NCBI GenBank assembly: GCA_049519475.1
Contig: JBEKQS010000002.1
Location: forward strand, 4,293-68,292
DNA from: Bryobacteraceae bacterium
Lineage (GTDB): Bacteria; Acidobacteriota; Terriglobia; Bryobacterales; Bryobacteraceae
DNA: 64,000 nt
Direction of reading: 5' to 3'
Position numbers and translations under genes: made by a program
The notes under the pieces: generated by a model
What the model was told of the DNA's origin: nothing
Database searches by the model: none
The model's input: the letters and a program-made list of their open reading frames with translations, nothing else
Part shown: in pieces, positions 1 to 64,000 of the stretch
Position numbering within the stretch: the stretch's first letter is position 1
Layout of the letters: each line of letters opens with the position of its first letter

Positions 1-206
1 ACCAGCATTGTCCGATGGCCCAACCGCACCAGATGCAGCGTGTGTTGCGGCCCCAGCGGCAACCGCTCGAGACACTCCATTCTTCGTCCCGCTGCTTTTC
101 TCGGCGGCAAAATCCCGGCGATGCCGCGCCGCCGCAACCACCACAGCGTGGCGGCCAGCAGCCCGAGCACCAACCCCACCGCCCCCATCTGTCCGATCCA
201 GTCCAT
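1..206 (-). CDS. fliO: Flagellar biosynthesis protein FliO, N-terminal part (runs off window)
   Basis: Own translation of the minus strand from ATG (cat at 204-206): MDWIGQMGAVGLVLGLLAATLWWLRRRG... One TM helix followed by a basic stretch. Sits immediately downstream of fliN, the usual fliN-fliO order. Not in the ORF track because it is truncated by the window edge. Confidence 0.55.
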   Translation of the reverse strand, partial: MDWIGQMGAVGLVLGLLAATLWWLRRRGIAGILPPRKAAGRRMECLERLPLGPQHTLHLVRLGHRTML

Positions 207-218
207 AGCGATCCGTCC

Positions 219-464
219 TCAGTTTTCCCGGAAGTCGGTGATCCGCACCCCCAGCTGATTTTCGATCACCACCACTTCGCCCCAGCCGCACAGCATGCCG
301 CCGATGTAGATGTCGATGTTTTCCCCGGCCGAGCGCGCCGTCTCGATCACGCTGCCCTCTTCCAGGCGCAGCACCTCGCGGGTGGTCATCACCCGCCGGT
401 CGAGTTCGACTTCGATCTCCACCGGGACATCTCCCAGTAGCGCTATTTCTTCCTGAGGATTCAT
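219..464 (-). CDS. fliN: Flagellar motor switch protein FliN (minimal SpoA/FliN C-terminal domain, 81 aa)
   Basis: The sequence ...VPVEIEVELDRRVMTTREVLRLEEGSVIETARSAGENIDIYIGGMLCGWGEVVVIENQLGVRI is a typical FliN/FliY surface-presentation domain. Confidence 0.85.
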   Translation of the reverse strand: MNPQEEIALLGDVPVEIEVELDRRVMTTREVLRLEEGSVIETARSAGENIDIYIGGMLCGWGEVVVIENQLGVRITDFREN

Positions 465-484
465 CGGCGGATCATCGAATTACA

Positions 485-1744
485 TTAGGCTGTGATCAAG
501 TTGATCGTGTCCTGGCTCAATTGATCGGCCGTGGTCACCACCTTGCCGTTGGCTTCATACGCCCGCTGGTAGACAATCAGGTTCGTAAATTCCGTCGCGA
601 TGTCCACCGTGGACGCTTCCACCGAGCCGCCCTGTATGGTTCCGCGGCCCCCCGTTCCCGGCGTGCCGATGGATGGCGTGGCGGTCAGCTCGCTGAGCTG
701 GAAGTTGTTGCCGCCCGTGGCGACCAGCGTATTCGGGTTGCGGATCGAAGCCAGCGCCACCTGGCCCATCGTCGCCTGTGTGCCGTCCGAATACTGCGCC
801 ACGATCAACCCGCCGTTGGCCACGCCCACGTTCACCAGTTCCGCCGCCGCCGCGCCGTTCTGCGAACTCGCCGACGAGGCCGACGCCTGCCCGAACTGCG
901 TGATCCTCCCCGATCCGTCGCTGTTGTACGGATTCCAGGAGATGGTTTGGCCCGAAGCCGCTCCATCCGCCAGATCCGGCAGCGTGAACGTGATCGGGGA
1001 TCCATCGGGTGGCGTGAGATTCCCGTTCGCGTCGAAGGTCATGGGAGTGCTCGGGATGATCGTCGACGCGGTCGGATCCGTCAGATCCGCCCCCGGAATC
1101 GACACCGAGTAATTCCATGTATTAGCCCCCGTCTTTTCAAAGCTGAGCGTCAGCACGTGCGAGGTCCCCAGGCTGTCGTAGACGGTCATCGGCACCGAAT
1201 AATCCGACGTCGCGTCGGCCGTCGCCGCCGAATTCAGGTTCATGTCGACCGTGAACGATGACGTGGCCGTCGGGGCTTTCAGCGATCCCACCGGCACCAC
1301 GATGTTGCCGATCGGGCCATTGGTATCCACCTGCCCCGTCGTCGGATCGATGGCGGTCCAGCCCTGTACCGTGTCGCCGGTGTCGGTTAGCAGGTTGCCG
1401 GTCTTATCCGTCTCGAAGTTGCCGGCGCGCGTGTAGTACTGATTCCCGGAGGAGTCTTGGACGATGAAGAAGCCCTCTCCCTGAATCGCCGCATCCAGCA
1501 CTCCGCTGGTCGACTGGATCGCGCCCTGCGAGAACTCCCGGACCGTGATCGGCGTCCCGGTCCCGAATCCCACCTGCGTGGTTCCCAAGCCGGCGCCCAG
1601 CGACTCCGTCACCAGATCCTGGAAACAGATCTCGCTCGTTTTGAACCCGGTCGTGTCCATGTTCGCCAGGTTGTTGCCCACCACGTCGATGGCGGTGGAA
1701 GTGGCGTCGAGAGCCGATAGTGCTGTTGAAAACGATGTAAACAT
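485..1744 (-). CDS. flgE: Flagellar hook protein FlgE
   Basis: N-terminus is MFTSFSTALSALDATSTAIDVVGNNLANMDTTGFK. C-terminus is TEFTNLIVYQRAYEANGKVVTTADQLSQDTINL. Both are canonical rod/hook terminal segments, and 419 aa fits. Confidence 0.92.
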   Translation of the reverse strand: MFTSFSTALSALDATSTAIDVVGNNLANMDTTGFKTSEICFQDLVTESLGAGLGTTQVGFGTGTPITVREFSQGAIQSTSGVLDAAIQGEGFFIVQDSSGNQYYTRAGNFETDKTGNLLTDTGDTVQGWTAIDPTTGQVDTNGPIGNIVVPVGSLKAPTATSSFTVDMNLNSAATADATSDYSVPMTVYDSLGTSHVLTLSFEKTGANTWNYSVSIPGADLTDPTASTIIPSTPMTFDANGNLTPPDGSPITFTLPDLADGAASGQTISWNPYNSDGSGRITQFGQASASSASSQNGAAAAELVNVGVANGGLIVAQYSDGTQATMGQVALASIRNPNTLVATGGNNFQLSELTATPSIGTPGTGGRGTIQGGSVEASTVDIATEFTNLIVYQRAYEANGKVVTTADQLSQDTINLITA

Positions 1745-1772
1745 AAGATTCTCCCGTTAGATTGGTGAAGCC

Positions 1773-2084
1773 TTAGCTGCCGCTCTTGCTGGTGGTGGTG
1801 GTCTGGCCGGCCACCAGTTGATCCAGATCCTGGCGGATGGCCGTAATGTCCTCGCCGGAGGTGACGGATTGCTGCAGTTGCTGCATCTGCGCCAACTGCG
1901 TCACGAACGTCGTGCTGTCGGCCGGATCGGTCGGGTCTTGATTCTGGAGTTGCGCCACCAGAAGCTGCAGAAACATGTCCTGGGTTTGACTCGCGGTCGT
2001 CGAGGTCGAACTGCCCGTGGAACCGGAACTCTGGCCGCTGGATGCATCGTTGCGTGACAATGCCAGCGGTAGGATCGTAGTCAT
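1773..2084 (-). CDS. flgD: Flagellar hook assembly/capping protein FlgD, short form (103 aa)
   Basis: Contains the QDMFLQLLVAQLQNQDPTDPADSTTFVTQLAQMQQLQQ FlgD N-terminal motif. Lies between fliK and flgE. No Ig-like C-terminal domain is evident. Confidence 0.8.
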   Translation of the reverse strand: MTTILPLALSRNDASSGQSSGSTGSSTSTTASQTQDMFLQLLVAQLQNQDPTDPADSTTFVTQLAQMQQLQQSVTSGEDITAIRQDLDQLVAGQTTTTSKSGS

Positions 2085-2121
2085 ACTGATTTGCCTCCTG
2101 GCGCCGCGGTGGCGGCGCTGT

Positions 2122-4062
2122 CTATTGAATGGATGAGAAAAGCCATGCGAAATCCTTCCGTGCGTCTGACGATGGAGTATCGTTCTCCTGAGCCTTGGGT
2201 TTGGGTTGCGGCTGCGGGTCGCGCTGCCGCTGGCCGCCGTTCTGTCCCGGCTGGCGCTCGGAGTTCTGCGACGCCGCCCCGGGCGCCGCTTCGGCGGCGA
2301 GCTGGCGCTCGGCCGTGCCCGCCGGATGCCAGGTCTCGGCGCGGAATCCGGTCTGTTCCAGCTTGGTGGCGAGCGCCGGCAGATCTTCGCGCAGGTCTCC
2401 GGCCAGCCCGGTGTCGGGAGTGCGAACCTCGACGTGCATATCGCCCGCGCGCTCCGAAACCCGCACTTCCACCCGCTGGTTTCCCTGGCCCGCTACTTCC
2501 AACTTGATATCGTGCGCGGCCGCTGGCTTGGGTGCCTCGGGAGCGGCCGCCGGTTCGGATGCCGCCGCCGGCGGGGTAGCCGGAGCGCTTTCCCGCGGCT
2601 TCGCGTCGCTTGCCGCCAGCGGCTGAGGCGTGTCCGTCGGACGGGCCGTTACCGCCGGCTCGGGCGCCGCAGCGGCGGAGACTTCCGGTTTGCGAACCGG
2701 CTCCCGGACGATATCCGGCTGCCTGGTCGAAGCGGCCGAAGCATCGTGCGAATTCTCCTGCCCGCCCAGCGCCGTCTCGCCGGCCGCTGCGGCGGTATCC
2801 GAAACCGGCGCCGCTTCGACCGTCTCGCCCACTCCATTCGCGGGTTCACCACTGGGCGCTTCCGGCTCCGCCTCCACCGGGCGGAGCCGCGCGGTGAAGG
2901 CCACCACCATCGGTCGCGCCGCGCTGGTCTCGATGGCGTCGTCTGGTAGTTCCGAGGCTGCCGGCGCGGAGTTGGCGGCCGGTTGCCCGGCGGCAGCCGC
3001 TTCCCGAGCCCCTCCACCTTGAGCCGTCCTCGCATCCGGTTGGCTCACTGCCGCTGTCTGCCCCGTCACCGCCGGCGTCGCGAGTGGTTGGCCGCCCACG
3101 GTCCCAGCGCTCGTCGCCTCGTTCTTCCCGGTCGCGCCTGGGGCGGCCGATTGCGCCTCACTCCTGGGACCAGGTGGCCTGCCTGCTTTGAGCGCCGGTT
3201 TTACGGCTGGCTGCCCGGCAGCCGGCAACGCGGCGGCGAGTTGCGTCGGTGATGGGACCATCGATGCGGCGGAGAGAGCCTGCAAGCTATCGGAGTTGCC
3301 TGCCACCGACTCCTGCTCTGCGGCGGCCGGCTTGCGATCTTGCGTACCGCCCGCTGCCGGTCGGGCGCTGGCCGCCTGCTGGAGCTTTGCCTCCGCGCCC
3401 GCCGGCGCCGCGTTTCGGACCCACTGAGACTCCGCCGCAGTCCCGCCCGCCGTCTCCCGCTCTGCCGCGGCCGCCCCCGCGGCGGGCTTCGAATCCGGCG
3501 CACCGTTCTTCATCGCCTGCGCTGCCGCCTGAGGCAACTCCGCGCGATCCTCCGGGGCATCCGGCCAGGGACTCATTGGTGTCGGCAGGGCCACCGGCAG
3601 TGCGGCGCCCGATTGCGGAGTCGCCTTCGCTGCGGGCGTCGCCGCATCGCCGGACGCCTCCGGTGTCGCCGCTTGTCCGGCATTCGGGCTATTGTTCGCG
3701 TGGGCCCCATCCCCGGTGTCGGCAGCGCCGTCAGCCGGTTTCGCCGGATGGCTCACCAGCGGAGCGGTTGTCGATGCCGCCATCCAGAAGGCCACCCGCG
3801 GCGCGTCCTCTTTGTTGACCGCCGGAGCGTCTTTTCTGATCGCCGGGGCGTTGCCGGTTTCCACCAGGCTCTGCAGCAGCGCAGTAAACTGCGCCCGCGG
3901 TTTTGCGGACGGCGTGGCGGCCTGTCCCTCCGGTCCAGCCGCTGTCGCGCCGCCCGCTTCCTTGCGCCACGGGCCGGAAGACCCGTCGAGCGGGTTGCCC
4001 ACGAGAGCCAACGCCGGCGTCTGGCCGGCGGCAGGAAATGCTTGTGGAGCGAGAGGCTGCAC
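2122..4062 (-). CDS. fliK: Flagellar hook-length control protein FliK (Ala/Pro-rich, 646 aa)
   Basis: Long low-complexity A/P/Q-rich region followed by a C-terminal Flg_hook-like block, DIKLEVAGQGNQRVEVRVSERAGDMHVEVRTPDTGLAGDLREDLPALATKLEQTGF. Located upstream of flgD-flgE. Confidence 0.8.
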   Translation of the reverse strand: MQPLAPQAFPAAGQTPALALVGNPLDGSSGPWRKEAGGATAAGPEGQAATPSAKPRAQFTALLQSLVETGNAPAIRKDAPAVNKEDAPRVAFWMAASTTAPLVSHPAKPADGAADTGDGAHANNSPNAGQAATPEASGDAATPAAKATPQSGAALPVALPTPMSPWPDAPEDRAELPQAAAQAMKNGAPDSKPAAGAAAAERETAGGTAAESQWVRNAAPAGAEAKLQQAASARPAAGGTQDRKPAAAEQESVAGNSDSLQALSAASMVPSPTQLAAALPAAGQPAVKPALKAGRPPGPRSEAQSAAPGATGKNEATSAGTVGGQPLATPAVTGQTAAVSQPDARTAQGGGAREAAAAGQPAANSAPAASELPDDAIETSAARPMVVAFTARLRPVEAEPEAPSGEPANGVGETVEAAPVSDTAAAAGETALGGQENSHDASAASTRQPDIVREPVRKPEVSAAAAPEPAVTARPTDTPQPLAASDAKPRESAPATPPAAASEPAAAPEAPKPAAAHDIKLEVAGQGNQRVEVRVSERAGDMHVEVRTPDTGLAGDLREDLPALATKLEQTGFRAETWHPAGTAERQLAAEAAPGAASQNSERQPGQNGGQRQRDPQPQPKPKAQENDTPSSDARKDFAWLFSSIQ

Positions 4063-4253
4063 GCCGTCTCCAGTGCAGATCGGCGTCCAAACGGCGCGTG
4101 CACATTCTTCAACCGGTTACCGCACCCGAGCGCGGCATGGAATTGCCATGCGGCCTCTTTGCGGCAAGAAACTGTCGCGCCGCAACACTTCCCTGCCCCT
4201 GCTCATCGGCCGCCATCCGCGCGTTTTGAGAGATTTGCATCTTTTCCTCTCCT

Positions 4254-4269
4254 TGGCCCCTGGCTTGCA
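4254..4269 (+). promoter_or_regulatory. Sigma-54 (-24/-12) promoter candidate for flgFGAHIJ
   Basis: TGGCCCCTGGCTTGCA has GG and GC in the canonical 11-nt register (consensus TGGCAC-N5-TTGCW). It lies 15 nt upstream of the flgF ATG at 4284. No Shine-Dalgarno lies in between. Confidence 0.55.
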
Positions 4270-4283
4270 CTCTGCTCCCCGCT

Positions 4284-5015
4284 ATGGATCCCTTGACCGC
4301 CATCGCGGCCAGCGGCCTTCGGGCCCGCATGGAGTCACTCGACCTGCTGGCCAACAATGCCGCCAACTCCTCCACCAGCGGATACAAGGCCGACCGCGAG
4401 TTCTACAGCCTCTACACCGCCCCTGAAGCTCAGGATGCCGGCTCCTCCACCACCATGCCGCTCGTCGAGAGCCCCTGGATCGACCTTGCCCAGGGCACCC
4501 TCCGTCCCACCGGAAACGCACTCGACCTGGCCCTCTCCGGCCAAGGCTTCTTCAGCGTCGATGGCCCCAACGGGACGCTCTATACGCGCAATGGAAACTT
4601 CCGCCTGGACACCACGGGCAAACTCGTTACCGCCGATGGCTACCCCGTACGGGGAGCCGCCGGCGCCATGACTCTGCAGGCTTCGCTCCCCGTTGAAATC
4701 TCCAACGACGGCTCCGTTCAGCAAGGCGGCCAGACCGTCGGGCAGCTCTCGGTGGCCGATTTTCCCGGCGCGGCCGGCCTGCTCAAGCAAGGTTCCAATT
4801 ATTTCCGCGCCGTCGATCCGAAGTTGACGCCCGCGGCGGCCACCGGCGCTTCCGTCGAGCAGGGCAAGCTCGAAGATTCCAACGCCGGCTCCGCCCAGGC
4901 GGCTATTAGCGTTGTAGGCGTCATGCGCCAGTTCGAAATGCTGCAAAAAGCCGCCCAAATCGGCAACGACATGGGCAAACAGGCGATCGAGCAGGTCGCC
5001 CGGGTAGGTTCCTGA
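4284..5015 (+). CDS. flgF: Flagellar basal-body rod protein FlgF
   Basis: Starts MDPLTAIAASGLRARMESLDLLANNAANSSTSGYKAD and ends ...MRQFEMLQKAAQIGNDM. These are rod-family termini, and the gene sits upstream of flgG. Confidence 0.88.
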   Translation: MDPLTAIAASGLRARMESLDLLANNAANSSTSGYKADREFYSLYTAPEAQDAGSSTTMPLVESPWIDLAQGTLRPTGNALDLALSGQGFFSVDGPNGTLYTRNGNFRLDTTGKLVTADGYPVRGAAGAMTLQASLPVEISNDGSVQQGGQTVGQLSVADFPGAAGLLKQGSNYFRAVDPKLTPAAATGASVEQGKLEDSNAGSAQAAISVVGVMRQFEMLQKAAQIGNDMGKQAIEQVARVGS

Positions 5016-5026
5016 CAGGAGATCCG

Positions 5027-5818
5027 ATGACCAGAGCACTCTACAGCGCCGCCAGTGGCATGAAGGCGCAGGAAACCAACATCGATAATATCGCCAACAA
5101 TCTGGCCAATGCCAACACCGTGGGCTACAAGATGCGCCGCGCCCAGTTTCAGGACTTGATGTACCAGAGCGTGTTGCAGCCCGGCACGGCTTCCGGCCAG
5201 CAGACCATCGTGCCGGCCGGCCTGCAGCTCGGCCTCGGCACGCGCGCCACTTCGAACGAAATCATCTTCAGCCAGGGAGCCTTCACCCAAACCAGCAATC
5301 CGCTGGACCTGGTGATTCAGGGCAACGGCTTTTTCCAGGTGCAACAGCCCACCGGCAACCTTGCTTATACCCGCGCCGGTGAATTCCAGCTCGATAAGAA
5401 CGGCAACATCGTCGACGCCAACGGCAACGCCATCCAGCCGCAAATTACCATTCCGCCGGACGCCCAGGCCATCACCATCGCCTCCGACGGCACGGTCTCC
5501 TATACGCTCCCCAACCAGATCGCCGCCCAGCAGGCCGGGCAGATCCAGCTCGCCAACTTCCAGAATCCCGCCGGGCTCAACAGCCTCGGCAACGGCCTCT
5601 ACCTGCCCACCGACGCCTCCGGCGACCCCACCGTCGGTGTGCCCGGCAGCGCCGAAGGCATGGGCTCGCTGTTGCAGGGATACACCGAACAGTCCAACGT
5701 TTCCATCGTCGATGAGTTCATCAACCTGATCCAGGCGCAGCGCAGCTACGAAGCCAATTCCAAAGTGGTTTCCGCCGCCAACGACATGTATCAGCAGGTC
5801 AACAATCTCCAGCGATGA
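5027..5818 (+). CDS. flgG: Flagellar distal rod protein FlgG
   Basis: Starts MTRALYSAASGMKAQETNIDNIANNLANANTVGYK and ends ...LIQAQRSYEANSKVVSAANDMYQQVNNL. 263 aa is the typical FlgG length. Confidence 0.93.
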   Translation: MTRALYSAASGMKAQETNIDNIANNLANANTVGYKMRRAQFQDLMYQSVLQPGTASGQQTIVPAGLQLGLGTRATSNEIIFSQGAFTQTSNPLDLVIQGNGFFQVQQPTGNLAYTRAGEFQLDKNGNIVDANGNAIQPQITIPPDAQAITIASDGTVSYTLPNQIAAQQAGQIQLANFQNPAGLNSLGNGLYLPTDASGDPTVGVPGSAEGMGSLLQGYTEQSNVSIVDEFINLIQAQRSYEANSKVVSAANDMYQQVNNLQR

Positions 5819-6690
5819 TCCCGCTCGCTCCATTAGCCGTCTCCGCCTGCCTGGCCGTCAGTCCCGGCTCGGATCACATCCTGATCCGCGACCTGGCCGG
5901 CGCCTTTCCGGGCCTCGAATCGGCCGCGCCCGATCTCGCGGTCGCGCTGGCTCCGGCGCCCGGCGTCGAGCGCGTGTTCCGGCTGCCGGAGCTGCGCCGC
6001 CTGGCCGCGCGCTTCCGCCTGCCGATGGCGCCCGCCTCCGAAGTCTGTGTCGCCCGCCCGGTCTCGCCGCCCGATCCCGCCCTGTTTCTGGCCGCCATGC
6101 GGAAGGAACTGCCGCAAGCCGCCATCGAAATTGAGGACTACAGCCGCCAGCCGGTTCCCGCGGGCGAACTGGCCTTTCCCGCTTCCTGTCTGCGCCGCGC
6201 CCCTCGGGAGACTCTCTGGATCGGCTACATCCGCTACGCCGGCAACCGGCGCTTCACCGTCTGGGCCCGTGTCAAGCTCTCCATCCCGGTCGAGCGTGTG
6301 GTCGCCGCCGCCGATCTCGCCCCCAACCGGCCCATCGACGCGGCCCAACTGCGCCTCGAAACTCGGGAAGAGTCTTTTTCCGAGGGCGCTTCTCCGGCGT
6401 CCATCGGCGAGGTGGCCGGCAAGTGGCCGCGGGCTGCCATTCGCGCCGGCTCTTCCATCCGCGCCGCCGAGCTCCAGGTTCCTCCCGACGTGGTTCGCGG
6501 AGAGACCGTACACGTCGCCGTGCGCGACGGCGGCGCGCTGATTTCACTCGAAGCGCGCGCCGAAGCGTCCGGCTCGCGCGGCGATATGATCCCGGTTTCC
6601 AACCCCGCTTCCCACCGGCGTTTCCGGGCGCGCGTCGAAGGCAAGGGCCGCGTTTCGGTGGACAGTTCGCTCCCCAAGGTGAATCCATGA
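5815..6690 (+). CDS. flgA: Flagellar P-ring assembly chaperone FlgA
   Basis: ATGA overlap with the flgG stop. The C-terminal SAF-like block is ...IRAGSSIRAAELQVPPDVVRGETVHVAVRDGGALISLEARAEASGSRGDMIPVSNPASHRRFRARVEGKGRV. Positioned before flgH and flgI. Confidence 0.75.
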   Translation: MIPLAPLAVSACLAVSPGSDHILIRDLAGAFPGLESAAPDLAVALAPAPGVERVFRLPELRRLAARFRLPMAPASEVCVARPVSPPDPALFLAAMRKELPQAAIEIEDYSRQPVPAGELAFPASCLRRAPRETLWIGYIRYAGNRRFTVWARVKLSIPVERVVAAADLAPNRPIDAAQLRLETREESFSEGASPASIGEVAGKWPRAAIRAGSSIRAAELQVPPDVVRGETVHVAVRDGGALISLEARAEASGSRGDMIPVSNPASHRRFRARVEGKGRVSVDSSLPKVNP

Positions 6691-7403
6691 AACGGTTCCG
6701 CATTCTGGCAGTTTCGCTCGCGCTCGCCCTGTGCGCCCACGCCGCGCTCGCGGCGGCGAAAAAGAAAGGCACGGCCGCTCCCAACCCGGCCGCGCCGCTC
6801 GATCGTTACGTGGCGGAGGCCGAAGCCCGCCGCTCCGCGGCATCGGCCTCGACCACGCCCGGCGCCATCTGGCTGGCCGGCTCGCGTCTGGCCGACGCCG
6901 CCCGCGACGTGCGCGCCAGCCAGGTGGACGACGTGCTCACCGTGGTAGTCGCCGAGGCAGCTTCCGCCGTCAGCACCGGCAATACCAAAACGCAGCGCGC
7001 TTCCAGCACCCAGAACAGCATCGCCGCCCTGGGGGGCATCACCAAAGCCACCGGCGCGCTGGCCAATCTCGCAAACATTGCCGGCAACACCCAACTCAAC
7101 GGCCAGGGAACCACCAGCCGCACCACCACCCTGACCACCACGCTCACCGCCCGCGTCACTCACGTGCTGCCCAACGGCGGTCTCGAGGTAGAGGCCACCA
7201 AGGATATTCAAATCAATTCCGAACGCCAGATCATCACCGTGCGCGGGGTGGTCCGCCCCGCCGACATCGATCCCACCAACAGCGTCCAGTCGAACCGGCT
7301 CGGCGAACTGGAAGTCCGCGTCAACGGCAAGGGCGTGGTGAATGACGCCATCAAGCGTCCCTTCATCCTCTACCGCCTGTTGCTCGGGCTGCTGCCTTTC
7401 TGA
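6687..7403 (+). CDS. flgH: Flagellar L-ring lipoprotein FlgH
   Basis: Internal ATG at 6687 (ATGA overlap with the flgA stop) gives MKRFRILAVSLALALCAHA..., a signal peptide. The core LTVVVAEAASAVSTGNTKTQRASS...ITVRGVVRPADIDPTNSVQSNRLGELEVRVNGKG is FlgH-typical. The long N-terminal extension in the track (from 6423) is Arg-rich junk. Confidence 0.88.
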   Translation: MKRFRILAVSLALALCAHAALAAAKKKGTAAPNPAAPLDRYVAEAEARRSAASASTTPGAIWLAGSRLADAARDVRASQVDDVLTVVVAEAASAVSTGNTKTQRASSTQNSIAALGGITKATGALANLANIAGNTQLNGQGTTSRTTTLTTTLTARVTHVLPNGGLEVEATKDIQINSERQIITVRGVVRPADIDPTNSVQSNRLGELEVRVNGKGVVNDAIKRPFILYRLLLGLLPF

Positions 7404-7405
7404 AG

Positions 7406-8506
7406 ATGAGACCATCCTTCCTGGCTCTCTCCATCGCCTGCTTGCTTCTGGCCTCCTCGCTCGCAGGGGCGCGTTTGAAGGACCTCGTCGATATCGAGGG
7501 CGTCCGGGAAAACCAGTTGGTCGGTTACGGCCTGGTGGTCGGCCTGGCCGGCAAAGGGGACACCCAGCAGACCGTCTTCTCCAATCAGAGCCTCACCAAT
7601 CTCCTGGAGCGTATGGGCGTGGCGGTTTCTCCGACGGCCATCCGCGTGAAGAACACCGCCGCCGTCATGGTCATCGCCACGCTTCCGGCCTTTGCCCAGC
7701 CCGGCCAGCGCATCGACACCACCGTGGCGGCCATTGGAGACGCCGCCACCCTGCAGGGCGGCATCCTGATTTTGACCTCCCTGCGCGGCGCCGATGGCCA
7801 GGTCTACGCGGTTGCGCAGGGTCCGGTGGTGACCGGCGGGTTCGTTGCCGGCCGCGGCGGCGCCAGCCAGACCGTCAACCATCCCACCGTGGGACGCGCG
7901 CCCAACGGCGCCACCGTCGAGCGGCCGGCTCCTTCGGTCGCCCCCAAATCCACCGTGCGTCTGCAATTGCGCCAATCCGACTTCACCACTTCGACCCGAA
8001 TCGTCGCGGCCATCAACCAGAAGTTCGCGGCCAAGGACGCTCCCGCCGCGCACGCCGAAAATTCCGGCCTGGTGAGCGTGTCGATTCCGGCCCTCTTCGC
8101 GTCCCGCACCACCGAATTCCTCTCCGAACTCGAGAATCTCACCGTGGAAGCCGACCGTCCCACCCGCGTCGTCATCAATGAGCGCACCGGCACCATCGTC
8201 CTGGGTAAGGACGTGCGCGTCGCCCCGGTGGCCATTCTGCACGGCAATCTCAACGTGGAAATCCAAACCAGCCTGGAGGTGTCGCAGCCCGCCCCGCTCT
8301 CGCAGGGCTCTACCGAGGTGGTGCCGCAAACCACCGTCGGCGCCAAGGAGGAAAAGGCCCGCAGCATCGTGCTGAAGCAAGGCGCCACGGTCGAAGAACT
8401 CTGCCGCGCGCTGGCCGCCATCGGTTCCACACCGCGCGACATCATCGCCATCCTGCAGAGCCTGCGCTCCGCCGGCGCGCTCGAAGCCGAAATCGAGGTC
8501 ATCTGA
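7406..8506 (+). CDS. flgI: Flagellar P-ring protein FlgI
   Basis: Signal peptide followed by RLKDLVDIEGVRENQLVGYGLVVGLAGKGD..., and a C-terminus of LCRALAAIGSTPRDIIAILQSLRSAGALEAEIEVI. Confidence 0.93.
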   Translation: MRPSFLALSIACLLLASSLAGARLKDLVDIEGVRENQLVGYGLVVGLAGKGDTQQTVFSNQSLTNLLERMGVAVSPTAIRVKNTAAVMVIATLPAFAQPGQRIDTTVAAIGDAATLQGGILILTSLRGADGQVYAVAQGPVVTGGFVAGRGGASQTVNHPTVGRAPNGATVERPAPSVAPKSTVRLQLRQSDFTTSTRIVAAINQKFAAKDAPAAHAENSGLVSVSIPALFASRTTEFLSELENLTVEADRPTRVVINERTGTIVLGKDVRVAPVAILHGNLNVEIQTSLEVSQPAPLSQGSTEVVPQTTVGAKEEKARSIVLKQGATVEELCRALAAIGSTPRDIIAILQSLRSAGALEAEIEVI

Positions 8507-8820
8507 TGAGCCCCGTCAACCCTGCGAATTCGGTGGGCCAGATGGCAGCCTCGCTGGCGCTCACCCGCACCCCGCCGGCCGAGACCGACAGTCCGGCCAA
8601 AATTAAGGATGCCGCCCAACAATTCGAAGCTCTCCTGCTGGCGCAGATTCTCCACTCCGCGCACCAAAGCGGAGGCGGCTGGCTCGGTTCGGGCGGCGAT
8701 TCCGCCAGCGATAGCCTCGGCGATTACGCCGAACAGCAGTTGGCCGCCGTCATGGCCAAAAACGGTGGTCTGGGCCTCGCCAAGATGATCGCCCAAGGAC
8801 TCGAACGCAAGAGCGAGTAG
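8506..8820 (+). CDS. flgJ: Rod-binding protein (FlgJ N-terminal domain only, no muramidase)
   Basis: Has the AAQQFEALLLAQILHSA...LGLAKMI rod-binding motif. Its ATG overlaps the flgI stop. 104 aa. Confidence 0.75.
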   Translation: MSPVNPANSVGQMAASLALTRTPPAETDSPAKIKDAAQQFEALLLAQILHSAHQSGGGWLGSGGDSASDSLGDYAEQQLAAVMAKNGGLGLAKMIAQGLERKSE

Positions 8821-8967
8821 AGAAGACAGAAGTCAGAAGTCAGAAGTCAGAAGTCAGAATGGTGGAGCGCGCTTCGCGCGGATTCTGCGCTACTTTTCCT
8901 TACGGCGCAACCACAGGAGTTGAGCGCCAGCCCGCATTCTGACTTCTGGCTCCTGACTCCTGACTCC
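8821..8967. repeat. Palindromic element built from GAAGTCA heptamers (long imperfect hairpin, about 73-nt loop)
   Basis: The left arm AGAAGACAGAAGTCAGAAGTCAGAAGTCAGAAGTCAGAATG (8821-8861) is an imperfect reverse complement of the right arm CATTCTGACTTCTGGCTCCTGACTCCTGACTCC (8935-8967). It lies between the convergent genes flgJ and fliS. Confidence 0.85.
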
Positions 8968-8968
8968 T

Positions 8969-9002
8969 AAATCCCGTAGGGATTTCAAGGGCGAAGCCCT
9001 TG
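8969..9002. terminator. Two adjacent perfect 7-bp hairpins between convergent flgJ and fliS
   Basis: AAATCCC-GTA-GGGATTT (8969-8985) and CAAGGGC-GAA-GCCCTTG (8986-9002). Confidence 0.5.
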
Positions 9003-9007
9003 CTCAT

Positions 9008-9481
9008 TCACAAGCTCCATACCGACGACCCGTATGCCGTGGCCGGCTCCACCGGCGGGTTCTGTGCCCAGGGATTCTCGGCCGGCGCCGCCGCCTGCGT
9101 TTCCCGCTTCACCCCCTGCCACGCCTCCGCCAGCGTGGCCAGCAACCCCAGCACTTCGGCCAGCGGCTCGTCGGCCTGCTGGAAATTCGCTTCCAGCAGC
9201 CTCCGCTGCATGTAATCGTATAGTTGCGCCAGTCGCCCGCTGATCTCGCCGCCGCGTTCATGATCGAGCGCCGCCACCAGTTCCTGCAGAATGCCGAATG
9301 CCTTGGTGATCGAACGCGACCGCGCCGCGATCTCTCCCGCCGCCAGATACCGCCGCGCCTCCCGCACTGCCTCGATGGCAGCCTCGTACAGCAGATGTAC
9401 CAGTTCCAGCGGATCCGCCGAAAGCACCCGGCTTTCCAGGTATGCGTCGTGCGCGTTCTGCCACATTTTCGTTCTCCCCAC
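9008..9481 (-). CDS. fliS: Flagellar export chaperone FliS
   Basis: ...AYLESRVLSADPLELVHLLYEAAIEAVREARRYLAAGEIAARSRSITKAFGILQELVAALDHERGGEISGRLAQLYDYMQRRLLEAN is a typical FliS four-helix sequence. Confidence 0.88.
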   Translation of the reverse strand: MGRTKMWQNAHDAYLESRVLSADPLELVHLLYEAAIEAVREARRYLAAGEIAARSRSITKAFGILQELVAALDHERGGEISGRLAQLYDYMQRRLLEANFQQADEPLAEVLGLLATLAEAWQGVKRETQAAAPAENPWAQNPPVEPATAYGSSVWSL

Positions 9482-9518
9482 TCCCTCTCATCGGCAGATC
9501 CGGCAGCTTCCTTACGCC

Positions 9519-9803
9519 TCAGCCCTTGCCCGGATTCAGATTCTCCGCCAGATCCAATACGTATTCCGGCGGAAGCTGCAGAACCACGTCCTTGGTCGCA
9601 CGATTGACCACTTTGATCACCATGCGCTGCGTCTGCGGGTTTTTCTGAAACACCAGTTCGTTCTCCTGCCCGAACATTTCCGTGTTGTTCAGCGCCTTGA
9701 CGGCTTGAACCACTTCCCGGTTCTCCGCCGCCTTTTCCACCGGCATGGGCGTAGCTACCGATGGCAAATCCTGCGAAATGCGATTCAGGGCGGTAATATC
9801 CAT
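9519..9803 (-). CDS. flaG: FlaG family flagellar protein
   Basis: Contains VVQAVKALNNTEMFGQENELVFQKNPQTQRMVIKVVNRATKDVVLQLPPEYVLDLAENL. I prefer the internal ATG at 9803 (MDITALN...) because GAGGAG lies 5 nt upstream. The track ORF extends to 9860. Confidence 0.8.
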   Translation of the reverse strand: MDITALNRISQDLPSVATPMPVEKAAENREVVQAVKALNNTEMFGQENELVFQKNPQTQRMVIKVVNRATKDVVLQLPPEYVLDLAENLNPGKG

Positions 9804-9876
9804 AACGGCTCCTCGGGAGAAAACTCGGACCCGGCCAGGCGTTTCCTCTGCCGCACCCACTTTCTCCGCACCTTCC

Positions 9877-9903
9877 TTATCGGCCCACCACCCGAAAACT
9901 GTA
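9877..9903 (-). promoter_or_regulatory. Sigma-28 (FliA)-type promoter candidate for flaG-fliS
   Basis: The minus strand reads TACA-N15-GCCGATAA. The -10 element is a perfect 8/8 match to the FliA consensus GCCGATAA (plus-strand ttatcggc at 9877-9884). The -35 is 3/4 against TAAA. It lies about 75 nt upstream of the flaG ATG. Confidence 0.55.
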
Positions 9904-9950
9904 AATCACGAATCCCCCATCCCCGCCGAAGAGTTAGGCAAAAGGATTTT

Positions 9951-10139
9951 ATGCCCAAACCGGTCGCGGTCATCGGAATCGACCCCCGCGAGCTTCGCTG
10001 GCTCCGTATGCTCCTCGCCCTGCTCCGGCATCCCGATCCCAGCGTCGCCGAACTTGCCCGCCAGGCCCTCCTCTACCTCACTGAGGCCGCCCACCAGCGC
10101 GCCATCGCGCACGCCCAGCCCATCGACCACGCCGGCTAG
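9951..10139 (+). CDS. Small hypothetical protein (62 aa)
   Basis: ATG at 9951 preceded by AAAGGA. The reading frame has GC-rich third positions. Sequence is MPKPVAVIGIDPRELRWLRMLLALLRHPDPSVAELARQALLYLTEAAHQRAIAHAQPIDHAG. No family recognised. Confidence 0.4.
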   Translation: MPKPVAVIGIDPRELRWLRMLLALLRHPDPSVAELARQALLYLTEAAHQRAIAHAQPIDHAG

Positions 10140-10180
10140 CGCGCGCTCCCCTCGCCTGTCAATGTGGGTTTTGGAAAAGT

Positions 10181-11272
10181 CTACTGCCCGATCCGATTGG
10201 GATAATAATCCGGCCGCGTAAGCGCTTTATAAGATCCAGGCGGCAGCGTCGGAATCTCTACCTTGATCCTGTGCTTATCTTTATTCGCCGATACCGCATC
10301 GAATTCCGGCTGGTACCGCAGAATATACTGCGTCGTGATCTCGCCCTCGAGCGAGCCCACCGCCTTATAAATCGCGGAATTGATGGCGGCCGCATACCCG
10401 CCGGTCCCGACATGCAAAGCGTAATTGCCTTCGTCGGACGGCTGCGAAAGAAACCCCGACACCCCGGAATACGGGTTGTCCAGCGGATACCATACCCGCC
10501 CGCCCGTCGATGTGGCCAGCTTTTCCAACTGGTCCCGATCCGGATCGTCCATTCCGTACGCCGCCGTGCTCACCCCGTAAATTGTTACCAGCTTCTGCTG
10601 CGCCAGTTCGATCACCTGGTCAATCGTATACTCACTGGCGCTGTCGTGCCCGTTCCCGAACACCACGATGATGCGGCGCGGCTGGTACGGCTCGCCCGGA
10701 ATCAATTGCCGGTCCGTGCATGCCCGCTTGACCGCGTCGAACAACGCCGCTCCCCCGCCCGGCTTCATCCGGTCCACTTGCACCGTCAGCTTGTCGGGAT
10801 CCCAAGTGGTATTCACCAGCAACTCCGCCGTGGTGGAGAAGGAAATCAGGTAACCTGTGTAGTTCTTGTCGTTCGGCAACAAGCCCCACACCATTTCCTT
10901 CACGGCGTCTTTGTAATTCTGCCAGTGAATGGTGCTGTTGTTGCTCATGTCCACCAGGAACCCGATCACCGTGGGCTGGTTTCGGTCGTGGCTGAAAAAC
11001 TTGATTTTCTGCACCCGGCCCTCGTCCAGGATCCGGAAGTCCTTCTGTTCCAGGTTGTCGATGAAGTTCCCTCTATCATCGGTGACCGTCACCGGCAGGA
11101 TGACTTCCGTTACCGTCGCCCGGATGGTCGGCAGAGGTGTTTGTTGCGTTTGCGGTGGCGCCGGCGGTTGAGCCGGCGGCTGGCTCTTCTGCCCCTGTTG
11201 CGGCGAGCCCGGCATCGATAGCAAAAGCCCTCCGGCACAGACAATCACGGTAGCGCGCAAAATGGTAGTCAC
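10181..11272 (-). CDS. Secreted VWA domain protein (VWFA-related acidobacterial type)
   Basis: Signal peptide and a Q/P-rich linker, then IRATVTEVILPVTVTDDRGNFIDNLEQKDFRILDEGRVQKIKFFS and a VWA-like core (VIGFLVDMSNNS...). This resembles the family I recall as TIGR03436. Confidence 0.8.
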   Translation of the reverse strand: MTTILRATVIVCAGGLLLSMPGSPQQGQKSQPPAQPPAPPQTQQTPLPTIRATVTEVILPVTVTDDRGNFIDNLEQKDFRILDEGRVQKIKFFSHDRNQPTVIGFLVDMSNNSTIHWQNYKDAVKEMVWGLLPNDKNYTGYLISFSTTAELLVNTTWDPDKLTVQVDRMKPGGGAALFDAVKRACTDRQLIPGEPYQPRRIIVVFGNGHDSASEYTIDQVIELAQQKLVTIYGVSTAAYGMDDPDRDQLEKLATSTGGRVWYPLDNPYSGVSGFLSQPSDEGNYALHVGTGGYAAAINSAIYKAVGSLEGEITTQYILRYQPEFDAVSANKDKHRIKVEIPTLPPGSYKALTRPDYYPNRIGQ

Positions 11273-11341
11273 GGCGTTGTCCTTATTCTACCGCGATCGG
11301 CCGGCCGCCATGCCGCCCGCGGCCGTGCGCGCCCTGCGCCT

Positions 11342-12460
11342 CTACTTGACCGCTACTACATCCATCGCGAAACCGGCGTCCATCGAGGGCACACCCTCCT
11401 CCGGCTCGAGCGAACCCGCCGGCGGCCGCGCGGCGTCGAAGAATTCCCCCCGCACCTTCCGCACCTGCTCCGCGATGCCCGATGACAGCGCATAGTACTG
11501 CGCGAACGCCACCCCCCGCGTGGATGCTCCGGCCTGCTCCAGCGATCTCTCCAGCCGCTCGAACGCCAGCCGCGCGTCCTTTTCCGCGAATCCAAACGAC
11601 ACCTGCGAGCCCGTCAGCACCACCTTCGACGCGCCCACCAACGCCACCTGCGATTGTCCCGCCTCTCGCGGCAGGCCTTCCGGGTTCAAAACCGCCAGTG
11701 GCGCACCCACCTCCCGGCGCAGTCGCGCCACGGCTTCGCATGCCGCCAGCGCCCTGGCCGGCGCCCGTCGCGTCTGCACGAAGTCCGCCGCCGCGCCCGG
11801 AAACTCCGCGGCAACCAGCTTCCGCGTCGCATCCAACCCGTCCAGCGAACTCAGAAAACACGTCACCCGCGCTACATCCGCGGGCTCCGAACCCGCCGCT
11901 TTCACCGCCACTCGCAGCGCCCCCAGCGATTTCACCGCCAGTGGCCCCACCGCGTCCAGCGGATTCTCCGACCACGCCGATTGCGCCGAGATCAGCGCCA
12001 GCCCATAGCGGCTCATCTCCTTCTTGCCCTCGGCGATTCCCTCCAGCACCACCTGCGCCCCTTCCAGCGGCAACCCTCCCGCCTGCACCAGGCTCAGTAC
12101 CGGCAACGCCTGCTTTCGCTCCGTGAAGACTTCGCTCACCAGGTCGCGTACCCGCCGCGCATCGCCCGAACCCGCCACAAACGCCCGGATTTTCAGAATC
12201 GAATCGCCCTTGGCTTGGTGGATCAGCGCGCTCAGCGCGTCGCGGACCTGCTTCGTCAGCAGGCCTTTGCCCGAGAGCGGCGTCACATGGAACGTGAACT
12301 TTCGCGGATCGCCTTCTACCGCCGTGGGAAGGTCCCTGGGCAGTTGTAACGTTTGGGTTTCGTCCTTTTTCTTTTGTGGAAACGCCAGAAGCCCCAGCCC
12401 GCACGCTAACGCGGCCAACTTCACCCCTTTTTTCGCGACGCGGCCGCGCTCAAACCGCAT
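11342..12460 (-). CDS. Lipoprotein with three tandem RidA/YjgF-like domains
   Basis: Start taken at the ATG at 12460, giving MRFERGRVAKKGVKLAALACG (lipobox ALAC). Three segments each end in a RidA-like strand pattern: ...KIRAFVAGSGDARRVRDLVSEVF...LEGAQVVLEGIA, then ...VARVTCFLSSLDGLDATRKLVAAEF...ALAACEAVARL, then ...AFAQYYALSSGIAEQVRKVRGEFF...AGFAMDVVAV. Confidence 0.7.
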   Translation of the reverse strand: MRFERGRVAKKGVKLAALACGLGLLAFPQKKKDETQTLQLPRDLPTAVEGDPRKFTFHVTPLSGKGLLTKQVRDALSALIHQAKGDSILKIRAFVAGSGDARRVRDLVSEVFTERKQALPVLSLVQAGGLPLEGAQVVLEGIAEGKKEMSRYGLALISAQSAWSENPLDAVGPLAVKSLGALRVAVKAAGSEPADVARVTCFLSSLDGLDATRKLVAAEFPGAAADFVQTRRAPARALAACEAVARLRREVGAPLAVLNPEGLPREAGQSQVALVGASKVVLTGSQVSFGFAEKDARLAFERLERSLEQAGASTRGVAFAQYYALSSGIAEQVRKVRGEFFDAARPPAGSLEPEEGVPSMDAGFAMDVVAVK

Positions 12461-12507
12461 AGAATTAGGATTGTAGCAAAGCGACCTCGGATCTCCCGGA
12501 CCAAACC

Positions 12508-13740
12508 ATGCTTCCGACCGACAGCAAGCCGATGGCATCGTCCCAGGGCAAAGGACTCCGCCGCCGGCGCCGCCGCGGAAAACCGCCGTGGATTTTGCGC
12601 TTCTGGTGGCTGATCCCTCTCGTCGCCCTCGCCCTCTCCGCTCCATGGATCTCTTCCTGGTTCGCCAGCCCCCCCGCGTCGCGCCACCCGCCGCTCCCCG
12701 GCTACATCACCAGCGCCGATTCGCTCCGCCAGGAATTCCTCCGCTTTCAAGGCAAGCCCCTCGCCGACCCGGCCATCCAACAGGATTTCGACCGCGCCTC
12801 CGACCTCATGAACCAGGGCGAGTATTCCTCCTCCGCCGTCCTCCTCGAAACCGTCGCCAAGTCCGCCCCCCTTCCCGTCGTCTATAACAACCTCGGCGTC
12901 CTCTACGTCAAACTCAACGATGGCACCGGGGCCGTCGGCGCGTTCCGTGAGGTTCTCGCCCGCGACTTCGAGTATTCCCCAGCCCGTCAGAATCTCACGC
13001 GCTTCAAACTCGGCAACTCCGCCGACCCCGTCACCCACGAGGTCGAACCGAACGGCACCAACCGCCTCGCCAACGTCGTCTCCCTCGGCAGGTCCGTCGA
13101 TGCCGAAATCTCTCCCGACGTCAACGATGTCGATTGCTTCCGCGTCACTTCTCCGCCCGCGCCCCGCGACCTTCTGCTCGTCCAACTCGCCAACCGCTCC
13201 CTGACTCTCGCTCCCCGCCTCCGCATCTACGATGCCGACAGCCGTCTCCTGGACTGGTCCGCAGAATCCCAGGAACCCGGAGCGTCTCTCCGCGAAGTCA
13301 TTTCAGCGCCTCCCAATGCCACGCTCTTTCTCCGCGCCGAAGGACTCATCGATACCGCCGGTGCCTACTCCCTCACCGTCTCTCCCATGAAAGCCTTTGA
13401 CGCTTTCGAGCCCAACGACGACATCCTCACCGCCACCAGAATTGGCCTCAATCAAACCGTCGAAGCCAATATCATGGACGGCGAAGACACCGATTATTAC
13501 TCCTTCCGCGGCTCCGAGCGCGGCGCCGTCACCATTGAGATTCAGAACCGCTCCAAGACCCTCATCCCCGCCCTCACCACTTTCACCCCCGAAATGGCCA
13601 ACAGTGGCTTTGGCCCCAAACTGACCGCTCCCGGCTCCGACCTCCACTTCTCCATGAAAGTCGACTCCGGCAAGACCTACTACATCCAGGTTTGGGCCCA
13701 GTCCAAGACCGCCGGCGATTACTCCCTCACCATCAAGTGA
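12508..13740 (+). CDS. Membrane-anchored TPR plus two PPC (pre-peptidase C-terminal)-like domain protein
   Basis: Arg-rich N-terminus plus a TM (WWLIPLVALALSAPWI), a TPR-like segment (YNNLGVLYVKLNDGTGAVGAFREVL), and two blocks of the form EPNG/EPND...D.D.F/Y. Confidence 0.7.
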   Translation: MLPTDSKPMASSQGKGLRRRRRRGKPPWILRFWWLIPLVALALSAPWISSWFASPPASRHPPLPGYITSADSLRQEFLRFQGKPLADPAIQQDFDRASDLMNQGEYSSSAVLLETVAKSAPLPVVYNNLGVLYVKLNDGTGAVGAFREVLARDFEYSPARQNLTRFKLGNSADPVTHEVEPNGTNRLANVVSLGRSVDAEISPDVNDVDCFRVTSPPAPRDLLLVQLANRSLTLAPRLRIYDADSRLLDWSAESQEPGASLREVISAPPNATLFLRAEGLIDTAGAYSLTVSPMKAFDAFEPNDDILTATRIGLNQTVEANIMDGEDTDYYSFRGSERGAVTIEIQNRSKTLIPALTTFTPEMANSGFGPKLTAPGSDLHFSMKVDSGKTYYIQVWAQSKTAGDYSLTIK

Positions 13741-13801
13741 CGGCGTGAATAGCGTGAAGCACGCGGGTCTTCCGCGCGACCGCCATCGTACTCGCCCATG
13801 A

Positions 13802-13951
13802 TGCGCGAACATCTGCGCGCTTGCCGGCGTGATTACCGTGACGCAGGCCGGGAATGTCTCCGCCGTCCGCGCCTATGAACGCTGCGGCTTCGTCGCCGAG
13901 CGAATGCAATTCTCGTACCACCACTGGTTTGATGCCGGCCCGATCCGGTAG
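13802..13951 (+). pseudogene. GNAT (WecD-like) acetyltransferase remnant; only the last 40 or so codons
   Basis: Own translation gives ...AGVITVTQAGNVSAVRAYERCGFVAERMQFSYHHWFDAGPIR*. This is the GNAT beta-strand/N..A...YE..GF motif. An in-frame stop lies at 13799-13801 and no N-terminal part is present. It sits directly upstream of the WecE-like gene. Confidence 0.5.
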
Positions 13952-13960
13952 TGTAGGGAC

Positions 13961-15097
13961 ATGGCATTCCGCATCCCGTTCAATGTGCCAGGCCTGGCCG
14001 GCGACGAACTGCGTTACGTGGCCGACGCCATCACCCGGGGTCACACCGCCGGCGACGGCGTGTACACCGCCTGGTGCCACGAATTCCTGCAGCGGGAACT
14101 CGGCGTGCCGCGCGTCCTGCTCACCACCTCCTGTACTCACGCCCTGGAGATGGCGGCGTTGCTGCTCGGCATCCAGGCCGGCGACGAGGTCATCGTTCCC
14201 TCGTTCACCTTTGTCTCCACGGTTAACGCTTTTGTTCTGCGCGGCGCCAAGCCGGTGTTTGCCGATATCCGTCCCGACACCTTGAACCTGAATGAGGAAC
14301 AACTGGAGCCGCTCATCACGCCGCGCACGCGCGCGATTCTCCCGGTGCACTACGCGGGAGTCGGCTGCGAGATGGATCGCATCCTGGAGATTGCGCGGCG
14401 CCACTCCGTCGCCGTGGTGGAAGACAACGCCCACGGCCTGTTCGCGCGCTACCGGGGAAAGCTGCTGGGCACCTTTGGCTGCCTCGCCACACAGAGCTTT
14501 CACGAAACCAAAAACATCATCTGCGGCGAGGGCGGCGCTTTGCTCATCAACGATGCCAGGTACATAGAACGCGCCGAGGTCATCCGCGAAAAAGGAACCA
14601 ACCGCAGCCGCTTCTACCGCGGCCAGGTGGACAAGTATACGTGGGTCGACATCGGATCGAGCTATCTGCCTTCGGAGATTCTCGCGGCATTCCTGCTGGC
14701 CCAGTTGCAGCGCCATGAGCGGATTCAAGCCGTGCGCCAGCGCATCTGGGAGCGGTATGACGAGCGCTTGCGCGATTGGGCCGCGAGCAGGGGCGTGGTC
14801 TGCCCCAAGGTGCCGCCACACTGCCAGCACGCCTTCCACATGTATTACATCCTGACGCCGTCGCTCGACTGCCGGCAGAAGCTGATCGCGCACTTGAAGG
14901 AGCGCAGCATCCTCAGCGTCTTCCACTACCTGCCCTTGCACCTCTCGGATATGGGGAAGCGGTTCGGCGGCCGTGAGGGCCAGTGCCCGGTCACGGAAAG
15001 AGTGGCCGATCGCCTCCTGCGGCTGCCGTTCTACAACGGCTTGACCGAAGAGTTGCAGAACGAAGTCATTCAGGCGCTGGAGGATTTTAAGCCATAG
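13961..15097 (+). CDS. DegT/DnrJ/EryC1 family PLP aminotransferase, WecE-like (dTDP-4-amino-4,6-dideoxy-sugar transaminase)
   Basis: Contains FNVPGLAGDELRYVADAITRGHTAGDGVYT...TSCTHALEMAALLL...SFTFVSTVNAFVLRGAKPVFADI...SFHETKNIICGEGGALLIND...KYTWVDIGSSYLPSE. Confidence 0.88.
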   Translation: MAFRIPFNVPGLAGDELRYVADAITRGHTAGDGVYTAWCHEFLQRELGVPRVLLTTSCTHALEMAALLLGIQAGDEVIVPSFTFVSTVNAFVLRGAKPVFADIRPDTLNLNEEQLEPLITPRTRAILPVHYAGVGCEMDRILEIARRHSVAVVEDNAHGLFARYRGKLLGTFGCLATQSFHETKNIICGEGGALLINDARYIERAEVIREKGTNRSRFYRGQVDKYTWVDIGSSYLPSEILAAFLLAQLQRHERIQAVRQRIWERYDERLRDWAASRGVVCPKVPPHCQHAFHMYYILTPSLDCRQKLIAHLKERSILSVFHYLPLHLSDMGKRFGGREGQCPVTERVADRLLRLPFYNGLTEELQNEVIQALEDFKP

Positions 15098-15177
15098 TGG
15101 GGTAGGCCGGCCTGCGCGGGGCTTCAGTACCGATTACTGGCCCGATTCGCAATATACTCAGAATTGCAACTGACCAC

Positions 15178-16023
15178 ATGCCGGACTTGTCGGCAATAGC
15201 CACGAACATCGAACTGGGCCCGGAGGGTCTTTGGGTTTCTCCGGCAGTGTCCGCTATTTCGTACCCGGAATCGGCCAATGAAATCTGTTTTGGCGTCGAG
15301 GACGCTTCTTTCTGGTTCGCTCACCGCAATCAGTGCATCCTCGCCGCCATCCGAAATCTCCCTCCTCCAGGAGCGTTCTTCGACGTAGGCGGGGGTAACG
15401 GCTACGTGGCAAAAGCATTGCAAGACGCCGGCCTCGACGTTGTGCTGGTGGAACCGGGCATCCATGGATCCCGCAATGCGCGGCGGCGCGGTGTTCTCCA
15501 GGTGGTGTGCTCCACCTTGCAGGATGCCGGTTTTTGTTCCGGCGTTCTGCCCGGCGTCGGGTTGTTTGACGTGGTCGAACACATAGAAGACGATCGCGCT
15601 TTTCTCTCCGATATTCGTTCTTACTTGATCCCCGGTGGCCGCATTTATCTCACCGTGCCCGCGTTCCGGCAGCTTTGGTCCGGCGAGGATAAGGCGGCCG
15701 GCCACTGGCATCGCTACACCCTATCGCAGATCTGCGGTCTTCTCGCTGGCAGTGGCTTCCAGGTCGAGTATGCCACCTGTTTTTTTCAGTTTTTGCTGCT
15801 GCCCATTTTCTTTTTGCGGGCTTTGCCTTACTCGCTGGGCATTTCTTCAAAGAATCGCGGCCCCCAGGCGGTTCAGCGGGATCACCAGGTTGCCAATCCC
15901 GCCCTTCAGCGCGCCATAGGTTGGCTGTGTCGCCGTGAACTCAGGCGCATAAGCTCGCGGCGCCGTATCGGGCTGGGCGCCAGTTGTATGGTGGTCGCAA
16001 AGAAGCCGATTCCCGGAGCCTAG
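15178..16023 (+). CDS. Class I SAM-dependent methyltransferase
   Basis: Contains FFDVGGGNGYVAKALQDAGLDVVLVEPG (motif I), ...FDVVEHIEDD... and GGRIYLTVP. Confidence 0.8.
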   Translation: MPDLSAIATNIELGPEGLWVSPAVSAISYPESANEICFGVEDASFWFAHRNQCILAAIRNLPPPGAFFDVGGGNGYVAKALQDAGLDVVLVEPGIHGSRNARRRGVLQVVCSTLQDAGFCSGVLPGVGLFDVVEHIEDDRAFLSDIRSYLIPGGRIYLTVPAFRQLWSGEDKAAGHWHRYTLSQICGLLAGSGFQVEYATCFFQFLLLPIFFLRALPYSLGISSKNRGPQAVQRDHQVANPALQRAIGWLCRRELRRISSRRRIGLGASCMVVAKKPIPGA

Positions 16024-16082
16024 AGGCCGATGAGCGGGCATGCGGCGTGCCGATCCACCGCCCTGCTACACTACACAGTCGT

Positions 16083-17138
16083 ATGGCTACCCGCCCTCAG
16101 AAGATGACCAATCATCTCCTGTGCCCCAGGCCCTATCCCGAAAAGATCTCCCTCGTTATGCCTATGTACAACGAGGAGGCCATCGTGCCGATTCTGCGCG
16201 GGGAATTGGAGCGCTTCACCGCCGGGACGCCCTGCGAAGTGGAAATGGTCCTCGTGAATGATGGGAGTTCGGATCGAACGCTCGAGCAAATAGCCGGTTG
16301 GGCGTCTGAAGACTCCCGCGTTAAAGTCATCCATCTGTCGCGCAATTTCGGCCATCAACTGGCTGCCACCGCCGGCCTGGATTACTCGACCGGCGATGCT
16401 ATCGTTCTGATCGATGCCGACCTGCAAGACCCCTTGGAAGTGATTCACGAAATGGTCGAGCGTTATCGGGAAGGCTACGACGTTGTCTATGGCCAGCGCG
16501 AGGTCCGGCCTGGAGAGCCGCGTCTCAAACTGGTTACCGCCTGGGCCTTTTATCGTGTCATGCGGCTGTTGACACAAGCTCAGTTGCCGGTCGATGCCGG
16601 CGATTTTCGTCTCCTCTCCCGCCAATTCCGCGACGGGCTGGCCTCCATGCGCGAAACCCACCGCTTCCTGCGCGGCATGGTCGCCTGGGCCGGGTATCCG
16701 CAGATCGCCGTGCGGTACCGGCGGCGCGAGCGCACCGCCGGAGAAACCAAGTACCCACTCCGCAAAATGGCCACGCTCGCCTGGACCGCGGTCACCTCGT
16801 TCTCCAGCCTTCCGCTCAAATTCAGTTTCGGCCTGGGCATTGTGTTCGGGTTGTTCGGCCTCGAGGAAGCCGCGCGTGCCCTTCTGGCGCATTTTCTGGG
16901 AAAGCAAACCGTGCCGGGATGGATCTCCTTAATGGTCGTGACCAGCCTGATAGGCAGCGCATTATTGATGACCATCAGCGTATTGGGGGAATACGTCGGA
17001 AAAATCTACGAGCAGGTAAAAGGGCGGCCTTTGTACCTCGTCGCCCGTACCTTCAACGTGGGAGAACCCGCATGCGGGCATCCACCGGCCCGCTCCGCAG
17101 ACCAGGCCAAGCCCTCAACGGCGAACGATTCGCCGTAG
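16083..17138 (+). CDS. Family 2 glycosyltransferase, ArnC/GtrB-like polyprenyl-phosphate sugar transferase with C-terminal TM helices
   Basis: Internal ATG at 16083. Contains ISLVMPMYNEEAIVPIL...VLVNDGSSDRT...LIDADLQDP...GDFRLLSR, followed by two hydrophobic helices (LAWTAVTSFSSLPLKF..., WISLMVVTSLIGSALLMTISVLGEY). Confidence 0.82.
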   Translation: MATRPQKMTNHLLCPRPYPEKISLVMPMYNEEAIVPILRGELERFTAGTPCEVEMVLVNDGSSDRTLEQIAGWASEDSRVKVIHLSRNFGHQLAATAGLDYSTGDAIVLIDADLQDPLEVIHEMVERYREGYDVVYGQREVRPGEPRLKLVTAWAFYRVMRLLTQAQLPVDAGDFRLLSRQFRDGLASMRETHRFLRGMVAWAGYPQIAVRYRRRERTAGETKYPLRKMATLAWTAVTSFSSLPLKFSFGLGIVFGLFGLEEAARALLAHFLGKQTVPGWISLMVVTSLIGSALLMTISVLGEYVGKIYEQVKGRPLYLVARTFNVGEPACGHPPARSADQAKPSTANDSP

Positions 17139-17165
17139 TTTCCGAATCGCGGCGTCCGGCAATTT

Positions 17166-18185
17166 TCAAGATCCCGAAGCCGCTTCGTCCACGGCCTGGC
17201 GCATTTCCCATGTGGTCACGTAACGCAATTCGTGCCCCAGGCGCCGGCATTCCTGCGGCAATAGCTCGAACAGCCGGTCCAGTCCGCCTTGGAACACCAG
17301 GGCCCGGTAGTTTTGCTCCAGCGCCCCGTGCGTGTAGAGCTTGATAAAGACGTTGTTGCCGATTCGCGGGGCCAGTCGCAGCCACTGCCGCACCCGGTAA
17401 GCCGTCGGCGGATCCTGGTGTGCGATCTCGCCGGTTTCCATGCGGGGTTTGAGCCGCTCCGACCACCGCAAGCCCAACGGCCCCGTAATCATGAGCAGAT
17501 CGCCGCTCCCCGGAGCACCCGGCCGGACCGGCACGCCCTTGTCGTATGACCGCGGCCGCAACGGATCGTCGGTCACCCAATAAATCGAATTCACGATGCG
17601 CGATTGTGTGGGCGAGGCGCCCGACGGCATCGTAAAATCCGCATAGCACCCCAGGTCGCGCAGCAGCGTGATCTCGTTGTTCAATCCGCACCAGCGGCCG
17701 TCCGGCCGGGAATTATCCAGCGCCCAGTTCCCGTGAATGAAACCGAAGACCGTCCGGCCGTGGTGCTTCCGAAGCAGTCCATGGCGCGTGGAAAGCGTCT
17801 CGATAAACCCGTTCATCCGGTCGACGAAGTTCTGCTGGCCTTCGCCGTCGTGATGGATGTGCACATCCACGTCGGCGATGCCCTGGCGCGCCATGGCCGC
17901 CAGCGTATCCAGGATGCCGGGGCGGTATTCCTCTTGCGGGTAGTAAAAAGTGTACTGCGGCGGCTTGCCCGTGGAGTCGGCGTGCCGCGCCGCAATCTGC
18001 GGCCAGCCCTTGCTCCACACCGCCACGTGCCCCAGCGCGACCTCGTCGGACACCTTGCCCCGGTAAGGTTCCCAGTGGTCGGCGATGGCCACCCACACGC
18101 GGCTCGGCCCTGGCGCGGCCCAGTTCCGGAGCCGGCTGCGAACGTAACCGGGGAACCACAACTCTGCGTGACGGGGAAGCGGCAT
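17166..18185 (-). CDS. Hypothetical protein, possible metal-dependent hydrolase (HIHHDGEG motif)
   Basis: Start taken at the ATG at 18185 (MPLPRHAELWFPGYV...). Long coherent ORF with VWVAIADHWEP and DVDVHIHHDGEG motifs. Function not recognised with confidence. Confidence 0.65.
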   Translation of the reverse strand: MPLPRHAELWFPGYVRSRLRNWAAPGPSRVWVAIADHWEPYRGKVSDEVALGHVAVWSKGWPQIAARHADSTGKPPQYTFYYPQEEYRPGILDTLAAMARQGIADVDVHIHHDGEGQQNFVDRMNGFIETLSTRHGLLRKHHGRTVFGFIHGNWALDNSRPDGRWCGLNNEITLLRDLGCYADFTMPSGASPTQSRIVNSIYWVTDDPLRPRSYDKGVPVRPGAPGSGDLLMITGPLGLRWSERLKPRMETGEIAHQDPPTAYRVRQWLRLAPRIGNNVFIKLYTHGALEQNYRALVFQGGLDRLFELLPQECRRLGHELRYVTTWEMRQAVDEAASGS

Positions 18186-18213
18186 GTTGGGGGAAATCTT
18201 AGAATAGCACCGG

Positions 18214-18645
18214 CTATCTGCCGGATGAACCGAATCCCCCCGCGCCGCGCCCGGAAGCCGATAGTTCGGCTTCCACCCACTCGACAACCTCGTATCGCGC
18301 CACGATCATCTGTGCGATGCGGTCGCCCGCGCGCACGGTGTAGGCCTCGCGCCCCAGGTTCAGCAGGATGACGCGGATTTCGCCGCGATACCCGGGATCG
18401 ACGGTGCCTGGTGCGTTCGGCATGGTGATGGCGTGCTTGAGCGCCAACCCGCTGCGCGGCCGCACCTGGGCTTCATAACCGGCCGGGATCTCCACCGCGA
18501 GGCCGGTAGGAACCAGCCGCGGCACGCCCGGCTCGAGCGTCACATCTTCCACCGCGTGCAGGTCCATGCCGGCGTCTTCCCCGGGCCCGTGCGCGTAGGA
18601 TGGCAGTTTCGCCGCCGGATGAATTCTCTGAATTCGCAATTGCAT
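18214..18645 (-). CDS. dut: dUTP diphosphatase
   Basis: The C-terminal 143 aa of the track ORF reads MQLRIQRIHPAAKLPSYAHGPGEDAGMDLHA...RPRSGLALKHAITMPNAPGTVDPGYRGEIRVILLNLG...GDRIAQMIV...GRGAGGFGSSG. All dUTPase motifs are present. Confidence 0.92.
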   Translation of the reverse strand: MQLRIQRIHPAAKLPSYAHGPGEDAGMDLHAVEDVTLEPGVPRLVPTGLAVEIPAGYEAQVRPRSGLALKHAITMPNAPGTVDPGYRGEIRVILLNLGREAYTVRAGDRIAQMIVARYEVVEWVEAELSASGRGAGGFGSSGR

Positions 18646-18702
18646 CGTTTCCGCTATGATAGCGTCTTGACTCCCACGAAACGCGTCATCACCGTGGCGC
18701 CC

Positions 18703-20103
18703 ATGCCGCCGGAGAAGAGCGCCTACGCCCTGGCCCGCTACAGCCGCTCGCCCGATTCCATTCGCGAGTCGATCGATTGGGTGCGCACCCACGACTCCCA
18801 GAAGTTTCTGGAGAGCTTCTACTTTCAGTACGGCCACGCATCCATCGCCGATCTCGGCCACACGGTGATCTGTTTCGAGGGCGTCTCCGAGCTGGCCGCC
18901 ACCGAAATCGAAGAAGAGCCCCTGTGGGACGGCCAGGCCAAGTCCTCCCGCTACCAGGATTTTTCCACCTCCGGCTTTGTGACCCCGCCCGAGTTCGCGG
19001 CCGATGACGCCGCCCGCTACCAGGCCGCCGGCCAGGCGCTGCTGGCCGCCTACACGACGGTCAAGGACCTTGCCTTTGCCTGCCTCTCGGAACGCCTCCC
19101 GCGCCCCGCCGACATGAAGCCCGATGCCTACCAGAGGAACTTGGCCGCACGCGCCTTCGACGTGGCCCGCTACCTGCTCTTTTGGGGCGTGCCCACCAAC
19201 GTCGGCCAGGTGGTCAGCATTCGCACGCTCGAAAAACAGATTCGCCGGCTGAAGGCCTCCGAGTATGCCGAGTTGCGCCAATTGGGCGGGGAAATCGCGC
19301 AGGCCTGCGCCGCCGAGCCGGATTGCCGCTGGGATCCGGCGGCTGCCGCCGAACCGCTGGCGCCCACGCTCGCCCGCCACGCCGATGCCGACGAACACGC
19401 TGTCCGGTCTCGCGACGATCTCCGCCAATGGGCCGCGCAGAATCTGCCTCCGGCCGCGCACTCATCCGACAATGTCGAGCGCGTCGACCTGTTGCGCCCC
19501 GCCCACGTTCCCGCCGATATCGCCGCCACCCTGCTCTACCCCGTCACCGACCGCCCATTCCGCGAGTTGTACGAAATGACCTGCGGCTGGAACGACCGCC
19601 GCCGCGCCGAAGTGATCGACGTGGCACTGGGCTCTCGAACCGGTCGCGACGAGATTCTCGGCGGTTTCCGCGGCGGCCTCTATGTCTTCGACATGGTGAT
19701 TGATGTGGGCGCCTATCGCGATCTCCATCGTCACCGCCGCTGTCAGAAATTCCGCCAGGCCTATTCCGGCCGCCTCGGCTTTGAAACGCCCGCGCTGGTG
19801 GCTGACGCCGCCGCCGGCGCGGTTTACCAAGCCGCCATGCAGCAGGCGTTCGAACGAATGGCGGCGCTTCCCGCGCCGGGGGCGCATTATCTGCTGCCCT
19901 TTGGGGCTCGCTCCCGTTTCCTCTTCAAAATGGATTTCGCCGAAGCCGAATACATGTCGCGGTTGCGCAGCGGCGTCAAGGGCCACTTCAGCTACCGCGA
20001 GATCGCCTGGCGGATGAAACAGAAAATGGAGGAGCTGGAACCTGAACTGGGCCGCCTCATCGATGCCACCCCACCCTGGGTCGAGGATCCTTTGAAACGA
20101 TAG
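18703..20103 (+). CDS. Long-form ThyX-like FAD-dependent thymidylate synthase family protein (466 aa)
   Basis: Contains YALARYSRSPDSIRESI...YGHASIADLGH...AKSSRYQDF and a second half with ...GAYRDLHRHRRCQKFRQ (ThyX RHR motif). The start is uncertain: ATG 18703, GTG 18694 or ATG 18619. Confidence 0.72.
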   Translation: MPPEKSAYALARYSRSPDSIRESIDWVRTHDSQKFLESFYFQYGHASIADLGHTVICFEGVSELAATEIEEEPLWDGQAKSSRYQDFSTSGFVTPPEFAADDAARYQAAGQALLAAYTTVKDLAFACLSERLPRPADMKPDAYQRNLAARAFDVARYLLFWGVPTNVGQVVSIRTLEKQIRRLKASEYAELRQLGGEIAQACAAEPDCRWDPAAAAEPLAPTLARHADADEHAVRSRDDLRQWAAQNLPPAAHSSDNVERVDLLRPAHVPADIAATLLYPVTDRPFRELYEMTCGWNDRRRAEVIDVALGSRTGRDEILGGFRGGLYVFDMVIDVGAYRDLHRHRRCQKFRQAYSGRLGFETPALVADAAAGAVYQAAMQQAFERMAALPAPGAHYLLPFGARSRFLFKMDFAEAEYMSRLRSGVKGHFSYREIAWRMKQKMEELEPELGRLIDATPPWVEDPLKR

Positions 20104-20294
20104 GCCATCTGTCTTGGTGGGACATGCTTTAGCCGGCTTGCCCGGAACCAGACAGCCGGCACGGCACGCACGAGAAATGCGGGCCAGGCATTGGCCCCAC
20201 CGGCCGGAACTGTATTTCGCCGCCCCAATCGCCCAACCCTGGCGTTTGAGTTTTTGCCTGCTACCAGCCATAATATAAGCCACGGAGGGTTGCG

Positions 20295-20879
20295 ATGCGT
20301 AACCTGTCTTGGCTTCTCGCCGGATTGATCGCCTTGCCGTTTCCGCCAGGCGCGCCTGCCCAGGCCCCCCTCGCCAAGCTCAACCTCGTGATCGTGGAAG
20401 GCGACGGCGCCATCAACAATATCCGTCAACGCACTGCGCGTGAGCCGGTCGTCGAAGTGCGGGACGAAAACCACAAACCGGTGGCCGGCGCCCTCATCCT
20501 GTTCGAGCTGCCCTCGCGCGGAGCCAGCGGAGAATTCCCCGGCGGCGCGCACTCCCTTTCGGTGACCACGGATGCGCAAGGCCGCGCCGTAGCCCGCGGA
20601 TTGCAGCCCAATTCCGCCAAAGGCCCATACCAGATCCACGTCACGGCTTCTTACGGCGGCGCGACCTCGAGCGCCGTCATCACACAAACCAATGCCACCG
20701 CCGGTCCCGGTACGGCAGCGTCGGCCGGCTCCGGCCGGCTGATCGCGATTCTGGCTGTCGCCGGCGCCGCGGTGGCCGGCGGCATTTACTGGGCCACCCA
20801 CACTGGGGGCGGTAGTTCCGCCACCAATCCCGCAGCCACCATCGCGGCAGGCGCCGGAACGGTGGGCCCTCCGCATTGA
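20295..20879 (+). CDS. Secreted/anchored hypothetical protein (Ig-like fold, C-terminal TM)
   Basis: GGAGGG RBS, a signal peptide (LLAGLIALPFPPGAPAQA), a beta-rich domain and a TM helix (LIAILAVAGAAVAGGIYW). Confidence 0.65.
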   Translation: MRNLSWLLAGLIALPFPPGAPAQAPLAKLNLVIVEGDGAINNIRQRTAREPVVEVRDENHKPVAGALILFELPSRGASGEFPGGAHSLSVTTDAQGRAVARGLQPNSAKGPYQIHVTASYGGATSSAVITQTNATAGPGTAASAGSGRLIAILAVAGAAVAGGIYWATHTGGGSSATNPAATIAAGAGTVGPPH

Positions 20880-20886
20880 GAACAAC

Positions 20887-21885
20887 ATGACCACTCGATT
20901 CTTCCGGATTTTCGGTCTCGCCCTGGCTGCGGGCTCGGTGCTCGCTGCGCAACAGGGCTCGCTCTCGGGGCCTGTGGCGGGATTCATTTATGATAGCTCC
21001 GGCCGCGCGTTGCGGCCGATTCAAGGAGTCCCCGGCGCATCGCTGATCGGCGATCCCATCAACCTGGGCCTGGATCTCACGGCCGCCTATGTCGCGCCCC
21101 GTCAGGATTCGGCATTTATGGTATCTGCCGACGGCGCGCTTCACTTCTTCCGCCTGAATTCCGCCGGCCCCGCGGAAGCCAGCCTGAGCGGCATCAGCTT
21201 CACTCCGCAGCGTGTGGTCTTCAGCCCGTCCGGCACGGCCGCGGCCCTCTTTACCCCTGGGAAAGTCCACGTATTCCAAGGCCTGCCCGGCGCTCCTACG
21301 CTGGCCGGGGCCGTCACTCTGCCCGCTGCCGCCGGTGCGCAGCTCTCACCAGCCGGCAGCCGCACGCGCCAGCGCACTCCCGCCACGGCCGATTTTGCCA
21401 TCAGCGATGACGGCGTCTATCTTCTCAACGTCACCGGTAGTTCCGTGCGGCTGCTCAGCGTGAACGGCCAGAATCGCAGTCTGGCCCCGGCTGGCGCCGG
21501 CTCCCTGGTGGCGTTCGCCCCCGGCGGCCACGATGCCGCCGTGCTCGATCCCGCCGCGGGTCTCCTGCTCATTCGCGACGCCTCCGGCGCAGCCACCCCG
21601 CAGACCATCGCGCCACCGGATGACAGTCTGGTTTCCGCCGTTGGCATCGGCTTTTCGCAGGATGGCGGAAAACTGTACGTGGCCAGTGCCGGCGCGCAGG
21701 GAGTTGTGATTTTCGATCTGTCCGCCGGCAGCCGCAGCACGATCGCCTGCGATTGTACCCCGGCCACTCTGGTGCCCATGGGAGGCCTATTCCGCTTGAA
21801 TGAACTCGGCTCTGCGCCGCTGTGGCTGCTGGACACCGGCACTGCCGGCCCGCGCATCGTTTTCGTGCCGGCGCGAGCCGACTAG
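20887..21885 (+). CDS. Secreted hypothetical protein, beta-propeller-like
   Basis: Signal peptide (FGLALAAGSVLAAQQ). Repeated F.P.G/DG..LYV-like strands. Confidence 0.62.
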   Translation: MTTRFFRIFGLALAAGSVLAAQQGSLSGPVAGFIYDSSGRALRPIQGVPGASLIGDPINLGLDLTAAYVAPRQDSAFMVSADGALHFFRLNSAGPAEASLSGISFTPQRVVFSPSGTAAALFTPGKVHVFQGLPGAPTLAGAVTLPAAAGAQLSPAGSRTRQRTPATADFAISDDGVYLLNVTGSSVRLLSVNGQNRSLAPAGAGSLVAFAPGGHDAAVLDPAAGLLLIRDASGAATPQTIAPPDDSLVSAVGIGFSQDGGKLYVASAGAQGVVIFDLSAGSRSTIACDCTPATLVPMGGLFRLNELGSAPLWLLDTGTAGPRIVFVPARAD

Positions 21886-21958
21886 CGTTGGGCGTCCGGG
21901 CTCGATGTGGTACAGGCTCAGGGTCCCCGCGCCGCCTTCGACCAAGTATTCTCCGTCC

Positions 21959-22072
21959 GGATTCGTCGACAAGTCGTTGTTCCGGGCGCTCCATTACAGC
22001 CTGAACCAGCGCCAGTGGGATGCCGCGGCGGGTCATCTCCCATTCGGCATGGCGGGATAGGCGGAAGTCCAC
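21959..22072 (-). pseudogene. DUF4258 toxin gene, N-terminal 38 codons in inverted orientation
   Basis: The minus strand from GTG at 22072 reads VDFRLSRHAEWEMTRRGIPLALVQAVMERPEQRLVDES. This is the family N-terminus pattern (F S.HA...M..R.I....V..V...P). Beyond about 21950 the frame becomes Arg-rich antisense junk. Confidence 0.6.
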
Positions 22073-22073
22073 G

Positions 22074-22220
22074 GGCCGTTGGATTCACCAGTCGCGATTG
22101 CGGTTCGAAGATGGGAAAATGTATTTGTTGCGGGTCGCAGTGGCCGAAGAGGAACAGCCGCCTGTGATTATCACGGTTTACCGGACCAACAAGATTGAGA
22201 AGTACTGGAGCGCCGAATGA
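22074..22220 (+). pseudogene. DUF4258 toxin gene, C-terminal 48 codons (no usable N-terminus on this strand)
   Basis: GRWIHQSRLRFEDGKMYLLRVAVAEEEQPPVIITVYRTNKIEKYWSAE is the family C-terminus. There is an ATGA overlap with the downstream DUF2283 gene. Confidence 0.6.
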
Positions 22221-22432
22221 AAGTCGTGTACGACCCCGAAGTGGACTCGCTCAGTGTCCTGCTGAGCAATGCGCCAGTCGCCGAAAGCGATCAGGATAAG
22301 CCCGGCGTCATCCTGGACTACGACGCCGGCGGCAACATGGTGAGCTTCGAGATTCTCGATGCTTCGAAGCGCATGGCGAATCCCATGTCCGTCGAGTACG
22401 CCGTCACGCCGCCACTACGCCGGCCGGCATGA
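22217..22432 (+). CDS. DUF2283 family protein (putative antitoxin partner of DUF4258)
   Basis: MKVVYDPEVDSLSVLLSNAPVAESDQDKPGVILDYDAGGNMVSFEILDASKRM is a typical DUF2283 sequence. Confidence 0.78.
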   Translation: MKVVYDPEVDSLSVLLSNAPVAESDQDKPGVILDYDAGGNMVSFEILDASKRMANPMSVEYAVTPPLRRPA

Positions 22433-22484
22433 TGCTGCTGGATGCGCAAATTCGCGAGTCCGCCGGCTACACACGCGCGGGGTT

Positions 22485-22519
22485 ATTCTGTCTTCTGACT
22501 TCTGTCTTCTGACTCCTGA
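22485..22519. repeat. Half copy of the heptamer palindromic element (right-arm type)
   Basis: ATTCTGTCTTCTGACTTCTGTCTTCTGACTCCTGA resembles the 8935-8967 arm. The upstream GC-rich segment (gcgcaaattcgcgag) resembles the loop of the 8.8-kb copy. No left arm is present. Confidence 0.6.
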
Positions 22520-22558
22520 ACATCGACCGTTCTTGTCGATGTTGGCGCCGCAGGCGCC
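22519..22558. terminator. Hairpins between convergent DUF2283 and sigma-54 activator genes
   Basis: AACATCGAC-cgttctt-GTCGATGTT (9-bp stem) followed by GGCGCC-gca-GGCGCC. Confidence 0.5.
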
Positions 22559-23901
22559 TATCTCAAGTTGAATTTCTTCATCTTGTAGCGCAGCGTATCG
22601 CGCGTGATGCGCAGCAACCGCGCCGCCTGCGTCTGGTTGCCGTTGGTTTTTTCGAGCGCCCGCGCCAGCAGGTTGCGTTCGTTGTCTTCGAGCGAAAGCC
22701 CATCCGTGGGAAGGTCCGTCCTCGCCGGAACCGGCAAGACCGTGCCGGATTCGGGACGCGAAATCGCAATCGGCAGGCTGGCCGGCGTGATCAGCGCCGA
22801 CTCCTCCAGGATCATGGCCCGCTCGATGGCGTTGCGCAACTCGCGCACGTTGCCCGGCCAGTCGTGCCCCGTCAGGAGCCTGGCCGCCGCCTCGTTCAAC
22901 CCTTCGATGTTCCGCTTGAATTTGTGGTTGTAGTGCTCGACGAAAAACTTCGTCAGCGGCACGATGTCCTCGACGCGATCCCTGAGCGGCGGGATGAGAA
23001 TCTGGATCACGTTGAGCCGGAAATACAGATCCTGCCGGAAAGCCCCTTCCTTCACCGCTTCCCGCAGGTTCTTGTTGGTGGCCGCCACCACCCGCAGATC
23101 CAGTTTGATGTCTTTCAAGCCACCCAGCCGCCGGAAAGTCTGCTCCTCCAGCACCCGCAGCAGCTTGGCCTGCAACATCAGCGGGATCTCGCCGATCTCG
23201 TCCAGGAACAGCGTGCCCTTGTCGGCCAGTTCGAAAATGCCCCGTTTTTGCGACCGCGCATCCGTGAACGCACCCTTTTCATACCCGAACAGTTCGCTCT
23301 CCAGAAGCGAATCGGGAATGGCCGCGCAGTTGATCGCGATGAACGGCTCGGCCTGGCGCACGCTCTGGTAATGCAGCGTCTTGGCGATCAGGTCCTTTCC
23401 CGTCCCATTTTCGCCTTCCAGCAGAATCGTGGTGGCTTCGCTGGCCGCCACCCGCCGCACGAAATTCAGTACCTCCCGCATGGGCGGCGATTCGGCGATC
23501 ACTTCCCGCTTCTGGGGCGCCGCCTCGTCGGTGATGTCTTTGATGGTGGCCACCACTCCGCTGAGGTTGCCGGCATCGTCGAACATCTGCGTAGTGCGCA
23601 TCACGACCAGCCGTTCCATGCCGTTGGCGGTGTGCAACCGCACCGTGGAATGAGGCGCGGCGGGTGCCTGGTTCAGCCCCACCAGAACGCCGCAACCGGG
23701 CTCGCAGAGCTCGCACTTAAAAATATCCTGGCAGTGCTTCCCCAGCATTTCTTCCGAGGAAACGCCAAACAACCTCTCCGCCGAGCGGTTGACGCCGGTA
23801 ATCCGAAACTCCGGATCATAAAGGACAAGCGCGTCCGAAAGCTGGTCAAACACGGATTCGAGCACGCTGGTCTTCTGCCAGCCTGGGATGAGCTTAGACA
23901 T
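22558..23901 (-). CDS. Sigma-54-dependent transcriptional activator, PAS-AAA+-HTH (no receiver domain)
   Basis: N-terminal PAS (LSDALVLYDPEFRITGVNRSAERLFG...). AAA+ domain with GENGTGKDLIAKTLH, the GAFTDA loop and ELFGYEKGAF. C-terminal Fis-type HTH (NGNQTQAARLLRITRDTLRYKMKKF). Confidence 0.92.
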   Translation of the reverse strand: MSKLIPGWQKTSVLESVFDQLSDALVLYDPEFRITGVNRSAERLFGVSSEEMLGKHCQDIFKCELCEPGCGVLVGLNQAPAAPHSTVRLHTANGMERLVVMRTTQMFDDAGNLSGVVATIKDITDEAAPQKREVIAESPPMREVLNFVRRVAASEATTILLEGENGTGKDLIAKTLHYQSVRQAEPFIAINCAAIPDSLLESELFGYEKGAFTDARSQKRGIFELADKGTLFLDEIGEIPLMLQAKLLRVLEEQTFRRLGGLKDIKLDLRVVAATNKNLREAVKEGAFRQDLYFRLNVIQILIPPLRDRVEDIVPLTKFFVEHYNHKFKRNIEGLNEAAARLLTGHDWPGNVRELRNAIERAMILEESALITPASLPIAISRPESGTVLPVPARTDLPTDGLSLEDNERNLLARALEKTNGNQTQAARLLRITRDTLRYKMKKFNLR

Positions 23902-24034
23902 TCACAGTACGTACATAAGATTATATCAGCGGCTTGGGGGAATTGGCCCATCATGCCGCTATTTCGGGGGGAATGCCCCCATCCGGGTGGTGGATATTCC
24001 TTCAAACCTGCTGCTGTGTTTGGAGATACATACA

Positions 24035-24050
24035 TGGTGATGCAATTGCT
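24035..24050 (+). promoter_or_regulatory. Sigma-54-like -24/-12 motif upstream of the small cytochrome c gene
   Basis: TGGTGATGCAATTGCT has GG and TTGC in the correct register. The predicted start is about 24061, just before GGAGG (24063-24067) and the ATG at 24072. The -24 half is weak. Confidence 0.35.
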
Positions 24051-24071
24051 GTCTTGCCGGGTGGAGGCATC

Positions 24072-24302
24072 ATGTCCCATTGGAAAATTGCTTTGCCCGC
24101 TGTCATCCTGCTGGGCGGTTTCCTGGTTTGCTCCACGGCCTCGTATGGCAAGCCGGAATACGCGAAGACTACTAAGAAAGCTTGCACTTACTGTCATGAG
24201 AAGACCGTCGCTGATAAGGACGCCATGAACAAGAACTTGACCGACGCCGGCAAGTATTACGCCAAGAACAAGTCCCTGGACGGCTACGTCGAGAAAAAGT
24301 AA
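24072..24302 (+). CDS. Small secreted monoheme c-type cytochrome (76 aa)
   Basis: Internal ATG preceded by GGAGG. Signal peptide MSHWKIALPAVILLGGFLVCSTASYG. A single CTYCH heme-binding motif. Confidence 0.72.
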   Translation: MSHWKIALPAVILLGGFLVCSTASYGKPEYAKTTKKACTYCHEKTVADKDAMNKNLTDAGKYYAKNKSLDGYVEKK

Positions 24303-24335
24303 CAGCCGATGGAAGGCGGAGGCGTGGAGTCGTGC

Positions 24336-24782
24336 ATGATGCAAACGGTTCAGCTTTCGATTGCTGATGGCCAATACGCCGCAACGGTTCGGGACGCCCT
24401 GACCCATAGCTGCGCCTGGCACATCCAGCCCGTCGATCGCCCGGACCTCTCGCAGCATTGTGTGATGGTTCTGGACGAACAGTCGTTCAGGCGGCTGCCC
24501 CTCCCCCTCTCCAACCCTGAGCGGGTTGTCTTGATCACCCGTCACGATCTGCAAGATCCTCAGTTCCTTGCTCAGGCTTGGGAAGCCGGGATTGTTTCGG
24601 TTGTCTCGGAGCAAGATCCCCTGAGTACCGTTCTGCTCGCCATCATGGCTGCTGCCTTGCGCATCGCAAAACCCCACAGTTCGGAGGTCGCTAGCGAAAT
24701 AACCCACACAATCAGTGCAGAATCTGCGTCAATAGCCCCACTTCATCGGCATTGCGGCCCAAAACGTTGCAAAACACCATAG
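24336..24782 (+). CDS. Stand-alone degenerate receiver (REC-like) domain protein
   Basis: MMQTVQLSIADGQ... / VMVLDEQS / VVLITRHD / GIVSVVSEQ parallels the CheY-fold beta1/beta3/beta4/beta5 signatures, but the acidic pocket and the conserved Lys are not canonical. The start could be 24309. Confidence 0.55.
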   Translation: MMQTVQLSIADGQYAATVRDALTHSCAWHIQPVDRPDLSQHCVMVLDEQSFRRLPLPLSNPERVVLITRHDLQDPQFLAQAWEAGIVSVVSEQDPLSTVLLAIMAAALRIAKPHSSEVASEITHTISAESASIAPLHRHCGPKRCKTP

Positions 24783-24784
24783 TT

Positions 24785-24816
24785 TGGTTTGCCGCTTGCT
24801 TGGACTTCGGCGTGCA
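24785..24816 (+). promoter_or_regulatory. Two overlapping-register sigma-54-like motifs upstream of the Cys-rich gene
   Basis: TGGTTTGCCGCTTGCT (24785-24800) and TGGACTTCGGCGTGCA (24801-24816). Both have GG/GC spaced as in the consensus. They lie 34-65 nt upstream of the ATG at 24850. Confidence 0.35.
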
Positions 24817-24849
24817 TTGCTCTTTGTTCAGGCGAAAGGAGATTCAGAT

Positions 24850-25257
24850 ATGGATCGCTCATTAGCAGAACTCGAAGCCCTGGTCCGCAACCGGATCTGC
24901 AGCGTTTGTACCGAACGTACCGTAGAGGGTCAGTGCGGCCTGGAAGAACCCTCCAGTTGCGCCCTGTTCCGCCTCTTTCCCCAAGTGGCCCAAGCCATCC
25001 AGTCTGTCCGGAGCGACGATATCGAGCAGTACATCGAAGCCATTCGCCGCAGCGTCTGCTCGGTTTGCGCCGAGCAGGCTCACGACGGCTCCTGCGAAAC
25101 CCGCCAGCAGGTCCGTTGCGCACTGGATGCCTACTTGCTTTTGGTTGTGGATGCCATCGAGGAAGCCACCGGGAAGACTTTCGATAAACGCGGCTTGGGC
25201 GGTGGAGGTAACGGAATCACCGCCGGCCCAAAGGCCGCAAATTCAACTGTGATATGA
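24850..25257 (+). CDS. Cytoplasmic protein with duplicated C-x2-C-x8-C-x7-C motif (135 aa)
   Basis: AGGAG lies 9 nt upstream. Repeat 1 is ICSVCTERTVEGQCGLEEPSSCALF and repeat 2 is VCSVCAEQAHDGSCETRQQVRCALD. No signal peptide. Confidence 0.7.
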   Translation: MDRSLAELEALVRNRICSVCTERTVEGQCGLEEPSSCALFRLFPQVAQAIQSVRSDDIEQYIEAIRRSVCSVCAEQAHDGSCETRQQVRCALDAYLLLVVDAIEEATGKTFDKRGLGGGGNGITAGPKAANSTVI

Positions 25258-25289
25258 ACTATCTGTAGTCTGAGTCTGGAGATGATCTT

Positions 25290-25568
25290 ATGAATATCAG
25301 TTTGCTTCCGTTCCTGTATTTCTGGATCGTTCTGGCCCTCGCCGTTTTAGGATTGCTGGTGTGGCGCAAGGTTGTTGCGAGCCATGAAGACGATACCCTG
25401 CACGTGCTTGATGGCGGCGGCGCCGATCAAACCGTGGTTGCCCACAAGCTCGATCAGATCGACAAGTGGGGCAAAATCCTCACCGTGATCGCCTTGGTTT
25501 ACGGTGTCATCCTGGGCGCTGCCTACGCGTATCAGGCCTGGATTCAGACATCCCAAACGGGAGTGTAA
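25290..25568 (+). CDS. Small two-TM membrane protein (92 aa)
   Basis: GGAG RBS. Helices LLPFLYFWIVLALAVLGLLVW and ILTVIALVYGVILGAAYAY. Confidence 0.6.
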   Translation: MNISLLPFLYFWIVLALAVLGLLVWRKVVASHEDDTLHVLDGGGADQTVVAHKLDQIDKWGKILTVIALVYGVILGAAYAYQAWIQTSQTGV

Positions 25569-25573
25569 TTGTC

Positions 25574-27241
25574 ATGAAGAACCGGGCACTTCGAACCATC
25601 AGCCGAGCGCTCGGTTCTGCCCTTTTCGGCCTCGTGCTCGCCCTGGCCGGTGTCAATGCCTCTGCGGCGGACAAGCCCGCTGCGGACTGCGCTTCGTGCC
25701 ACGACCAGGCCCAGAAGCTCGAAAAAAGCGCCCACGCCGGGCTGCCCTGCGACACCTGCCACGAATCCCACGACCAGTATCCTCACCCCGCCAACATCCC
25801 CAAACCCCAGTGCATTACCTGCCACCAGGAGCAGGCTGGCGACTATGCCCTCGGCGTTCACGGCATGGCCCGCAAAAACGGCAATGAAGGCGCCCCCGAT
25901 TGCGCTATGTGCCACGGCAGCGCCCACGAGCTGCTGTTCCCGCAGTCCACGGAGTTTCGCAAGGCTGTGCCGGACACCTGCGGCATGTGCCACAGCGAAG
26001 TCGCCGACCAGTACCGCACCAGCGTGCATGGCCAGGCTCTCGCCCGGGGTGTCACGCAGGCGCCCATCTGCAACGATTGCCACGGCGAGCACAAGATCCT
26101 CAAGCCCGGCAACGCCGCCTCCACCGTCAACGCCGCGCACATTCGCGATACCTGCGGCAGTTGCCACGGGAACGTGCGGCTGTCGCGTGAGTTCGGCCTG
26201 CCATCGGACCGCGTAGTGAGCTTCGACGCGTCTTACCACGGCCTGGCCGACAAGGCCGGCTCCCAAACCGTCGCCAACTGCTCGAGTTGCCACGGTGTGC
26301 ACGACATCCTGCCGTCATCGGATCCCAAGTCGACCGTTAATCCGAAGAACCTGCCCAAGACTTGTGGGCAGTGCCACGCCGGCGCCGGTACCCGTTTCGC
26401 CATCAGCCAGGTGCATCTGACCGAAAAATCCGAAACCGCGGCCCTGCGCTGGGTGCGCCAGTTCTACCTGCTGCTGATCCCCGTCACCATCGGTCTCATG
26501 ATGCTTCACCAGGGCGGCGATTGGATCCGCAAGCTGATCAAACTGCGCTTTCAAGCCCGGATTGCGCAACCCAGCCGGATGGGCGCAGCCGGCCACGGCG
26601 AGCTTCGCATGTTGCCCTTCGAACGCGTCCAGCACGCCGTCATGGCACTCTCGTTCCTCACTCTGATCTGGACCGGCTTCGCCCTGAAATACCCCGACAC
26701 CTGGTGGGCGCGCCCCCTGCTGATGTTGGAAGGCAAGTACGCCGTGCGCAGCCTGATCCATCGCATCGCGGCCGCGGTATTCACGGCCGTCACCGTCACG
26801 CACCTGGTTTCGCTGATCGTCAGCCGCAAACTGCGCCATCACTGGAAAGAGATGCTGCCCAAAATGGATGATCCGCGCGAGGCCCTCGCAGGCTTTGCCT
26901 ACAACCTCGGCTTGGGTTCCGAGCCGCCGTTCCGTTCGCCGCACAGTTACCTCGAGAAGGCCGAATACTGGGCCGTGGTCTGGGGCGCGGTCGTCATGAT
27001 TGCTTCCGGGATTTTTCTTTGGGCCAATACCCTGGTCATGAAATTCCTGCCCAAGAGCTGGCTCGACGTCGCTACATCGGTTCATCTGTTCGAGGCCATC
27101 CTCGCCACCCTGGCGATCGTGGTATGGCACTTCTATTCCGTCATCTTCGATCCCGACGTCTACCCGCTCAACACAGCTTTCCTGACTGGGTATAGTGTAA
27201 AAAAGAAGGAGCGCGAGCCGGTGAAGACCGCGGGAGACTGA
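25574..27241 (+). CDS. Nine-heme c-type cytochrome fused to a multi-TM b-type-cytochrome-like membrane domain (CbcL-like architecture)
   Basis: Internal ATG at 25574 and a signal peptide. Nine CxxCH sites (CASCH, CDTCH, CITCH, CAMCH, CGMCH, CNDCH, CGSCH, CSSCH, CGQCH). Then 5 predicted TM helices with conserved His (RVQHAVMA, LIHRIAAA, SVHLFEAILATLAIVVWH). Confidence 0.85.
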   Translation: MKNRALRTISRALGSALFGLVLALAGVNASAADKPAADCASCHDQAQKLEKSAHAGLPCDTCHESHDQYPHPANIPKPQCITCHQEQAGDYALGVHGMARKNGNEGAPDCAMCHGSAHELLFPQSTEFRKAVPDTCGMCHSEVADQYRTSVHGQALARGVTQAPICNDCHGEHKILKPGNAASTVNAAHIRDTCGSCHGNVRLSREFGLPSDRVVSFDASYHGLADKAGSQTVANCSSCHGVHDILPSSDPKSTVNPKNLPKTCGQCHAGAGTRFAISQVHLTEKSETAALRWVRQFYLLLIPVTIGLMMLHQGGDWIRKLIKLRFQARIAQPSRMGAAGHGELRMLPFERVQHAVMALSFLTLIWTGFALKYPDTWWARPLLMLEGKYAVRSLIHRIAAAVFTAVTVTHLVSLIVSRKLRHHWKEMLPKMDDPREALAGFAYNLGLGSEPPFRSPHSYLEKAEYWAVVWGAVVMIASGIFLWANTLVMKFLPKSWLDVATSVHLFEAILATLAIVVWHFYSVIFDPDVYPLNTAFLTGYSVKKKEREPVKTAGD

Positions 27242-27251
27242 TACCCACAGC

Positions 27252-28709
27252 ATGACACCCAATCCATCCGAAACAAGCCGCCGGGGCTGGTTGTCCCCGT
27301 TCGTCTACCTGTCAAACAACTGGATCAGCCTCGCCGGCGTGGTCGTCGTGACCACCACCGTAGTCTTCTGGCTCTTCTTGCTGCCCGTGACCCTGAAGGG
27401 CGAAGCTACCAGCCCCTACATCGGCATCCTGGTATTTCTAGGCCTGCCGGCGCCTTTCTTCGCGGGCCTGATCATGATCCCCCTGGGGATCTGGCTCAAA
27501 CGCAGGCGCGAAGGCATCAGCGGCATCTACCCGCCGGATTTTCCACCCCTCACCTGGCACAGTTTCGAACTCCGCAAGCTGGTCTACTTCTTCGGCGCCG
27601 CCACAGTCGTCAACCTCGCCATCGCCAGCCAGGTCAGCTACGGCGCGGTCAATTACATGGATTCCGTGACCTTCTGCGGCGAGACCTGCCACACCGTCAT
27701 GCAGCCCGAATTCACCGCCTACGGGAATTCTCCGCATTCCCGCGTGGAATGCGTGAAGTGCCACATCGGCCCCGGCGCGGGCTGGTTCGTGAAAAGCAAA
27801 CTCTCCGGCGTGGGCCAGGTATTCGCCGTCACCTTCCACACTTATCCCGAGCCTATCCCGACCCCGGTCACCAACCTGCGTCCCGCCCGCGAAACCTGCG
27901 AGCAATGCCACTGGCCGCAAAAGTATGGCGAAGACCGCCTGACAGTCATCTCCAAGTACGCCGACGACGAAACCAACACCTCTACCAAGACCGTCCTGCT
28001 GATGAAGATCGGCGGCGGCAACCACGGCATCGGCATTCACGGAACCCACTTGGGCGTCGGCGTCACCATCCGTTACGGCCATTCCGACGAAGCCCGCCAG
28101 ACCATTCCCTGGGTGGAATACGAAAACAACGGCAAGATAACCGACTACCTCGCCCCCAACGCCAAGCCGGATGGCGCTGGTCTTAACAAACGCACCATGG
28201 ATTGCATGGATTGCCACAACCGCCCCGCCCACAGCTACGACCTCCCCGACCGCGCCGTGGATAAAGCCATGCACGACGGCCTGATCTCCGCCTCGCTCCC
28301 CTTCGCCATGAAGAAAGCCGTTGAAATCCTCAAAGCGCCCTACGTGTCGCGGGAAGAAGCCGACCAGAAGATCCCCGCCGCATTCGCCCAGTTTTATCAG
28401 CAGACCTACCCCGCCATCTGGAGCGGCCGCCAGCCGGAAGTCGCACAGTCCGCCAAAGAACTGGCAGCCATCTATGACCGCAACATCTTCCCCGAAATGA
28501 AGGTCAACTGGGGCACCTACCCCATTAATATCGGCCACACCGATTTCCCCGGCTGTTTCCGTTGCCACGACGGCTCGCACGCCCCCAAGACCGGAGACGC
28601 CATCACCCAGGACTGCAACGCCTGCCACAACATCCTGGCCATGGATGAAGCCAACCCGAAGGTGCTCACGGACCTCGGTATTGTAGAAAGCAAGTCCGCC
28701 CAAAAGTAG
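27252..28709 (+). CDS. Three-TM NapC/NirT-type multiheme cytochrome (ImcH-like architecture)
   Basis: Three N-terminal TM helices. Then FCGETCH (CX3CH), CVKCH, CEQCH, CMDCH, CFRCH and CNACH. The block SVTFCGETCHTVMQPEFTAYGNSPHSRVECVKCH resembles the NapC/NirT N-terminal region. Confidence 0.82.
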   Translation: MTPNPSETSRRGWLSPFVYLSNNWISLAGVVVVTTTVVFWLFLLPVTLKGEATSPYIGILVFLGLPAPFFAGLIMIPLGIWLKRRREGISGIYPPDFPPLTWHSFELRKLVYFFGAATVVNLAIASQVSYGAVNYMDSVTFCGETCHTVMQPEFTAYGNSPHSRVECVKCHIGPGAGWFVKSKLSGVGQVFAVTFHTYPEPIPTPVTNLRPARETCEQCHWPQKYGEDRLTVISKYADDETNTSTKTVLLMKIGGGNHGIGIHGTHLGVGVTIRYGHSDEARQTIPWVEYENNGKITDYLAPNAKPDGAGLNKRTMDCMDCHNRPAHSYDLPDRAVDKAMHDGLISASLPFAMKKAVEILKAPYVSREEADQKIPAAFAQFYQQTYPAIWSGRQPEVAQSAKELAAIYDRNIFPEMKVNWGTYPINIGHTDFPGCFRCHDGSHAPKTGDAITQDCNACHNILAMDEANPKVLTDLGIVESKSAQK

Positions 28710-28754
28710 CCGGTGGGGCGAGCTTCAGCCAGCCGGGCGAAGCCCGGTTGGTGG

Positions 28755-28782
28755 CACAGGCACTCTTGCCTGTGTTGGTTTT
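28755..28782 (+). terminator. Intrinsic terminator-like hairpin after the NapC/NirT-type gene
   Basis: CACAGGCA-ctct-TGCCTGTG (8-bp perfect stem) followed by TTGGTTTT. Confidence 0.55.
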
Positions 28783-28855
28783 GACGTTTTCACGTGGAAC
28801 ATGGGCTGGTTCAAGCCTGCCCTGCTGAAATTTTCAACAACAGGGTTCCCGCATG

Positions 28856-28884
28856 TTGACGGAAAATCCTACAGATGTTATACA
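28856..28884 (+). promoter_or_regulatory. Sigma-70-like promoter candidate for the 19-heme gene
   Basis: TTGACG-N17-TATACA within a locally AT-rich stretch, 25-37 nt upstream of the candidate ATGs. Confidence 0.4.
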
Positions 28885-28908
28885 GATAATAAGGTCTTCA
28901 TTTCTGTT

Positions 28909-31743
28909 ATGGTTCACCGAATGGCCATTCTGCGGCGCCTGCTGGTAGCAGCCGGACTTCTGGCCGCAGCCCTCCCGGCGCAGCAGTCCAAGCCGCTTCC
29001 CGGCTCCGACGATTGTCTCGGCTGTCATGAAACCGGGGTCCGTGCGGGCAAACGGCAGCCCGGCGTCCCTCCGCCATTCGACGCCGCCGCCCTCAGAGCT
29101 TCCCCGCACGCCGACCTGGAATGCGCCGCCTGCCACGCCGAGCTCGCCAAGAAAGAATTCCCCCATCCCGAAAAGCTGGCCAAAGTGGACTGCGGCACGT
29201 GCCACCCCGACGAGCAGACCCAATACACCGCCAGCCTCCACGGGAAGGCGTCAGCGCGCGGCGACAGCACCGCGCCCGGCTGCAAGACCTGCCATGGCAC
29301 GCACAACATCCTGCTCCCGTCGAACCCCAACTCCCGCACCTCCACCATGCAGATCCCCGGCCTCTGCGGCAGTTGCCACCAGCAAGGCACCGACGTCAGC
29401 AAGACCCACGACATCCCGCAGACCAACATCCTGGGAAACTACACCGACAGTCTCCACGGCCAGGCGCTCTTCACCAAGGGCCTCACCGTCGCCGCCGTCT
29501 GCACCAGTTGCCACACCGCGCACTTCGTGCTGCCGCACACCGACCCGCGCTCGTCCATCTCCAAAGGGAAAATCGCCGAGACCTGCAGGAAGTGCCACGG
29601 ACAGATTGAAGCCGTGCACCGCAAAGTGATCAACGGCCAGCTCTGGGAGTCCGCGCCGAACATGATTCCGGCCTGCGTGGATTGCCACGAGCCGCACAAA
29701 GTGCGGCAGTTCTCCTACACCGAGGGCATGGCGGACAAAGACTGCCAGAGCTGCCACGCCAATCCCAACCTCAAGGTGACCCGCGGCTCGAGGACCGTCT
29801 CGCTGTTCGTCGATAAAGCCGAGATGGACACCTCCATCCACCATAACCCGCCCAGCCACCCCGACACGCCCGTGGCTTGCGTGCAGTGCCATACCGGTGG
29901 CACGCCGTCGCACAAACGGCCTTGCGATACCATGCCGGCGAAGGTCGATTGTTCGATCTGCCACCCGACGCAGGTCAACGACTATCGCGAGAGCACCCAC
30001 GGCACGCTGGCGGCCCAAGGCAGCCATGACGCTCCTACCTGCCAGGATTGCCACAGCCCGCACCACACCCTGGCCAAGAACGACTCGGCGTCGCCGACCT
30101 TCTCGCGCAACGTCCCCGCGCTCTGCGCCCAGTGCCACCAGACCGGCCACAAAGCCGCCCTGCGGTACACCGGCAAGCAAACCAACATCATCGAGAACTA
30201 CACCGAGAGCATCCACGGCAAAGGCCTGCTGCAATCCGGGCTGACCGTCACTGCGGCCTGCACAGCCTGCCACACCGCGCACCGCGAGCTACCCGCCAGC
30301 GACCCGCGCTCCAGCGTCTACCGCTCCAACATCGCCGCTACGTGTGCCCAATGCCATCGCGGCATCTACGAACAATTCACTTCCAGCGTGCACAGCCCAA
30401 CCGTCACCAAGACCAACAAAGAGCTCCCCGTCTGCGCGGATTGCCACTCGGCCCACAGCATCGAACGCACCGACAGCAGTGATTTCCGGCTGAACATCAT
30501 GAACCAGTGCGGCCGCTGCCATCAGCAGATTACCGAAGCTTACTTCGAAACCTTCCACGGCAAGGCTTCCAATCTGGGCGGCCTGAAGACCGCCAAGTGC
30601 TACGACTGCCACGGCTCGCACGACATCCTGCCGGTCACCGACCCGCGCTCCCGCCTCAGCCGCGCCAACATCGTCAACACCTGTGGCAAGTGCCACATGG
30701 GCTCGCACCGCCAGTTCGCCGGATACCTCACCCACGCCACCCACCACGACCCGCAAAAATATCCGTTCCTCTTCTACACCTTCTGGGGCATGACCACCCT
30801 GCTCGTAGGCACGCTTGTAATCTCCGGCACGCACACGCTGGCCTGGCTCCCGCGCTCGCTCCAATACCGCAAATTAGCCCGCAGCGGCCACGACAAAAAC
30901 GGCCTTTACGTGCGCCGCTTCCGCCCGCTTCATCGCAACCTGCACCTGATGGTGATCTCGAGCTTCCTCGGCCTGGCCCTCACCGGCATGACTCTCAAGT
31001 TCTCCTACGCCCCCTGGGCCAAAAAGATCGCTTGGCTGCTGGGAGGCTTCGAATCCGCCAGAGGCTTCGAAGCCGCCGGCCTGATCCACCGTTTCTGCGC
31101 CATCCTCACCTTCACTTATTTCGGCCTGCACCTCTACGACCTGGTGAAGGAGCACCACAAGAGCGGCAAATCCTGGCTGAAGTACATCACCAGTTCCGAG
31201 GGCATGCTGCTTAACGGCCGCGACTGGCGCGAATTCATCGGCTCCATGAAATGGTTCCTGGGCCGCGGCGAGCGTCCCCAATATGGCCGCTGGACCTATT
31301 GGGAAAAATTTGATTACTTCGCCGTTTTTTGGGGCGTGGCCATCATCGGCGGCACCGGCCTGATGCTCTGGTTCCCCGAAGCTTTCACGCGCATCTTCCC
31401 CGGCTGGATGGTGAACGTCGCAACCACCATCCACAGCGACGAAGCCCTGCTGGCGGTCAGTTTCATCTTCGTGATTCACTTCTTCAACACGCACTTCCGC
31501 CCCGAAAAGTTCCCCATCGACACGGTAATTTTCACCACCGGCATGCCGCTCGAAGAATTCAAGCGCGACCGTCCGCGCGAGTACCAGGAGATGGTGGACG
31601 CCGGCAAGTTGGAAGAAAACCTGATGCCCGCCCCGCCCGAGCGTTCGCAACGCTTCTGGCGCCGTCTGGGCTTCACCGCGCTGGGCCTGGGCATGGTGAT
31701 GATCGGGCTGATCCTGTACGCCATGATCTTTGCGTACCGGTAG
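28909..31743 (+). CDS. Nineteen-heme c-type cytochrome fused to a b-type-cytochrome-like membrane domain
   Basis: Starts at ATG 28909 or 28921 (MAILRRLLVAAGLLAAALPAQQ signal). Nineteen CxxCH motifs counted by eye. The C-terminal roughly 330 aa has about 5-6 TM helices with conserved His (RPLHRNLHLMV, LIHRFCAIL, TIHSDEALLAVSFIFVIH). Confidence 0.85.
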   Translation: MVHRMAILRRLLVAAGLLAAALPAQQSKPLPGSDDCLGCHETGVRAGKRQPGVPPPFDAAALRASPHADLECAACHAELAKKEFPHPEKLAKVDCGTCHPDEQTQYTASLHGKASARGDSTAPGCKTCHGTHNILLPSNPNSRTSTMQIPGLCGSCHQQGTDVSKTHDIPQTNILGNYTDSLHGQALFTKGLTVAAVCTSCHTAHFVLPHTDPRSSISKGKIAETCRKCHGQIEAVHRKVINGQLWESAPNMIPACVDCHEPHKVRQFSYTEGMADKDCQSCHANPNLKVTRGSRTVSLFVDKAEMDTSIHHNPPSHPDTPVACVQCHTGGTPSHKRPCDTMPAKVDCSICHPTQVNDYRESTHGTLAAQGSHDAPTCQDCHSPHHTLAKNDSASPTFSRNVPALCAQCHQTGHKAALRYTGKQTNIIENYTESIHGKGLLQSGLTVTAACTACHTAHRELPASDPRSSVYRSNIAATCAQCHRGIYEQFTSSVHSPTVTKTNKELPVCADCHSAHSIERTDSSDFRLNIMNQCGRCHQQITEAYFETFHGKASNLGGLKTAKCYDCHGSHDILPVTDPRSRLSRANIVNTCGKCHMGSHRQFAGYLTHATHHDPQKYPFLFYTFWGMTTLLVGTLVISGTHTLAWLPRSLQYRKLARSGHDKNGLYVRRFRPLHRNLHLMVISSFLGLALTGMTLKFSYAPWAKKIAWLLGGFESARGFEAAGLIHRFCAILTFTYFGLHLYDLVKEHHKSGKSWLKYITSSEGMLLNGRDWREFIGSMKWFLGRGERPQYGRWTYWEKFDYFAVFWGVAIIGGTGLMLWFPEAFTRIFPGWMVNVATTIHSDEALLAVSFIFVIHFFNTHFRPEKFPIDTVIFTTGMPLEEFKRDRPREYQEMVDAGKLEENLMPAPPERSQRFWRRLGFTALGLGMVMIGLILYAMIFAYR

Positions 31744-31838
31744 ACTGGCCGTTGGGGGGCGCCCAATCCTGGCCGCAGCCGTCTTTTCATGCGTTCCTTT
31801 GCCTTGCCGATCTGTATCAATCGTATATACTGATGCAT

Positions 31839-32048
31839 ATGAGCGCTACGCGGACCACTCTGAATCTCGACGACGAACTGCTCCGCGTGGCCCGCCAATA
31901 CACCGGCATTCAGGAAAAGACAGCCCTTATCCACGAAGCCTTGCGGGAGTTGGTTTCAAGAGAAGCAGCCCGCCGCCTGTCTGCTCTTGGCGGGACGATG
32001 CCCAATTTCGACGCGGGACGCCGGCGCAAGTCCGGCAAAGCGCGATGA
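31839..32048 (+). CDS. vapB: Type II antitoxin, VapB family (DUF2191/RHH-like)
   Basis: MSATRTTLNLDDELLRVARQYTGIQEKTALIHEALRELVSREAARRL. ATGA overlap with the PIN gene. Confidence 0.8.
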   Translation: MSATRTTLNLDDELLRVARQYTGIQEKTALIHEALRELVSREAARRLSALGGTMPNFDAGRRRKSGKAR

Positions 32049-32404
32049 TTCTGGTCGACACTTCCGTCTGGATCAATCACTTCCGGAAGAGCGATGTGGG
32101 CCTCGCGCAATTGCTCGCCGACGGCTCCGCCGGTGTGCACCCATTCATCGTTGGTGAACTGGCTTGCGGGAACCTCAAGAACCGTGTCGCTACGCTCGGC
32201 GATCTGGCCAGGTTGCCTCAAACGCCTATCGCCAGCGAAACTGAGGTCCGCCATCTGTTGGAATCGAGCCGTCTGTGGGGTAAGGGCTTGGGCTGGATCG
32301 ATCTACACCTGCTGGCCGCAGCCAGGCTCTCGGGATGGGGCTTCTTCACTGCCGACCGCGCCTTGATGCACGCGGCTGCCGCGATCGGCATTGCCGCGCC
32401 GTAA
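32045..32404 (+). CDS. vapC: Type II toxin, VapC PIN-domain ribonuclease
   Basis: MILVDTSVWINHFRK...HPFIVGELACG...WIDLHLLAAARL...FFTADRAL shows the PIN acidic-residue pattern. Confidence 0.82.
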   Translation: MILVDTSVWINHFRKSDVGLAQLLADGSAGVHPFIVGELACGNLKNRVATLGDLARLPQTPIASETEVRHLLESSRLWGKGLGWIDLHLLAAARLSGWGFFTADRALMHAAAAIGIAAP

Positions 32405-32417
32405 TCGCGCGGACTCC

Positions 32418-32786
32418 CTACTTCTCCAGCGGCAGCCCGGATTCCTTCAACGCCCGCCAGCCGCCGTCGAGCGAAATCGCTCCCGTGTAGCCCATCTTCT
32501 GTAAACTCTCCACCACCAGCGCCGAACGGTATCCGCCGCCGCAATACAGCACCAGCGTAGCCGCCTTATCCGGATACTGCGTCTCGATGTCGCGCTCGAT
32601 AATCCCGCGGCTCAGATGCACCGCGCCGGCCACGTGTCCGGCAGCCCACTCGTTGTCTTCGCGCGTATCCACCAGCACGTGCGCCTCGCTCGCCGCGGCC
32701 ATCTTCTTATAGCCTTCGATATCGATCTGCTTCACGCGCGCCTTGGCGTCGTCCACCAGTTTCAGAAATCCCGGATTGTGTTGCAT
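32418..32786 (-). CDS. Rhodanese-like domain protein (sulfurtransferase)
   Basis: Contains ...VDTREDNEWAAGHVAGAVHLSRG...LVLYCGGGYRSALVVESLQKMGY. The active-site loop is CGGGYRS. Confidence 0.82.
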   Translation of the reverse strand: MQHNPGFLKLVDDAKARVKQIDIEGYKKMAAASEAHVLVDTREDNEWAAGHVAGAVHLSRGIIERDIETQYPDKAATLVLYCGGGYRSALVVESLQKMGYTGAISLDGGWRALKESGLPLEK

Positions 32787-32867
32787 CGCTCCTCCCCAAA
32801 TTGTGGGGCATTAGTTAGTTTTCCCACGACTGAACATCTGCACAGATTGTGGGGCAGACCCCCTGAT

Positions 32868-32952
32868 CTGCAGCCGGCCCCCCGGCTGGCTTGTCGATGG
32901 TGGCAAGCACCTGATTCTTCGAGAGAAAAGCGGGACGAGGGGGTCCGCCCTC
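32868..32952. repeat. Dispersed repeat, copy A (3' of murA)
   Basis: The core CTGCAGCCGGCCCCCCGGCTGGCTTGTCGATGGTGGCAAGCACCTGATTCTTCGAGAGAAAAGCGGG is about 90% identical to the reverse complement of 35115-35180. It is followed by GACGAGGGGGTCCGCCCTCC. Confidence 0.85.
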
Positions 32953-32955
32953 CAA

Positions 32956-34212
32956 TTATTCCACGCGCGCGATCTTCGCCCCCACTCGCGCCAGCTTCGT
33001 CTCGATCTTCTCATAGCCCCGGTCGATGTGGTACACCCGGTCGATCACCGTTTCGCCGCGCGCCACCAGAGCGCCCAGCACCAGCGACGCGCTGGCGCGC
33101 AGGTCGGAGGCGATCACGCCCGCGCCCGTCAGCTCGCGCGGTCCCGCCACAATTGCCTGTTTGCCGTCCAGCCGGATATTGGCGCCCATGCGCGCCAGCT
33201 CCTGCGCGTGCATGAAGCGGTTTTCAAAAATCGTCTCCACGATGATGGCGATCCCGTCCCCTTGCGTCATCAACGCCATGTACTGCGCCTGCAAGTCGGT
33301 GGCGAACCCCGGGTACTCTTCCGTGGTCATGTCCACCGAGCGCAGCCGCCCGCCACCGCGCACCCGCAAGCTGGTCGAGTCCGGCTGTGTCACGCCCACG
33401 CCAGTCTGTTGCAGCTTGGACACAAGGGCGCCCACATGCTCCGGCACGCATCCGGTCACCATCAGGTCGCCGCCCGTAATGGCTCCCGCCAGCAGGAAAG
33501 TTCCCGCCTCGATGCGGTCGGCGATGATCGTGTGCTCCGCTCCGTGCAGCCGCTCCACGCCCTGCACCTTGATGGTCGATGTGCCCGCGCCTTCAATCCG
33601 CGCGCCCATCTTGACCAGCAGCACCGCCAGGTCGGCAACCTCCGGCTCGCGCGCCGCGTTGCGCAACACCGTTTCGCCCTTGGCCAGCACGGCGGCCATC
33701 ATCAGGTCTTCGGTCCCCGTGACCGTGATGCGGTCGAAGTGGACCACCGCGCCTCTCAACCCTTCCGGCGCCACCGCCTCGATATAACCATGCGCCTGGT
33801 TGATGCGCGCGCCCAGTTGTTCCAAGCCGAATATGTGCAGGTTGATGGGCCGCGCCCCGATGGCGCAGCCTCCCGGCAGCGAAACCCGCGCCCGGCCGCA
33901 CCGCGCCACCAGCGGACCCAGCACCAGGCTGGAGGCGCGCATGGTCTTCACCAGCTCGTATGGCGCTTCCGCGCAAACGATGGTTGGCGTCTCCAGGCGC
34001 ACCGCTTCGCCATCCACCTCCACCTGGGAGCCGATATCCACCAGCAGCCGCTGCATGGTGCGAATATCCCGCACGGCCGGAACGCGCCGCAGCGTCACCG
34101 GTTCTGCGGTGAGCAGCGCCGCGGCCAGCGCCGGCAGCGCCGAATTCTTCGATCCGCCCACAGGGATTTCCCCTTGGAGCGGCGTCCCGCCATGAATTAC
34201 GAACTTATCCAT
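32956..34212 (-). CDS. murA: UDP-N-acetylglucosamine 1-carboxyvinyltransferase
   Basis: MDKFVIHGGTPLQGEIPVGGSKNSALPALAAALLT...LPGGCAIGARPINLH...ATDLQAQYMALMTQ...IDRGYEKIETKL. Confidence 0.95.
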   Translation of the reverse strand: MDKFVIHGGTPLQGEIPVGGSKNSALPALAAALLTAEPVTLRRVPAVRDIRTMQRLLVDIGSQVEVDGEAVRLETPTIVCAEAPYELVKTMRASSLVLGPLVARCGRARVSLPGGCAIGARPINLHIFGLEQLGARINQAHGYIEAVAPEGLRGAVVHFDRITVTGTEDLMMAAVLAKGETVLRNAAREPEVADLAVLLVKMGARIEGAGTSTIKVQGVERLHGAEHTIIADRIEAGTFLLAGAITGGDLMVTGCVPEHVGALVSKLQQTGVGVTQPDSTSLRVRGGGRLRSVDMTTEEYPGFATDLQAQYMALMTQGDGIAIIVETIFENRFMHAQELARMGANIRLDGKQAIVAGPRELTGAGVIASDLRASASLVLGALVARGETVIDRVYHIDRGYEKIETKLARVGAKIARVE

Positions 34213-35101
34213 TCAAAGCCTTGGAAACCCTTCCCTTCGCCGCGGCCAGGCGCCGTTCCGCATCCTCGCGGCCCACGCCGCCTTTCGCCATCACGATCGC
34301 CACCCGCACGCTTCCGCCCGCCTCCGCCAGCCACTGGCCCGCCCGCTCCACGGAAACTCCAGCCGCCTGCGCGACAATGCGCCGCGCGCGGTCGCGCAGC
34401 TTCTCGTTCTTGGGCTGAACGTTCACCATCAGGTTGCCGTAAACGTAACCTAACCGCACGAACGCCCCGGTAGAGAGCATGTTGAGTACCAGCTTCTGCG
34501 CCGTCCCGGCTTTCATCCGCGTGGACCCGGCCACCACCTCCGGCCCTACCAGCGGCGTAATGGCAATCTCAGCCGCGCGCGCCAGTTCGGAATCCGGCGT
34601 GCAACTGATCCCCACCGTCACGGCCCCCAGCCGCCGCGCCTTCTCGATCGCGCCCAGCACATAGGGTGTGCGCCCGCTGGCGGCAATCCCCACCAGCACA
34701 TCGCTCGCGGTGAATCCGCGGGCCTCCAGGTCGCGCGCACCCGTCGCCGGATCGTCCTCCGTGGTTTCCGTGGCCTGGCTCAGCGCCGCTTCCCCGCCCG
34801 CGATGATCCCCTGCACCATCTCCGGCGGAACGTTGAACGTCGGCGGGCATTCCGAAGCGTCCAGCACTCCCAGCCGCCCGCTGGTGCCCGCGCCGAGATA
34901 AAACAGCCGTCCGCCGCGTTCGAATGCCGCCACGACCCGATCCACAGCCCGCGCAATCGCCGGAATCTCGCGCCCCACCGCCTCGGCCACCTGGCGGTCT
35001 TCCGCATTCATGATGCGCAGAACGCTTTCCGTGCTCAGGGTATCGATGGACGCCGAAGCCGGGTTGGTTTGTTCCGTCAAGAGTTTTTCGAGCCCGGCCA
35101 T
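34205..35101 (-). CDS. murQ: N-acetylmuramic acid 6-phosphate etherase
   Basis: Contains ...LSTESVLRIMNAEDRQVAEAV...GGRLFYLGAGTSGRLGVLDASECPPTF...GIAASGRTPYV...STRMKAGTAQKLVLNMLST. This is the SIS domain with the MurQ signature. Confidence 0.92.
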   Translation of the reverse strand: MAGLEKLLTEQTNPASASIDTLSTESVLRIMNAEDRQVAEAVGREIPAIARAVDRVVAAFERGGRLFYLGAGTSGRLGVLDASECPPTFNVPPEMVQGIIAGGEAALSQATETTEDDPATGARDLEARGFTASDVLVGIAASGRTPYVLGAIEKARRLGAVTVGISCTPDSELARAAEIAITPLVGPEVVAGSTRMKAGTAQKLVLNMLSTGAFVRLGYVYGNLMVNVQPKNEKLRDRARRIVAQAAGVSVERAGQWLAEAGGSVRVAIVMAKGGVGREDAERRLAAAKGRVSKALNG

Positions 35102-35114
35102 CGTCCTATCTTAA

Positions 35115-35199
35115 CCCGCTCTTCTCTCGAAGAATCAGGCGCTTGCCACCATCGACAAGCCGGCCAGGGGCCGGCTGCGGACGGGGGCGTCCGCCCTCC
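35115..35199. repeat. Dispersed repeat, copy B (5' of murQ, inverted relative to copy A)
   Basis: CCCGCTCTTCTCTCGAAGAATCAGGCGCTTGCCACCATCGACAAGCCGGCCAGGGGCCGGCTGCGG is the reverse complement of the copy A core. It is followed by ACGGGGGCGTCCGCCCTCC. Confidence 0.85.
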
Positions 35200-35220
35200 G
35201 ATCAAGCTATATTCAAATGA

Positions 35221-35766
35221 GTGCGCTATTTTCTCACCGGCCGTCAGCCTCCCGCAACGTCGATCCTGCTGGTGGAAAGCGGCTCTCGCGGCATCCTAGA
35301 GCGCGTCATCCCCGGTTTGCGGGGATCCTGGGCCAAGGACGCCTCCGTCGATCTGGTGACCTGCTACGCCACCCTGCCCGCCGGCTTCCCGCCCGCCACC
35401 CGCCTCTATCGCGTTGCCGATTATCGCGGCTCCGAAGGCCGCGGCAGGCTCTATCGCGAGCTGGCCGCCAACCGTTACTCGCACGCCGGCATCGTCTGTT
35501 CGGCCGAACCGCTCATGACCAAGTGGAAATGGATGCTGGCCGCGCGCATTCCCGCCAAGGTTTTTCTCATCAACGAAAACGCCGATTATTTTTGGCTCGA
35601 CCGCATGCACTTCGCGCCCGCCTGGGGCTTTGTGATGTTGCGCACCGGCCTTGCCGGCGCCGGCGCCGTGCGCAGCCTGGCGCGGGTCTTTTCCTTTCCC
35701 TTCACGTTGCTGTACCTGCTGCTCTACGCCGCCGCGGTCCACACGCGGCGAGCTCTTCGAGGTTGA
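35221..35766 (+). CDS. Hypothetical protein (181 aa)
   Basis: Coherent ORF with a hydrophobic C-terminus (VFSFPFTLLYLLLYAAAV). It lies 3 nt upstream of the quinone oxidoreductase gene. No family recognised. Confidence 0.5.
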   Translation: MRYFLTGRQPPATSILLVESGSRGILERVIPGLRGSWAKDASVDLVTCYATLPAGFPPATRLYRVADYRGSEGRGRLYRELAANRYSHAGIVCSAEPLMTKWKWMLAARIPAKVFLINENADYFWLDRMHFAPAWGFVMLRTGLAGAGAVRSLARVFSFPFTLLYLLLYAAAVHTRRALRG

Positions 35767-35769
35767 TCT

Positions 35770-36741
35770 ATGAAACGTATCCAGGTAAGTGAAACCGGCG
35801 GTCCCGAAAAAATGCAGTTGGCCGATGTGCCCACGCCCGTTCCGGGTACCGGGCAGGCGCTGGTGCGCATCGCTTCGAGCGGCGTCAACTTCATCGACGT
35901 CTATTTCCGCAGCGGCCTCTACAAAGCCGATCTCCCGGTCACGCTCGGCAGTGAAGCCGCCGGCACCGTCGAAGCCGTCGCTCCCGGTGTCACTGAAGTC
36001 GCTCCCGGCGATCGCGTGGCCTACGCCATGGCGCGCGGCTCCTATGCCGAGTATGCCGCGGTCCCCGCCGCGCAACTCGTCAAGCTGCCCGCCCATCTCG
36101 ATTTCTCCACCGCCGCCGCCGCCATGCTGCAAGGCATGACCGCGCACTACCTCACGCACTCCACCTTCCCTCTCAAGAGCGGCGACACCTGCCTGGTCCA
36201 CGCCGCCGCCGGTGGCGCTGGCGGCCTCATCGTGCAGATGGCCAAAATGCTCGGCGCGCGCGTCTTCGGCACCGTCTCCACCCAAGCCAAGGCGGAAATC
36301 GCGCGCTCCCACGGCGCCGACGAAGTTATTTTCTATACCGAGCAGGATTTCGAAGCCGAAGTGAAGCGCCTCACCGCCGGCCGCGGCGTCGACGTGGTCT
36401 ACGATTCCGTCGGCAAGACCACCTTCGACAAGAGTCTCAACTGCCTGCGCCCGCGCGGTCTCATGGCGCTCTTCGGCCAATCCAGCGGCCCCGTTCCGGC
36501 CTTCGACCCAGGCATCCTCAACGTCAGAGGCTCGCTCTTCCTCACTCGCCCCACGCTGCTCCACCACGTGCTCACACGCGCAGAGTTGCTGTGGCGCGCC
36601 GGCGATGTGCTCGGCTGGCTGGATTCCGGCAAGCTGAAGCTCCGCATCCACCACACGTATCCCCTGGCCGATGCCGCCCAAGCCCATCGCGACCTCGAAA
36701 GCCGCAAGACCGCCGGGAAGCTTCTGCTCAGCGTTCCGTAA
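35770..36741 (+). CDS. qor: NADPH:quinone oxidoreductase (zeta-crystallin/MDR family)
   Basis: MKRIQVSETGGPEKMQLADVPTPVPGTGQALVRIASSGVNFIDVYFRSGLY...VHAAAGGAGGLIVQMAK...AHRDLESRKTAGKLLL. Confidence 0.88.
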   Translation: MKRIQVSETGGPEKMQLADVPTPVPGTGQALVRIASSGVNFIDVYFRSGLYKADLPVTLGSEAAGTVEAVAPGVTEVAPGDRVAYAMARGSYAEYAAVPAAQLVKLPAHLDFSTAAAAMLQGMTAHYLTHSTFPLKSGDTCLVHAAAGGAGGLIVQMAKMLGARVFGTVSTQAKAEIARSHGADEVIFYTEQDFEAEVKRLTAGRGVDVVYDSVGKTTFDKSLNCLRPRGLMALFGQSSGPVPAFDPGILNVRGSLFLTRPTLLHHVLTRAELLWRAGDVLGWLDSGKLKLRIHHTYPLADAAQAHRDLESRKTAGKLLLSVP

Positions 36742-36747
36742 ACCCTG

Positions 36748-38568
36748 ATGACCCTCCAGGCCAAGCTGACGCTCGGTACGGTGTTGCTGGTCACCATGGT
36801 CGTGGCCCTCATTTCCTTCGTCGACCTGGTCGGCATCATGCAGAATGAGTTTGAGCACACCCTGCAGCGCGCCAACGTGGTTCAGTTGGTCGCCACCGAT
36901 GACGTCAAACAGGCCCTCAACCGCCCGCAGGCGCTGCCCTTCCCCGGCGCGCTCAAGACCCCCGAGCTCTTCGACCGCCTGCGTAGCGTGATGGCCTCCT
37001 CGCCGGTAATCGTCGAAGTGGCCGTCGTCAACCCGGATGGCGAAATCCTCGCCGACAGCTTACCTGACAGCCAAGGCAAGACCTGCCCACACTATCCCGA
37101 TCTCGCTCACCTGGTCAATCAGCAAGGCTGGTTCGACAAGCTGCGCGTACTGCTGGGCCGCGCCGCCGGCGACCTCCAAATCGAGCAGGAATTGGGGCCG
37201 CCGAAGCTCTTTGTGCACGTCATCGTGGCTCCCGCCTTGATTCGCGATGCCATCAAGCCGAATCTGAATCAGAGCGCCGACATCGCGCTCATCTCCATCA
37301 TCGGCGCCATCTGCATCACGTTCCTGTTTTCGGCCTTCGCCTTCCGCCCGCTGGGCCGCCTGCGCCGCCAGCTCGACCTCCTCGCATCCGGCGACTACGC
37401 GCCGCCCGAACCGGCCACCGGCTCTCGCTCGAACGACGAAGTCTCCATCATGGCCTCCAAGGTCAGCCTCCTGGGCGAGCGCCTGCGCGGCGCGCAATTC
37501 GAAGTCTCCGACCTGCGCGGCAACATGGACCGGCTGCTGCGCGATCTGGAAGACGCCGTCTTCATCTTCAACCGCGAACGCCGCCTGGTCTTTGCTTCCG
37601 GCTCGGTCGACAGATTTCCCGGCCGCGACCGCTCCACTCTCTCCGGCCAATCCATCGCCGAAATCTTCCCGCCTTCCACCAACCTGGGCCTTCTCATCGA
37701 CGAAGCCGCCTCGACCGGCGTCCACATCAGCAACCGCCGCATCCCGCTCACCGCCGCGCCAGAGAGCGCTTCCGTGCTTCTCTCCGTCGACCTCCTGGAA
37801 GCGCAGCCCGGCGCGGCCAACCCGCGCGCCGGCCTCATCGTCCGCCTGCGCGATCCCGAAGCGCAACGCCAGATCGGCCGCCAGCTCCAGACCGCCGACC
37901 GCCTGGCCGCCATCAGCCGCATCTCCGGCGGCGTCGCCCATGAAGTCAAGAATCCGCTGAACGCCATCCTCCTCCACGTGGAAGTCGCCCGCTCCAAACT
38001 CGCGCGCGGCGATACCGCCGTCGACGCCCAAATGGAGATCATCTCCCGCGAAATCCTGCGCCTCGACCGCGTGGTCAAGACCTTCCTCGATTTCACCCGC
38101 CCCGTGGAGCTCAAACTGCGCCCGGTTCTTCTGCAACAAATCCTCGGCGAAATCGTCTCGCTCGCGCGCCCCCAGGCCGCCGCCGCCAACATCCAGGTGG
38201 TGGCCGCGCCGGAAGCCTCGGCCGCCGACGGTGTTGAAGTCAGCGTCGATAGCGACCTCTTCAAACAGGCCGTCCTCAACGTGGTCGTGAACGCCATCCA
38301 GGCCATGCCCGAAGGCGGCGAACTGCGCTTCGAAGCCTCCGCTTCCCAGGACACTGCCGAAATCCGCATCTCCGATACCGGCCCTGGCATTCCGCCCGAC
38401 CTGAAGGAAAAAATCTTCCGCCTGTACTTCACCACCAAGACCGGCGGAAGCGGCATCGGCCTCGCCATGACTTTCCGGATCGTGCAATTACACGATGGTA
38501 CAATCGACTTCAGCAGCGAACCGGGCAAAGGCACTACTTTTGTGATCCGTCTGCCGCTTGCGGTGTGA
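36748..38568 (+). CDS. Sensor histidine kinase (2 TM, HAMP, PAS, HisKA, HATPase; NtrB/AtoS-like H-box)
   Basis: H-box SGGVAHEVKNPLNAI, N-box VVNAIQAMPEGG, G-boxes DTGPGIP and GSGIGLAM. No response regulator is adjacent. Confidence 0.9.
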   Translation: MTLQAKLTLGTVLLVTMVVALISFVDLVGIMQNEFEHTLQRANVVQLVATDDVKQALNRPQALPFPGALKTPELFDRLRSVMASSPVIVEVAVVNPDGEILADSLPDSQGKTCPHYPDLAHLVNQQGWFDKLRVLLGRAAGDLQIEQELGPPKLFVHVIVAPALIRDAIKPNLNQSADIALISIIGAICITFLFSAFAFRPLGRLRRQLDLLASGDYAPPEPATGSRSNDEVSIMASKVSLLGERLRGAQFEVSDLRGNMDRLLRDLEDAVFIFNRERRLVFASGSVDRFPGRDRSTLSGQSIAEIFPPSTNLGLLIDEAASTGVHISNRRIPLTAAPESASVLLSVDLLEAQPGAANPRAGLIVRLRDPEAQRQIGRQLQTADRLAAISRISGGVAHEVKNPLNAILLHVEVARSKLARGDTAVDAQMEIISREILRLDRVVKTFLDFTRPVELKLRPVLLQQILGEIVSLARPQAAAANIQVVAAPEASAADGVEVSVDSDLFKQAVLNVVVNAIQAMPEGGELRFEASASQDTAEIRISDTGPGIPPDLKEKIFRLYFTTKTGGSGIGLAMTFRIVQLHDGTIDFSSEPGKGTTFVIRLPLAV

Positions 38569-38582
38569 CCGAGCGATTCCGA

Positions 38583-39161
38583 ATGAAACCAGTGGAAGCA
38601 ATTCTGGCCGGCGCCCTGCTGGTTGGTCTGGCCGGTTGCGCCGCGCGCGCCAAACCACCCGTGCCGGCCGCTGCGCCGGCAGCGCCCGCAGCGCCACCCG
38701 AGCCGCTTTCTATCCGGCAAACTCAAGTGCAGTTGCCGCGCCCGCAACCTCTCGATCCCGACTCGCTCTCGACCGCGCCTCCCGCCGCCGCGCCGCCGCC
38801 GGCCGCGCCACCGCCGGCCACCAAGCCGCCACAGGCCACGCGACGCCAGGCCGCGCCGCCGCCCAAACCCGAAACGCCGCCGCCCGCCGAAGCGGTCCGG
38901 ACGCCCATTCAGGAAATCCTGCCCGCTACCGTGCAGCAGCAGTTGCGGCGGTCCGCGCAGGACCATCGGAGCCAGGCCCTCCAACTGGTCGCGCAGGCGC
39001 AGCGCCGCAGCCTCACCGCCGCCGAACAGGCGCTGGTCACCCGCATCAATCAGTTCGTCAAGAGCTCCGGCGACGCCGAAAAGAACGGCGACCTGCGCTC
39101 CGCGGACGATCTCGCCGGCCGCGCCCACATCCTCGCCAAGGAGCTCCAGAGTGGCAAATAA
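38583..39161 (+). CDS. Pro/Ala-rich lipoprotein
   Basis: MKPVEAILAGALLVGLAGCAARAK contains a lipobox (LAGC). A low-complexity P/A tract is followed by a helical C-terminus. An alternative GTG start at 38565 overlaps the kinase stop. Confidence 0.62.
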   Translation: MKPVEAILAGALLVGLAGCAARAKPPVPAAAPAAPAAPPEPLSIRQTQVQLPRPQPLDPDSLSTAPPAAAPPPAAPPPATKPPQATRRQAAPPPKPETPPPAEAVRTPIQEILPATVQQQLRRSAQDHRSQALQLVAQAQRRSLTAAEQALVTRINQFVKSSGDAEKNGDLRSADDLAGRAHILAKELQSGK

Positions 39162-40266
39162 CCCGACAGCGGGGCAGGCGCTTTCGCCAGCCTCCGAATC
39201 CGAAACCCGCCGGTACGCCGTGGCCGCCTCCCTCGCCGGCCGCAAGCTCGACGCCCTGCTCGTCTCCTTCGGCCCCAACCTGCGCTACCTCAGCGGCTTC
39301 ACCGGCAGCAACGCCCTGCTGCTGGTGCTGCCTGGCCAATCCATTCTGTTTACCGATCCGCGCTACCAGATCCAGGCCGCTCAGGAAGTCTCCTGCACCG
39401 TCACCATCGCCAAGGGTCCGTTGGAGGCCGATCTGGTTGCCGCCATCGCGCGCCACCGCGTCAAGCGTATCGGTTACGAGCCGGCGCTGATCAACTGCGA
39501 AGCCTTCCGCTCGCTCGAATCGCACTTACCTGCCAGGGCTTCGCTGGTCGCGGCCGGAGGCTCGGTCGAACGGATGCGCATGGCGAAGTCGCCCTCCGAA
39601 ATCGACCGCATCCGCCGCTCCGTTCTCACCAACTCGCGCGCCTTCGAACAAACCGTGCCGCGCGTCCGTGCCGGCATCACCGAGCGCGATCTGGCCGCCG
39701 AGCTCGAATACCGCATGCGCCGCCTGGGCGCCGAAAAGCCGTCGTTTGAAACCATCGTCGCCGCCGGCGTCCGCTCCGCGCTGCCGCACGCCCAACCCAC
39801 CGCCGCCCACCTCCAGCCCGGCCAACTGGTGGTGGTCGATATGGGCGCTCTCCAAGACGGCTATTGCAGTGACATGACCCGCATGTTGTACCTGGGAACT
39901 CCCACCGCCAAAGTGAAGCGCACTTATCGCGCTGTGATCGAAGCGCAATTGGCCGGTATCGACGCCGTGCGCGCCGGAGCCCGCACCGCCCACGTGGATG
40001 CCGCCGCGCGCAACGTTCTGGCGGGTTATGGCCTCGACAGCGCCTTCATCCACTCCACCGGCCATGGACTGGGCCTGGAGATCCACGAACCGCCGCGTCT
40101 CGGCAAGAGCGACAAAGGCCGCCTGCAAGCCGGCATGGCCATCACCATCGAACCCGGCGTTTACCTGGAAGGCTTCGGCGGCATCCGTGTTGAAGACACG
40201 GTGGTGGTCACGGACCAAGGCTGCGAAATCCTGACGCCGACCAGCAAAGAGCTGCGGGTGATTTAG
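39151..40266 (+). CDS. pepP: M24 family Xaa-Pro aminopeptidase
   Basis: Creatinase-like N-domain (KLDALLVSFGPNLRYLSGFTGSNALLLV) and a pita-bread domain (VVVDMGA...YCSDMTR, HSTGHGLGLEIHEPP, GMAITIEPG, GIRVEDTVVVT). The start is uncertain (GTG 39151 or GTG 39220). Confidence 0.85.
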   Translation: MANNPTAGQALSPASESETRRYAVAASLAGRKLDALLVSFGPNLRYLSGFTGSNALLLVLPGQSILFTDPRYQIQAAQEVSCTVTIAKGPLEADLVAAIARHRVKRIGYEPALINCEAFRSLESHLPARASLVAAGGSVERMRMAKSPSEIDRIRRSVLTNSRAFEQTVPRVRAGITERDLAAELEYRMRRLGAEKPSFETIVAAGVRSALPHAQPTAAHLQPGQLVVVDMGALQDGYCSDMTRMLYLGTPTAKVKRTYRAVIEAQLAGIDAVRAGARTAHVDAAARNVLAGYGLDSAFIHSTGHGLGLEIHEPPRLGKSDKGRLQAGMAITIEPGVYLEGFGGIRVEDTVVVTDQGCEILTPTSKELRVI

Positions 40267-40583
40267 GCCGGCCCCAAGAGCGAACTCTAACCCGCACAGC
40301 GAGTCATTTTTCGAAGAGCCGGTTTTTCTGCCAGAACGCGCCGACCCTCGACGCCACGTCAGCCGCGCATCGTGGGCCCGTCCGGTACTTTTCATGGCGG
40401 TCGGTAAAGGTTTCCGGCGACGCGCTGCCCAACAACTTGTCGGAATCGAGGCGACTGCTGTATACTTGTCGAAGCCGGGAAGCCAAAATGGAAATCCCGG
40501 TTCAACATCCTGGCTGGTTTGCAGGGTGCGAATCGCATTTTCTCTAAGTCGGAGGAGCGGCATCGGGTCGCTGGAGGGGGTTT

Positions 40584-41232
40584 GTGCGTATTTGGCATGG
40601 CATTTTCGCAATCGTTTTCGCGACCGGAAGCTTGATGGCCGGGCCGATTTGGGTGGAGTCCGGGCCCGGCGGGTACGTCGGTGTCGGAACCAACTATGAC
40701 GTGTTCGGATGGTCATTATCGAGCACGTATACCGGAGTTTCCATCAGCTTCCCGCTCATAGACTGGACCGTCGGCGGACCGATAGGTGGCACGGAAGGAA
40801 CCGTCTATCTGACGAACCAGATCGGGCCGGGTACGACAGCAGCGAACGAGGTGGTGACGCCAGTTACGGTCACTGGCTTGAGCGGCACGGTACAAAACAT
40901 CACTCTGTTTTCGGGGTTGACGCTGAGGACCCGGTAATTACTATCTGGTCTTCGCCCAGACGACTTCGGTCTCCATGGATCTCGGCGAGAGCAACAGCGG
41001 TCTGACAGAAACGACAGGAGCCGGAGTAACTGTTTTTGGCCAGGGAGGCGGCACGCCGACGGCCTTTCCGCCGGACGTGAACGTGTCTTTCAGCGCCCCC
41101 GAAAGCAGCGGCAACCAATTTTCCATCACCGGCAATCAGAGTGGTGCGACTCCCGAACCCACCACAGCCATGATGGTCATGGCGGGCGGCGCTGTTTTGC
41201 TCGCGGGTTTGCGCCGCAAGCGCGTCCGCTAG
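40584..41232 (+). pseudogene. PEP-CTERM sorting-domain protein, interrupted by a +1 frameshift near 40926
   Basis: GTG start with a GGAGGGGG RBS and a signal peptide. Frame 0 ends ...NITLFSGLTLRTR*, while frame +1 continues GPGNYYLVFAQTTSVSMDLGES...TPEPTTAMMVMAGGAVLLAGLRRKRVR (PEP-CTERM). The join ...SGLTL/GPGNYYLVF reads naturally if base 40926 is skipped. Confidence 0.65.
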
Positions 41233-41285
41233 CCCGATCCGGGCGGTTGCTCAAAAGTCTTCACGCTCAGTGAACCGTATTGAAC

Positions 41286-42284
41286 CTAGCCAGCCACCCG
41301 CACCAGCACCTTCCCCATCGGTCCCTCCGCCAGCCTCGCAAATGCCTTGATGGCATCCTCGAACGCGAAAATTCCGTCCGTCACCGGCCGCTTGCCCACC
41401 GAATCTAACTGGCTCACGATCCGCTGCCACGCCGCTTGCGCCGAGGCAGCCGTGTAATCGGCCACGGCCACCCCGCCGATTCGATTCCTGCGGAAGAACA
41501 GCGTCCCGGTGTTAAACTCCGGCACCGCGCCGCCGCTGCGGCCCACCACGCTGATCCGCCCGCCATGTCCCAGCGCCGCCACCACCTGGTTGAACAACGC
41601 GCCGCCCACGCTATCCACCACCAGGTCCACCTTGCGCGGCGCGATGGCCGCCGTCAGCTTCCTGCGCCAGTCCGCGTCCTGCGGGTCGAAGACGAAATCC
41701 GCGCCCAGTTCCAGCAGCTTCGCGCTCTTGCCGGCATGGCGCGAGAGCCCCGCCACCGTCAGGTGCATGGATTTCCCCAGCAGCACCGAAGCCACGCCCA
41801 CGCCACCGGAAGCTCCCGTCACCAGCAGCACCTGTCCCGCGGCTGGCGGCGCGGCGGGCTCACTCCATTGCGTCAGCGCCTGCCACGCCGTCAGACACAC
41901 CAGCGGTGCGCCGGCCATTTCCTCGATCTTCCAACCCGCCGGGATCGGCGCCAGGCAGTCCGCCGGGACCGCCACCTTTTCGGCCAGCGTTCCCCACACG
42001 CTCACGCCCACGTCGCACCGCAGAATGCCCACGGTTTCTCCCACCCGCACCTGTTCCACGCCGGGCCCCACGGATACGACGTCGCCCACCGCATCGCGCC
42101 CCAGAATGTGCGGCAGCGCCGGTTTGGCCGGGTACATGGCCCGCGCCAGGAAAGCATCCGCCGGGTTGAGCGCGGCGAACCTGACTCGCAGAACCACCTG
42201 CCCCGGCCCCGGCTCGGGGTCGGCGACCTCACCCAGCCGGAGCTTCTCGACGCCATCGTAGGAATCCATCAACCATGCGCGCAT
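41286..42284 (-). CDS. Zinc-type/MDR family quinone oxidoreductase
   Basis: Internal ATG at 42284. MRAWLMDSYDGVEKLRLGEVADPEPGPGQVVLRVRFAALNPADAFLARAMY...LVTGASGGVGVASVLLGK. Confidence 0.82.
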   Translation of the reverse strand: MRAWLMDSYDGVEKLRLGEVADPEPGPGQVVLRVRFAALNPADAFLARAMYPAKPALPHILGRDAVGDVVSVGPGVEQVRVGETVGILRCDVGVSVWGTLAEKVAVPADCLAPIPAGWKIEEMAGAPLVCLTAWQALTQWSEPAAPPAAGQVLLVTGASGGVGVASVLLGKSMHLTVAGLSRHAGKSAKLLELGADFVFDPQDADWRRKLTAAIAPRKVDLVVDSVGGALFNQVVAALGHGGRISVVGRSGGAVPEFNTGTLFFRRNRIGGVAVADYTAASAQAAWQRIVSQLDSVGKRPVTDGIFAFEDAIKAFARLAEGPMGKVLVRVAG

Positions 42285-42426
42285 AGCACCATTGTCGCGC
42301 CTTTGAGCCCGGTCGGTCCGGTCGGAACTGCCGGACTGCGCACCACTGCGCACCCGGGCGGCTTGACACGCCCCGCACCGGCGCGTCAGACTTTGAGTTG
42401 CTGCTTTTCCTAACGGAGGAACCCGA

Positions 42427-43743
42427 TTGAATCCGTCTCGCGCATTGTTCACCCTGGTTTTGGTCCTGCCCGCTTTCGGCCAGTACGCCGGCCCCGCCAT
42501 CCTCTCGCGCGGCGACGCCCCAGCCGCCATGGAAGCGCCCCAAATCAGATTCCAACCCTTCCTGTCGGTCAGCGCCTCCTATACCACGGGTCTTTCCGGC
42601 GTCACCGTCGATCCGCAGGGCAACCTCGCCAACGCCAGTGCTTATGGAGTCACGATCTCGGGCGGCATTAGCGGATCCCATAGTTGGCGGCATACCCATA
42701 TCGGCCTCGACTACCACGGCAGCTACATGTTCTATCCCGGCGACTCCCACTACAACTCGCTCAACCAGGCACTGGGTTTCGGTCTCTCTCACCAGGTCAC
42801 CCGCCACATCAAGTTCAGCCTGCGGCAAGCCCTCGGCTGGTTCTCATTCAACAATCCGAACGTTGGGCTCACCCAAACCGTGCCCTTCGATCCCTCCCAA
42901 AGCGGCATCCCCAACAGCGACTTCTACTACACCCGCACGATTTATTCGTCGACCCAGGCCGACCTGGTCATTCAAAAATCCTCGCGCCTCTCCTTCGATC
43001 TAGGCGGCGGTCTCTTCATCAACCGCTACGCCTCTACGGCGCTGTATGGAGTTACCGGCGAAGACGCCACGGGCGATCTCCAATACCGGCTCTCCCGGCG
43101 AGCCACGATTGGGGCCAGCTATTCCTTCACCCACTACTCCTTCACCGGCATCCTCTCCTCGAGCGACATTCACGGCGCCGCCCTCACCTACGCGGTGCGC
43201 ATCTCCCGCACGGTGGAGTTTTCCGGTTACGCCGGATTCATGCACGCCGAAACCAAATTCATCCAGAGCGTGCCGGTCGATCCCAACGTGACCGCCCTGC
43301 TCGGTATCACCAGCACCACCGCGCTGGCTTATCACGTCAACTGGGTTCCCAATTTTTCCGGGCGGCTGTCCAAAACCTTTGCCCGCGGGGTGGTCTATGC
43401 CGCCGGTGGAGAAACCGTCAGCCCCGGCAACGGTATTTTTCTCACATCCCGCACCGATAGCCTCACGGGCGGATACGGATACACCGGCCTGCGCCGCTGG
43501 AGCCTGGGAGTGGCCGCCGCGTACACTTCCGCCCTTTCCATCGGCAACGTGACTGGAAATTATGGCGGCATCAACGGCTCGTTCAGCATGAGCCGCTCGC
43601 TCGGCCACTCCCTCAGTTTTGTCACCAGCTACATGGCCACCCAATACCGCAGCAGCAACTTCACCCGCTACAATCGCTTGATCTACACCGGGTCGGTCGG
43701 CGTCGGCTGGTCCCCGGGCGACATCCCCTTGCGTATCTGGTAG
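42427..43743 (+). CDS. Outer-membrane beta-barrel protein (hypothetical)
   Basis: TTG start with a GGAGGA RBS and a signal peptide (LFTLVLVLPAFGQ). Alternating beta-strand pattern throughout. C-terminus is ...GDIPLRIW (terminal aromatic). Confidence 0.72.
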   Translation: MNPSRALFTLVLVLPAFGQYAGPAILSRGDAPAAMEAPQIRFQPFLSVSASYTTGLSGVTVDPQGNLANASAYGVTISGGISGSHSWRHTHIGLDYHGSYMFYPGDSHYNSLNQALGFGLSHQVTRHIKFSLRQALGWFSFNNPNVGLTQTVPFDPSQSGIPNSDFYYTRTIYSSTQADLVIQKSSRLSFDLGGGLFINRYASTALYGVTGEDATGDLQYRLSRRATIGASYSFTHYSFTGILSSSDIHGAALTYAVRISRTVEFSGYAGFMHAETKFIQSVPVDPNVTALLGITSTTALAYHVNWVPNFSGRLSKTFARGVVYAAGGETVSPGNGIFLTSRTDSLTGGYGYTGLRRWSLGVAAAYTSALSIGNVTGNYGGINGSFSMSRSLGHSLSFVTSYMATQYRSSNFTRYNRLIYTGSVGVGWSPGDIPLRIW

Positions 43744-44474
43744 CCGCTGGCGGAGGGGCAGAATGTCCGTTTTCTCATGAACCGGTACCGCAGCAGGGTC
43801 CAGAGCGCCTGGAAGCCGTCTCTCGCGCGGATCTTCTTGCCATCCGCGATGCGCCGCGGGTTGTATGAAATGGGCACTTCGTGTATGCGGCAGCCCAGAC
43901 GCCGCAGCTTGGCCGTGACCTCCGGGCAGAACTCGAAGCGCACGCACTCGAGGCGCACCAGCCGCACCACGCTGGCGCGAAATGCCTTATAGGCGGTTGC
44001 CTCATCCGTGATTGCGGCGCGGTACAGGAGGTTGGCCGCCAGCGTCAAGACCCGGTTGGCCAAGCGGTTCCGCCACTTCATCCCCGCCCAATTCCGCGAC
44101 CCGTACACCACGTCGGCCCGTCCGTCCACAATCGGCTGGAGCAGCAGCACGTAGTCGTTGGGATCGTATTCCAGGTCCCCATCCTGCACCAACACGATGT
44201 CGCCGGTGGCTTTGGCGAGAGCGATGCGCAGGGCCGCTCCCTTGCCGCGGTTGGCGCCCGCGTGGTGGACCACCACCAACCGGGAGCCGGCATATCGCTC
44301 CAGCAAGGCCGCGCTGCCGTCGGTGGAACCATCGTTCACCACGATGATTTCCTTCTCGCAGCCCGGCGGCAGCTCCGCGCGGATCACCCGCTCCAGCACG
44401 GGGAGCAGCGTGGGAAATTCGTTGTACACCGGAATGAGGATCGAAACCCGCAAGCGGCCTTCCCTGTCCGCCAT
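43683..44474 (-). CDS. Family 2 glycosyltransferase (dolichyl/polyprenyl-phosphate sugar synthase-like)
   Basis: VSILIPVYNEFPTLLPVL...IIVVNDGSTDGS...VQDGDLEYDP...TDEATAYKAF. The last 20 or so codons overlap the convergent barrel gene. Confidence 0.85.
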   Translation of the reverse strand: MADREGRLRVSILIPVYNEFPTLLPVLERVIRAELPPGCEKEIIVVNDGSTDGSAALLERYAGSRLVVVHHAGANRGKGAALRIALAKATGDIVLVQDGDLEYDPNDYVLLLQPIVDGRADVVYGSRNWAGMKWRNRLANRVLTLAANLLYRAAITDEATAYKAFRASVVRLVRLECVRFEFCPEVTAKLRRLGCRIHEVPISYNPRRIADGKKIRARDGFQALWTLLRYRFMRKRTFCPSASGYQIRKGMSPGDQPTPTDPV

Positions 44475-44475
44475 T

Positions 44476-45210
44476 CTACTTCCTCAGCACCGCCAGCAGC
44501 GACTGGCCGAACGGCGGCGGCATAGCGGCTTCCAGGCGCTCCGCGAGCGGCGCCACCAACCGGTCGAACACCGCAATCTGCGCGTCCGACTGCGCCTGGC
44601 GCTTCCATACATGCGCATTCATCCACCACCCCGCCAGGCCGATCGAGTTCACGTAGTGCGCCTTCCGCACCTGGAGACCGGCCTGTTCGGCCAGCCGCGC
44701 GATCCCGCCGCGGCGGTACCGCCGGTAGTGTCCCAGGTTCCGGTCGATGGGCCCATACAACGCCTCAAATGCCGGAACCAGCAGCACAATCACTCCACCG
44801 GGCGCCAGGATCGACGCCATGGCACCGAGCGCTCCGCCGTCGTCCTCAATATGTTCCAGCACGTTCACGCACACGCACGAATCCGGCCGGAACTTCGCCA
44901 GCTCGCGAAACTCCGGCCGGTCCGTGTCACACACCAGGGTTTGCAGATTGTCGCGCGGGCCGTAGCGCTCCCGCAGCCGTTCCACGCAGGCCGCCTCCGG
45001 ATCCAGCGCGATAATCAACTCGCGATCCAGCAATAGGCCGGTGAGGTTGCCGATGCCGCATCCTATCTCGACCACGCGCTGCCCCGCTTCCCGCAGCACC
45101 AGCCGGCTTTGCCAGGCAAAGTAGGCCTTCGCCCGCGTCATCTGGCGCTGGTCTTCGAGAGTAAAGGCCGTGGATGGCTGCGGCACTTGCCGGCGCGGCG
45201 GGGATTTCAC
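44476..45210 (-). CDS. Class I SAM-dependent methyltransferase
   Basis: VVEIGCGIGNLTGLLL (motif I), VNVLEHIEDD, GGVIVLLVPA. Stop and start are adjacent to the GT2 gene. Confidence 0.82.
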   Translation of the reverse strand: MKSPPRRQVPQPSTAFTLEDQRQMTRAKAYFAWQSRLVLREAGQRVVEIGCGIGNLTGLLLDRELIIALDPEAACVERLRERYGPRDNLQTLVCDTDRPEFRELAKFRPDSCVCVNVLEHIEDDGGALGAMASILAPGGVIVLLVPAFEALYGPIDRNLGHYRRYRRGGIARLAEQAGLQVRKAHYVNSIGLAGWWMNAHVWKRQAQSDAQIAVFDRLVAPLAERLEAAMPPPFGQSLLAVLRK

Positions 45211-45320
45211 CTAACCGCAGTTTCCCACGGCGCGGAACCTGGCGTATGGCGTCATCTACGATCTTTCGCCCTTGCGGGCTAGCGGGCGGCTGCGGCCAGG
45301 ATTGGCCGCCCCACATGCCC

Positions 45321-46175
45321 TCACGGCTTCAGCCGGTACCAGGCTTCCACAGCGTCCCCATAAACCTGCTCCGCATGCGACTTGGTCCATTCGTCGTATA
45401 CCGGAAGGTATTGCGAGGGGCTGGTCACGCGGCGCGCGTGCAGGCCCGCGAGGCCGCCTCCGTACGCCTTCTTCCAGACCACCGCCCGGTCGCGGGTGCG
45501 CACCAGTTGCGCCTCGACCGTCAGGCTCAGGTTGTCATACGTTTCCTGAGGCACACACGCCGCCACCGGCTTGACTTCCAGGGCGAGCACTGCGTCGGCG
45601 TCCTGAAACGCGTCGTCGTCCGGAACCTTGGCCACGCCGTGGGATTCCGCCCGCACGATCTCCATCAGCCCCTTGCCCGACGACGCAGCGAATCTCCGGA
45701 AATCCACCAGCGCGATGGCGTCCAACTGGATTCCGCCGATCTGCTGCACCAGTTGCTCCGGACGCAGGAAGCAGGAACTGTACAGGCCCGCGGCGCTCCA
45801 TGCGGTTGCGACCACCCAGTGAGGCCGCGGCGGCTGCGGAAGAGCGGTCAAGACTTCATCGATCCCCGCGCGCGGACCCGTGGACGAAAACACCGCCAGG
45901 CCGTACGCGGTGTAGCCGCGCGCATCGCGATCGTCCGCCGAAGCGCCTTTCTCCAGCAGCGCGCGCACGGTCTCGGCATGGCCGTGCTGGGCCGCCAGCA
46001 TCAGCGCGGTCCGCCCATTCTTGTCTTTGGCGCCCAGGCTGGCGCCCTTCGCCAGCAACTGCTCCACCTTGGCCGTTAAGCCCTTGGCCGCCGCATCCAA
46101 CAGTTCCGTTCCGGAGTCCGCCGACGCCCACACGGCCGCCAGCGCCAGGCCGAGCGTTATCGCCATGGTTCGCAT
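45321..46175 (-). CDS. Secreted ankyrin-repeat protein with uncharacterised C-terminal domain
   Basis: Signal peptide (LGLALAAVWASA). Ankyrin repeats (LLDAAAKGLTAKVEQLLAKGASLGAKDKNGRTALMLAAQHGHAETVRALLEKGASADDRD). Confidence 0.75.
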   Translation of the reverse strand: MRTMAITLGLALAAVWASADSGTELLDAAAKGLTAKVEQLLAKGASLGAKDKNGRTALMLAAQHGHAETVRALLEKGASADDRDARGYTAYGLAVFSSTGPRAGIDEVLTALPQPPRPHWVVATAWSAAGLYSSCFLRPEQLVQQIGGIQLDAIALVDFRRFAASSGKGLMEIVRAESHGVAKVPDDDAFQDADAVLALEVKPVAACVPQETYDNLSLTVEAQLVRTRDRAVVWKKAYGGGLAGLHARRVTSPSQYLPVYDEWTKSHAEQVYGDAVEAWYRLKP

Positions 46176-46180
46176 ATTTA

Positions 46181-46252
46181 GTACACCGTTCCATCAATAC
46201 ATTGCCGTATTTGGCGAGGATCGCTCCCTCACGGTCGCGGCTCCGATCGGAG
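46181..46252. repeat. Dispersed repeat family 'GTACACCGTT...CTCCCTCACGGTCGCGGCTC', copy 1 (half element)
   Basis: About 85% identical over roughly 72 nt to 50214-50285. Confidence 0.8.
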
Positions 46253-46255
46253 GAC

Positions 46256-47818
46256 TTAGTGCCCCACTCCGCTACTCCGCGAATACTTCGGCCTCTTCAT
46301 CACCAGCAGCAGCGGCAGCATCAGCATAAAGACTACCGCCATTGCGAGGAACGTATCCACAAACGCCTGCATCGACGCCTGCCTCTGGATCATGCCCCAA
46401 ATCGAGACATAGGCCTGCCGCGACGCCGTCACCGGGTCGGAGCCGTGCGTCATCATGGCGCCTTCGATCGACTTGGTCAGCACCCTGGTCGCCGGGTCGA
46501 GTGCGGTCACGCGCGCTCCCAGCAGGTGGGTGTGCAATTGTTGCCGCCGAAACAAATAGGTGGTGGCCGCGGCGATCCCGAAGCTGCCCCCCAGGTTGCG
46601 CATCAGGTTGAACATGCTGGTGGCGTTGCCCATCTCTTCTTTGGGGATCGGGTCCATGGTGGCCGTGGTGAGCGGCACGAACAGCATCGCCAGACAGGCC
46701 CCCTGGATAAACTGGGGCCAGAAAATGTCCCAGTAGCCCGCCTGCAGGTTCAACCGCGAGAGCGCATACAGCGACCAAGACGCCCCCACCAGCCCGGCTG
46801 CCAGCACTTTCCGCGGGTCGAAGCGCCCCATCACGGTTCCCACCACCGGCATCATGAGGAACGAGCCCAGCCCGCGCGGGGCCATCGCGATGCCTGCGTC
46901 CAGCGCCGGGTATCCCAGCAGCGTTTGCAGGAAAATCGGCACCAGCAGCAGGCTTCCGTACAGCACGAATCCCAGCACGGTCATCAGAAACACACCGGCG
47001 CTGTACGTCCGATTCTTGAAAACTTGCAGGTGCACCACGGGATCGCGCGCGCGCAATTCCCGGATCACAAACGCCGCCAGCCCGAGCGCTGCCACCAGTC
47101 CGAGCAGCGTCATCCAGTGCGATTGGAACCAGTCGTCTTCCTGGCCTTTGTCCAGCAAGATCTGCAACGCGCCGACGCCCACCGCCAGCAGCCCGATGCC
47201 CCAGTAGTCGATGCCCCGGTCGCCGCGCTTGATGTAGGGCGGATCGAAAATAAACCAGCGCGTCATCAGTATCGACATCAACCCTATCGGCAGGTTGATG
47301 TAGAAGACCCACCGCCAGCTATAGTTGTCCGTCAGCCACCCGCCGATCACCGGGCCCAGCATCGGCGCCACCACGATTCCCAGCCCCCAGAACGCCATGG
47401 CCTTGCCGCGGTCGTGCGGCGGAAAGGCCTCCAGCATGACCGCCTGCGAGAGCGGTTGCAGCGCCCCGCCGGTGGCGCCCTGGATCACACGGAACAAGAT
47501 GAGGATGGGCAAGGTAGGCGCGAGGCCGCAGAAGAAGCTGGCGGTGGTAAACCCGAACACCGCCGCCATCAGCATGCGTTTCCGCCCGAAGAAGTTGGCC
47601 AGCCAGCCGGTCATCGGCAGAATGATGGCGTTGGCCACCAGATACGATGTCAGGGCCCAGGCCGCCTCATCCACGCTCACCGAAAGGCTGCCCGCGATAT
47701 GCGGCAGCGACACGTTCACCACGGTGGTGTCCAGCACTTCCATGAACGTGGCAAACATTACCGCTGTCGCGACAATCCACGGATTGACGGTCGGGTGCGG
47801 TGGTTCCGGCGCGGGCAA
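46256..47818 (-). CDS. MFS transporter, DHA2 (EmrB/QacA, 14-TMS) drug:H+ antiporter family
   Basis: VMFATFMEVLDTTVVNVSLPHIAGSL..., ANFFGRKRML..., and many TM helices. I prefer the TTG start at 47818 because GGAGGGG lies 7 nt upstream. The track ORF extends to 47971. Confidence 0.85.
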   Translation of the reverse strand: MPAPEPPHPTVNPWIVATAVMFATFMEVLDTTVVNVSLPHIAGSLSVSVDEAAWALTSYLVANAIILPMTGWLANFFGRKRMLMAAVFGFTTASFFCGLAPTLPILILFRVIQGATGGALQPLSQAVMLEAFPPHDRGKAMAFWGLGIVVAPMLGPVIGGWLTDNYSWRWVFYINLPIGLMSILMTRWFIFDPPYIKRGDRGIDYWGIGLLAVGVGALQILLDKGQEDDWFQSHWMTLLGLVAALGLAAFVIRELRARDPVVHLQVFKNRTYSAGVFLMTVLGFVLYGSLLLVPIFLQTLLGYPALDAGIAMAPRGLGSFLMMPVVGTVMGRFDPRKVLAAGLVGASWSLYALSRLNLQAGYWDIFWPQFIQGACLAMLFVPLTTATMDPIPKEEMGNATSMFNLMRNLGGSFGIAAATTYLFRRQQLHTHLLGARVTALDPATRVLTKSIEGAMMTHGSDPVTASRQAYVSIWGMIQRQASMQAFVDTFLAMAVVFMLMLPLLLVMKRPKYSRSSGVGH

Positions 47819-47941
47819 ATGAAAACCCCTCCGCTCTTCATGATGCCGCAAACCCGGCCTGCGTCGCGCAACTGCCCAAAATCTCGTATATACTAGGCGT
47901 GATTCGCCGCCGGCCACGAGCTGCGGCAGGAGCAAACTATA

Positions 47942-48364
47942 ATGACAACGGTTCCAGCCTTGCTGTTGCAACAGGATTTGGGTAACGGCCCGAGCGCGGC
48001 TCTTCTAGGAATGGGGCTCATTTTCTTCCTGGTGGGGATGGTCGTCGCGGTGGTGTTCATCATCGGCATGTGGAAGGTATTCACCAAAGCCGGCCAACCC
48101 GGATGGGCGATTCTGATTCCCTTCTATAGCATCTATATCCTCTTGAAAGTCGCCGGCCGTCCCGGCTGGTGGCTGATTCTCTTATGCATCCCCCTGGTCA
48201 ACATCGTATTCGCCATCCTGGTGGCCATCGATGTCGCCAAGTCCTTTGGCCAGAGCGCCGCTTTCGGCGTCATCCTGCTATTCCTGCTGGCTGGCATCGG
48301 TTATCTGATGCTCGGTTTTGGAAACTACAAATATGTCGGACCGGCGGCGTTGGCCAGGCAATAG
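47942..48364 (+). CDS. DUF5684-like small membrane protein
   Basis: [61 protein letters not shown] is the characteristic motif. Confidence 0.75.
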
Positions 48365-48395
48365 CCCGCGCCCGGCGGAGAAACGAAATTTGCCG

Positions 48396-50187
48396 ATGCA
48401 AACGAATAGGTTGATCCGCCGCTCTTACCTTCTGGCCGCTGTCCTGGCTCTCGGCATCTTCGCCCTGATCTTCACCGCCCACGCCCAGCAGCGCAGCGGC
48501 GTCACCAAGGAACAGCTCGCCAAGCGCTCGACCACCGAGCAGGAACTGGAATCCGTGGCCATCATCGAACGCAAAGTGATGGTCCCGATGCGCGATGGCA
48601 AACGCATGGCCACCGACATCTACCGCCCCAAGGACGCGTCGAAGAAGTACCCCATCATCTTCGTGCGCACGCCCTACAACTTCAATTTCTGGGACGTCCG
48701 CAACGGCGCGCCGCGCGATATGGCCACCGAACTGGCCGCCGTCAAGCGTGGCTACGCTTACGTGGAAATGAACGAGCGCGGTCATTTCTTCTCCGAGGGC
48801 ATCTACGACATCCTGGGCGCGCCGCTCACCGACGGCGCCGACGCCATTACGTGGATGTCGTCGCGCCCCTGGTCCAACGGCAAGGTGGGCACCATCGGCT
48901 GCTCCTCCACCGCCGAATGGCAACTGGGCGTGGCCGCGCAGGGCAATCCGGCGTTCGCCGCCATGATCCCGCAGGGCTTCGGCGCGGGCGTGGGCCGCGT
49001 GGCGCCCTACTTCGAGCAGGGCAACTGGTATCGCGGCGGCGCCGTACAGATGCTCTTCATTTCCTGGATCTACGGCGAGCAGAACCAGGTGCGGCCCATG
49101 TTCCCGCCCAATGCCTCTCAGGAAGATCTCATCCGCGCCTCCAAAATGTTCGACCTCGCGCCCCAGATGCCGCCGGTCGATTGGTCGCAGGCCCTCACGC
49201 ACCTGCCGGAAATGGACATCATGAACGCCGTCGACGGGCCGCACGGCATTTTCGCGGACCGCGCCGAAGTCTCCACCGGCGGCGCCATGATCAAGCGCGC
49301 TCCCAACGATGCGGCCTGGTATCGCGGCGGCCTCTGGCACGACAACATGACCATCAACGTCCCGGGGTTCTGGTTCATGTCCTGGTACGACGTCTCGGTG
49401 GGCCCGAACCTGGCGGCTTATAACCATGTCCGCAAGACCGCCCGCCCCGAGATCGCGAGCGAGCAGTATGCCGTGATCGCTCCCACGCTGCATTGCGGCT
49501 ACAAGCGCGCCACCGAAAACACGGTGGTGGGCGAGCGCAGCATGGGCGATGCGCGCCTGGATTACGACGAGCTCACCTATGGCTGGTTCGACCATTTCCT
49601 GAAGGGCGAAGACAACGGAATCCTGCAGAAGATGCCGCGCGTTCGCTACTTCACCATGGGGATCAACAAGTGGCAGTCCGCCGACATGTGGCCGCCCGCC
49701 GGCGCCCAGCCCATGACGCTCTACCTTTCGAGCGGCGGCAAGGCCAACAGCCTGAGCGGCGATGGCGCGCTCTCTGCCGCGGCGCCTTCCGCCGACCGCC
49801 CCGACGCTCTCACTTACGATCCCATGCGCCAAAGATACCGACTTCACCGTGAAGTTGATCGACGTCTACCCCGACGGCACGGCCTACAACCTCGACGAGA
49901 CCATCCAGCGCCTGCGCTATCGCAACGGATACGACAAGCCGCTGGCCTGGCTGGAGTCCGGCAAGGTATATAAGGTTGTGCTCCAGCCCATGACCACCAG
50001 CAACTACTTCCCCGCCGGCCACCGCATCCGGATCGAAATATCGAGCAGCAACTTCCCGCGTTTCGACCGCAACCTCAACACCGGCGGCAACAACTACGAT
50101 GAGGCCAAAGGCGTGGTAGCGCACAACGCCGTCCACCATTCCACGGAGTACGCTTCGGCCGTGACGCTTACGGTGGTGAAGCGTTAG
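48396..50187 (+). pseudogene. CocE/NonD family (S15 X-Pro dipeptidyl-peptidase-like) hydrolase with internal deletion and frameshift near 49826-49836
   Basis: Signal peptide, then ...[15 protein letters not shown]...[10 protein letters not shown]...[12 protein letters not shown].... Frame A reads ...ALTYDPM and then nonsense. Frame B resumes directly at [35 protein letters not shown]...[21 protein letters not shown]. The segment normally found between the 'YDP' and 'DTDF' motifs is absent. Confidence 0.62.
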
Positions 50188-50213
50188 ACGGTACTCCTGA
50201 AATCAGGGACTAA

Positions 50214-50321
50214 GTACACCGTTTCATCAATGCGCTCTCGTATTCTGCGAAGAACGCTCCCTCACGGTCGCGGCTCTGATCGGAGCCGCGCGCGTAAGCA
50301 AGCGTTCTGCAATACGTGAGC
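50214..50321. repeat. Dispersed repeat family 'GTACACCGTT...CTCCCTCACGGTCGCGGCTC', copy 2 (full palindromic element)
   Basis: Shares the copy 1 sequence. It also carries a right arm AGCGTTCTGCAATACGTGAGCG, a near reverse complement of the internal CGCTCTCGTATTCTGCGAAGAACGCT. Confidence 0.8.
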
Positions 50322-50381
50322 GAACTTCTGAACCACGCACTACGGCAGCGATTCCGCCGATTCGTGAGAGAATGAGCGTCG

Positions 50382-51095
50382 GTGGTTCACCCGCCTGAGC
50401 TGCAGTCCGCGAATATCATGGCGCCGGTAAATCGCCGCACGGCGGCGATCGACCTTGCCATCGCGATTGCATTCTTTGCCGTTTGCGTCGCAGTCAATCC
50501 GGTGTTGGACCCGCTCTTGCGGCACGGCCGCGGCCTGGTTATGGTCTTTGCCGCCGCTACGTACCAGTTCATGTTTGAAGGCCTGGCGCTGCTTCTGATC
50601 ATGCTGATTCGGCACGAGCGCTTTTCCGACTACGGGTTCACCTGGCGCAACGCCGGCCAATCAGTTGCGCTGGCATTGGTATTGGCGGGGATTTACGACC
50701 TTGCCATGTCATGGCATGCCGGCGCGCTACTGTGGATTCCGCTGCGCCGGCAACCTGCGGTACGCATGTCACTGGCGGTTGGTTTTCCGCTGTCTCTGGT
50801 GGGGCTTGCCGTAACGGTTGCCGCATGGGGCTTTTTCGAAGCTTTCTTTGGAGTCTTCTTTGCGAGAAAACTGAACCAGGCACTCGGCCACAATGGACGC
50901 GGCTGGCTGTCCCCAGGGGTTGTTGGTTTCGCCCTTTTCAACGGATTGATCCATCTCACAGTCCACCAGGGCATTTCAGGTTTCATAGGAAGCTTTGCGT
51001 CCGGATACGCGATCGCCGTGATCCCTGGGGTGACGGAAAACGCCTGGGGAAGCGCACTGGTTCAAACTCTCACCAACGCAGTCGGAAAGCTCTAA
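50382..51095 (+). CDS. Polytopic membrane protein, weakly CPBP/CAAX-protease-like
   Basis: Six or so hydrophobic helices. GFFEAFFGVFFARK and FNGLIHL loosely resemble CPBP motifs. The start may be the ATG at 50418. Confidence 0.5.
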   Translation: MVHPPELQSANIMAPVNRRTAAIDLAIAIAFFAVCVAVNPVLDPLLRHGRGLVMVFAAATYQFMFEGLALLLIMLIRHERFSDYGFTWRNAGQSVALALVLAGIYDLAMSWHAGALLWIPLRRQPAVRMSLAVGFPLSLVGLAVTVAAWGFFEAFFGVFFARKLNQALGHNGRGWLSPGVVGFALFNGLIHLTVHQGISGFIGSFASGYAIAVIPGVTENAWGSALVQTLTNAVGKL

Positions 51096-51220
51096 GCAAC
51101 TCGTAACACGCGTCGCGGCGCCATCGCGTTGACACCACCCAGCAGCCCGGTTGACGGAACTTTCCGCGCGATGTTACTCTGAACCTCTAAAAGCGCCAGT
51201 TTCCTTCCGCAGAGAAGTTT

Positions 51221-51670
51221 ATGGGTGATACGTTCCACGCCTTGGGCCAAATACTGCTGAATGCCGTCCCAACGGTCATTCTGCTGCTGGTGCTCTATCT
51301 CTACGCGAAGTACATGTTCTTCAAACCGATGGGGAAGGTGCTGCGCCAGCGCTATGAGGCCACGGAAGGCTCGCGCAAAATGGCCGAAGAGGCCTTGGAG
51401 CGCGCCGCCGCCCGGACCGCGGAATACGAAGTCGCGCTGCGCGCCGCCCGCTCCGAGGTTTATCAGTCCCAGGAAGTGCTGCACCGGCAGTTGCAGGAGA
51501 GCGAAACCGCCCAATTGACCGTTGCCCGGCAGGCCGCCGACGCCGCGGTCGAAGAGTCGCGCGCACAACTGGCCAGCGACGTTGAGCAGGCCAAAGCCGC
51601 GCTCGGCCGCGAAAGCGACGCCCTGGCCGCCCAGATTACCGAATCCATTTTGCGGGGGACCGCCGCGTGA
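51221..51670 (+). CDS. atpF2: F-type ATP synthase subunit b' (second b-type stalk subunit)
   Basis: A single N-terminal TM (LLNAVPTVILLLVLYLYAKYMFFKPMGKVL) followed by a long charged helix. It is the first gene of the atp cluster. Confidence 0.75.
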   Translation: MGDTFHALGQILLNAVPTVILLLVLYLYAKYMFFKPMGKVLRQRYEATEGSRKMAEEALERAAARTAEYEVALRAARSEVYQSQEVLHRQLQESETAQLTVARQAADAAVEESRAQLASDVEQAKAALGRESDALAAQITESILRGTAA

Positions 51671-52212
51671 GATCGCTCGCCCGGTTCGTCACGCTGCTCT
51701 GTTCGAGCGCCGTGCTCTGTCTCGCCGAAGGCAGCGAGGCGGGCGGCGGCAATCTGCAGGGTTGGAAGTGGGCGAACTTCCTGCTGCTGGCCGCCGGCAT
51801 CGGCTACCTGATTGGAAAGAACGCCGGGCCCTTCTTCGCCGCGCGCTCGCAATCCATCTCCAAGGACATTTCCGAATCCGAGCAGATCCGCCGCGATGCC
51901 GAAGCACGGGCCGCCGAGGTGGACCGGCGCCTCGCCAACCTGGGGGTGGACATCGCCGCGCTGCGCGCCGAATCGCAGCGGGAAGCCCAGTCCGAAACCG
52001 AGCGCCTGGCCGCTCACGCCGCCGCTGAAATCGCTAAGATCCAGACCCACGCCACGCACGAAATCGCAGCCGCCCAAAAGGCCGCCCGCATGGATTTGCG
52101 GCGCTATTCCGGCGAACTGGCGGTCGAACTGGCCGAACAGAAAATCCGCGCCCGCATGACTCCGGCTACCCAGGATTACCTGGTGCGCGGGTTTGTGCGC
52201 GATCTCCGATGA
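51667..52212 (+). CDS. atpF: F-type ATP synthase subunit b
   Basis: TM ([23 protein letters not shown]) followed by a long E/A/R-rich helix. ATGA-type overlaps with its neighbours. Confidence 0.78.
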
Positions 52213-52763
52213 CCAACTCCGCCGTAGCCTCGCGTTACGCCAACGCCATGGCGGATGTGGTGACCTCCGCGTCGTCTCCCTTGCGGCCCGAAATCGCCCT
52301 GGCCGAATTGCAGGCTTTCGAAACCACCCTGCGCTATTCCCCCGAGTTGCAAAATGCGCTCATCACGCCGGCGGTGCCGGCCGGCCGGAAGAAGGCCGTG
52401 GTCAACCGCATCGCCGATGCGCTCCAGCTTTCGCGCATCCCGCGCAATCTTCTATTTGTCTTGATCGATCATCGGCGCATCGCCTCGCTCGCCGGCATCA
52501 TCCAAACTCTTGAGGTGGTGCTCGATGAGCGCCTGGGCTTCGCCCGCGCGGAAGTCTCTTCGCCGCGCGAACTCACCGGCGAGCAGCGCGCCGCGCTCAA
52601 CAGCCGGCTGGAACAACTGACCGGCAAGCGTATCCGCATGCGCTTCGCCGTGGACGATTCTCTGATCGGCGGCGTGGTGGCCCGGATTGGTTCCACGGTC
52701 TACGACGGCTCGGTTCGCGGCGAACTGGCTGCTCTGGAACGCCGCCTGTGTGCGGAAAGTTAA
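52209..52763 (+). CDS. atpH: F-type ATP synthase subunit delta (OSCP)
   Basis: [13 protein letters not shown]...[28 protein letters not shown]. Confidence 0.88.
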
Positions 52764-52775
52764 TCGGAAGGATTT

Positions 52776-54296
52776 ATGGCTCAAATTCGAGCGGACGAAA
52801 TAACCAGCATTCTGCGCCAGGAGATCGAGAATTACGAGCGGGCGATCGACGTCACCGAAACCGGCTCGGTCATCTCCGTGGGCGACGGCATCGCCAGAAT
52901 CCATGGCCTGGAAAAGGTGATGGCGGGCGAACTGATCGAGTTCCCGCACGATGTCGCCGGCATCGCCATGAACCTGGATGAAGACCAGGTGGGCGCGGTG
53001 CTGCTGGGCGATTTCGCGGAGATCAAAGAAGGCGACGAGGTTCGCCGCACGGGCCGCATTATGTCGGTGCCGGTGGGCGAGGCTCTGATTGGCCGCGTGG
53101 TCGACGCCCTCGGCAAACCCATCGACGGCAAAGGTCCCGTCCTCACGGACCAGTTCAATCCGGTGGAACGCCTGGCCCCCGGCGTGGTGGCGCGCCAGCC
53201 CGTGAAAGAGCCGATGCAGACCGGCATCAAGGCCATCGACGGCATGATCCCCATCGGTCGCGGCCAGCGCGAGCTCATCATCGGCGATCGCCAGACCGGC
53301 AAGACCGCCATCGCGCTCGACGCCATCATTAATCAAAAGGGCGGCGACATGATTTGCATCTATGTCGCCATCGGCCAGAAGCGCTCGACGGTGGCCCAGG
53401 TGGTCAAGACGCTCGAAGACCACGGCGCCATGGAATACACCATCGTGGTCTCGGCATCGGCCTCCGACCCGGCGCCCATGCAGTACCTGGCGCCCTTCTC
53501 CGGTTGCGCCATGGGCGAGTACTTCCGCGACAGCAAGAAGCACGCGCTCTGCATTTACGACGATCTCTCCAAGCACGCCGCGGCGTATCGCGAAATCTCG
53601 CTGCTGCTCCGCCGCCCGCCCGGGCGCGAAGCCTTTCCCGGCGACGTTTTCTATCTGCATAGCCGCCTGCTGGAGCGCGCCGCCAAGTTGAACAACGAAA
53701 ACGGCGGCGGTTCGCTCACCGCACTGCCGTTCATCGAGACGCAGGCCGGCGACGTTTCAGCGTATATTCCGACCAATGTCATTTCAATCACCGACGGGCA
53801 AATCTTCCTCGAAACCGATCTATTCAACTCCAATATCCGCCCGGCCATCAACGTCGGCATTTCAGTCAGCCGCGTGGGCGGCAACGCCCAGACCAAGGCC
53901 ATGAAGACCATTGCCGGCAGCCTGCGACTGGATCTGGCGCAATACCGCGCGCTGGCGGCCTTCGCGCAATTCGGCTCCGATCTGGACAAAGCGTCGATCG
54001 ATCAGCTCAACCGCGGCAAACACCTGGTGGAGATTCTCAAGCAGGGTCAATACCAGCCGCTGCCGCTCGAAAAGCAGGTTCTCATCATCTTCGCCGGCGT
54101 CAAGGGCCACCTGGACGATCTCCCGGTGGAACAGTGCCGCAAGTTCGAGGAGGAGCTATACCGCTTCGTCGACAACGCTCACCGCCCGCTGTTCGATGAG
54201 ATCCGCACCAAGAAAGCTCTGGATGACGCGCTTACCGCCAAGGTGACCGAGGTCATCAAAGAATTCAAAGCCCGCTTCCTGGCGGAGAAGAAGTAA
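52776..54296 (+). CDS. atpA: F-type ATP synthase subunit alpha
   Basis: [18 protein letters not shown] (P-loop)...[42 protein letters not shown]. Confidence 0.97.
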
Positions 54297-54302
54297 AAGA
54301 AG

Positions 54303-55163
<861 letters not shown>

Positions 55164-55176
55164 AAAAAGAATGAGC

Positions 55177-56740
<1,564 letters not shown>

Positions 56741-56741
56741 C

Positions 56742-57149
56742 ATGGCCGACTTACTCGAACTGGAAATTGCGACGCCGGCACGCCAATTGGTGCACGAGCA
56801 GGTTTCCGACGTGCAGATCCCCGGCAAGGACGGCTATCTGGGGATTCTGCCCGGCCACGCCGCGCTGCTGGGCCTGCTGGGCGCCGGCGCGCTGAGCTAC
56901 GCCGCGGGCGGCGGCGCAAGGCGCTATCTGGCGATTGCCGGCGGCTTTCTGGAAGTATTGGAAGACCACGTGCGCGTGCTGGCAGATTCAGCCGAGCGCG
57001 CCGAGGACATCGACGTGGACCGCGCGAAGTCGGATTTGCAGCGAGCGCAGGAGCAGTTAGCCAGCACCGCCGCCGACACCGATCCGGCCGTCGCGCTGGC
57101 GGCGGTGAACCATGCACAGGCACGCATCGACGCGGTGGAGCGGCGCTAG
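56742..57149 (+). CDS. atpC: F-type ATP synthase subunit epsilon
   Basis: LELEIATPARQLVHEQVSDVQIPGKDGYLGILPGHAALLGLL...AEDIDVDRAKSDLQRAQE. Confidence 0.9.
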   Translation: MADLLELEIATPARQLVHEQVSDVQIPGKDGYLGILPGHAALLGLLGAGALSYAAGGGARRYLAIAGGFLEVLEDHVRVLADSAERAEDIDVDRAKSDLQRAQEQLASTAADTDPAVALAAVNHAQARIDAVERR

Positions 57150-57490
57150 GGGGAGTAGTCAGTTTGCCCCGGCGCCCAACGATCGCTCAGGCGGTCGGTG
57201 CACAGAAGGGCCTGCCGCAGGACTGATCGGCACAGGACAGCCACCCTTCCCAGATGTGGATTTCCTGAGGTTCTTGGTGTCCACTTCCGCGGTATGGGCG
57301 TTTTGCGTCCGAGTGGTCTGCCCCTGCCGGTCGAAGGTGAGATCACATCGAGCTCTCTCGCGCCGCTTTGAGGCGCTTTACGGTAAGCCCACTTGCGAGG
57401 AAGTAGCCGCAGCCGGATCTCTGCCTCGTTTCCAGGACACTCATCAGGCGAGTTGCGGTTAGTGCAGCCTCGGAACAGTTGGCACTCGCC

Positions 57491-57519
57491 TTGACATTGC
57501 CGGGGCTTGGGAATAAGTG
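57491..57519 (+). promoter_or_regulatory. Sigma-70-like promoter candidate
   Basis: TTGACA-N17-TAAGTG, 16 nt upstream of the ATG at 57535. Confidence 0.3.
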
Positions 57520-57534
57520 TGTACTGGTGTGCCC

Positions 57535-57993
57535 ATGAAAAAACTCGCTAAGAGTTTCGGCGTTATTGCCATCGGCGCCGTAGCTGCCGCACTTGCGTTT
57601 AGCCAGCAAGGAGCACCGGACGACTTCACGCACGTCGTGCGGTTGAACAAGACGTGGTCGTCAGCCGATGGGGATAGCATCACGGTCGAAGAGGTACGAG
57701 GCCCCTCTTCAAACTGGATCACCGGCGCCCAATACGAGGTGGTAGGCAGATACAAGCTCACCTCGCGAGACAAGGCGGGGCTTGGGGTATTCCTGACAAC
57801 CTCCAGCAGACGTACCAAGCCCCCGGTTTCACCGCAGCAGGCGATGGAGGTTTTCAAAGGCGAAGGACAGTTCCGGCTCCGCGTGCGCATCTGGTACGAA
57901 TTGGCTGATTGTGGGATCGGCTCCCCCTGCGGTCCCCATGTCAGCCTCTACCCTGTCCCGCGTGGAGAAGCATTTCTAGATGCCTATTTCTAA
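57535..57993 (+). CDS. Secreted hypothetical protein (152 aa)
   Basis: MKKLAKSFGVIAIGAVAAALAFSQQ signal peptide. No family recognised. Confidence 0.55.
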   Translation: MKKLAKSFGVIAIGAVAAALAFSQQGAPDDFTHVVRLNKTWSSADGDSITVEEVRGPSSNWITGAQYEVVGRYKLTSRDKAGLGVFLTTSSRRTKPPVSPQQAMEVFKGEGQFRLRVRIWYELADCGIGSPCGPHVSLYPVPRGEAFLDAYF

Positions 57994-58242
57994 TCCTGGA
58001 ATCTAGGCTCATGATGGATCGGCAACTAGCGGCAGTTCCCGGAAGCCTCATCTCCCCGAATGGTCCGAATCCCGTGCTTGTAGCCCCTCGAATCGCTGTT
58101 TAAGGCAGAGGGTGTCAGCATTATCGGCAGGTAGACGGGGGTATGCCGGTCACTTGTGAGCCACTTGGCTGTTTTGTCGCCATCCCGTACACATGGTATC
58201 GTCGGGCCGGCGCTCAGAAGTATTGAGAGAGCGAGGCTTCAG

Positions 58243-58731
58243 TCACGATTCACCAAGTTCCGACAGAACCTCTGCGTAAAGATCGGGGCCTATCCAGAAT
58301 CGAGCAGTCTGGATCAATTCATCGAGTACCGGTTTCGCCAAATCGATGAGACCAGCTCGCTTGGCAGCCGCTACGACACCGAGCAAGCCAGTGATAGCCA
58401 AGCCCGCCGCGCTGGCCGCCCGGCGCCCTCGCCTTTCATCCACCAGCAGGAGGTCGGCTCGAAGTTCGATTGCGAGCACGATTGCTTCGGCCTCGCCAAA
58501 GTCCAGGTACTCGCGGAGCTCTTGTACGCGCTTCCGGTCGTTTGCAGTTGCTACTCTCAGCCACGGCTGTGCAGGAAGGTCGATCGCAGGCGGCAGGTCA
58601 CTCTTGGAGCGCATTAGTTCCTCATACACGGCAGACGGAATCAGGACTTGGCGATAAAGCAAAGCCAGGAGATCAAGTCGTCCTATGCGCGCAAGATTCA
58701 GGACCGGCGATGTGTCGGAGACGACGATCAA
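58243..58731 (-). CDS. DUF3368 (PIN-like) putative toxin
   Basis: MIVVSDTSPVLNLARIGRLDLLALLYRQVLIPSAVYEEL...GEAEAIVLAIELRADLLLVDERRGRRAA...GLLGVVAAAKRAGLI is a typical DUF3368 sequence. Confidence 0.8.
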   Translation of the reverse strand: MIVVSDTSPVLNLARIGRLDLLALLYRQVLIPSAVYEELMRSKSDLPPAIDLPAQPWLRVATANDRKRVQELREYLDFGEAEAIVLAIELRADLLLVDERRGRRAASAAGLAITGLLGVVAAAKRAGLIDLAKPVLDELIQTARFWIGPDLYAEVLSELGES

Positions 58732-58973
58732 GTCCGTTCCGTCTGGCGCAGAGCTTGAAGATCCTCCCGGAATTCCACCACTCCGTAATGGATGGGAATC
58801 CGGCGCTCCGCCATCAATGCCTGAAAGGCGAGCTGGCTGATCCCGGCCAGACTACTCGCTTGTCCGAGTGTCAGCCGCTCCTGCTGGAACAGAGCTAATG
58901 CAAGCTCCTGCTTCAGCTCAGGCTCGGTAATGTGAGCCGCTGTGAGGATTTCATCTGGGATCGTGACCGGCAT
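58728..58973 (-). CDS. UPF0175 family putative antitoxin
   Basis: MPVTIPDEILTAAHITEPELKQELALALFQQERLTLGQASSLAGISQLAFQALMAERRIPIHYG. 4-nt overlap with the DUF3368 gene. An alternative start is at 58988. Confidence 0.78.
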   Translation of the reverse strand: MPVTIPDEILTAAHITEPELKQELALALFQQERLTLGQASSLAGISQLAFQALMAERRIPIHYGVVEFREDLQALRQTERT

Positions 58974-59128
58974 CTTCTTCTTTTGCATTATACCGCTCTT
59001 GCTCTCCAGGTCCGCCCGATTCGGCATTCCACGGCCTCCGCCTGTAATTCGGCCCAGACCGCGCCAGCCACAATCACAGTTCTGTAATGCTGGCAGGAGA
59101 AGTAGAGTGCCGCTGTTCCGACTGCCCG

Positions 59129-61522
59129 CTAGTCGCAGCGTAGCGCCACCATCGGGTCGACGCGCGTCGCGCGGCGCGCCGGCAGCCACGCGGCTACAAC
59201 CGTAAGCGCGGTCACGGCAGCCGCACTGATTGCATAGATGCGCGGGTCGAGCGGCGATACACCCAGCACCATCGTGCGGGCGGAACGCGCCGCCAGGCCC
59301 AGCAGTCCCAGCCCAAACGGCACTCCCCACGCTGCCATGCGCAGCGATTCGCCCAGGATCATCCGCTGGATCTCGCCCGGACGCGCGCCCAGCGCCATCC
59401 GCAGACCCAGCTCGCGCGTCCGCCGGTTCACCGAATACTGCACCACGCCGAAGAGGCCCGCCGCGGTCAACAGAACGCCGAACGCTCCCATCCCCGAGGC
59501 CACCGAGGCCATCATGCTGTCCCACGAAAGCGCCTGGTCCATCTGGCGGCGCAGCGTGCTCGCGTCATACACCAGGCTTCGCGGGTCGAAGCGCTTCAGC
59601 TCCTGGCGCGCGGCACGCTCCAGCAGCGCCGGCTCGCCGGCCGTTTCGACCATGAACGTCACGTCTCCCAGCGGCATTTGGGCGTACGGCAGAAAAAGAT
59701 ACGGCGAGGGCTCTTCATGCAGCGAGTTGGAGGGTGCGTCCTCGGCGATCCCCACCACCTGGCGCTGCTTCGCATTGACCGAAATCCACTGGCCCAGCGG
59801 GTTCCGCCCGGGTAGCATCTGGCGCGCCAGTGTCTGAGAGACCACCGCGACCGGCGGGCTGCCTTCACGGTCGCCCGGCTCAATGCCGCGGCCCGCCATC
59901 ACGCGGGTGCCCATCAGCTTGAAATAGTTGCCACCCACATTGTTTGCCAGAACATCAAGTGGTGGCTGGCCGGCGGCTTCCACGCGGACCGACCACCCGC
60001 CGCCCGAACCTGAGAGCGGCAACCTTCGGGCGTAAGTGACCCCGCGGACTCCCGGCAGAGCGGCCAACCGCTCGCAAGCCGGTTCGGCCCAGGTAGCGGC
60101 AGTCCCGCGCCAATCCTGAGCCACCGCCAGCACCAGCAGGTTCTTGTGCGGATCCAGGCCCGGCCGCACTGCCGCGGCGTTGCGCAGGCTCGAAACGAAC
60201 AGCACCGCGCAGCCCGCCAGCGCCACGCTCACTGCCACCTGGCCCACGATCAACACTCTCCGCTGCCATCCACCCCGCATTCCGGCAGCCCCCTGTTCGG
60301 ACTTCAGCACTTCCGAAATGTTCAGCCGCAGGGCGTGCCGGGCCGGCGCCAAACCGGCCAAAATCACCGAAAGCAGCAGGGCGGCCACGGCGTAGAGCAG
60401 CACGCGCGTGTTCAAGGCGATTCCGAAATCGACGTGAACCTCGGCAGCCGAAATGAACTGAGCGACTTTCTTCATGAATATGTCCGCCACCCCGAGGCCC
60501 AGCCCGGCCCCCGCGACGCTCAGCACAGCGGTCTCTACCAGCAGTTGACGCGTCACCCTCCACCCACTCGCGCCCAACGCGATCCTGACGCCGAGTTCCT
60601 TGCGGCGTGTCTCGGCCTGTGCCAGCCGCAACTGCGCCACGTTGGCGCAAGCCACAAAAAGAATGGCTCCCAGGATCAGCAGCAGGCCGCCGCCGAAGAT
60701 CAGGTTGGCCGCCCATTTAAACGCATATTTCGATTCCAGAATCGTGCCCGTGGCGCCGGCGGGCGCGGGCTTGTGCTTTCCTTCGCCGCGAATGGCGGCA
60801 TCCAGCACGGCCGCGGCATGCGGCGCGCTCACGCCCGGCTTGAGTCGCGCCACCAGGTAGAATTGGCCATTCCGCGATTGTTGCTCGCGGCGGTCGAAGA
60901 CCGTGAACCAGGCGTCGGTGCTGAGCCAGATGTCTGTCACCACGCCGCGTGTCAGCCCGGTGAACTGGGCCGGCATCACGCCAGCCACCAGGAAAGCATG
61001 CTTGTTCAGCAGAACGGTCTTGCCGACCACGTGCGGGTCGCCGCCGAAACGCTTCAGCCAGAGCTGGTGGCCCAGCACGGCCTGGGGCCGGCCTTCGGCC
61101 GCCTCCACCGAGGCCACGCCCAGCTCAGCCCGTAAGCCTAGCACCACGAAGTAATTCGGCGTGACCGGGCTGGTGAGAGGGAACGAATTCTCTTCGGCGC
61201 CGCCCAACATAGTGGCACGACGTTGGAAGGCCACCAGGCTCATCAGGCCATCGCCCGCCTGGGCCATGTCCTGGTAATCCGGCCAGCCATAGGAATCAAA
61301 AAGCTGCCCATCATCCGCGCGGGATATTACATTTACCAGTTCCGCCGGCCGTTCCACGGCGATCGGGCGCAACAGCGCGGCGTCCACCACGCTGAAGATA
61401 CCGGCGGTCAAGCCAATCCCCAACGCCATCGACAATACGGACAGCGCCGTAGCCCCGGGGCTCTTGGCGAGCAGGCGCATCGCCACGCGAAGGTCCTGCC
61501 ATAGTGACGCGAGTGGTTCCAC
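59129..61522 (-). CDS. ADOP-type duplicated FtsX/MacB-like ABC transporter permease
   Basis: LWQDLRVAMRLLAKSPGATALSVLSMALGIGLTAGIFSVVDAALLRP.... Two MacB_PCD/FtsX halves in 797 aa, ending in ...RATRVDPMVALRCD. No ATPase gene is adjacent. Confidence 0.88.
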   Translation of the reverse strand: MEPLASLWQDLRVAMRLLAKSPGATALSVLSMALGIGLTAGIFSVVDAALLRPIAVERPAELVNVISRADDGQLFDSYGWPDYQDMAQAGDGLMSLVAFQRRATMLGGAEENSFPLTSPVTPNYFVVLGLRAELGVASVEAAEGRPQAVLGHQLWLKRFGGDPHVVGKTVLLNKHAFLVAGVMPAQFTGLTRGVVTDIWLSTDAWFTVFDRREQQSRNGQFYLVARLKPGVSAPHAAAVLDAAIRGEGKHKPAPAGATGTILESKYAFKWAANLIFGGGLLLILGAILFVACANVAQLRLAQAETRRKELGVRIALGASGWRVTRQLLVETAVLSVAGAGLGLGVADIFMKKVAQFISAAEVHVDFGIALNTRVLLYAVAALLLSVILAGLAPARHALRLNISEVLKSEQGAAGMRGGWQRRVLIVGQVAVSVALAGCAVLFVSSLRNAAAVRPGLDPHKNLLVLAVAQDWRGTAATWAEPACERLAALPGVRGVTYARRLPLSGSGGGWSVRVEAAGQPPLDVLANNVGGNYFKLMGTRVMAGRGIEPGDREGSPPVAVVSQTLARQMLPGRNPLGQWISVNAKQRQVVGIAEDAPSNSLHEEPSPYLFLPYAQMPLGDVTFMVETAGEPALLERAARQELKRFDPRSLVYDASTLRRQMDQALSWDSMMASVASGMGAFGVLLTAAGLFGVVQYSVNRRTRELGLRMALGARPGEIQRMILGESLRMAAWGVPFGLGLLGLAARSARTMVLGVSPLDPRIYAISAAAVTALTVVAAWLPARRATRVDPMVALRCD

Positions 61523-61662
61523 GAGGGTCGTAAGCTCCTACCGTTATGACGAACATATCGCCAATTTGTTCACGATATTCCGGTAAGAATATATCACATC
61601 TCGCGGCGGAGATCCGCGGAACCCCGAACATCTTCGTCTGTATGGTGGGCGATACTGGTACC

Positions 61663-62724
61663 ATGAGTGCTCTCCTGACGCCTTTTGCGCTTCGTGAAAT
61701 CCTGTTTCGCAACCGCATCGCCGTTTCGCCGATGTGCCAGTATTCGAGCGAAGACGGATTTGCCAATGACTGGCACCTGGTCCACCTGGGCAGCCGCGCC
61801 GTGGGCGGGGCTGCACTGGTGATGACCGAAGCCGCCGCGGTCGAAGCTCGCGGCCGCATCTCACCCCAGGACCTGGGCATCTGGAAGGACGAGCACGGCG
61901 AGTTCCTGGCTCGCATCGCGGCATTTGTGCGGCAACAGGGCGCGGTGGCGGGCATCCAACTGGCGCACGCCGGGCGCAAGGCTTCGACACGCCGGCCATG
62001 GGATGGCGACGGCGTGATTCCCGAATCGGACGGCGGATGGCGGGCCGTGGCGCCCAGCGCGATTCCCTTTAATCCGGGCGATCCCGCGCCGGCGGAATTA
62101 TCGAAAGCGGAGATCCGGGGCATTGTGGATGCGTTCGTCGCGGCCGCTCGCCGCGCGCTCCGCGCCGGCTTCCAGGTGGCGGAGATTCACGCCGCGCACG
62201 GATACCTGGTGCACGAATTTCTCTCGCCGTTGAGCAACCAGCGCACCGACGAATATGGCGGCGCGTTCGAGAACCGCATCCGCCTGGCGCGCGAAGTGGC
62301 CGAAGCGGTGCGCGCGGTGTGGCCGGCCGGCCTGCCGCTGTTCGTGCGCATCTCAGCCACGGACTGGGCGCCGGGCGGCTGGGACATCGATGAGTCGGTC
62401 GAACTGGCGCGGCGGTTGAAGGCCGTGGGCGTCGACCTGATCGACTGCTCATCGGGAGGCGCGGTGCCGCACCAGAAGATCGCGCTGGGCCCCGGCTACC
62501 AGGTGCCCTTCGCGGCGCGCATCCGCAAAGAAGCCGGAGTGGCGACGGGCGCGGTCGGCATGATCACCACGCCGCGGCAGGCCGAGGAAATCCTGAGCGC
62601 GGGACAAGCCGACCTGGTCCTTCTGGCGCGCGAGTTTCTGCGCGACCCATATTTCCCGCTGCACGCCGCGAAAGCGCTGGGCGGGGAAGTGAAGCCGCCG
62701 TCACAGTATTTGCGCGCGTTCTGA
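61663..62724 (+). CDS. Old Yellow Enzyme family NADH:flavin oxidoreductase (YqjM/NamA-like)
   Basis: Internal ATG at 61663. LFRNRIAVSPMCQYSSEDGFANDWHLVHLGSRAVGGAALVMTEAAAV...HAAHGYLVHEFLSPLSNQRTDEYGG. Confidence 0.9.
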   Translation: MSALLTPFALREILFRNRIAVSPMCQYSSEDGFANDWHLVHLGSRAVGGAALVMTEAAAVEARGRISPQDLGIWKDEHGEFLARIAAFVRQQGAVAGIQLAHAGRKASTRRPWDGDGVIPESDGGWRAVAPSAIPFNPGDPAPAELSKAEIRGIVDAFVAAARRALRAGFQVAEIHAAHGYLVHEFLSPLSNQRTDEYGGAFENRIRLAREVAEAVRAVWPAGLPLFVRISATDWAPGGWDIDESVELARRLKAVGVDLIDCSSGGAVPHQKIALGPGYQVPFAARIRKEAGVATGAVGMITTPRQAEEILSAGQADLVLLAREFLRDPYFPLHAAKALGGEVKPPSQYLRAF

Positions 62725-62765
62725 CTTCATTCGCTTGGGGCGGAGCTACAATTGCCTAGGGCATT

Positions 62766-64000
<1,235 letters not shown>

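Follow-up and report, generated by a model that had tools for sequence, protein, structure and literature searches.

The question raised by this locus is what purpose is served by a set of multiheme cytochrome genes that lies behind a dedicated regulator and includes no recognisable terminal reductase. The window (the whole stretch of 64,000 nucleotides analysed, from the metagenome-assembled genome of a soil acidobacterium of the Bryobacteraceae) carries a divergent PAS/AAA+/HTH sigma-54 activator gene and seven co-directional genes, g1 to g7, all seven on the plus strand. Each gene was found where a sequence-only reading of the same DNA had placed it; as a correction to that reading, several ORFs start downstream of the longest ORF. 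The 35 c-heme motifs counted in that reading were obtained again over g1–g7 (34 CxxCH and one CxxxCH), and, as it had stated, neither an outer-membrane cytochrome nor a recognisable porin is encoded in the 64 kb. Elsewhere in the window, ORFs carry one heme motif at most; those scanned on the flanks are housekeeping genes, and a 438-aa ORF (42427–43743) is without Pfam match.

The activator (447 aa; 22558–23901, minus strand) is composed of Pfam PAS, Sigma54_activat (E 2.5e-69), AAA lid and HTH_8 domains, with a GAFTDA motif in the AAA+ domain and an HTH of the Fis type; a divergent orthologue is present in about 20 loci. Four cysteines of the PAS domain (C57, C63, C66 and C70; CX5CX2CX3C) are invariant over 19 orthologues, and the domain therefore probably senses redox state, O2 or metal. 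The redox tuning of the module proposed earlier is unsupported or overstated, and would be an analogy with Geobacter.

Ahead of g1, a sigma-54 type -24/-12 promoter TGGTGATGCAATTGCT is located at 24035–24050 on the plus strand (GG at 24036–37, GC at 24048–49), 21 nt before the start codon; the Shine-Dalgarno sequence of g1 is GGAGG at 24063–67. The promoter core TGG.GATGCAATTGC is kept in 14 of 14 aligned loci, the flanking bases diverging; a generic scan of the window with the -24/-12 consensus gave no enrichment. About 100 bp upstream of this element lies a conserved palindrome TGGGGGAATTGGCCCA (23935–23950), a candidate activator-binding site, of which the block TG.G..AATTGGCCCA is kept in 14 orthologous intergenic regions and which is the single such site in the 64-kb window; the activator presumably binds here. 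A second inverted repeat GGGGGGAATGCCCCC (23966–23980), seen in the alignment of orthologous intergenic regions, is partly conserved and putatively functional. The divergent activator would switch on the expression of g1–g6, which are separated by intergenic gaps of 5–67 nt.

By its sequence, g6 (27252–28709) fits the published definition of the ImcH family. It has three transmembrane (TM) helices (30–48, 57–75, 110–128), heme motifs at 142 (CxxxCH) and at 167, 216, 318, 435 and 455 (CxxCH), an N-terminal NapC/NirT region scoring 34 bits (cut-off 24) and more than 8000 database relatives, and one recorded protein is 100% identical to it across 97% of g6. Comparison with Geobacter ImcH (GSU3259) was made by heme-motif spacing and architecture: shared are the three N-terminal TM helices, the atypical CxxxCH directly after TM3 and the NapC/NirT-like region spanning TM3 and the first hemes; motifs 1–6 are spaced 24, 49, 106, 117, 20 in GSU3259 vs 25, 49, 102, 117, 20 in g6. 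In Solibacter usitatus Acid_0432, a catalogued ImcH homologue, the motif positions equal those of g6 within one residue. Unlike Geobacter ImcH, g6 has six heme motifs rather than seven, the C-terminal seventh being missing, as it also is from the Solibacter and Geothrix fermentans homologues. It further differs in that its gene and a cbcL-type gene stand in one operon under a sigma-54 promoter; in Geobacter, imcH (GSU3259) and cbcL (GSU0274) are constitutively expressed and, as the sequence-only reading had stated, unlinked.

The cbcL-type gene is g5 (25574–27241), encoding a CbcL/MtoC/MtrH-type fusion of signal peptide, periplasmic domain with nine CxxCH motifs and 5-TM b-type domain (57 bits against Ni_hydr_CYTB, cut-off 30); neither NCBIfam nor Pfam holds a CbcL-specific model, and the family was assigned by architecture. 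Like the family at large, g5 combines a signal peptide, a periplasmic multiheme c domain and a C-terminal HydC/FdnI-like (PF01292) domain with conserved histidines; like CbcL (GSU0274), it has nine hemes, and the spacing of its last five motifs is that of CbcL. It differs in having five predicted TM helices, the sixth C-terminal one missing; in six invariant histidines in the acidobacterial set vs three reported for the family; and in the presence of two paralogues side by side, adjoining imcH. The reported range of the family is 3–23 hemes and 416–1034 aa (PMC6295460). The conserved membrane histidines noted earlier in both putative b-type domains proved to be six, invariant over 52 related c::b fusions (312, 354, 396, 410, 504 and 519 in g5), including two pairs 14–15 residues apart, each within a single helix; the membrane domains of g5 and g7 are predicted to bind heme b.

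The second paralogue, g7 (944 aa; 28909–31743; signal peptide, 19 CxxCH, b-type domain), scores 31.8 bits against Ni_hydr_CYTB; its b-type domain has the same six histidines as g5 and an extra C-terminal TM helix, and its 19-heme domain is an internal duplication with halves 39% identical. The architecture matches a CbcL family entry from Solibacteraceae SbA3 (19-heme, 6-TM, 931-aa). The sequence-only reading had set all seven genes behind one dedicated regulator, which holds for g1–g6 but not for g7. The hairpin it had seen between g6 and g7 is real: two strong tandem hairpins (28728–28752 and 28753–28776) with a T-rich tail occupy 28728–28795 on the plus strand (RNA fold dG -42.9 kcal/mol, z -3.41), and form a terminator-like end of the g1–g6 operon; they were not called by a consensus terminator scan. 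A sigma-70-like promoter candidate for g7, found by eye (TTGACG-17 nt-TATACA; 28856–28884, plus strand), fails the scan rule on its last base and is kept as TTGACG-17-TATAAA in the related locus L002, where the spacer around it diverges. Matches over most or all of the length of g7 come from only about five clusters at 50% identity, and the gene is absent from three close relatives (L001, L003, L005); in relatives a rhodanese gene directly follows imcH. A vapB-vapC toxin-antitoxin pair (31833–32404, plus strand; Pfam VapB_antitoxin and PIN) lies outside the respiratory module and bounds the g7 insertion on its far side. g7 is thus accessory, separately promoted and strain-variable, and does not stand behind the sigma-54 promoter.

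Four small proteins precede the two multiheme cytochromes of the operon. g1 (24072–24302) is a small secreted monoheme cytochrome c (signal peptide; one CxxCH, as CTYCH) with a 76-aa precursor and a Lys-rich mature part of about 50 aa. The other three, g2, g3 and g4, are small conserved proteins of unassigned function that accompany the cytochromes. g2 (24309–24782) had been described as a degenerate receiver, a description upheld by fold but not by profile: Pfam and NCBIfam gave no match and an hhalign comparison with the CheY profile was negative, whereas the AlphaFold2 model (pLDDT 85–90 across residues 1–110, followed by a disordered C-terminal tail) matches the receiver domains of FixJ, StyR, DesR, DctD and NtrC1 (Foldseek probability 1.0, E ~1e-4). 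g2 is therefore receiver-like by fold only, as modelled; it has two invariant aspartates, Asp11 and Asp47, but lacks the Lys that is conserved after beta5, and almost all of its roughly 1470 homologues are unnamed or 'hypothetical' at source. g3 (24850–25257), a cytoplasmic protein with eight invariant Cys in two CxxC-x8-C-x7-C repeats, probably binds metal or Fe-S; none of its approximately 1320 homologues has a Pfam domain, and its AlphaFold2 model has low confidence (pLDDT 55). g4 (25290–25568) is a 92-aa peptide with two TM helices by hydropathy; in loci of layout A its gene is conserved immediately ahead of cbcL. The receiver-fold g2 and the eight-Cys g3 would probably take part in activator signalling or in assembly.

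Neighbourhoods were surveyed in 82 homologous loci; 59 loci from other Acidobacteriota counted as complete, with 3 kb or more on either side. Of these 59, 38 have imcH next to a c::b fusion of CbcL type; the full layout from activator to g6 is present in about 20 loci, with the conserved -24/-12 promoter and upstream palindrome in its Bryobacterales form, and g1–g6 order, tight spacing and promoter are kept down to about 55–60% ImcH identity. Other orders have the imcH/c::b pairing as well, in a second layout with the genes rearranged, and the trio of 9-heme, 19-heme and ImcH genes recurs in other gene orders, the 19-heme gene separating cbcL from imcH in L036 and L021. The earlier reading is supported in that this acidobacterial locus encodes inner-membrane quinol-oxidoreductase cytochromes of the ImcH and CbcL types, with a sigma-54 activator of their own alongside.

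We consider it fairly probable that g1–g6 form a sigma-54-dependent operon encoding the point at which electrons enter a multiheme export chain at the inner membrane. Two different quinol dehydrogenases would draw electrons from the quinol pool: g6, NapC/NirT-like, with a quinol site on the periplasmic side beside the CxxxCH heme, and g5, in which a c domain with nine hemes is joined to a membrane domain of diheme-b-like type; where present, g7 would add a second b-type quinol site bearing a 19-heme chain. Electrons would pass to periplasmic carriers, the tiny monoheme g1 being a candidate, and from there to conduits in the outer membrane, or to other acceptors in the periplasm, whose genes lie elsewhere. 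We infer quinol oxidation, direction of electron flow, acceptor and sensed signal from the sequences. In Geobacter, ImcH oxidises a menaquinol analogue and reduces PpcA, and CbcL and ImcH are needed for extracellular acceptors of different potential; Paludibaculum fermentans, a cultured member of the order, is an Fe(III) reducer. In the groups carrying the cluster, many cultivated bacteria have been described as aerobic, so that an extracellular acceptor is not assured.

A general periplasmic electron hub (CymA-like) or a bc1 bypass, passing electrons from quinol through soluble cytochromes c to periplasmic reductases or low-oxygen terminal oxidases with no extracellular acceptor, is less likely, and is the alternative to be taken most seriously. 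The most constant neighbours of imcH are small monoheme cytochromes (the g1 family flanks it in 20 loci, a class I Cytochrome_CBB3-type protein of 113 aa is near it in 34), and Rieske/cytochrome b genes adjoin in 8 of the 59 complete loci; these genes fit a general respiratory role too. Promiscuous hubs, CymA among them, belong to the NapC/NirT family, a Cys-rich PAS activator would be suited to O2 sensing, and outer-membrane components are missing near most loci, this window included, an MtrA, MtrC or barrel gene lying within 10 kb in only 12 of the 59 complete loci. However, no conventional terminal reductase family, and no oxidase or periplasmic reductase family, recurs among the 82 loci. 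Geobacter ImcH, moreover, shows no interaction with the high-potential monoheme PccH, and the only recurrent non-cytochrome structural genes encode putative barrels paired with MtrA-type decahemes: in six loci the MtrA-type gene directly adjoins a putative barrel of 650–970 aa, often ending in ..YAF.

A reversed flow, in which electrons would be taken up from a donor such as Fe(II), outside the cell or in the periplasm, and the CbcL/MtoC-type proteins would reduce quinone, is improbable. Homologues of CbcL/MtoC/MtrH are found in Fe(II)-oxidising bacteria and no sequence feature separates oxidising from reducing members (PMC6295460), so that electrons could flow in either direction; yet the recurrent partners here are OmcA/MtrC-family cytochromes, typical of reducers, and the cultured relative of known phenotype reduces Fe(III). 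That independent cytochrome genes have come together by chance and share no function, g7 as a recent insertion, is very improbable: g7 is indeed variable, with its own promoter-like site after the hairpins and next to vapBC, but the conserved g1–g6 arrangement and the recurrence of both the pairing and the trio in rearranged loci speak against it.

Returning to the export chain, the parts of the locus have precedents, although the sequence-only reading could not match it to a described system: ImcH and CbcL homologues of Acidobacteria have been catalogued, Acid_0432 and the 19-heme 931-aa Solibacteraceae CbcL among them (PMC6295460). A parallel regulatory design is that of BccR/cbcBA in Geobacter sulfurreducens (GSU0598; GSU0597–0593), where induction is linked to the redox conditions. 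There too a sigma-54 activator gene is divergent from an operon with a -24/-12 promoter, whose first genes encode small hypothetical proteins and a response-regulator-like protein and whose last genes encode inner-membrane b-type and c-type quinol-oxidoreductase cytochromes. The input of BccR is a receiver domain, in contrast to the four-Cys PAS here, and separate CbcB and CbcA stand there in place of a CbcL-type fusion and ImcH; the two systems are compared here by layout. More than one kind of quinol dehydrogenase is likewise encoded together in the cymA-cymA-mtrH genes with mtrABC of Rhodoferax ferrireducens. Mtr-type clusters differ in that the pairing here is of ImcH and CbcL type and outer-membrane genes are absent from the window; they are resembled by relatives of the locus with MtrA/DmsE- and OmcA/MtrC-family decahemes and a putative outer-membrane barrel alongside (OmcA/MtrC, 526 and 544 bits, cut-off 209; MtrA/DmsE, 262 bits, cut-off 192). 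L034 has a co-directional array of MtrA-like, barrel, 4-heme c, g1-like, cbcL and imcH genes; the array recurs in L028, where the gene calls show no MtrA-like gene ahead of the barrel; L011 has a barrel and an MtrC-like gene immediately beside the activator. In a 2018 survey, mtrAB/mtoAB genes were not found next to imcH.

These relatives tell against the self-contained module proposed earlier, which, judged by gene content, is probably not what the locus encodes. The parts are known, and the linkage of ImcH with CbcL, recurrent across Acidobacteriota, seems undescribed so far; as imcH and cbcL stand beside outer-membrane-type genes in relatives, the module appears to supply the inner-membrane end of a pathway that extends further, its outer parts lying elsewhere in the genome or being absent.

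The gene order proposed in the sequence-only reading was borne out almost item by item by ORF listing, motif counting and domain searches. The divergent activator (22558-23901, minus strand, 447 aa) carries a PAS domain, a sigma-54 interaction domain (PF00158, E 2.5e-69), an AAA lid and a Fis-type HTH_8 domain (E 7.5e-16). The plus-strand genes are g1 (24072-24302, 76 aa), with a signal peptide and one CxxCH motif; g2 (24309-24782), receiver-like by predicted fold; g3 (24850-25257), with eight invariant cysteines; g4 (25290-25568), with two transmembrane (TM) helices; g5 (25574-27241), with nine CxxCH motifs and a PF01292 Ni_hydr_CYTB domain (57.1 bits); g6 (27252-28709), with one CxxxCH and five CxxCH motifs and a NapC/NirT N-terminal region; and g7 (28909-31743), with nineteen CxxCH motifs and PF01292 (31.8 bits). 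The locus thus holds 35 heme motifs (34 CxxCH, one CxxxCH), and the gaps between g1 and g6 measure 5-67 nt. According to the gene map, the rest of the 64 kb is occupied by flagellar genes, murA, murQ, an ATP synthase operon, peptidases, a transporter and a histidine kinase; no further multiheme protein, reductase or recognisable porin was found in the 64-kb window, which is also devoid of an MtrA/DmsE decaheme, an outer-membrane barrel and an OmcA/MtrC-family decaheme, and no Rfam family or tRNA was found in it. Third-position GC is 0.62-0.65 in g1, g2 and g3 (23934-25257) against about 0.8 in most of the window, the cytochrome genes included, and the lowest-GC stretch of the window lies at 24-26 kb (0.577).

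ImcH homologues are defined by three N-terminal TM helices, an atypical CX3CH motif beside the membrane domain, and 5-9 CX2CH motifs [Zhong & Shi 2018, PMC6295460]. Hydropathy peaks at residues 30-48, 57-75 and 110-128 of g6 predict three N-terminal TM helices (those of Solibacter usitatus Acid_0432 are tabulated at 20-42, 57-79 and 110-132; PMC6295460), CGETCH is located at 142-147, and the five CxxCH motifs at 167, 216, 318, 435 and 455. PF03264 spans residues 116-198 (34.2 bits, cut-off 24.1), a NapC/NirT-like region over TM3 and the first hemes; the NrfH model matches at E 8e-13, under its own cut-off. Heme motifs of Acid_0432 (142, 166, 215, 317, 434, 454; PMC6295460) lie within one residue of those of g6. 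Spacing of motifs 1-6 agrees with GSU3259 of G. sulfurreducens, as compared through published-table spacing only and not sequence alignment; the seventh heme of GSU3259 has no counterpart in g6, and likewise for the Geothrix fermentans homologue. Over 97% of its length, g6 is 100% identical to a protein on record from a Bryobacteraceae MAG, which bears out the acidobacterial origin proposed in the sequence-only reading; no solved structure is sequence-related to g5 or g6. Biochemical evidence that the protein oxidises menaquinol and passes electrons to cytochromes of the periplasm exists for Geobacter ImcH only.

Homologues of CbcL/MtoC/MtrH span 3 to 23 hemes and 416 to 1034 aa (PMC6295460). 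Both g5 and g7 combine a multiheme c domain behind a signal peptide with a HydC/FdnI-like b-type membrane domain (PF01292 above the cut-off of 30.1 bits in each), for which 5 and 6 TM helices are predicted, respectively (the family usually has 6). The plan of g5 (signal peptide, nine hemes, HydC/FdnI-like membrane domain) matches that of GSU0274 (CbcL), as do the intervals among its final five motifs and between the ninth motif and TM1, again from published-table spacing and not from sequence alignment. Motif spacing of g7 is nearly that of a protein from Solibacteraceae bacterium SbA3 (931 aa, 19 hemes, 6 TM; PMC6295460); because homologues of both are tabulated in that survey, neither an ImcH-type protein nor a 19-heme fusion is unprecedented. 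Six histidines of the membrane domain are invariant in 52 aligned c::b fusions (g5 H312, H354, H396, H410, H504, H519). Two pairs, H396/H410 and H504/H519, are set 14-15 residues apart inside single helices (TM3, TM5), and this pattern, as expected for transmembrane bis-His ligation, suggests binding of two b hemes. As judged by the 39% identity of its two halves (E 6.5e-47), the 19-heme domain of g7 is the product of an internal duplication; either half shares about 31-35% identity with the c domain of g5, and the b domains of the two proteins share 30%. Near-full-length relatives of g7 form only about five 50%-identity clusters in a representative library of 1.84 billion proteins; at E <= 1e-30 the family counts about 1000 representatives in the same library.

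In the sequence-only reading, both cytochrome architectures and the larger paralogue (g7) had been placed behind one dedicated regulator. This holds for g1-g6 and not for g7, because the g6-g7 spacer contains two strong hairpins (dG -42.9 kcal/mol, z -3.4), g7 has a promoter-like site of its own (TTGACG-17-TATACA; TTGACG-17-TATAAA in the only close relative also carrying g7), a vapBC pair follows it, and it is missing from the homologous loci L001, L003 and L005, in which rhodanese-murA lies directly 3' of imcH (the g6-type gene). The string TGGCAC...TTGC in the same spacer was rejected as a sigma-54 site: it has the wrong spacing and forms one arm of a hairpin. The toxin-antitoxin genes vapB-vapC (VapB_antitoxin and PIN; 31833-32404, 4-nt overlap) are directly 3' of g7, with which they make up an insertion of about 3.7 kb relative to loci where imcH is followed by rhodanese. 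A further small insertion may be represented by two overlapping short ORFs at 22020-22432 (66 aa without Pfam match; 71-aa DUF2283), which separate the activator from the conserved genes upstream; in the close relative L002 there is no space for them here.

The activator carries a GAFTDA loop at residue 209, along with the AAA+ and HTH domains of an enhancer-binding protein. Four cysteines in its PAS domain (C57, C63, C66, C70; CX5CX2CX3C) are invariant among 19 orthologues, an arrangement that suggests a metal, Fe-S or thiol-based redox sensor. Phylogenetic footprinting of the activator-g1 intergenic region, aligned across 14 orthologous loci, revealed TGG(C/T)G(A/C)TGCAATTGC(T/A) (core TGG.GATGCAATTGC), kept in 14/14 loci amid diverging flanks. 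In the window it reads TGGTGATGCAATTGCT (24035-24050), with the correct -24 GG / -12 GC spacing of a candidate sigma-54 promoter, 21 nt 5' of the g1 start and just upstream of GGAGG. A window-wide scan for the sigma-54 consensus (TGGCAC-N5-TTGCW, 2 mismatches) returned 28 matches against 31 expected and overlooked this element, which has three mismatches in the -24 half. About 100 bp 5' of the element lies a conserved palindrome, TGGGGGAATTGGCCCA (23935-23950), the sole such site in the window and a plausible binding site of the activator. The regulatory design of g1-g6 closely resembles that of the Geobacter cbcBA operon, which starts with two hypothetical proteins and a response-regulator-like protein and is induced through the divergent sigma-54 activator BccR; the activator described here differs from BccR in governing a pair of CbcL-type and ImcH-type genes and in having a PAS input.

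Elsewhere in the window, TGGCCCCTGGCTTGCA (4254-4269), with one mismatch to the sigma-54 consensus, is a possible second RpoN-dependent promoter; it lies about 15 nt 5' of ORF 4284-5015, presumably a flagellar rod gene. A PAS histidine kinase (36748-38568) is encoded about 5 kb downstream of the locus and is syntenic in L001; the operon itself is without a kinase gene.

Proteins of the g1 type are very small, Lys-rich monoheme cytochromes (about 45-50 aa mature) that accompany imcH in 20 loci; in L065, L072, L080 and L061, imcH (gene at 10001) sits between two copies. A histidine in 'H.HSL' is the candidate for sixth heme ligand in many members, and a methionine in a short insertion is the candidate in the subgroup of the window. 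Database homologues number about 1470 for g2 and 1320 for g3, nearly all unnamed or 'hypothetical', and no Pfam domain was found in any. As a receiver, g2 fails by sequence: no Pfam/NCBIfam match, no PDB profile match, and a probability of 0.2% against CheY by hhalign. Its AlphaFold2 model, confident over residues 1-110, has a (beta-alpha)5 fold and matches the receiver domains of FixJ, StyR, DesR, DctD and NtrC1 with Foldseek probability 1.0; Asp11 and Asp47 are invariant, Asp47 ends beta3, and the conserved Lys following beta5 is absent. The earlier label of degenerate receiver is therefore a fair description at the level of the modelled fold, without sequence-level similarity. In g3, eight invariant cysteines are arranged in two repeats; a PDB profile search gave chance-level matches only, and the AlphaFold2 model (pLDDT 55) was unreliable and too poor for a fold search. 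No homology was detected (hhalign probability 1.4%) between g3 and the other small Cys-rich neighbour of imcH, cluster c11 of Terriglobales-type loci. Members of c11 are conserved cytoplasmic proteins (about 125 aa) without Pfam match in which four cysteines are invariant; their genes (L044, L045, L047, L055, L067, L075 and others) are located about 0.7 kb 5' of imcH, mostly on the opposite strand and divergent from the cytochrome c-imcH genes. The g2, g3 and g4 families are candidate accessory factors.

A collection with one genome per species yielded at least 583 stretches that encode relatives of g6, the best 80 of which were studied. Nearly all of these 80 belong to Acidobacteriota (Bryobacterales, Terriglobales, 'Acidoferrales', Sulfotelmatobacter, Holophagaceae), and 1297 neighbouring ORFs from them, from two metagenome loci and from the window were clustered. 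Two layouts recur: that of the window (layout A; about 20 loci, mostly Bryobacterales), with the activator followed by g1, g2, g3, g4, cbcL (the g5-type gene) and imcH; and layout B, in other orders, with a class I cytochrome c, imcH, and a 13-heme or 19-heme CbcL-type gene, frequently accompanied by another. An intact c::b fusion adjoins imcH in 38 of the 59 loci with at least 3 kb on either side; adjoining fusions have 9 (20 proteins), 13 (21) or 19 hemes (3). Rieske/cytochrome b pairs also recur near imcH. A three-gene unit of layout B, encoding Rieske, cytochrome b (PF00033) and a 9-heme cytochrome of about 420 aa related to the CbcL c domain, lies beside imcH in L059 (6156-8953), L049, L018, L072, L080 and L077 and resembles a bc-type complex whose c subunit is multiheme.

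The sequence-only reading had named nrfA, hao, ttr and psr as reductases whose consistent adjacency would count against it; no such ties appeared in the homologous clusters, and no reductase family, whether nrfA, hao, molybdopterin-type or other, recurred among the 1297 clustered ORFs. Recurrent near imcH are MtrA/DmsE-family decahemes (262 bits, cut-off 192), OmcA/MtrC-family decahemes (526 and 544 bits, cut-off 209), and a protein of 650-970 aa without Pfam match, its C-terminus often ..YAF, which is taken as a putative outer-membrane barrel because it lies directly beside the MtrA-type gene in six loci. Mtr-type or porin-cytochrome conduit genes adjoin the cluster in 12 of 59 complete loci; in L011 (layout A), barrel and OmcA/MtrC-type genes abut the activator. 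A co-directional, tightly spaced array in L034 (Bryobacterales MAG; 3856-11374), comprising an MtrA/DmsE-like decaheme, a putative barrel (687 aa), a 4-heme class I c, a g1-like gene, cbcL and imcH, makes a candidate for a whole pathway from inner to outer membrane encoded in a single block; L028 (4502-11374) has the same array from the barrel (785 aa) on, with no MtrA-like gene called upstream. The CbcL-type and ImcH-type genes of L034 read as a single ORF of 1033 aa with 14 CxxCH motifs (8273-11374), either a natural fusion or an indel in a long-read assembly; they overlap by 20 nt in different frames in L028, a close relative. A natural fusion would argue for direct CbcL/ImcH cooperation. 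Because a minority of homologous loci is tied to outer-membrane electron conduits, the module, initially thought self-contained, is more aptly viewed as such a pathway's inner-membrane end.

We consider it probable, by analogy, that g1-g6 is a regulated quinol-to-periplasm electron-export operon feeding small periplasmic cytochromes, and Mtr-type or porin-cytochrome conduits where present. Geobacter ImcH and CbcL are required at different acceptor potentials and are encoded by unlinked, constitutive genes; ImcH oxidises quinol electroneutrally and reduces periplasmic PpcA. By the same scheme, the ImcH-type protein would oxidise quinol on the periplasmic side, at a site close to the CxxxCH heme, the CbcL-type protein would do so through its diheme-b membrane domain, and electrons would pass to small periplasmic cytochromes and on to the conduits of those loci that have them. 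Paludibaculum fermentans, a cultured member of the order, reduces Fe(III), which fits this reading. The main rival is a CymA-like hub or a bc1 bypass serving periplasmic or oxidase-linked acceptors; it is suggested by nearby genes for class I cytochromes c and for Rieske/cytochrome b and by the lack of outer-membrane genes in most loci, the window included, and we think it unlikely, export being favoured because of the Geobacter ImcH/CbcL analogy and the cbcBA-like design. Less likely still are reverse operation, with electron uptake, and a merely coincidental gene neighbourhood.

The protein families, their presence in Acidobacteria and the 19-heme variant are already in the literature (PMC6295460), as is sigma-54 control of a bc-type extracellular electron transfer cytochrome operon. 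We found in the searchable literature no description of an imcH-cbcL operon in Acidobacteria, of a Cys-PAS activator with this promoter and palindrome, of the g2, g3 and g4 families, or of imcH linkage to MtrA-type and barrel genes; nothing was found there for the Solibacter locus tags Acid_0430-0433, and the papers retrieved on imcH in Acidobacteriota were mostly metagenome surveys without evident tie to the locus. Within those limits all four features are new, the first being a linkage of imcH and cbcL-type genes in operons that is conserved across Acidobacteriota. The 2018 survey reported mtrAB/mtoAB-type genes beside imcH as not found (PMC6295460), whereas in some of the present loci imcH is physically linked to MtrA-type and barrel genes.

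ImcH, CbcL and CbcBA are among the best metagenome markers for extracellular electron transfer, and how Geobacter chooses between them is an open question. In Acidobacteriota, unlike Geobacter with its unlinked constitutive imcH and cbcL, the two types are physically coupled, and in Bryobacterales the pair is subject to a dedicated sigma-54 activator that probably senses redox state. The locus is thus a natural system for asking whether two quinol oxidases act as a pair, which signal controls both, and whether Acidobacteriota common in soil have a part in reducing iron and humics; it singles out three uncharacterised families (g2, g3, g4; about 1300-1500 homologues each for g2 and g3). More tentatively, and with much more doubt than confidence, the ImcH and CbcL operon might serve the quinol pool as a 'dual-gate' that is ancestral and common to the whole phylum Acidobacteriota, with the redox-sensing Cys-PAS activator and the receiver-fold, 8-Cys and monoheme proteins as its parts. 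Geobacter's potential-dependent division of labour would in that case be built into a single regulated unit; where g7 is present, a 19-heme chain on a quinol-oxidising b domain might span far into the periplasm without soluble carriers; and a large share of the abundant soil Acidobacteriota, which are often grown aerobically in culture, would be latent respirers of metals, humics or electrodes.

Follow-up and report, generated by a model that had tools for sequence, protein, structure and literature searches.

Of the steps of extracellular electron transfer, the one by which electrons leave the quinone pool is the least understood, and work on it has been almost confined to Geobacter and Shewanella. 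In Geobacter sulfurreducens, CbcL (GSU0274), a proposed menaquinol oxidase feeding periplasmic cytochromes, consists of an N-terminal periplasmic multiheme cytochrome c and a C-terminal six-helix di-heme b domain of the HydC/FdnI type; it carries nine bis-His c hemes, is required for low-potential acceptors and reduces PpcA (PMC9129911; PMC12307469). The same fusion architecture is found in the nine-heme proteins MtrH and MtoC (Rhodoferax ferrireducens, Dechloromonas aromatica and Gallionella), which are encoded together with mtrAB/mtoAB outer-membrane genes. Members of the CbcL/MtrH/MtoC family are known from Fe(III) reducers and from Fe(II) oxidisers and range from 3 to 23 hemes and from 416 to 1034 aa; a survey found no sequence feature distinguishing those that oxidise quinol from those that reduce quinone (Zhong & Shi 2018, PMC6295460). 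A four-helix di-heme b fold is found in E. coli FdnI (1KQF chain C), a separate 217-aa subunit fed by the Fe-S subunit FdnH, and of HyaC/HydC.

We analysed a 64-kb window (the whole stretch of DNA, 64,000 nucleotides) in which one gene encodes an enlarged relative of these proteins, a 944-aa polypeptide with 19 heme c motifs and a predicted cytochrome b domain in the membrane (Table 1). The central claim of the earlier note, that a single polypeptide combines a long multiheme c part with a b-type, putatively quinol-interacting membrane domain, was supported by this analysis. A longer alternative ORF opens at an ATG at position 28801; the start given in Table 1 was preferred because database homologues, 902-956 aa in length, cover 94-100% of the 944-aa form, and because its N-terminus, MVHRMAILRRLLVAAGLLAAALPA, resembles a signal peptide. 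At this end of the protein, AlphaFold2 modelled a helix at residues 2-20 followed by a low-confidence stretch at residues 21-26. The ORF had been read as one gene, and the idea that two genes were fused by a sequencing or assembly error or a frameshift is excluded: the same uninterrupted ORF, with c and b domains together, was found at full length in 120 of 120 database homologues from independent assemblies, and full-length relatives are encoded by at least 582 species genomes in more than 10 phyla. The chance that adjacent multiheme c and cytochrome b genes were wrongly joined is practically negligible against this record, and nothing was seen that would favour it. We conclude from these comparisons that the ORF is a genuine single gene for a predicted inner-membrane protein.

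Table 1. Features of the 19-heme cytochrome locus (positions in the 64-kb window)
Feature	Position	Strand	Basis or remark
PAS-domain sigma-54 enhancer-binding protein, divergent	22558..23901	-	Pfam PAS, Sigma54_activat, HTH_8
Sigma-54 -24/-12 element TGGTGATGCAATTGCT, heading the upstream cytochrome operon	24035..24050	+	GG-N10-GC search and conservation
Small secreted mono-heme cytochrome c, 76 aa	24072..24302	+	Signal peptide and CTYCH
9-heme c / di-heme b paralogue (CbcL-like)	25574..27241	+	PF01292 (E 3e-15), 9 CxxCH
ImcH-like inner-membrane multiheme cytochrome, 485 aa	27252..28709	+	NapC/NrfH-type N-terminal match
Two GC-rich hairpins and U-rich tract, terminator-like	28728..28790	+	After the ImcH-like gene; RNA fold -48.3 kcal/mol
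TTGACG-N17-TATACA, weak sigma-70-like match	28858..28886	+	22 nt upstream of the start codon; seen in the sequence
19-heme c / di-heme b fusion cytochrome gene (CbcL/MtrH/MtoC family)	28909..31743	+	Intact ORF, 19 CxxCH, Pfam multiheme families and PF01292, full-length homologues
Predicted Sec signal peptide (residues 1 to about 25)	28909..28983	+	Hydrophobic N-terminal segment; cleavage site inferred
Repeat copy 1 (residues 66-283; hemes 2-9)	29104..29757	+	Local alignment with residues 318-538
Repeat copy 2 (residues 318-538; hemes 10-17)	29860..30522	+	Local alignment with residues 66-283
Membrane domain (residues 619-942): linker TM helix, four-helix FdnI/HydC-type di-heme b core, additional C-terminal TM helix	30763..31734	+	PF01292, family HMM, AlphaFold2, Foldseek, invariant His

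The protein contains exactly 19 CxxCH motifs, in agreement with the count first made by eye, at residues 36, 72, 95, 125, 153, 198, 226, 256, 279, 324, 348, 378, 406, 451, 479, 509, 534, 564 and 592. Since only 4 CxxCH occur elsewhere in the six frames of the window (excluding the three cytochrome genes and 24072..24302), this number is far beyond chance. All 19 motifs were retained in 118 of 120 database homologues. Furthermore, the soluble part contains 22 additional His, each kept in at least 98% of homologues, which would be sufficient to provide bis-His ligands for every c heme, and all 19 c hemes are probably ligated in this way. The recurring H-G...CxxCHxxH pattern described previously is visible in the translation, where both CxxCHxxH and H-G are present. 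The pattern had been attributed to serial duplication of a di- or tri-heme unit; repeats do exist, and an older tri-heme periodicity underlies them, but the best-supported unit is instead a tandem block of 8 hemes and ~252 aa. The two copies of this block are identical at 81 of 218 positions (37%) and gave a Smith-Waterman score of 430 versus 46 ± 8 in shuffled sequences. A BLAST search of the protein against itself returned no off-diagonal matches, and Foldseek found no significant match for the heme domain model. From heme 9 to heme 19 and on through the b domain, the protein is colinear with relatives that have 11 hemes. As judged by these alignments, the heme domain is the 11-heme family architecture enlarged by a tandem duplication of the 8-heme block.

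We then turn to the membrane domain, for which about five to six TM helices had been suggested. AlphaFold2 predicted six (residues 619-659, 673-697, 716-752, 797-821, 832-862 and 911-942), in a model of moderate quality (pLDDT 73.6, pTM 0.45), and the loops between them, as read from the sequence, fit the positive-inside rule. The best PDB match of the model in Foldseek was E. coli FdnI (1kqf_C; probability 1.0, E 4.6e-4, target-normalised TM 0.77), and the runner-up was E. coli HyaC (probability 0.8). The domain also matches PF01292 (Ni_hydr_CYTB) with 31.8 bits, narrowly above the cut-off of 30.1, and TIGR01583 (formate dehydrogenase gamma). A family HMM paired His679, His727, His842 and His857 with the FdnI axial ligands His18, His57, His155 and His169, and none of these four residues varied among 88 diverse relatives. 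In the same set, Y797, E799 and K800 were about 100% invariant, and the Y797-x-E799-K800 motif aligns with the quinone-site loop of FdnI. The placement of the axial His is that of FdnI, with one each on helices 1 and 2 and two on helix 4, where the spacing is x14 in the 19-heme protein versus x13 in FdnI. The relationship was detected through the family HMM and the fold search, not through single-sequence searches: PDB searches with the single b-domain sequences of the 19-heme protein and its 9-heme paralogue gave nothing meaningful, and the full-length 19-heme sequence gave weak multiheme matches only. The likeness in His positions to the upstream paralogue that had been pointed out is also upheld, as LIHRF aligns with LIHRI and TIHSDEALLAVSFIFVIH with SVHLFEAILATLAIVVWH. 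With the PF01292 match, FdnI as the top fold match and four invariant axial His, a C-terminal domain unrelated to b-type cytochromes is no longer tenable; as aligned and modelled, it is a di-heme cytochrome b of the FdnI/HydC type. Compared to FdnI, the 19-heme protein adds an N-terminal linker helix and a C-terminal helix, and its electron-transfer partner is the covalently fused 19-heme domain. It is not a stand-alone subunit of a formate dehydrogenase or hydrogenase complex, and no fdn or hya genes were found near it. Neither does it match the NapC/NirT/NrfH type, with its single N-terminal TM helix and tetra-heme PF03264 domain; Pfam gave no PF03264 (NapC/NirT) match.

An exported N-terminal multi-CxxCH domain, mostly six TM helices in the C-terminal half and a HydC/FdnI-like membrane region are features of the CbcL/MtrH/MtoC family, and the 19-heme protein has all three. 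A 69% identical ORF at one related locus (L008) is exactly WP_105502606.1 of Solibacteraceae bacterium SbA3, which aligns over residues 8-944, has its 19 CxxCH in corresponding places and likewise has six TM helices. Zhong & Shi (2018) list WP_105502606.1 in their Table S2 as a 19-heme, 6-TM CbcL/MtrH/MtoC homologue, together with the 19-heme Ignavibacteria proteins OGU58019.1 and OGV21847.1 (PMC6295460). On the evidence of its architecture and this survey-listed orthologue, the 19-heme protein is assigned to the CbcL/MtrH/MtoC family. The 19-heme proteins of the survey were tabulated as homologues, neither analysed nor named (PMC6295460), and this table was all that we found in the literature when looking for a named 19-heme Acidobacteria protein. 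Having been tabulated in 2018, the architecture is already known and will not surprise specialists, and the protein is hence an enlarged member of a known family. What is new is the retention of 19 hemes across phyla, the frequent presence of shorter CbcL-like and ImcH-like neighbours, and the conserved sigma-54 promoter on the upstream operon.

Within the family, the protein differs from CbcL in having 19 hemes and 944 aa, compared to 9 hemes and 619 aa, and another motif spacing; it thus lies outside CbcL sensu stricto (nine hemes, CbcL spacing, about 620 aa). Its b domain shares 36-45% identity (E 1e-54 to 1e-73) with nonaheme proteins from Desulfobacterota whose motif spacing is that of Geobacter CbcL, and in the b-domain tree it falls in a branch separate from the Geobacter-type nonaheme clade. 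Its nearest neighbours in this tree are 11-heme homologues such as Oter_2603 of Opitutus terrae (729 aa), which are 38-50% identical to it across hemes 9-19 and the whole b domain, and which lack the extra 8-heme block derived from internal duplication. With MtrH/MtoC it shares, in addition to the fusion, the intervals between the last heme motifs (25, 30, 28), whereas no mtrAB/mtoAB genes are present in this window. An exact look-up of the protein matched no record; the best homologue overall was 90% identical (JGI metagenome) and the best in a species genome 74% identical (a Bryobacteraceae MAG), and all close relatives found were from uncultured MAGs. Exactly 19 hemes were present in 70 of 80 orthologues, spanning more than 10 phyla, and such proteins are widespread among uncultured Acidobacteriota, Eisenbacteria, Zixibacteria, Ignavibacteria and Gemmatimonadota of soil, peat and sediment. 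Presence of the gene in a genome could help to flag respiration of metals, humics or electrodes in these abundant groups.

The genes upstream encode further cytochromes. The ORF of the 9-heme paralogue opens at 25466, with its signal peptide beginning at Met 25574, and the protein aligns with residues 347-887 of its 19-heme counterpart at 28% identity (E 5e-63). The next gene had been called NapC-like; the N-terminal NapC/NrfH-type match stands (NapC/NirT domain, PF03264), but the protein is now identified as an ImcH homologue. It has CX3CH at residue 142 and CxxCH at residues 167, 216, 318, 435 and 455, a pattern that matches catalogued ImcH homologues, and is 49% identical to the ImcH homologue of Zixibacteria RBG-1. 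The 76-aa mono-heme cytochrome is the first gene after the sigma-54 promoter and is conserved in the related locus L004. The 64-kb window contains no outer-membrane conduit or other multiheme gene and no Fe(II)-oxidation marker. Among 80 orthologous loci, a shorter CbcL-like gene lies within 8 kb in 38 and an ImcH-like gene in 20, and further genes for 8-22-heme proteins are found near many of them. At L072, for example, a 13-heme-b gene, the 19-heme-b gene and an ImcH-like gene occur with Rieske/cytochrome b genes and 11-, 3- and 14-heme cytochromes. In the closest Bryobacteraceae/Solibacteraceae loci, the 19-heme gene frequently stands alone.

Altogether, we consider it likely that the gene product is a CbcL/MtrH/MtoC-family quinol/quinone:multiheme-cytochrome oxidoreductase of the inner membrane that acts as an exit for electrons there. 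Following Sec export and heme attachment, about 590 residues with 19 c-type hemes would reside in the periplasm; one TM helix would take the chain back to the cytoplasmic side, followed by the four-helix bundle of the FdnI/HydC type and a sixth helix. His727 and His842 are predicted to bind a heme b on the periplasmic side and His679 and His857 one on the cytoplasmic side. The b domain would exchange electrons with the menaquinone pool at a quinone site that, by analogy with FdnI, is probably near the cytoplasm-side heme, at Y797-x-E799-K800. Electrons would cross the membrane through the two b hemes, and the 19-heme chain, which plausibly spans much of the periplasm, would convey them deep into this compartment, towards soluble or outer-membrane cytochromes. 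Like CbcL, the protein may be a menaquinol oxidase through which electrons leave the inner membrane for an extracellular electron transfer chain. Oxidation of quinol on the cytoplasmic side would use up membrane potential and would suit low-potential acceptors, as proposed for CbcL. With their genes side by side in this genome, the 19-heme, 9-heme CbcL-like and ImcH-like proteins could be three alternative quinol-oxidising exits. A single chain in which a quinone-site domain is joined to so long a heme wire is an attractive target for structural work and bioelectrochemical engineering.

Sequence does not tell in which direction the electrons flow; Fe(III) reducers and Fe(II) oxidisers alike have members of the family. 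An MtoC-like quinone reductase would run in reverse: a donor outside the cell or in the periplasm (Fe(II), reduced humics or a partner cell) would feed electrons through the 19 hemes to menaquinone at the cytoplasmic side, generating proton-motive force. The FdnI fold of the b domain and its full set of four FdnI ligands are consistent with this, since physiological flow in FdnI/Fdn-N is from the periplasm to a cytoplasm-side quinone, and the family includes MtoC of Fe(II) oxidisers. However, ImcH, homologues of which are co-located in a quarter of the orthologous loci, has so far been implicated in quinol oxidation only (PMC6295460), and an Fe(II)-oxidation marker is absent from the window. 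We regard reverse flow as unlikely. The protein might also act outside any extracellular pathway, as a periplasmic hub or store in which 21 hemes buffer quinone-pool electrons and pass them to small cytochromes, for instance the upstream mono-heme protein, or to soluble reductases of the periplasm. Porin-cytochrome genes are indeed absent near the gene in this window and in most Bryobacteraceae/Solibacteraceae loci, and the neighbouring operon encodes a small secreted cytochrome c; in other phyla, however, the orthologue lies within dense multiheme clusters typical of extracellular electron transfer, and the strict conservation of 19 hemes in orthologues from many phyla (70 of 80) suggests that what is constrained is the length or geometry of the chain and not simply how many electrons it holds. 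A storage role seems quite improbable, and we retain the exit of electrons from the quinone pool as the preferred function. A bolder version of it, which we put forward as a speculation of low probability, holds that the 19-heme orthologues form a distinct, horizontally spread class of anchored wires of fixed length, crossing most or all of the periplasm and docking on an outer-membrane partner in place of diffusible shuttles; the near-absolute constancy of 19 hemes across more than 10 phyla would be explained by selection for a given physical length (a 'periplasmic ruler'), and the retention of both b hemes would point to a quinol oxidase driven by membrane potential and serving very low-potential acceptors.

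Transcription of the gene was considered from the flanking sequence. The terminator proposed between the ImcH-like and 19-heme genes is matched by two strong hairpins 3' of the upstream stop codon (z = -3.97; 0 of 200 shuffles fold equally well), the second with a U-rich tail. The string TTGACG-N17-TATACA, put forward as a promoter, is present as a consensus-like match only, and a consensus promoter scan did not list it; a promoter of the gene's own is plausible from these elements, and the gene is probably transcribed apart from the upstream sigma-54 operon. A GG-N10-GC search found no sigma-54 element upstream of the 19-heme gene, and TGGCAC…TTGC at 28750 was rejected as a candidate, as it has the wrong spacing and lies within a hairpin. 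A mismatch-tolerant sigma-54 consensus search across the window performed no better than chance; the element at 24035 was recognised by the GG-N10-GC search together with conservation in related loci. It is identical in place and sequence (TGGTGATGCAATTGCT) in L001 and L004 and is represented by the near-consensus TGGCACTTGGATTGCT in L012, and the divergent gene for the PAS-domain sigma-54 activator is syntenic in L001, L004, L012 and L020.

Translation from 28909 gives an uninterrupted 944-residue product. The 19-heme ORF can also be read from an upstream ATG at 28801, yielding a longer protein; we took the 944-residue form as the product because every one of the 120 best homologues is 902-956 aa long and covers 94-100% of it, and because reading from 28909 places a typical signal peptide at the N-terminus. 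The earlier note had described a single chain, as opposed to two genes, and such a chain was found in all 120 of these homologues and, as full-length relatives, in at least 582 genomes when one genome was scanned for each species. The fusion of the c and b domains is real and old.

As originally counted, the translated product contained exactly 19 CxxCH motifs; they span residues 36 to 596, and a motif scan of the product detected no variant heme motifs. Since just four CxxCH occur in six frames of the remaining 64-kb window, excluding the three locus cytochrome genes and one small cytochrome gene, the 19 motifs are far beyond chance; the same six-frame scan found no further multiheme genes in the window beyond this locus. 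Of 120 database homologues (67-90% identical), 118 retained all 19 motifs. Among the 80 best genome loci, the orthologous ORF carried exactly 19 motifs in 70 and 21 in five (L038, L059, L074, L082 and L085, from Zixibacteria and Thermoanaerobaculia), while the five with fewer than 19 all lay at contig ends or had broken ORFs. A relative with 22 hemes (P0136, 1005 aa) also exists. Furthermore, 22 additional His residues of the soluble part were conserved at 98% or more among homologues, a number that, judged from conservation, would suffice to provide a second axial His for each of the 19 hemes.

Comparison of the heme domain with itself aligned residues 66-283 with 318-538 at 37% identity (score 430 compared to 46 ± 8 for shuffled sequences), so that hemes 2-9 map onto hemes 10-17, and either half aligned over nine hemes with the nonaheme domain of the neighbouring protein at ~35% identity. 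The commonest longer class of relatives has 11 hemes, and hemes 9-19 together with the b domain align colinearly with these proteins (38-50% identity). The simplest history suggested by these alignments is an 11-heme ancestor followed by a single tandem duplication of an 8-heme block of ~252 aa. The serial duplication proposed in the earlier note is nevertheless right in spirit, because motif spacings of 30, 28 and 28, 30 repeat along the heme domain and reveal an older tri-heme periodicity.

We next considered the membrane domain. Residues 636-754 matched Pfam PF01292 (Ni_hydr_CYTB, the FdnI/HydC family) barely above threshold, at 31.8 bits against a curated cut-off of 30.1; an NCBIfam match to formate dehydrogenase gamma was below threshold, and single-sequence searches of the PDB with b domains gave no meaningful matches. 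An HMM built from the b domains of the family was aligned in two blocks to E. coli FdnI, the gamma subunit of formate dehydrogenase-N (Fdn-N), and placed His679, His727, His842 and His857 opposite FdnI His18, His57, His155 and His169, respectively. In the Fdn-N crystal structure (PDB 1KQF), His18 and His169 ligate the cytoplasm-side heme, and His57 and His155 the periplasm-side heme. An AlphaFold2 model of the protein (84 sequences, pLDDT 73.6, pTM 0.45) showed six long membrane helices, in agreement with the initial estimate of about 5-6, and its sole significant fold match in the PDB was FdnI (1kqf_C; E 4.6e-4, probability 1.0, target-normalised TM-score 0.77), followed by E. coli hydrogenase-1 cytochrome b (probability 0.8). 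The four axial His were 100% conserved in 88 diverse relatives with 0 to 22 hemes. Thus, the b-type assignment made in the earlier note held, with both similarity to b-type cytochromes and conserved axial His being found.

Conservation in the 88 relatives was likewise ~100% for a Y797-x-E799-K800 motif that precedes the third core helix and lies on the cytoplasmic side; this motif aligned with FdnI segment Y109-K114, which lines the menaquinone site in the 1KQF/HQNO structure. Lys and Arg in the loops would fit a topology with the heme domain outside, a linker helix running inward, a four-helix core starting from the cytoplasm and a last helix running outward. Two other His of the membrane domain, His741 (31129-31131) and His862 (31492-31494), were invariant in close homologues and conserved at 70% and 91%, respectively, in the wider family; neither has a counterpart among the FdnI ligands.

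Altogether, what the earlier note observed of the 19-heme protein is confirmed, and its core interpretation is supported. By analogy with FdnI, menaquinone and the b domain would exchange electrons, probably at the cytoplasm-side heme; electrons would traverse the membrane through the two b hemes, and the 19 c hemes would then carry them to periplasmic or outer-membrane partners. With the heme spacing of known linear multiheme proteins, the chain could span roughly 150-190 Å if extended. Quinol oxidation at the cytoplasmic side would use up membrane potential and thereby help with low-potential acceptors, and the reverse run would conserve energy, as in Fdn-N.

The protein belongs to the CbcL/MtrH/MtoC family, for which 3-23 CxxCH, 416-1034 aa, mostly six TM helices and an occurrence in 15 phyla were reported (Zhong & Shi, Front Microbiol 2018; PMC6295460). 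Table S2 of that survey includes Solibacteraceae bacterium SbA3 WP_105502606.1 (931 aa, 19 motifs, six TM helices) and 19-heme proteins of Ignavibacteria (PMC6295460); the 19-heme architecture is therefore already catalogued, and uncharacterised. The SbA3 contig (L008) carries an ORF with the length and the motif positions listed for WP_105502606.1; this ORF shares 69% identity with the window's protein. The founding member, G. sulfurreducens CbcL, combines a six-helix di-heme b domain with nine bis-His c hemes, whereas the window protein has 19 c hemes; CbcL is needed for low-potential acceptors and passes electrons to PpcA (PMC9129911; PMC12307469). A b-domain search of 1.84 billion cluster representatives returned 2249 related clusters; heme counts in the top 150 peaked at 9 and 11, with 13-22 rarer and 19 in three clusters. 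A rough neighbour-joining tree built from b domains placed the 19-heme proteins together, beside 11-heme ones and apart from both the Geobacter-type nonaheme and the MtoC-type groups, and the window's 9-heme paralogue formed a separate long branch. To this catalogue our analysis adds proof of FdnI-type ligands in the b domain, a probable 11 + 8 heme duplication history, the fixation of 19 hemes across phyla, and the linkage of the 19-heme gene to CbcL-like and ImcH-like genes that appear to be under a sigma-54 system.

Features of the 19-heme locus (window positions)
Feature	Position	Strand	Remarks
PAS-domain sigma-54 activator, divergent	22558..23901	-	
-24/-12 element TGGTGATGCAATTGCT	24035-24050	+	21 nt before start codon of small cytochrome
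Secreted mono-heme cytochrome c, 76 aa	24072..24302	+	recurs in related loci
Conserved ORF, ~148 aa, without Pfam match	24336..24782	+	recurs in related loci
GG-N10-GC element TGGTTTGCCGCTTGCT	24785-24800	+	~50 nt upstream of Cys-rich ORF
Cys-rich cytoplasmic ORF	about 24850..25257	+	
Two-TM protein, 92 aa	25290..25568	+	recurs in related loci
ImcH-like gene, 485 aa	27252-28709	+	CX3CH (CGETCH) at 142; CxxCH at 167, 216, 318, 435, 455
19-heme gene, 944 aa	28909..31743	+	uninterrupted translation
VapB-like antitoxin and PIN-domain VapC toxin	31839-32404	+	directly downstream of 19-heme gene

In the window, the activator is followed by the 76-aa cytochrome, conserved small ORFs, the 9-heme CbcL-like gene, the 485-aa gene, two hairpins and the 19-heme gene; beyond the VapBC pair, which the 90%-identical loci L001 and L002 share, lie a rhodanese gene and then housekeeping genes. 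Four small ORFs separate the activator from the 9-heme gene (24072-25568, +). The 9-heme ORF opens at GTG 25466 and its signal peptide starts at Met 25574 (MKNRALRTISRALG...), which is probably the true start. The 485-aa protein, previously termed NapC-like, is instead ImcH-like, because its motif layout, including the unusual CX3CH, is the one listed for the ImcH proteins of Solibacter usitatus and Zixibacteria RBG-1, and it is 49% identical to the RBG-1 homologue; it has two or three TM segments at its N-terminus.

L001 and L004 carried the -24/-12 element in identical or nearly identical form at the same position, and the version in L012 was near-consensus; this fits control of the upstream cytochrome operon by the adjacent PAS/sigma-54 activator. 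This arrangement resembles the sigma-54/BccR control of cbcBA in Geobacter. A second element of the GG-N10-GC form precedes the Cys-rich ORF. No -24/-12 element was found before the 19-heme gene. The two hairpins downstream of the ImcH-like stop codon are strong and have a U-rich tail, and the -35/-10 match ahead of the 19-heme gene is weak and was not among the hits of a promoter scan; these features make separate transcription from the ImcH-like gene plausible.

L001 has the gene order of the window, as does L004 apart from an insertion. The CbcL-like and 19-heme genes directly abut in L003. In the long-read MAG contig L004, the CbcL-like gene (4712-6456) is split by an apparent frameshift, with the N-terminal hemes and the rest in different frames, probably through an assembly indel. 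Within 8 kb of the orthologue, a shorter CbcL-like gene was present in 38 and an ImcH-like gene in 20 of the 80 genome loci, many of which held further 8-22-heme genes, and in other phyla (L022, L051) the ImcH-like gene abuts the 19-heme gene. An Ignavibacteriales MAG (L072, 5869-18611) encodes 13-heme-b, 19-heme-b, ImcH-like and Rieske/cytochrome b proteins together with 11-, 3- and 14-heme cytochromes, a layout typical of extracellular electron transfer clusters. The same MAG locus has a 427-aa ORF without Pfam match, which might be an outer-membrane porin. Several quinol-oxidising modules are found together in one cluster in L072, and two Bacteroidota loci (L068 and L083) look like it.
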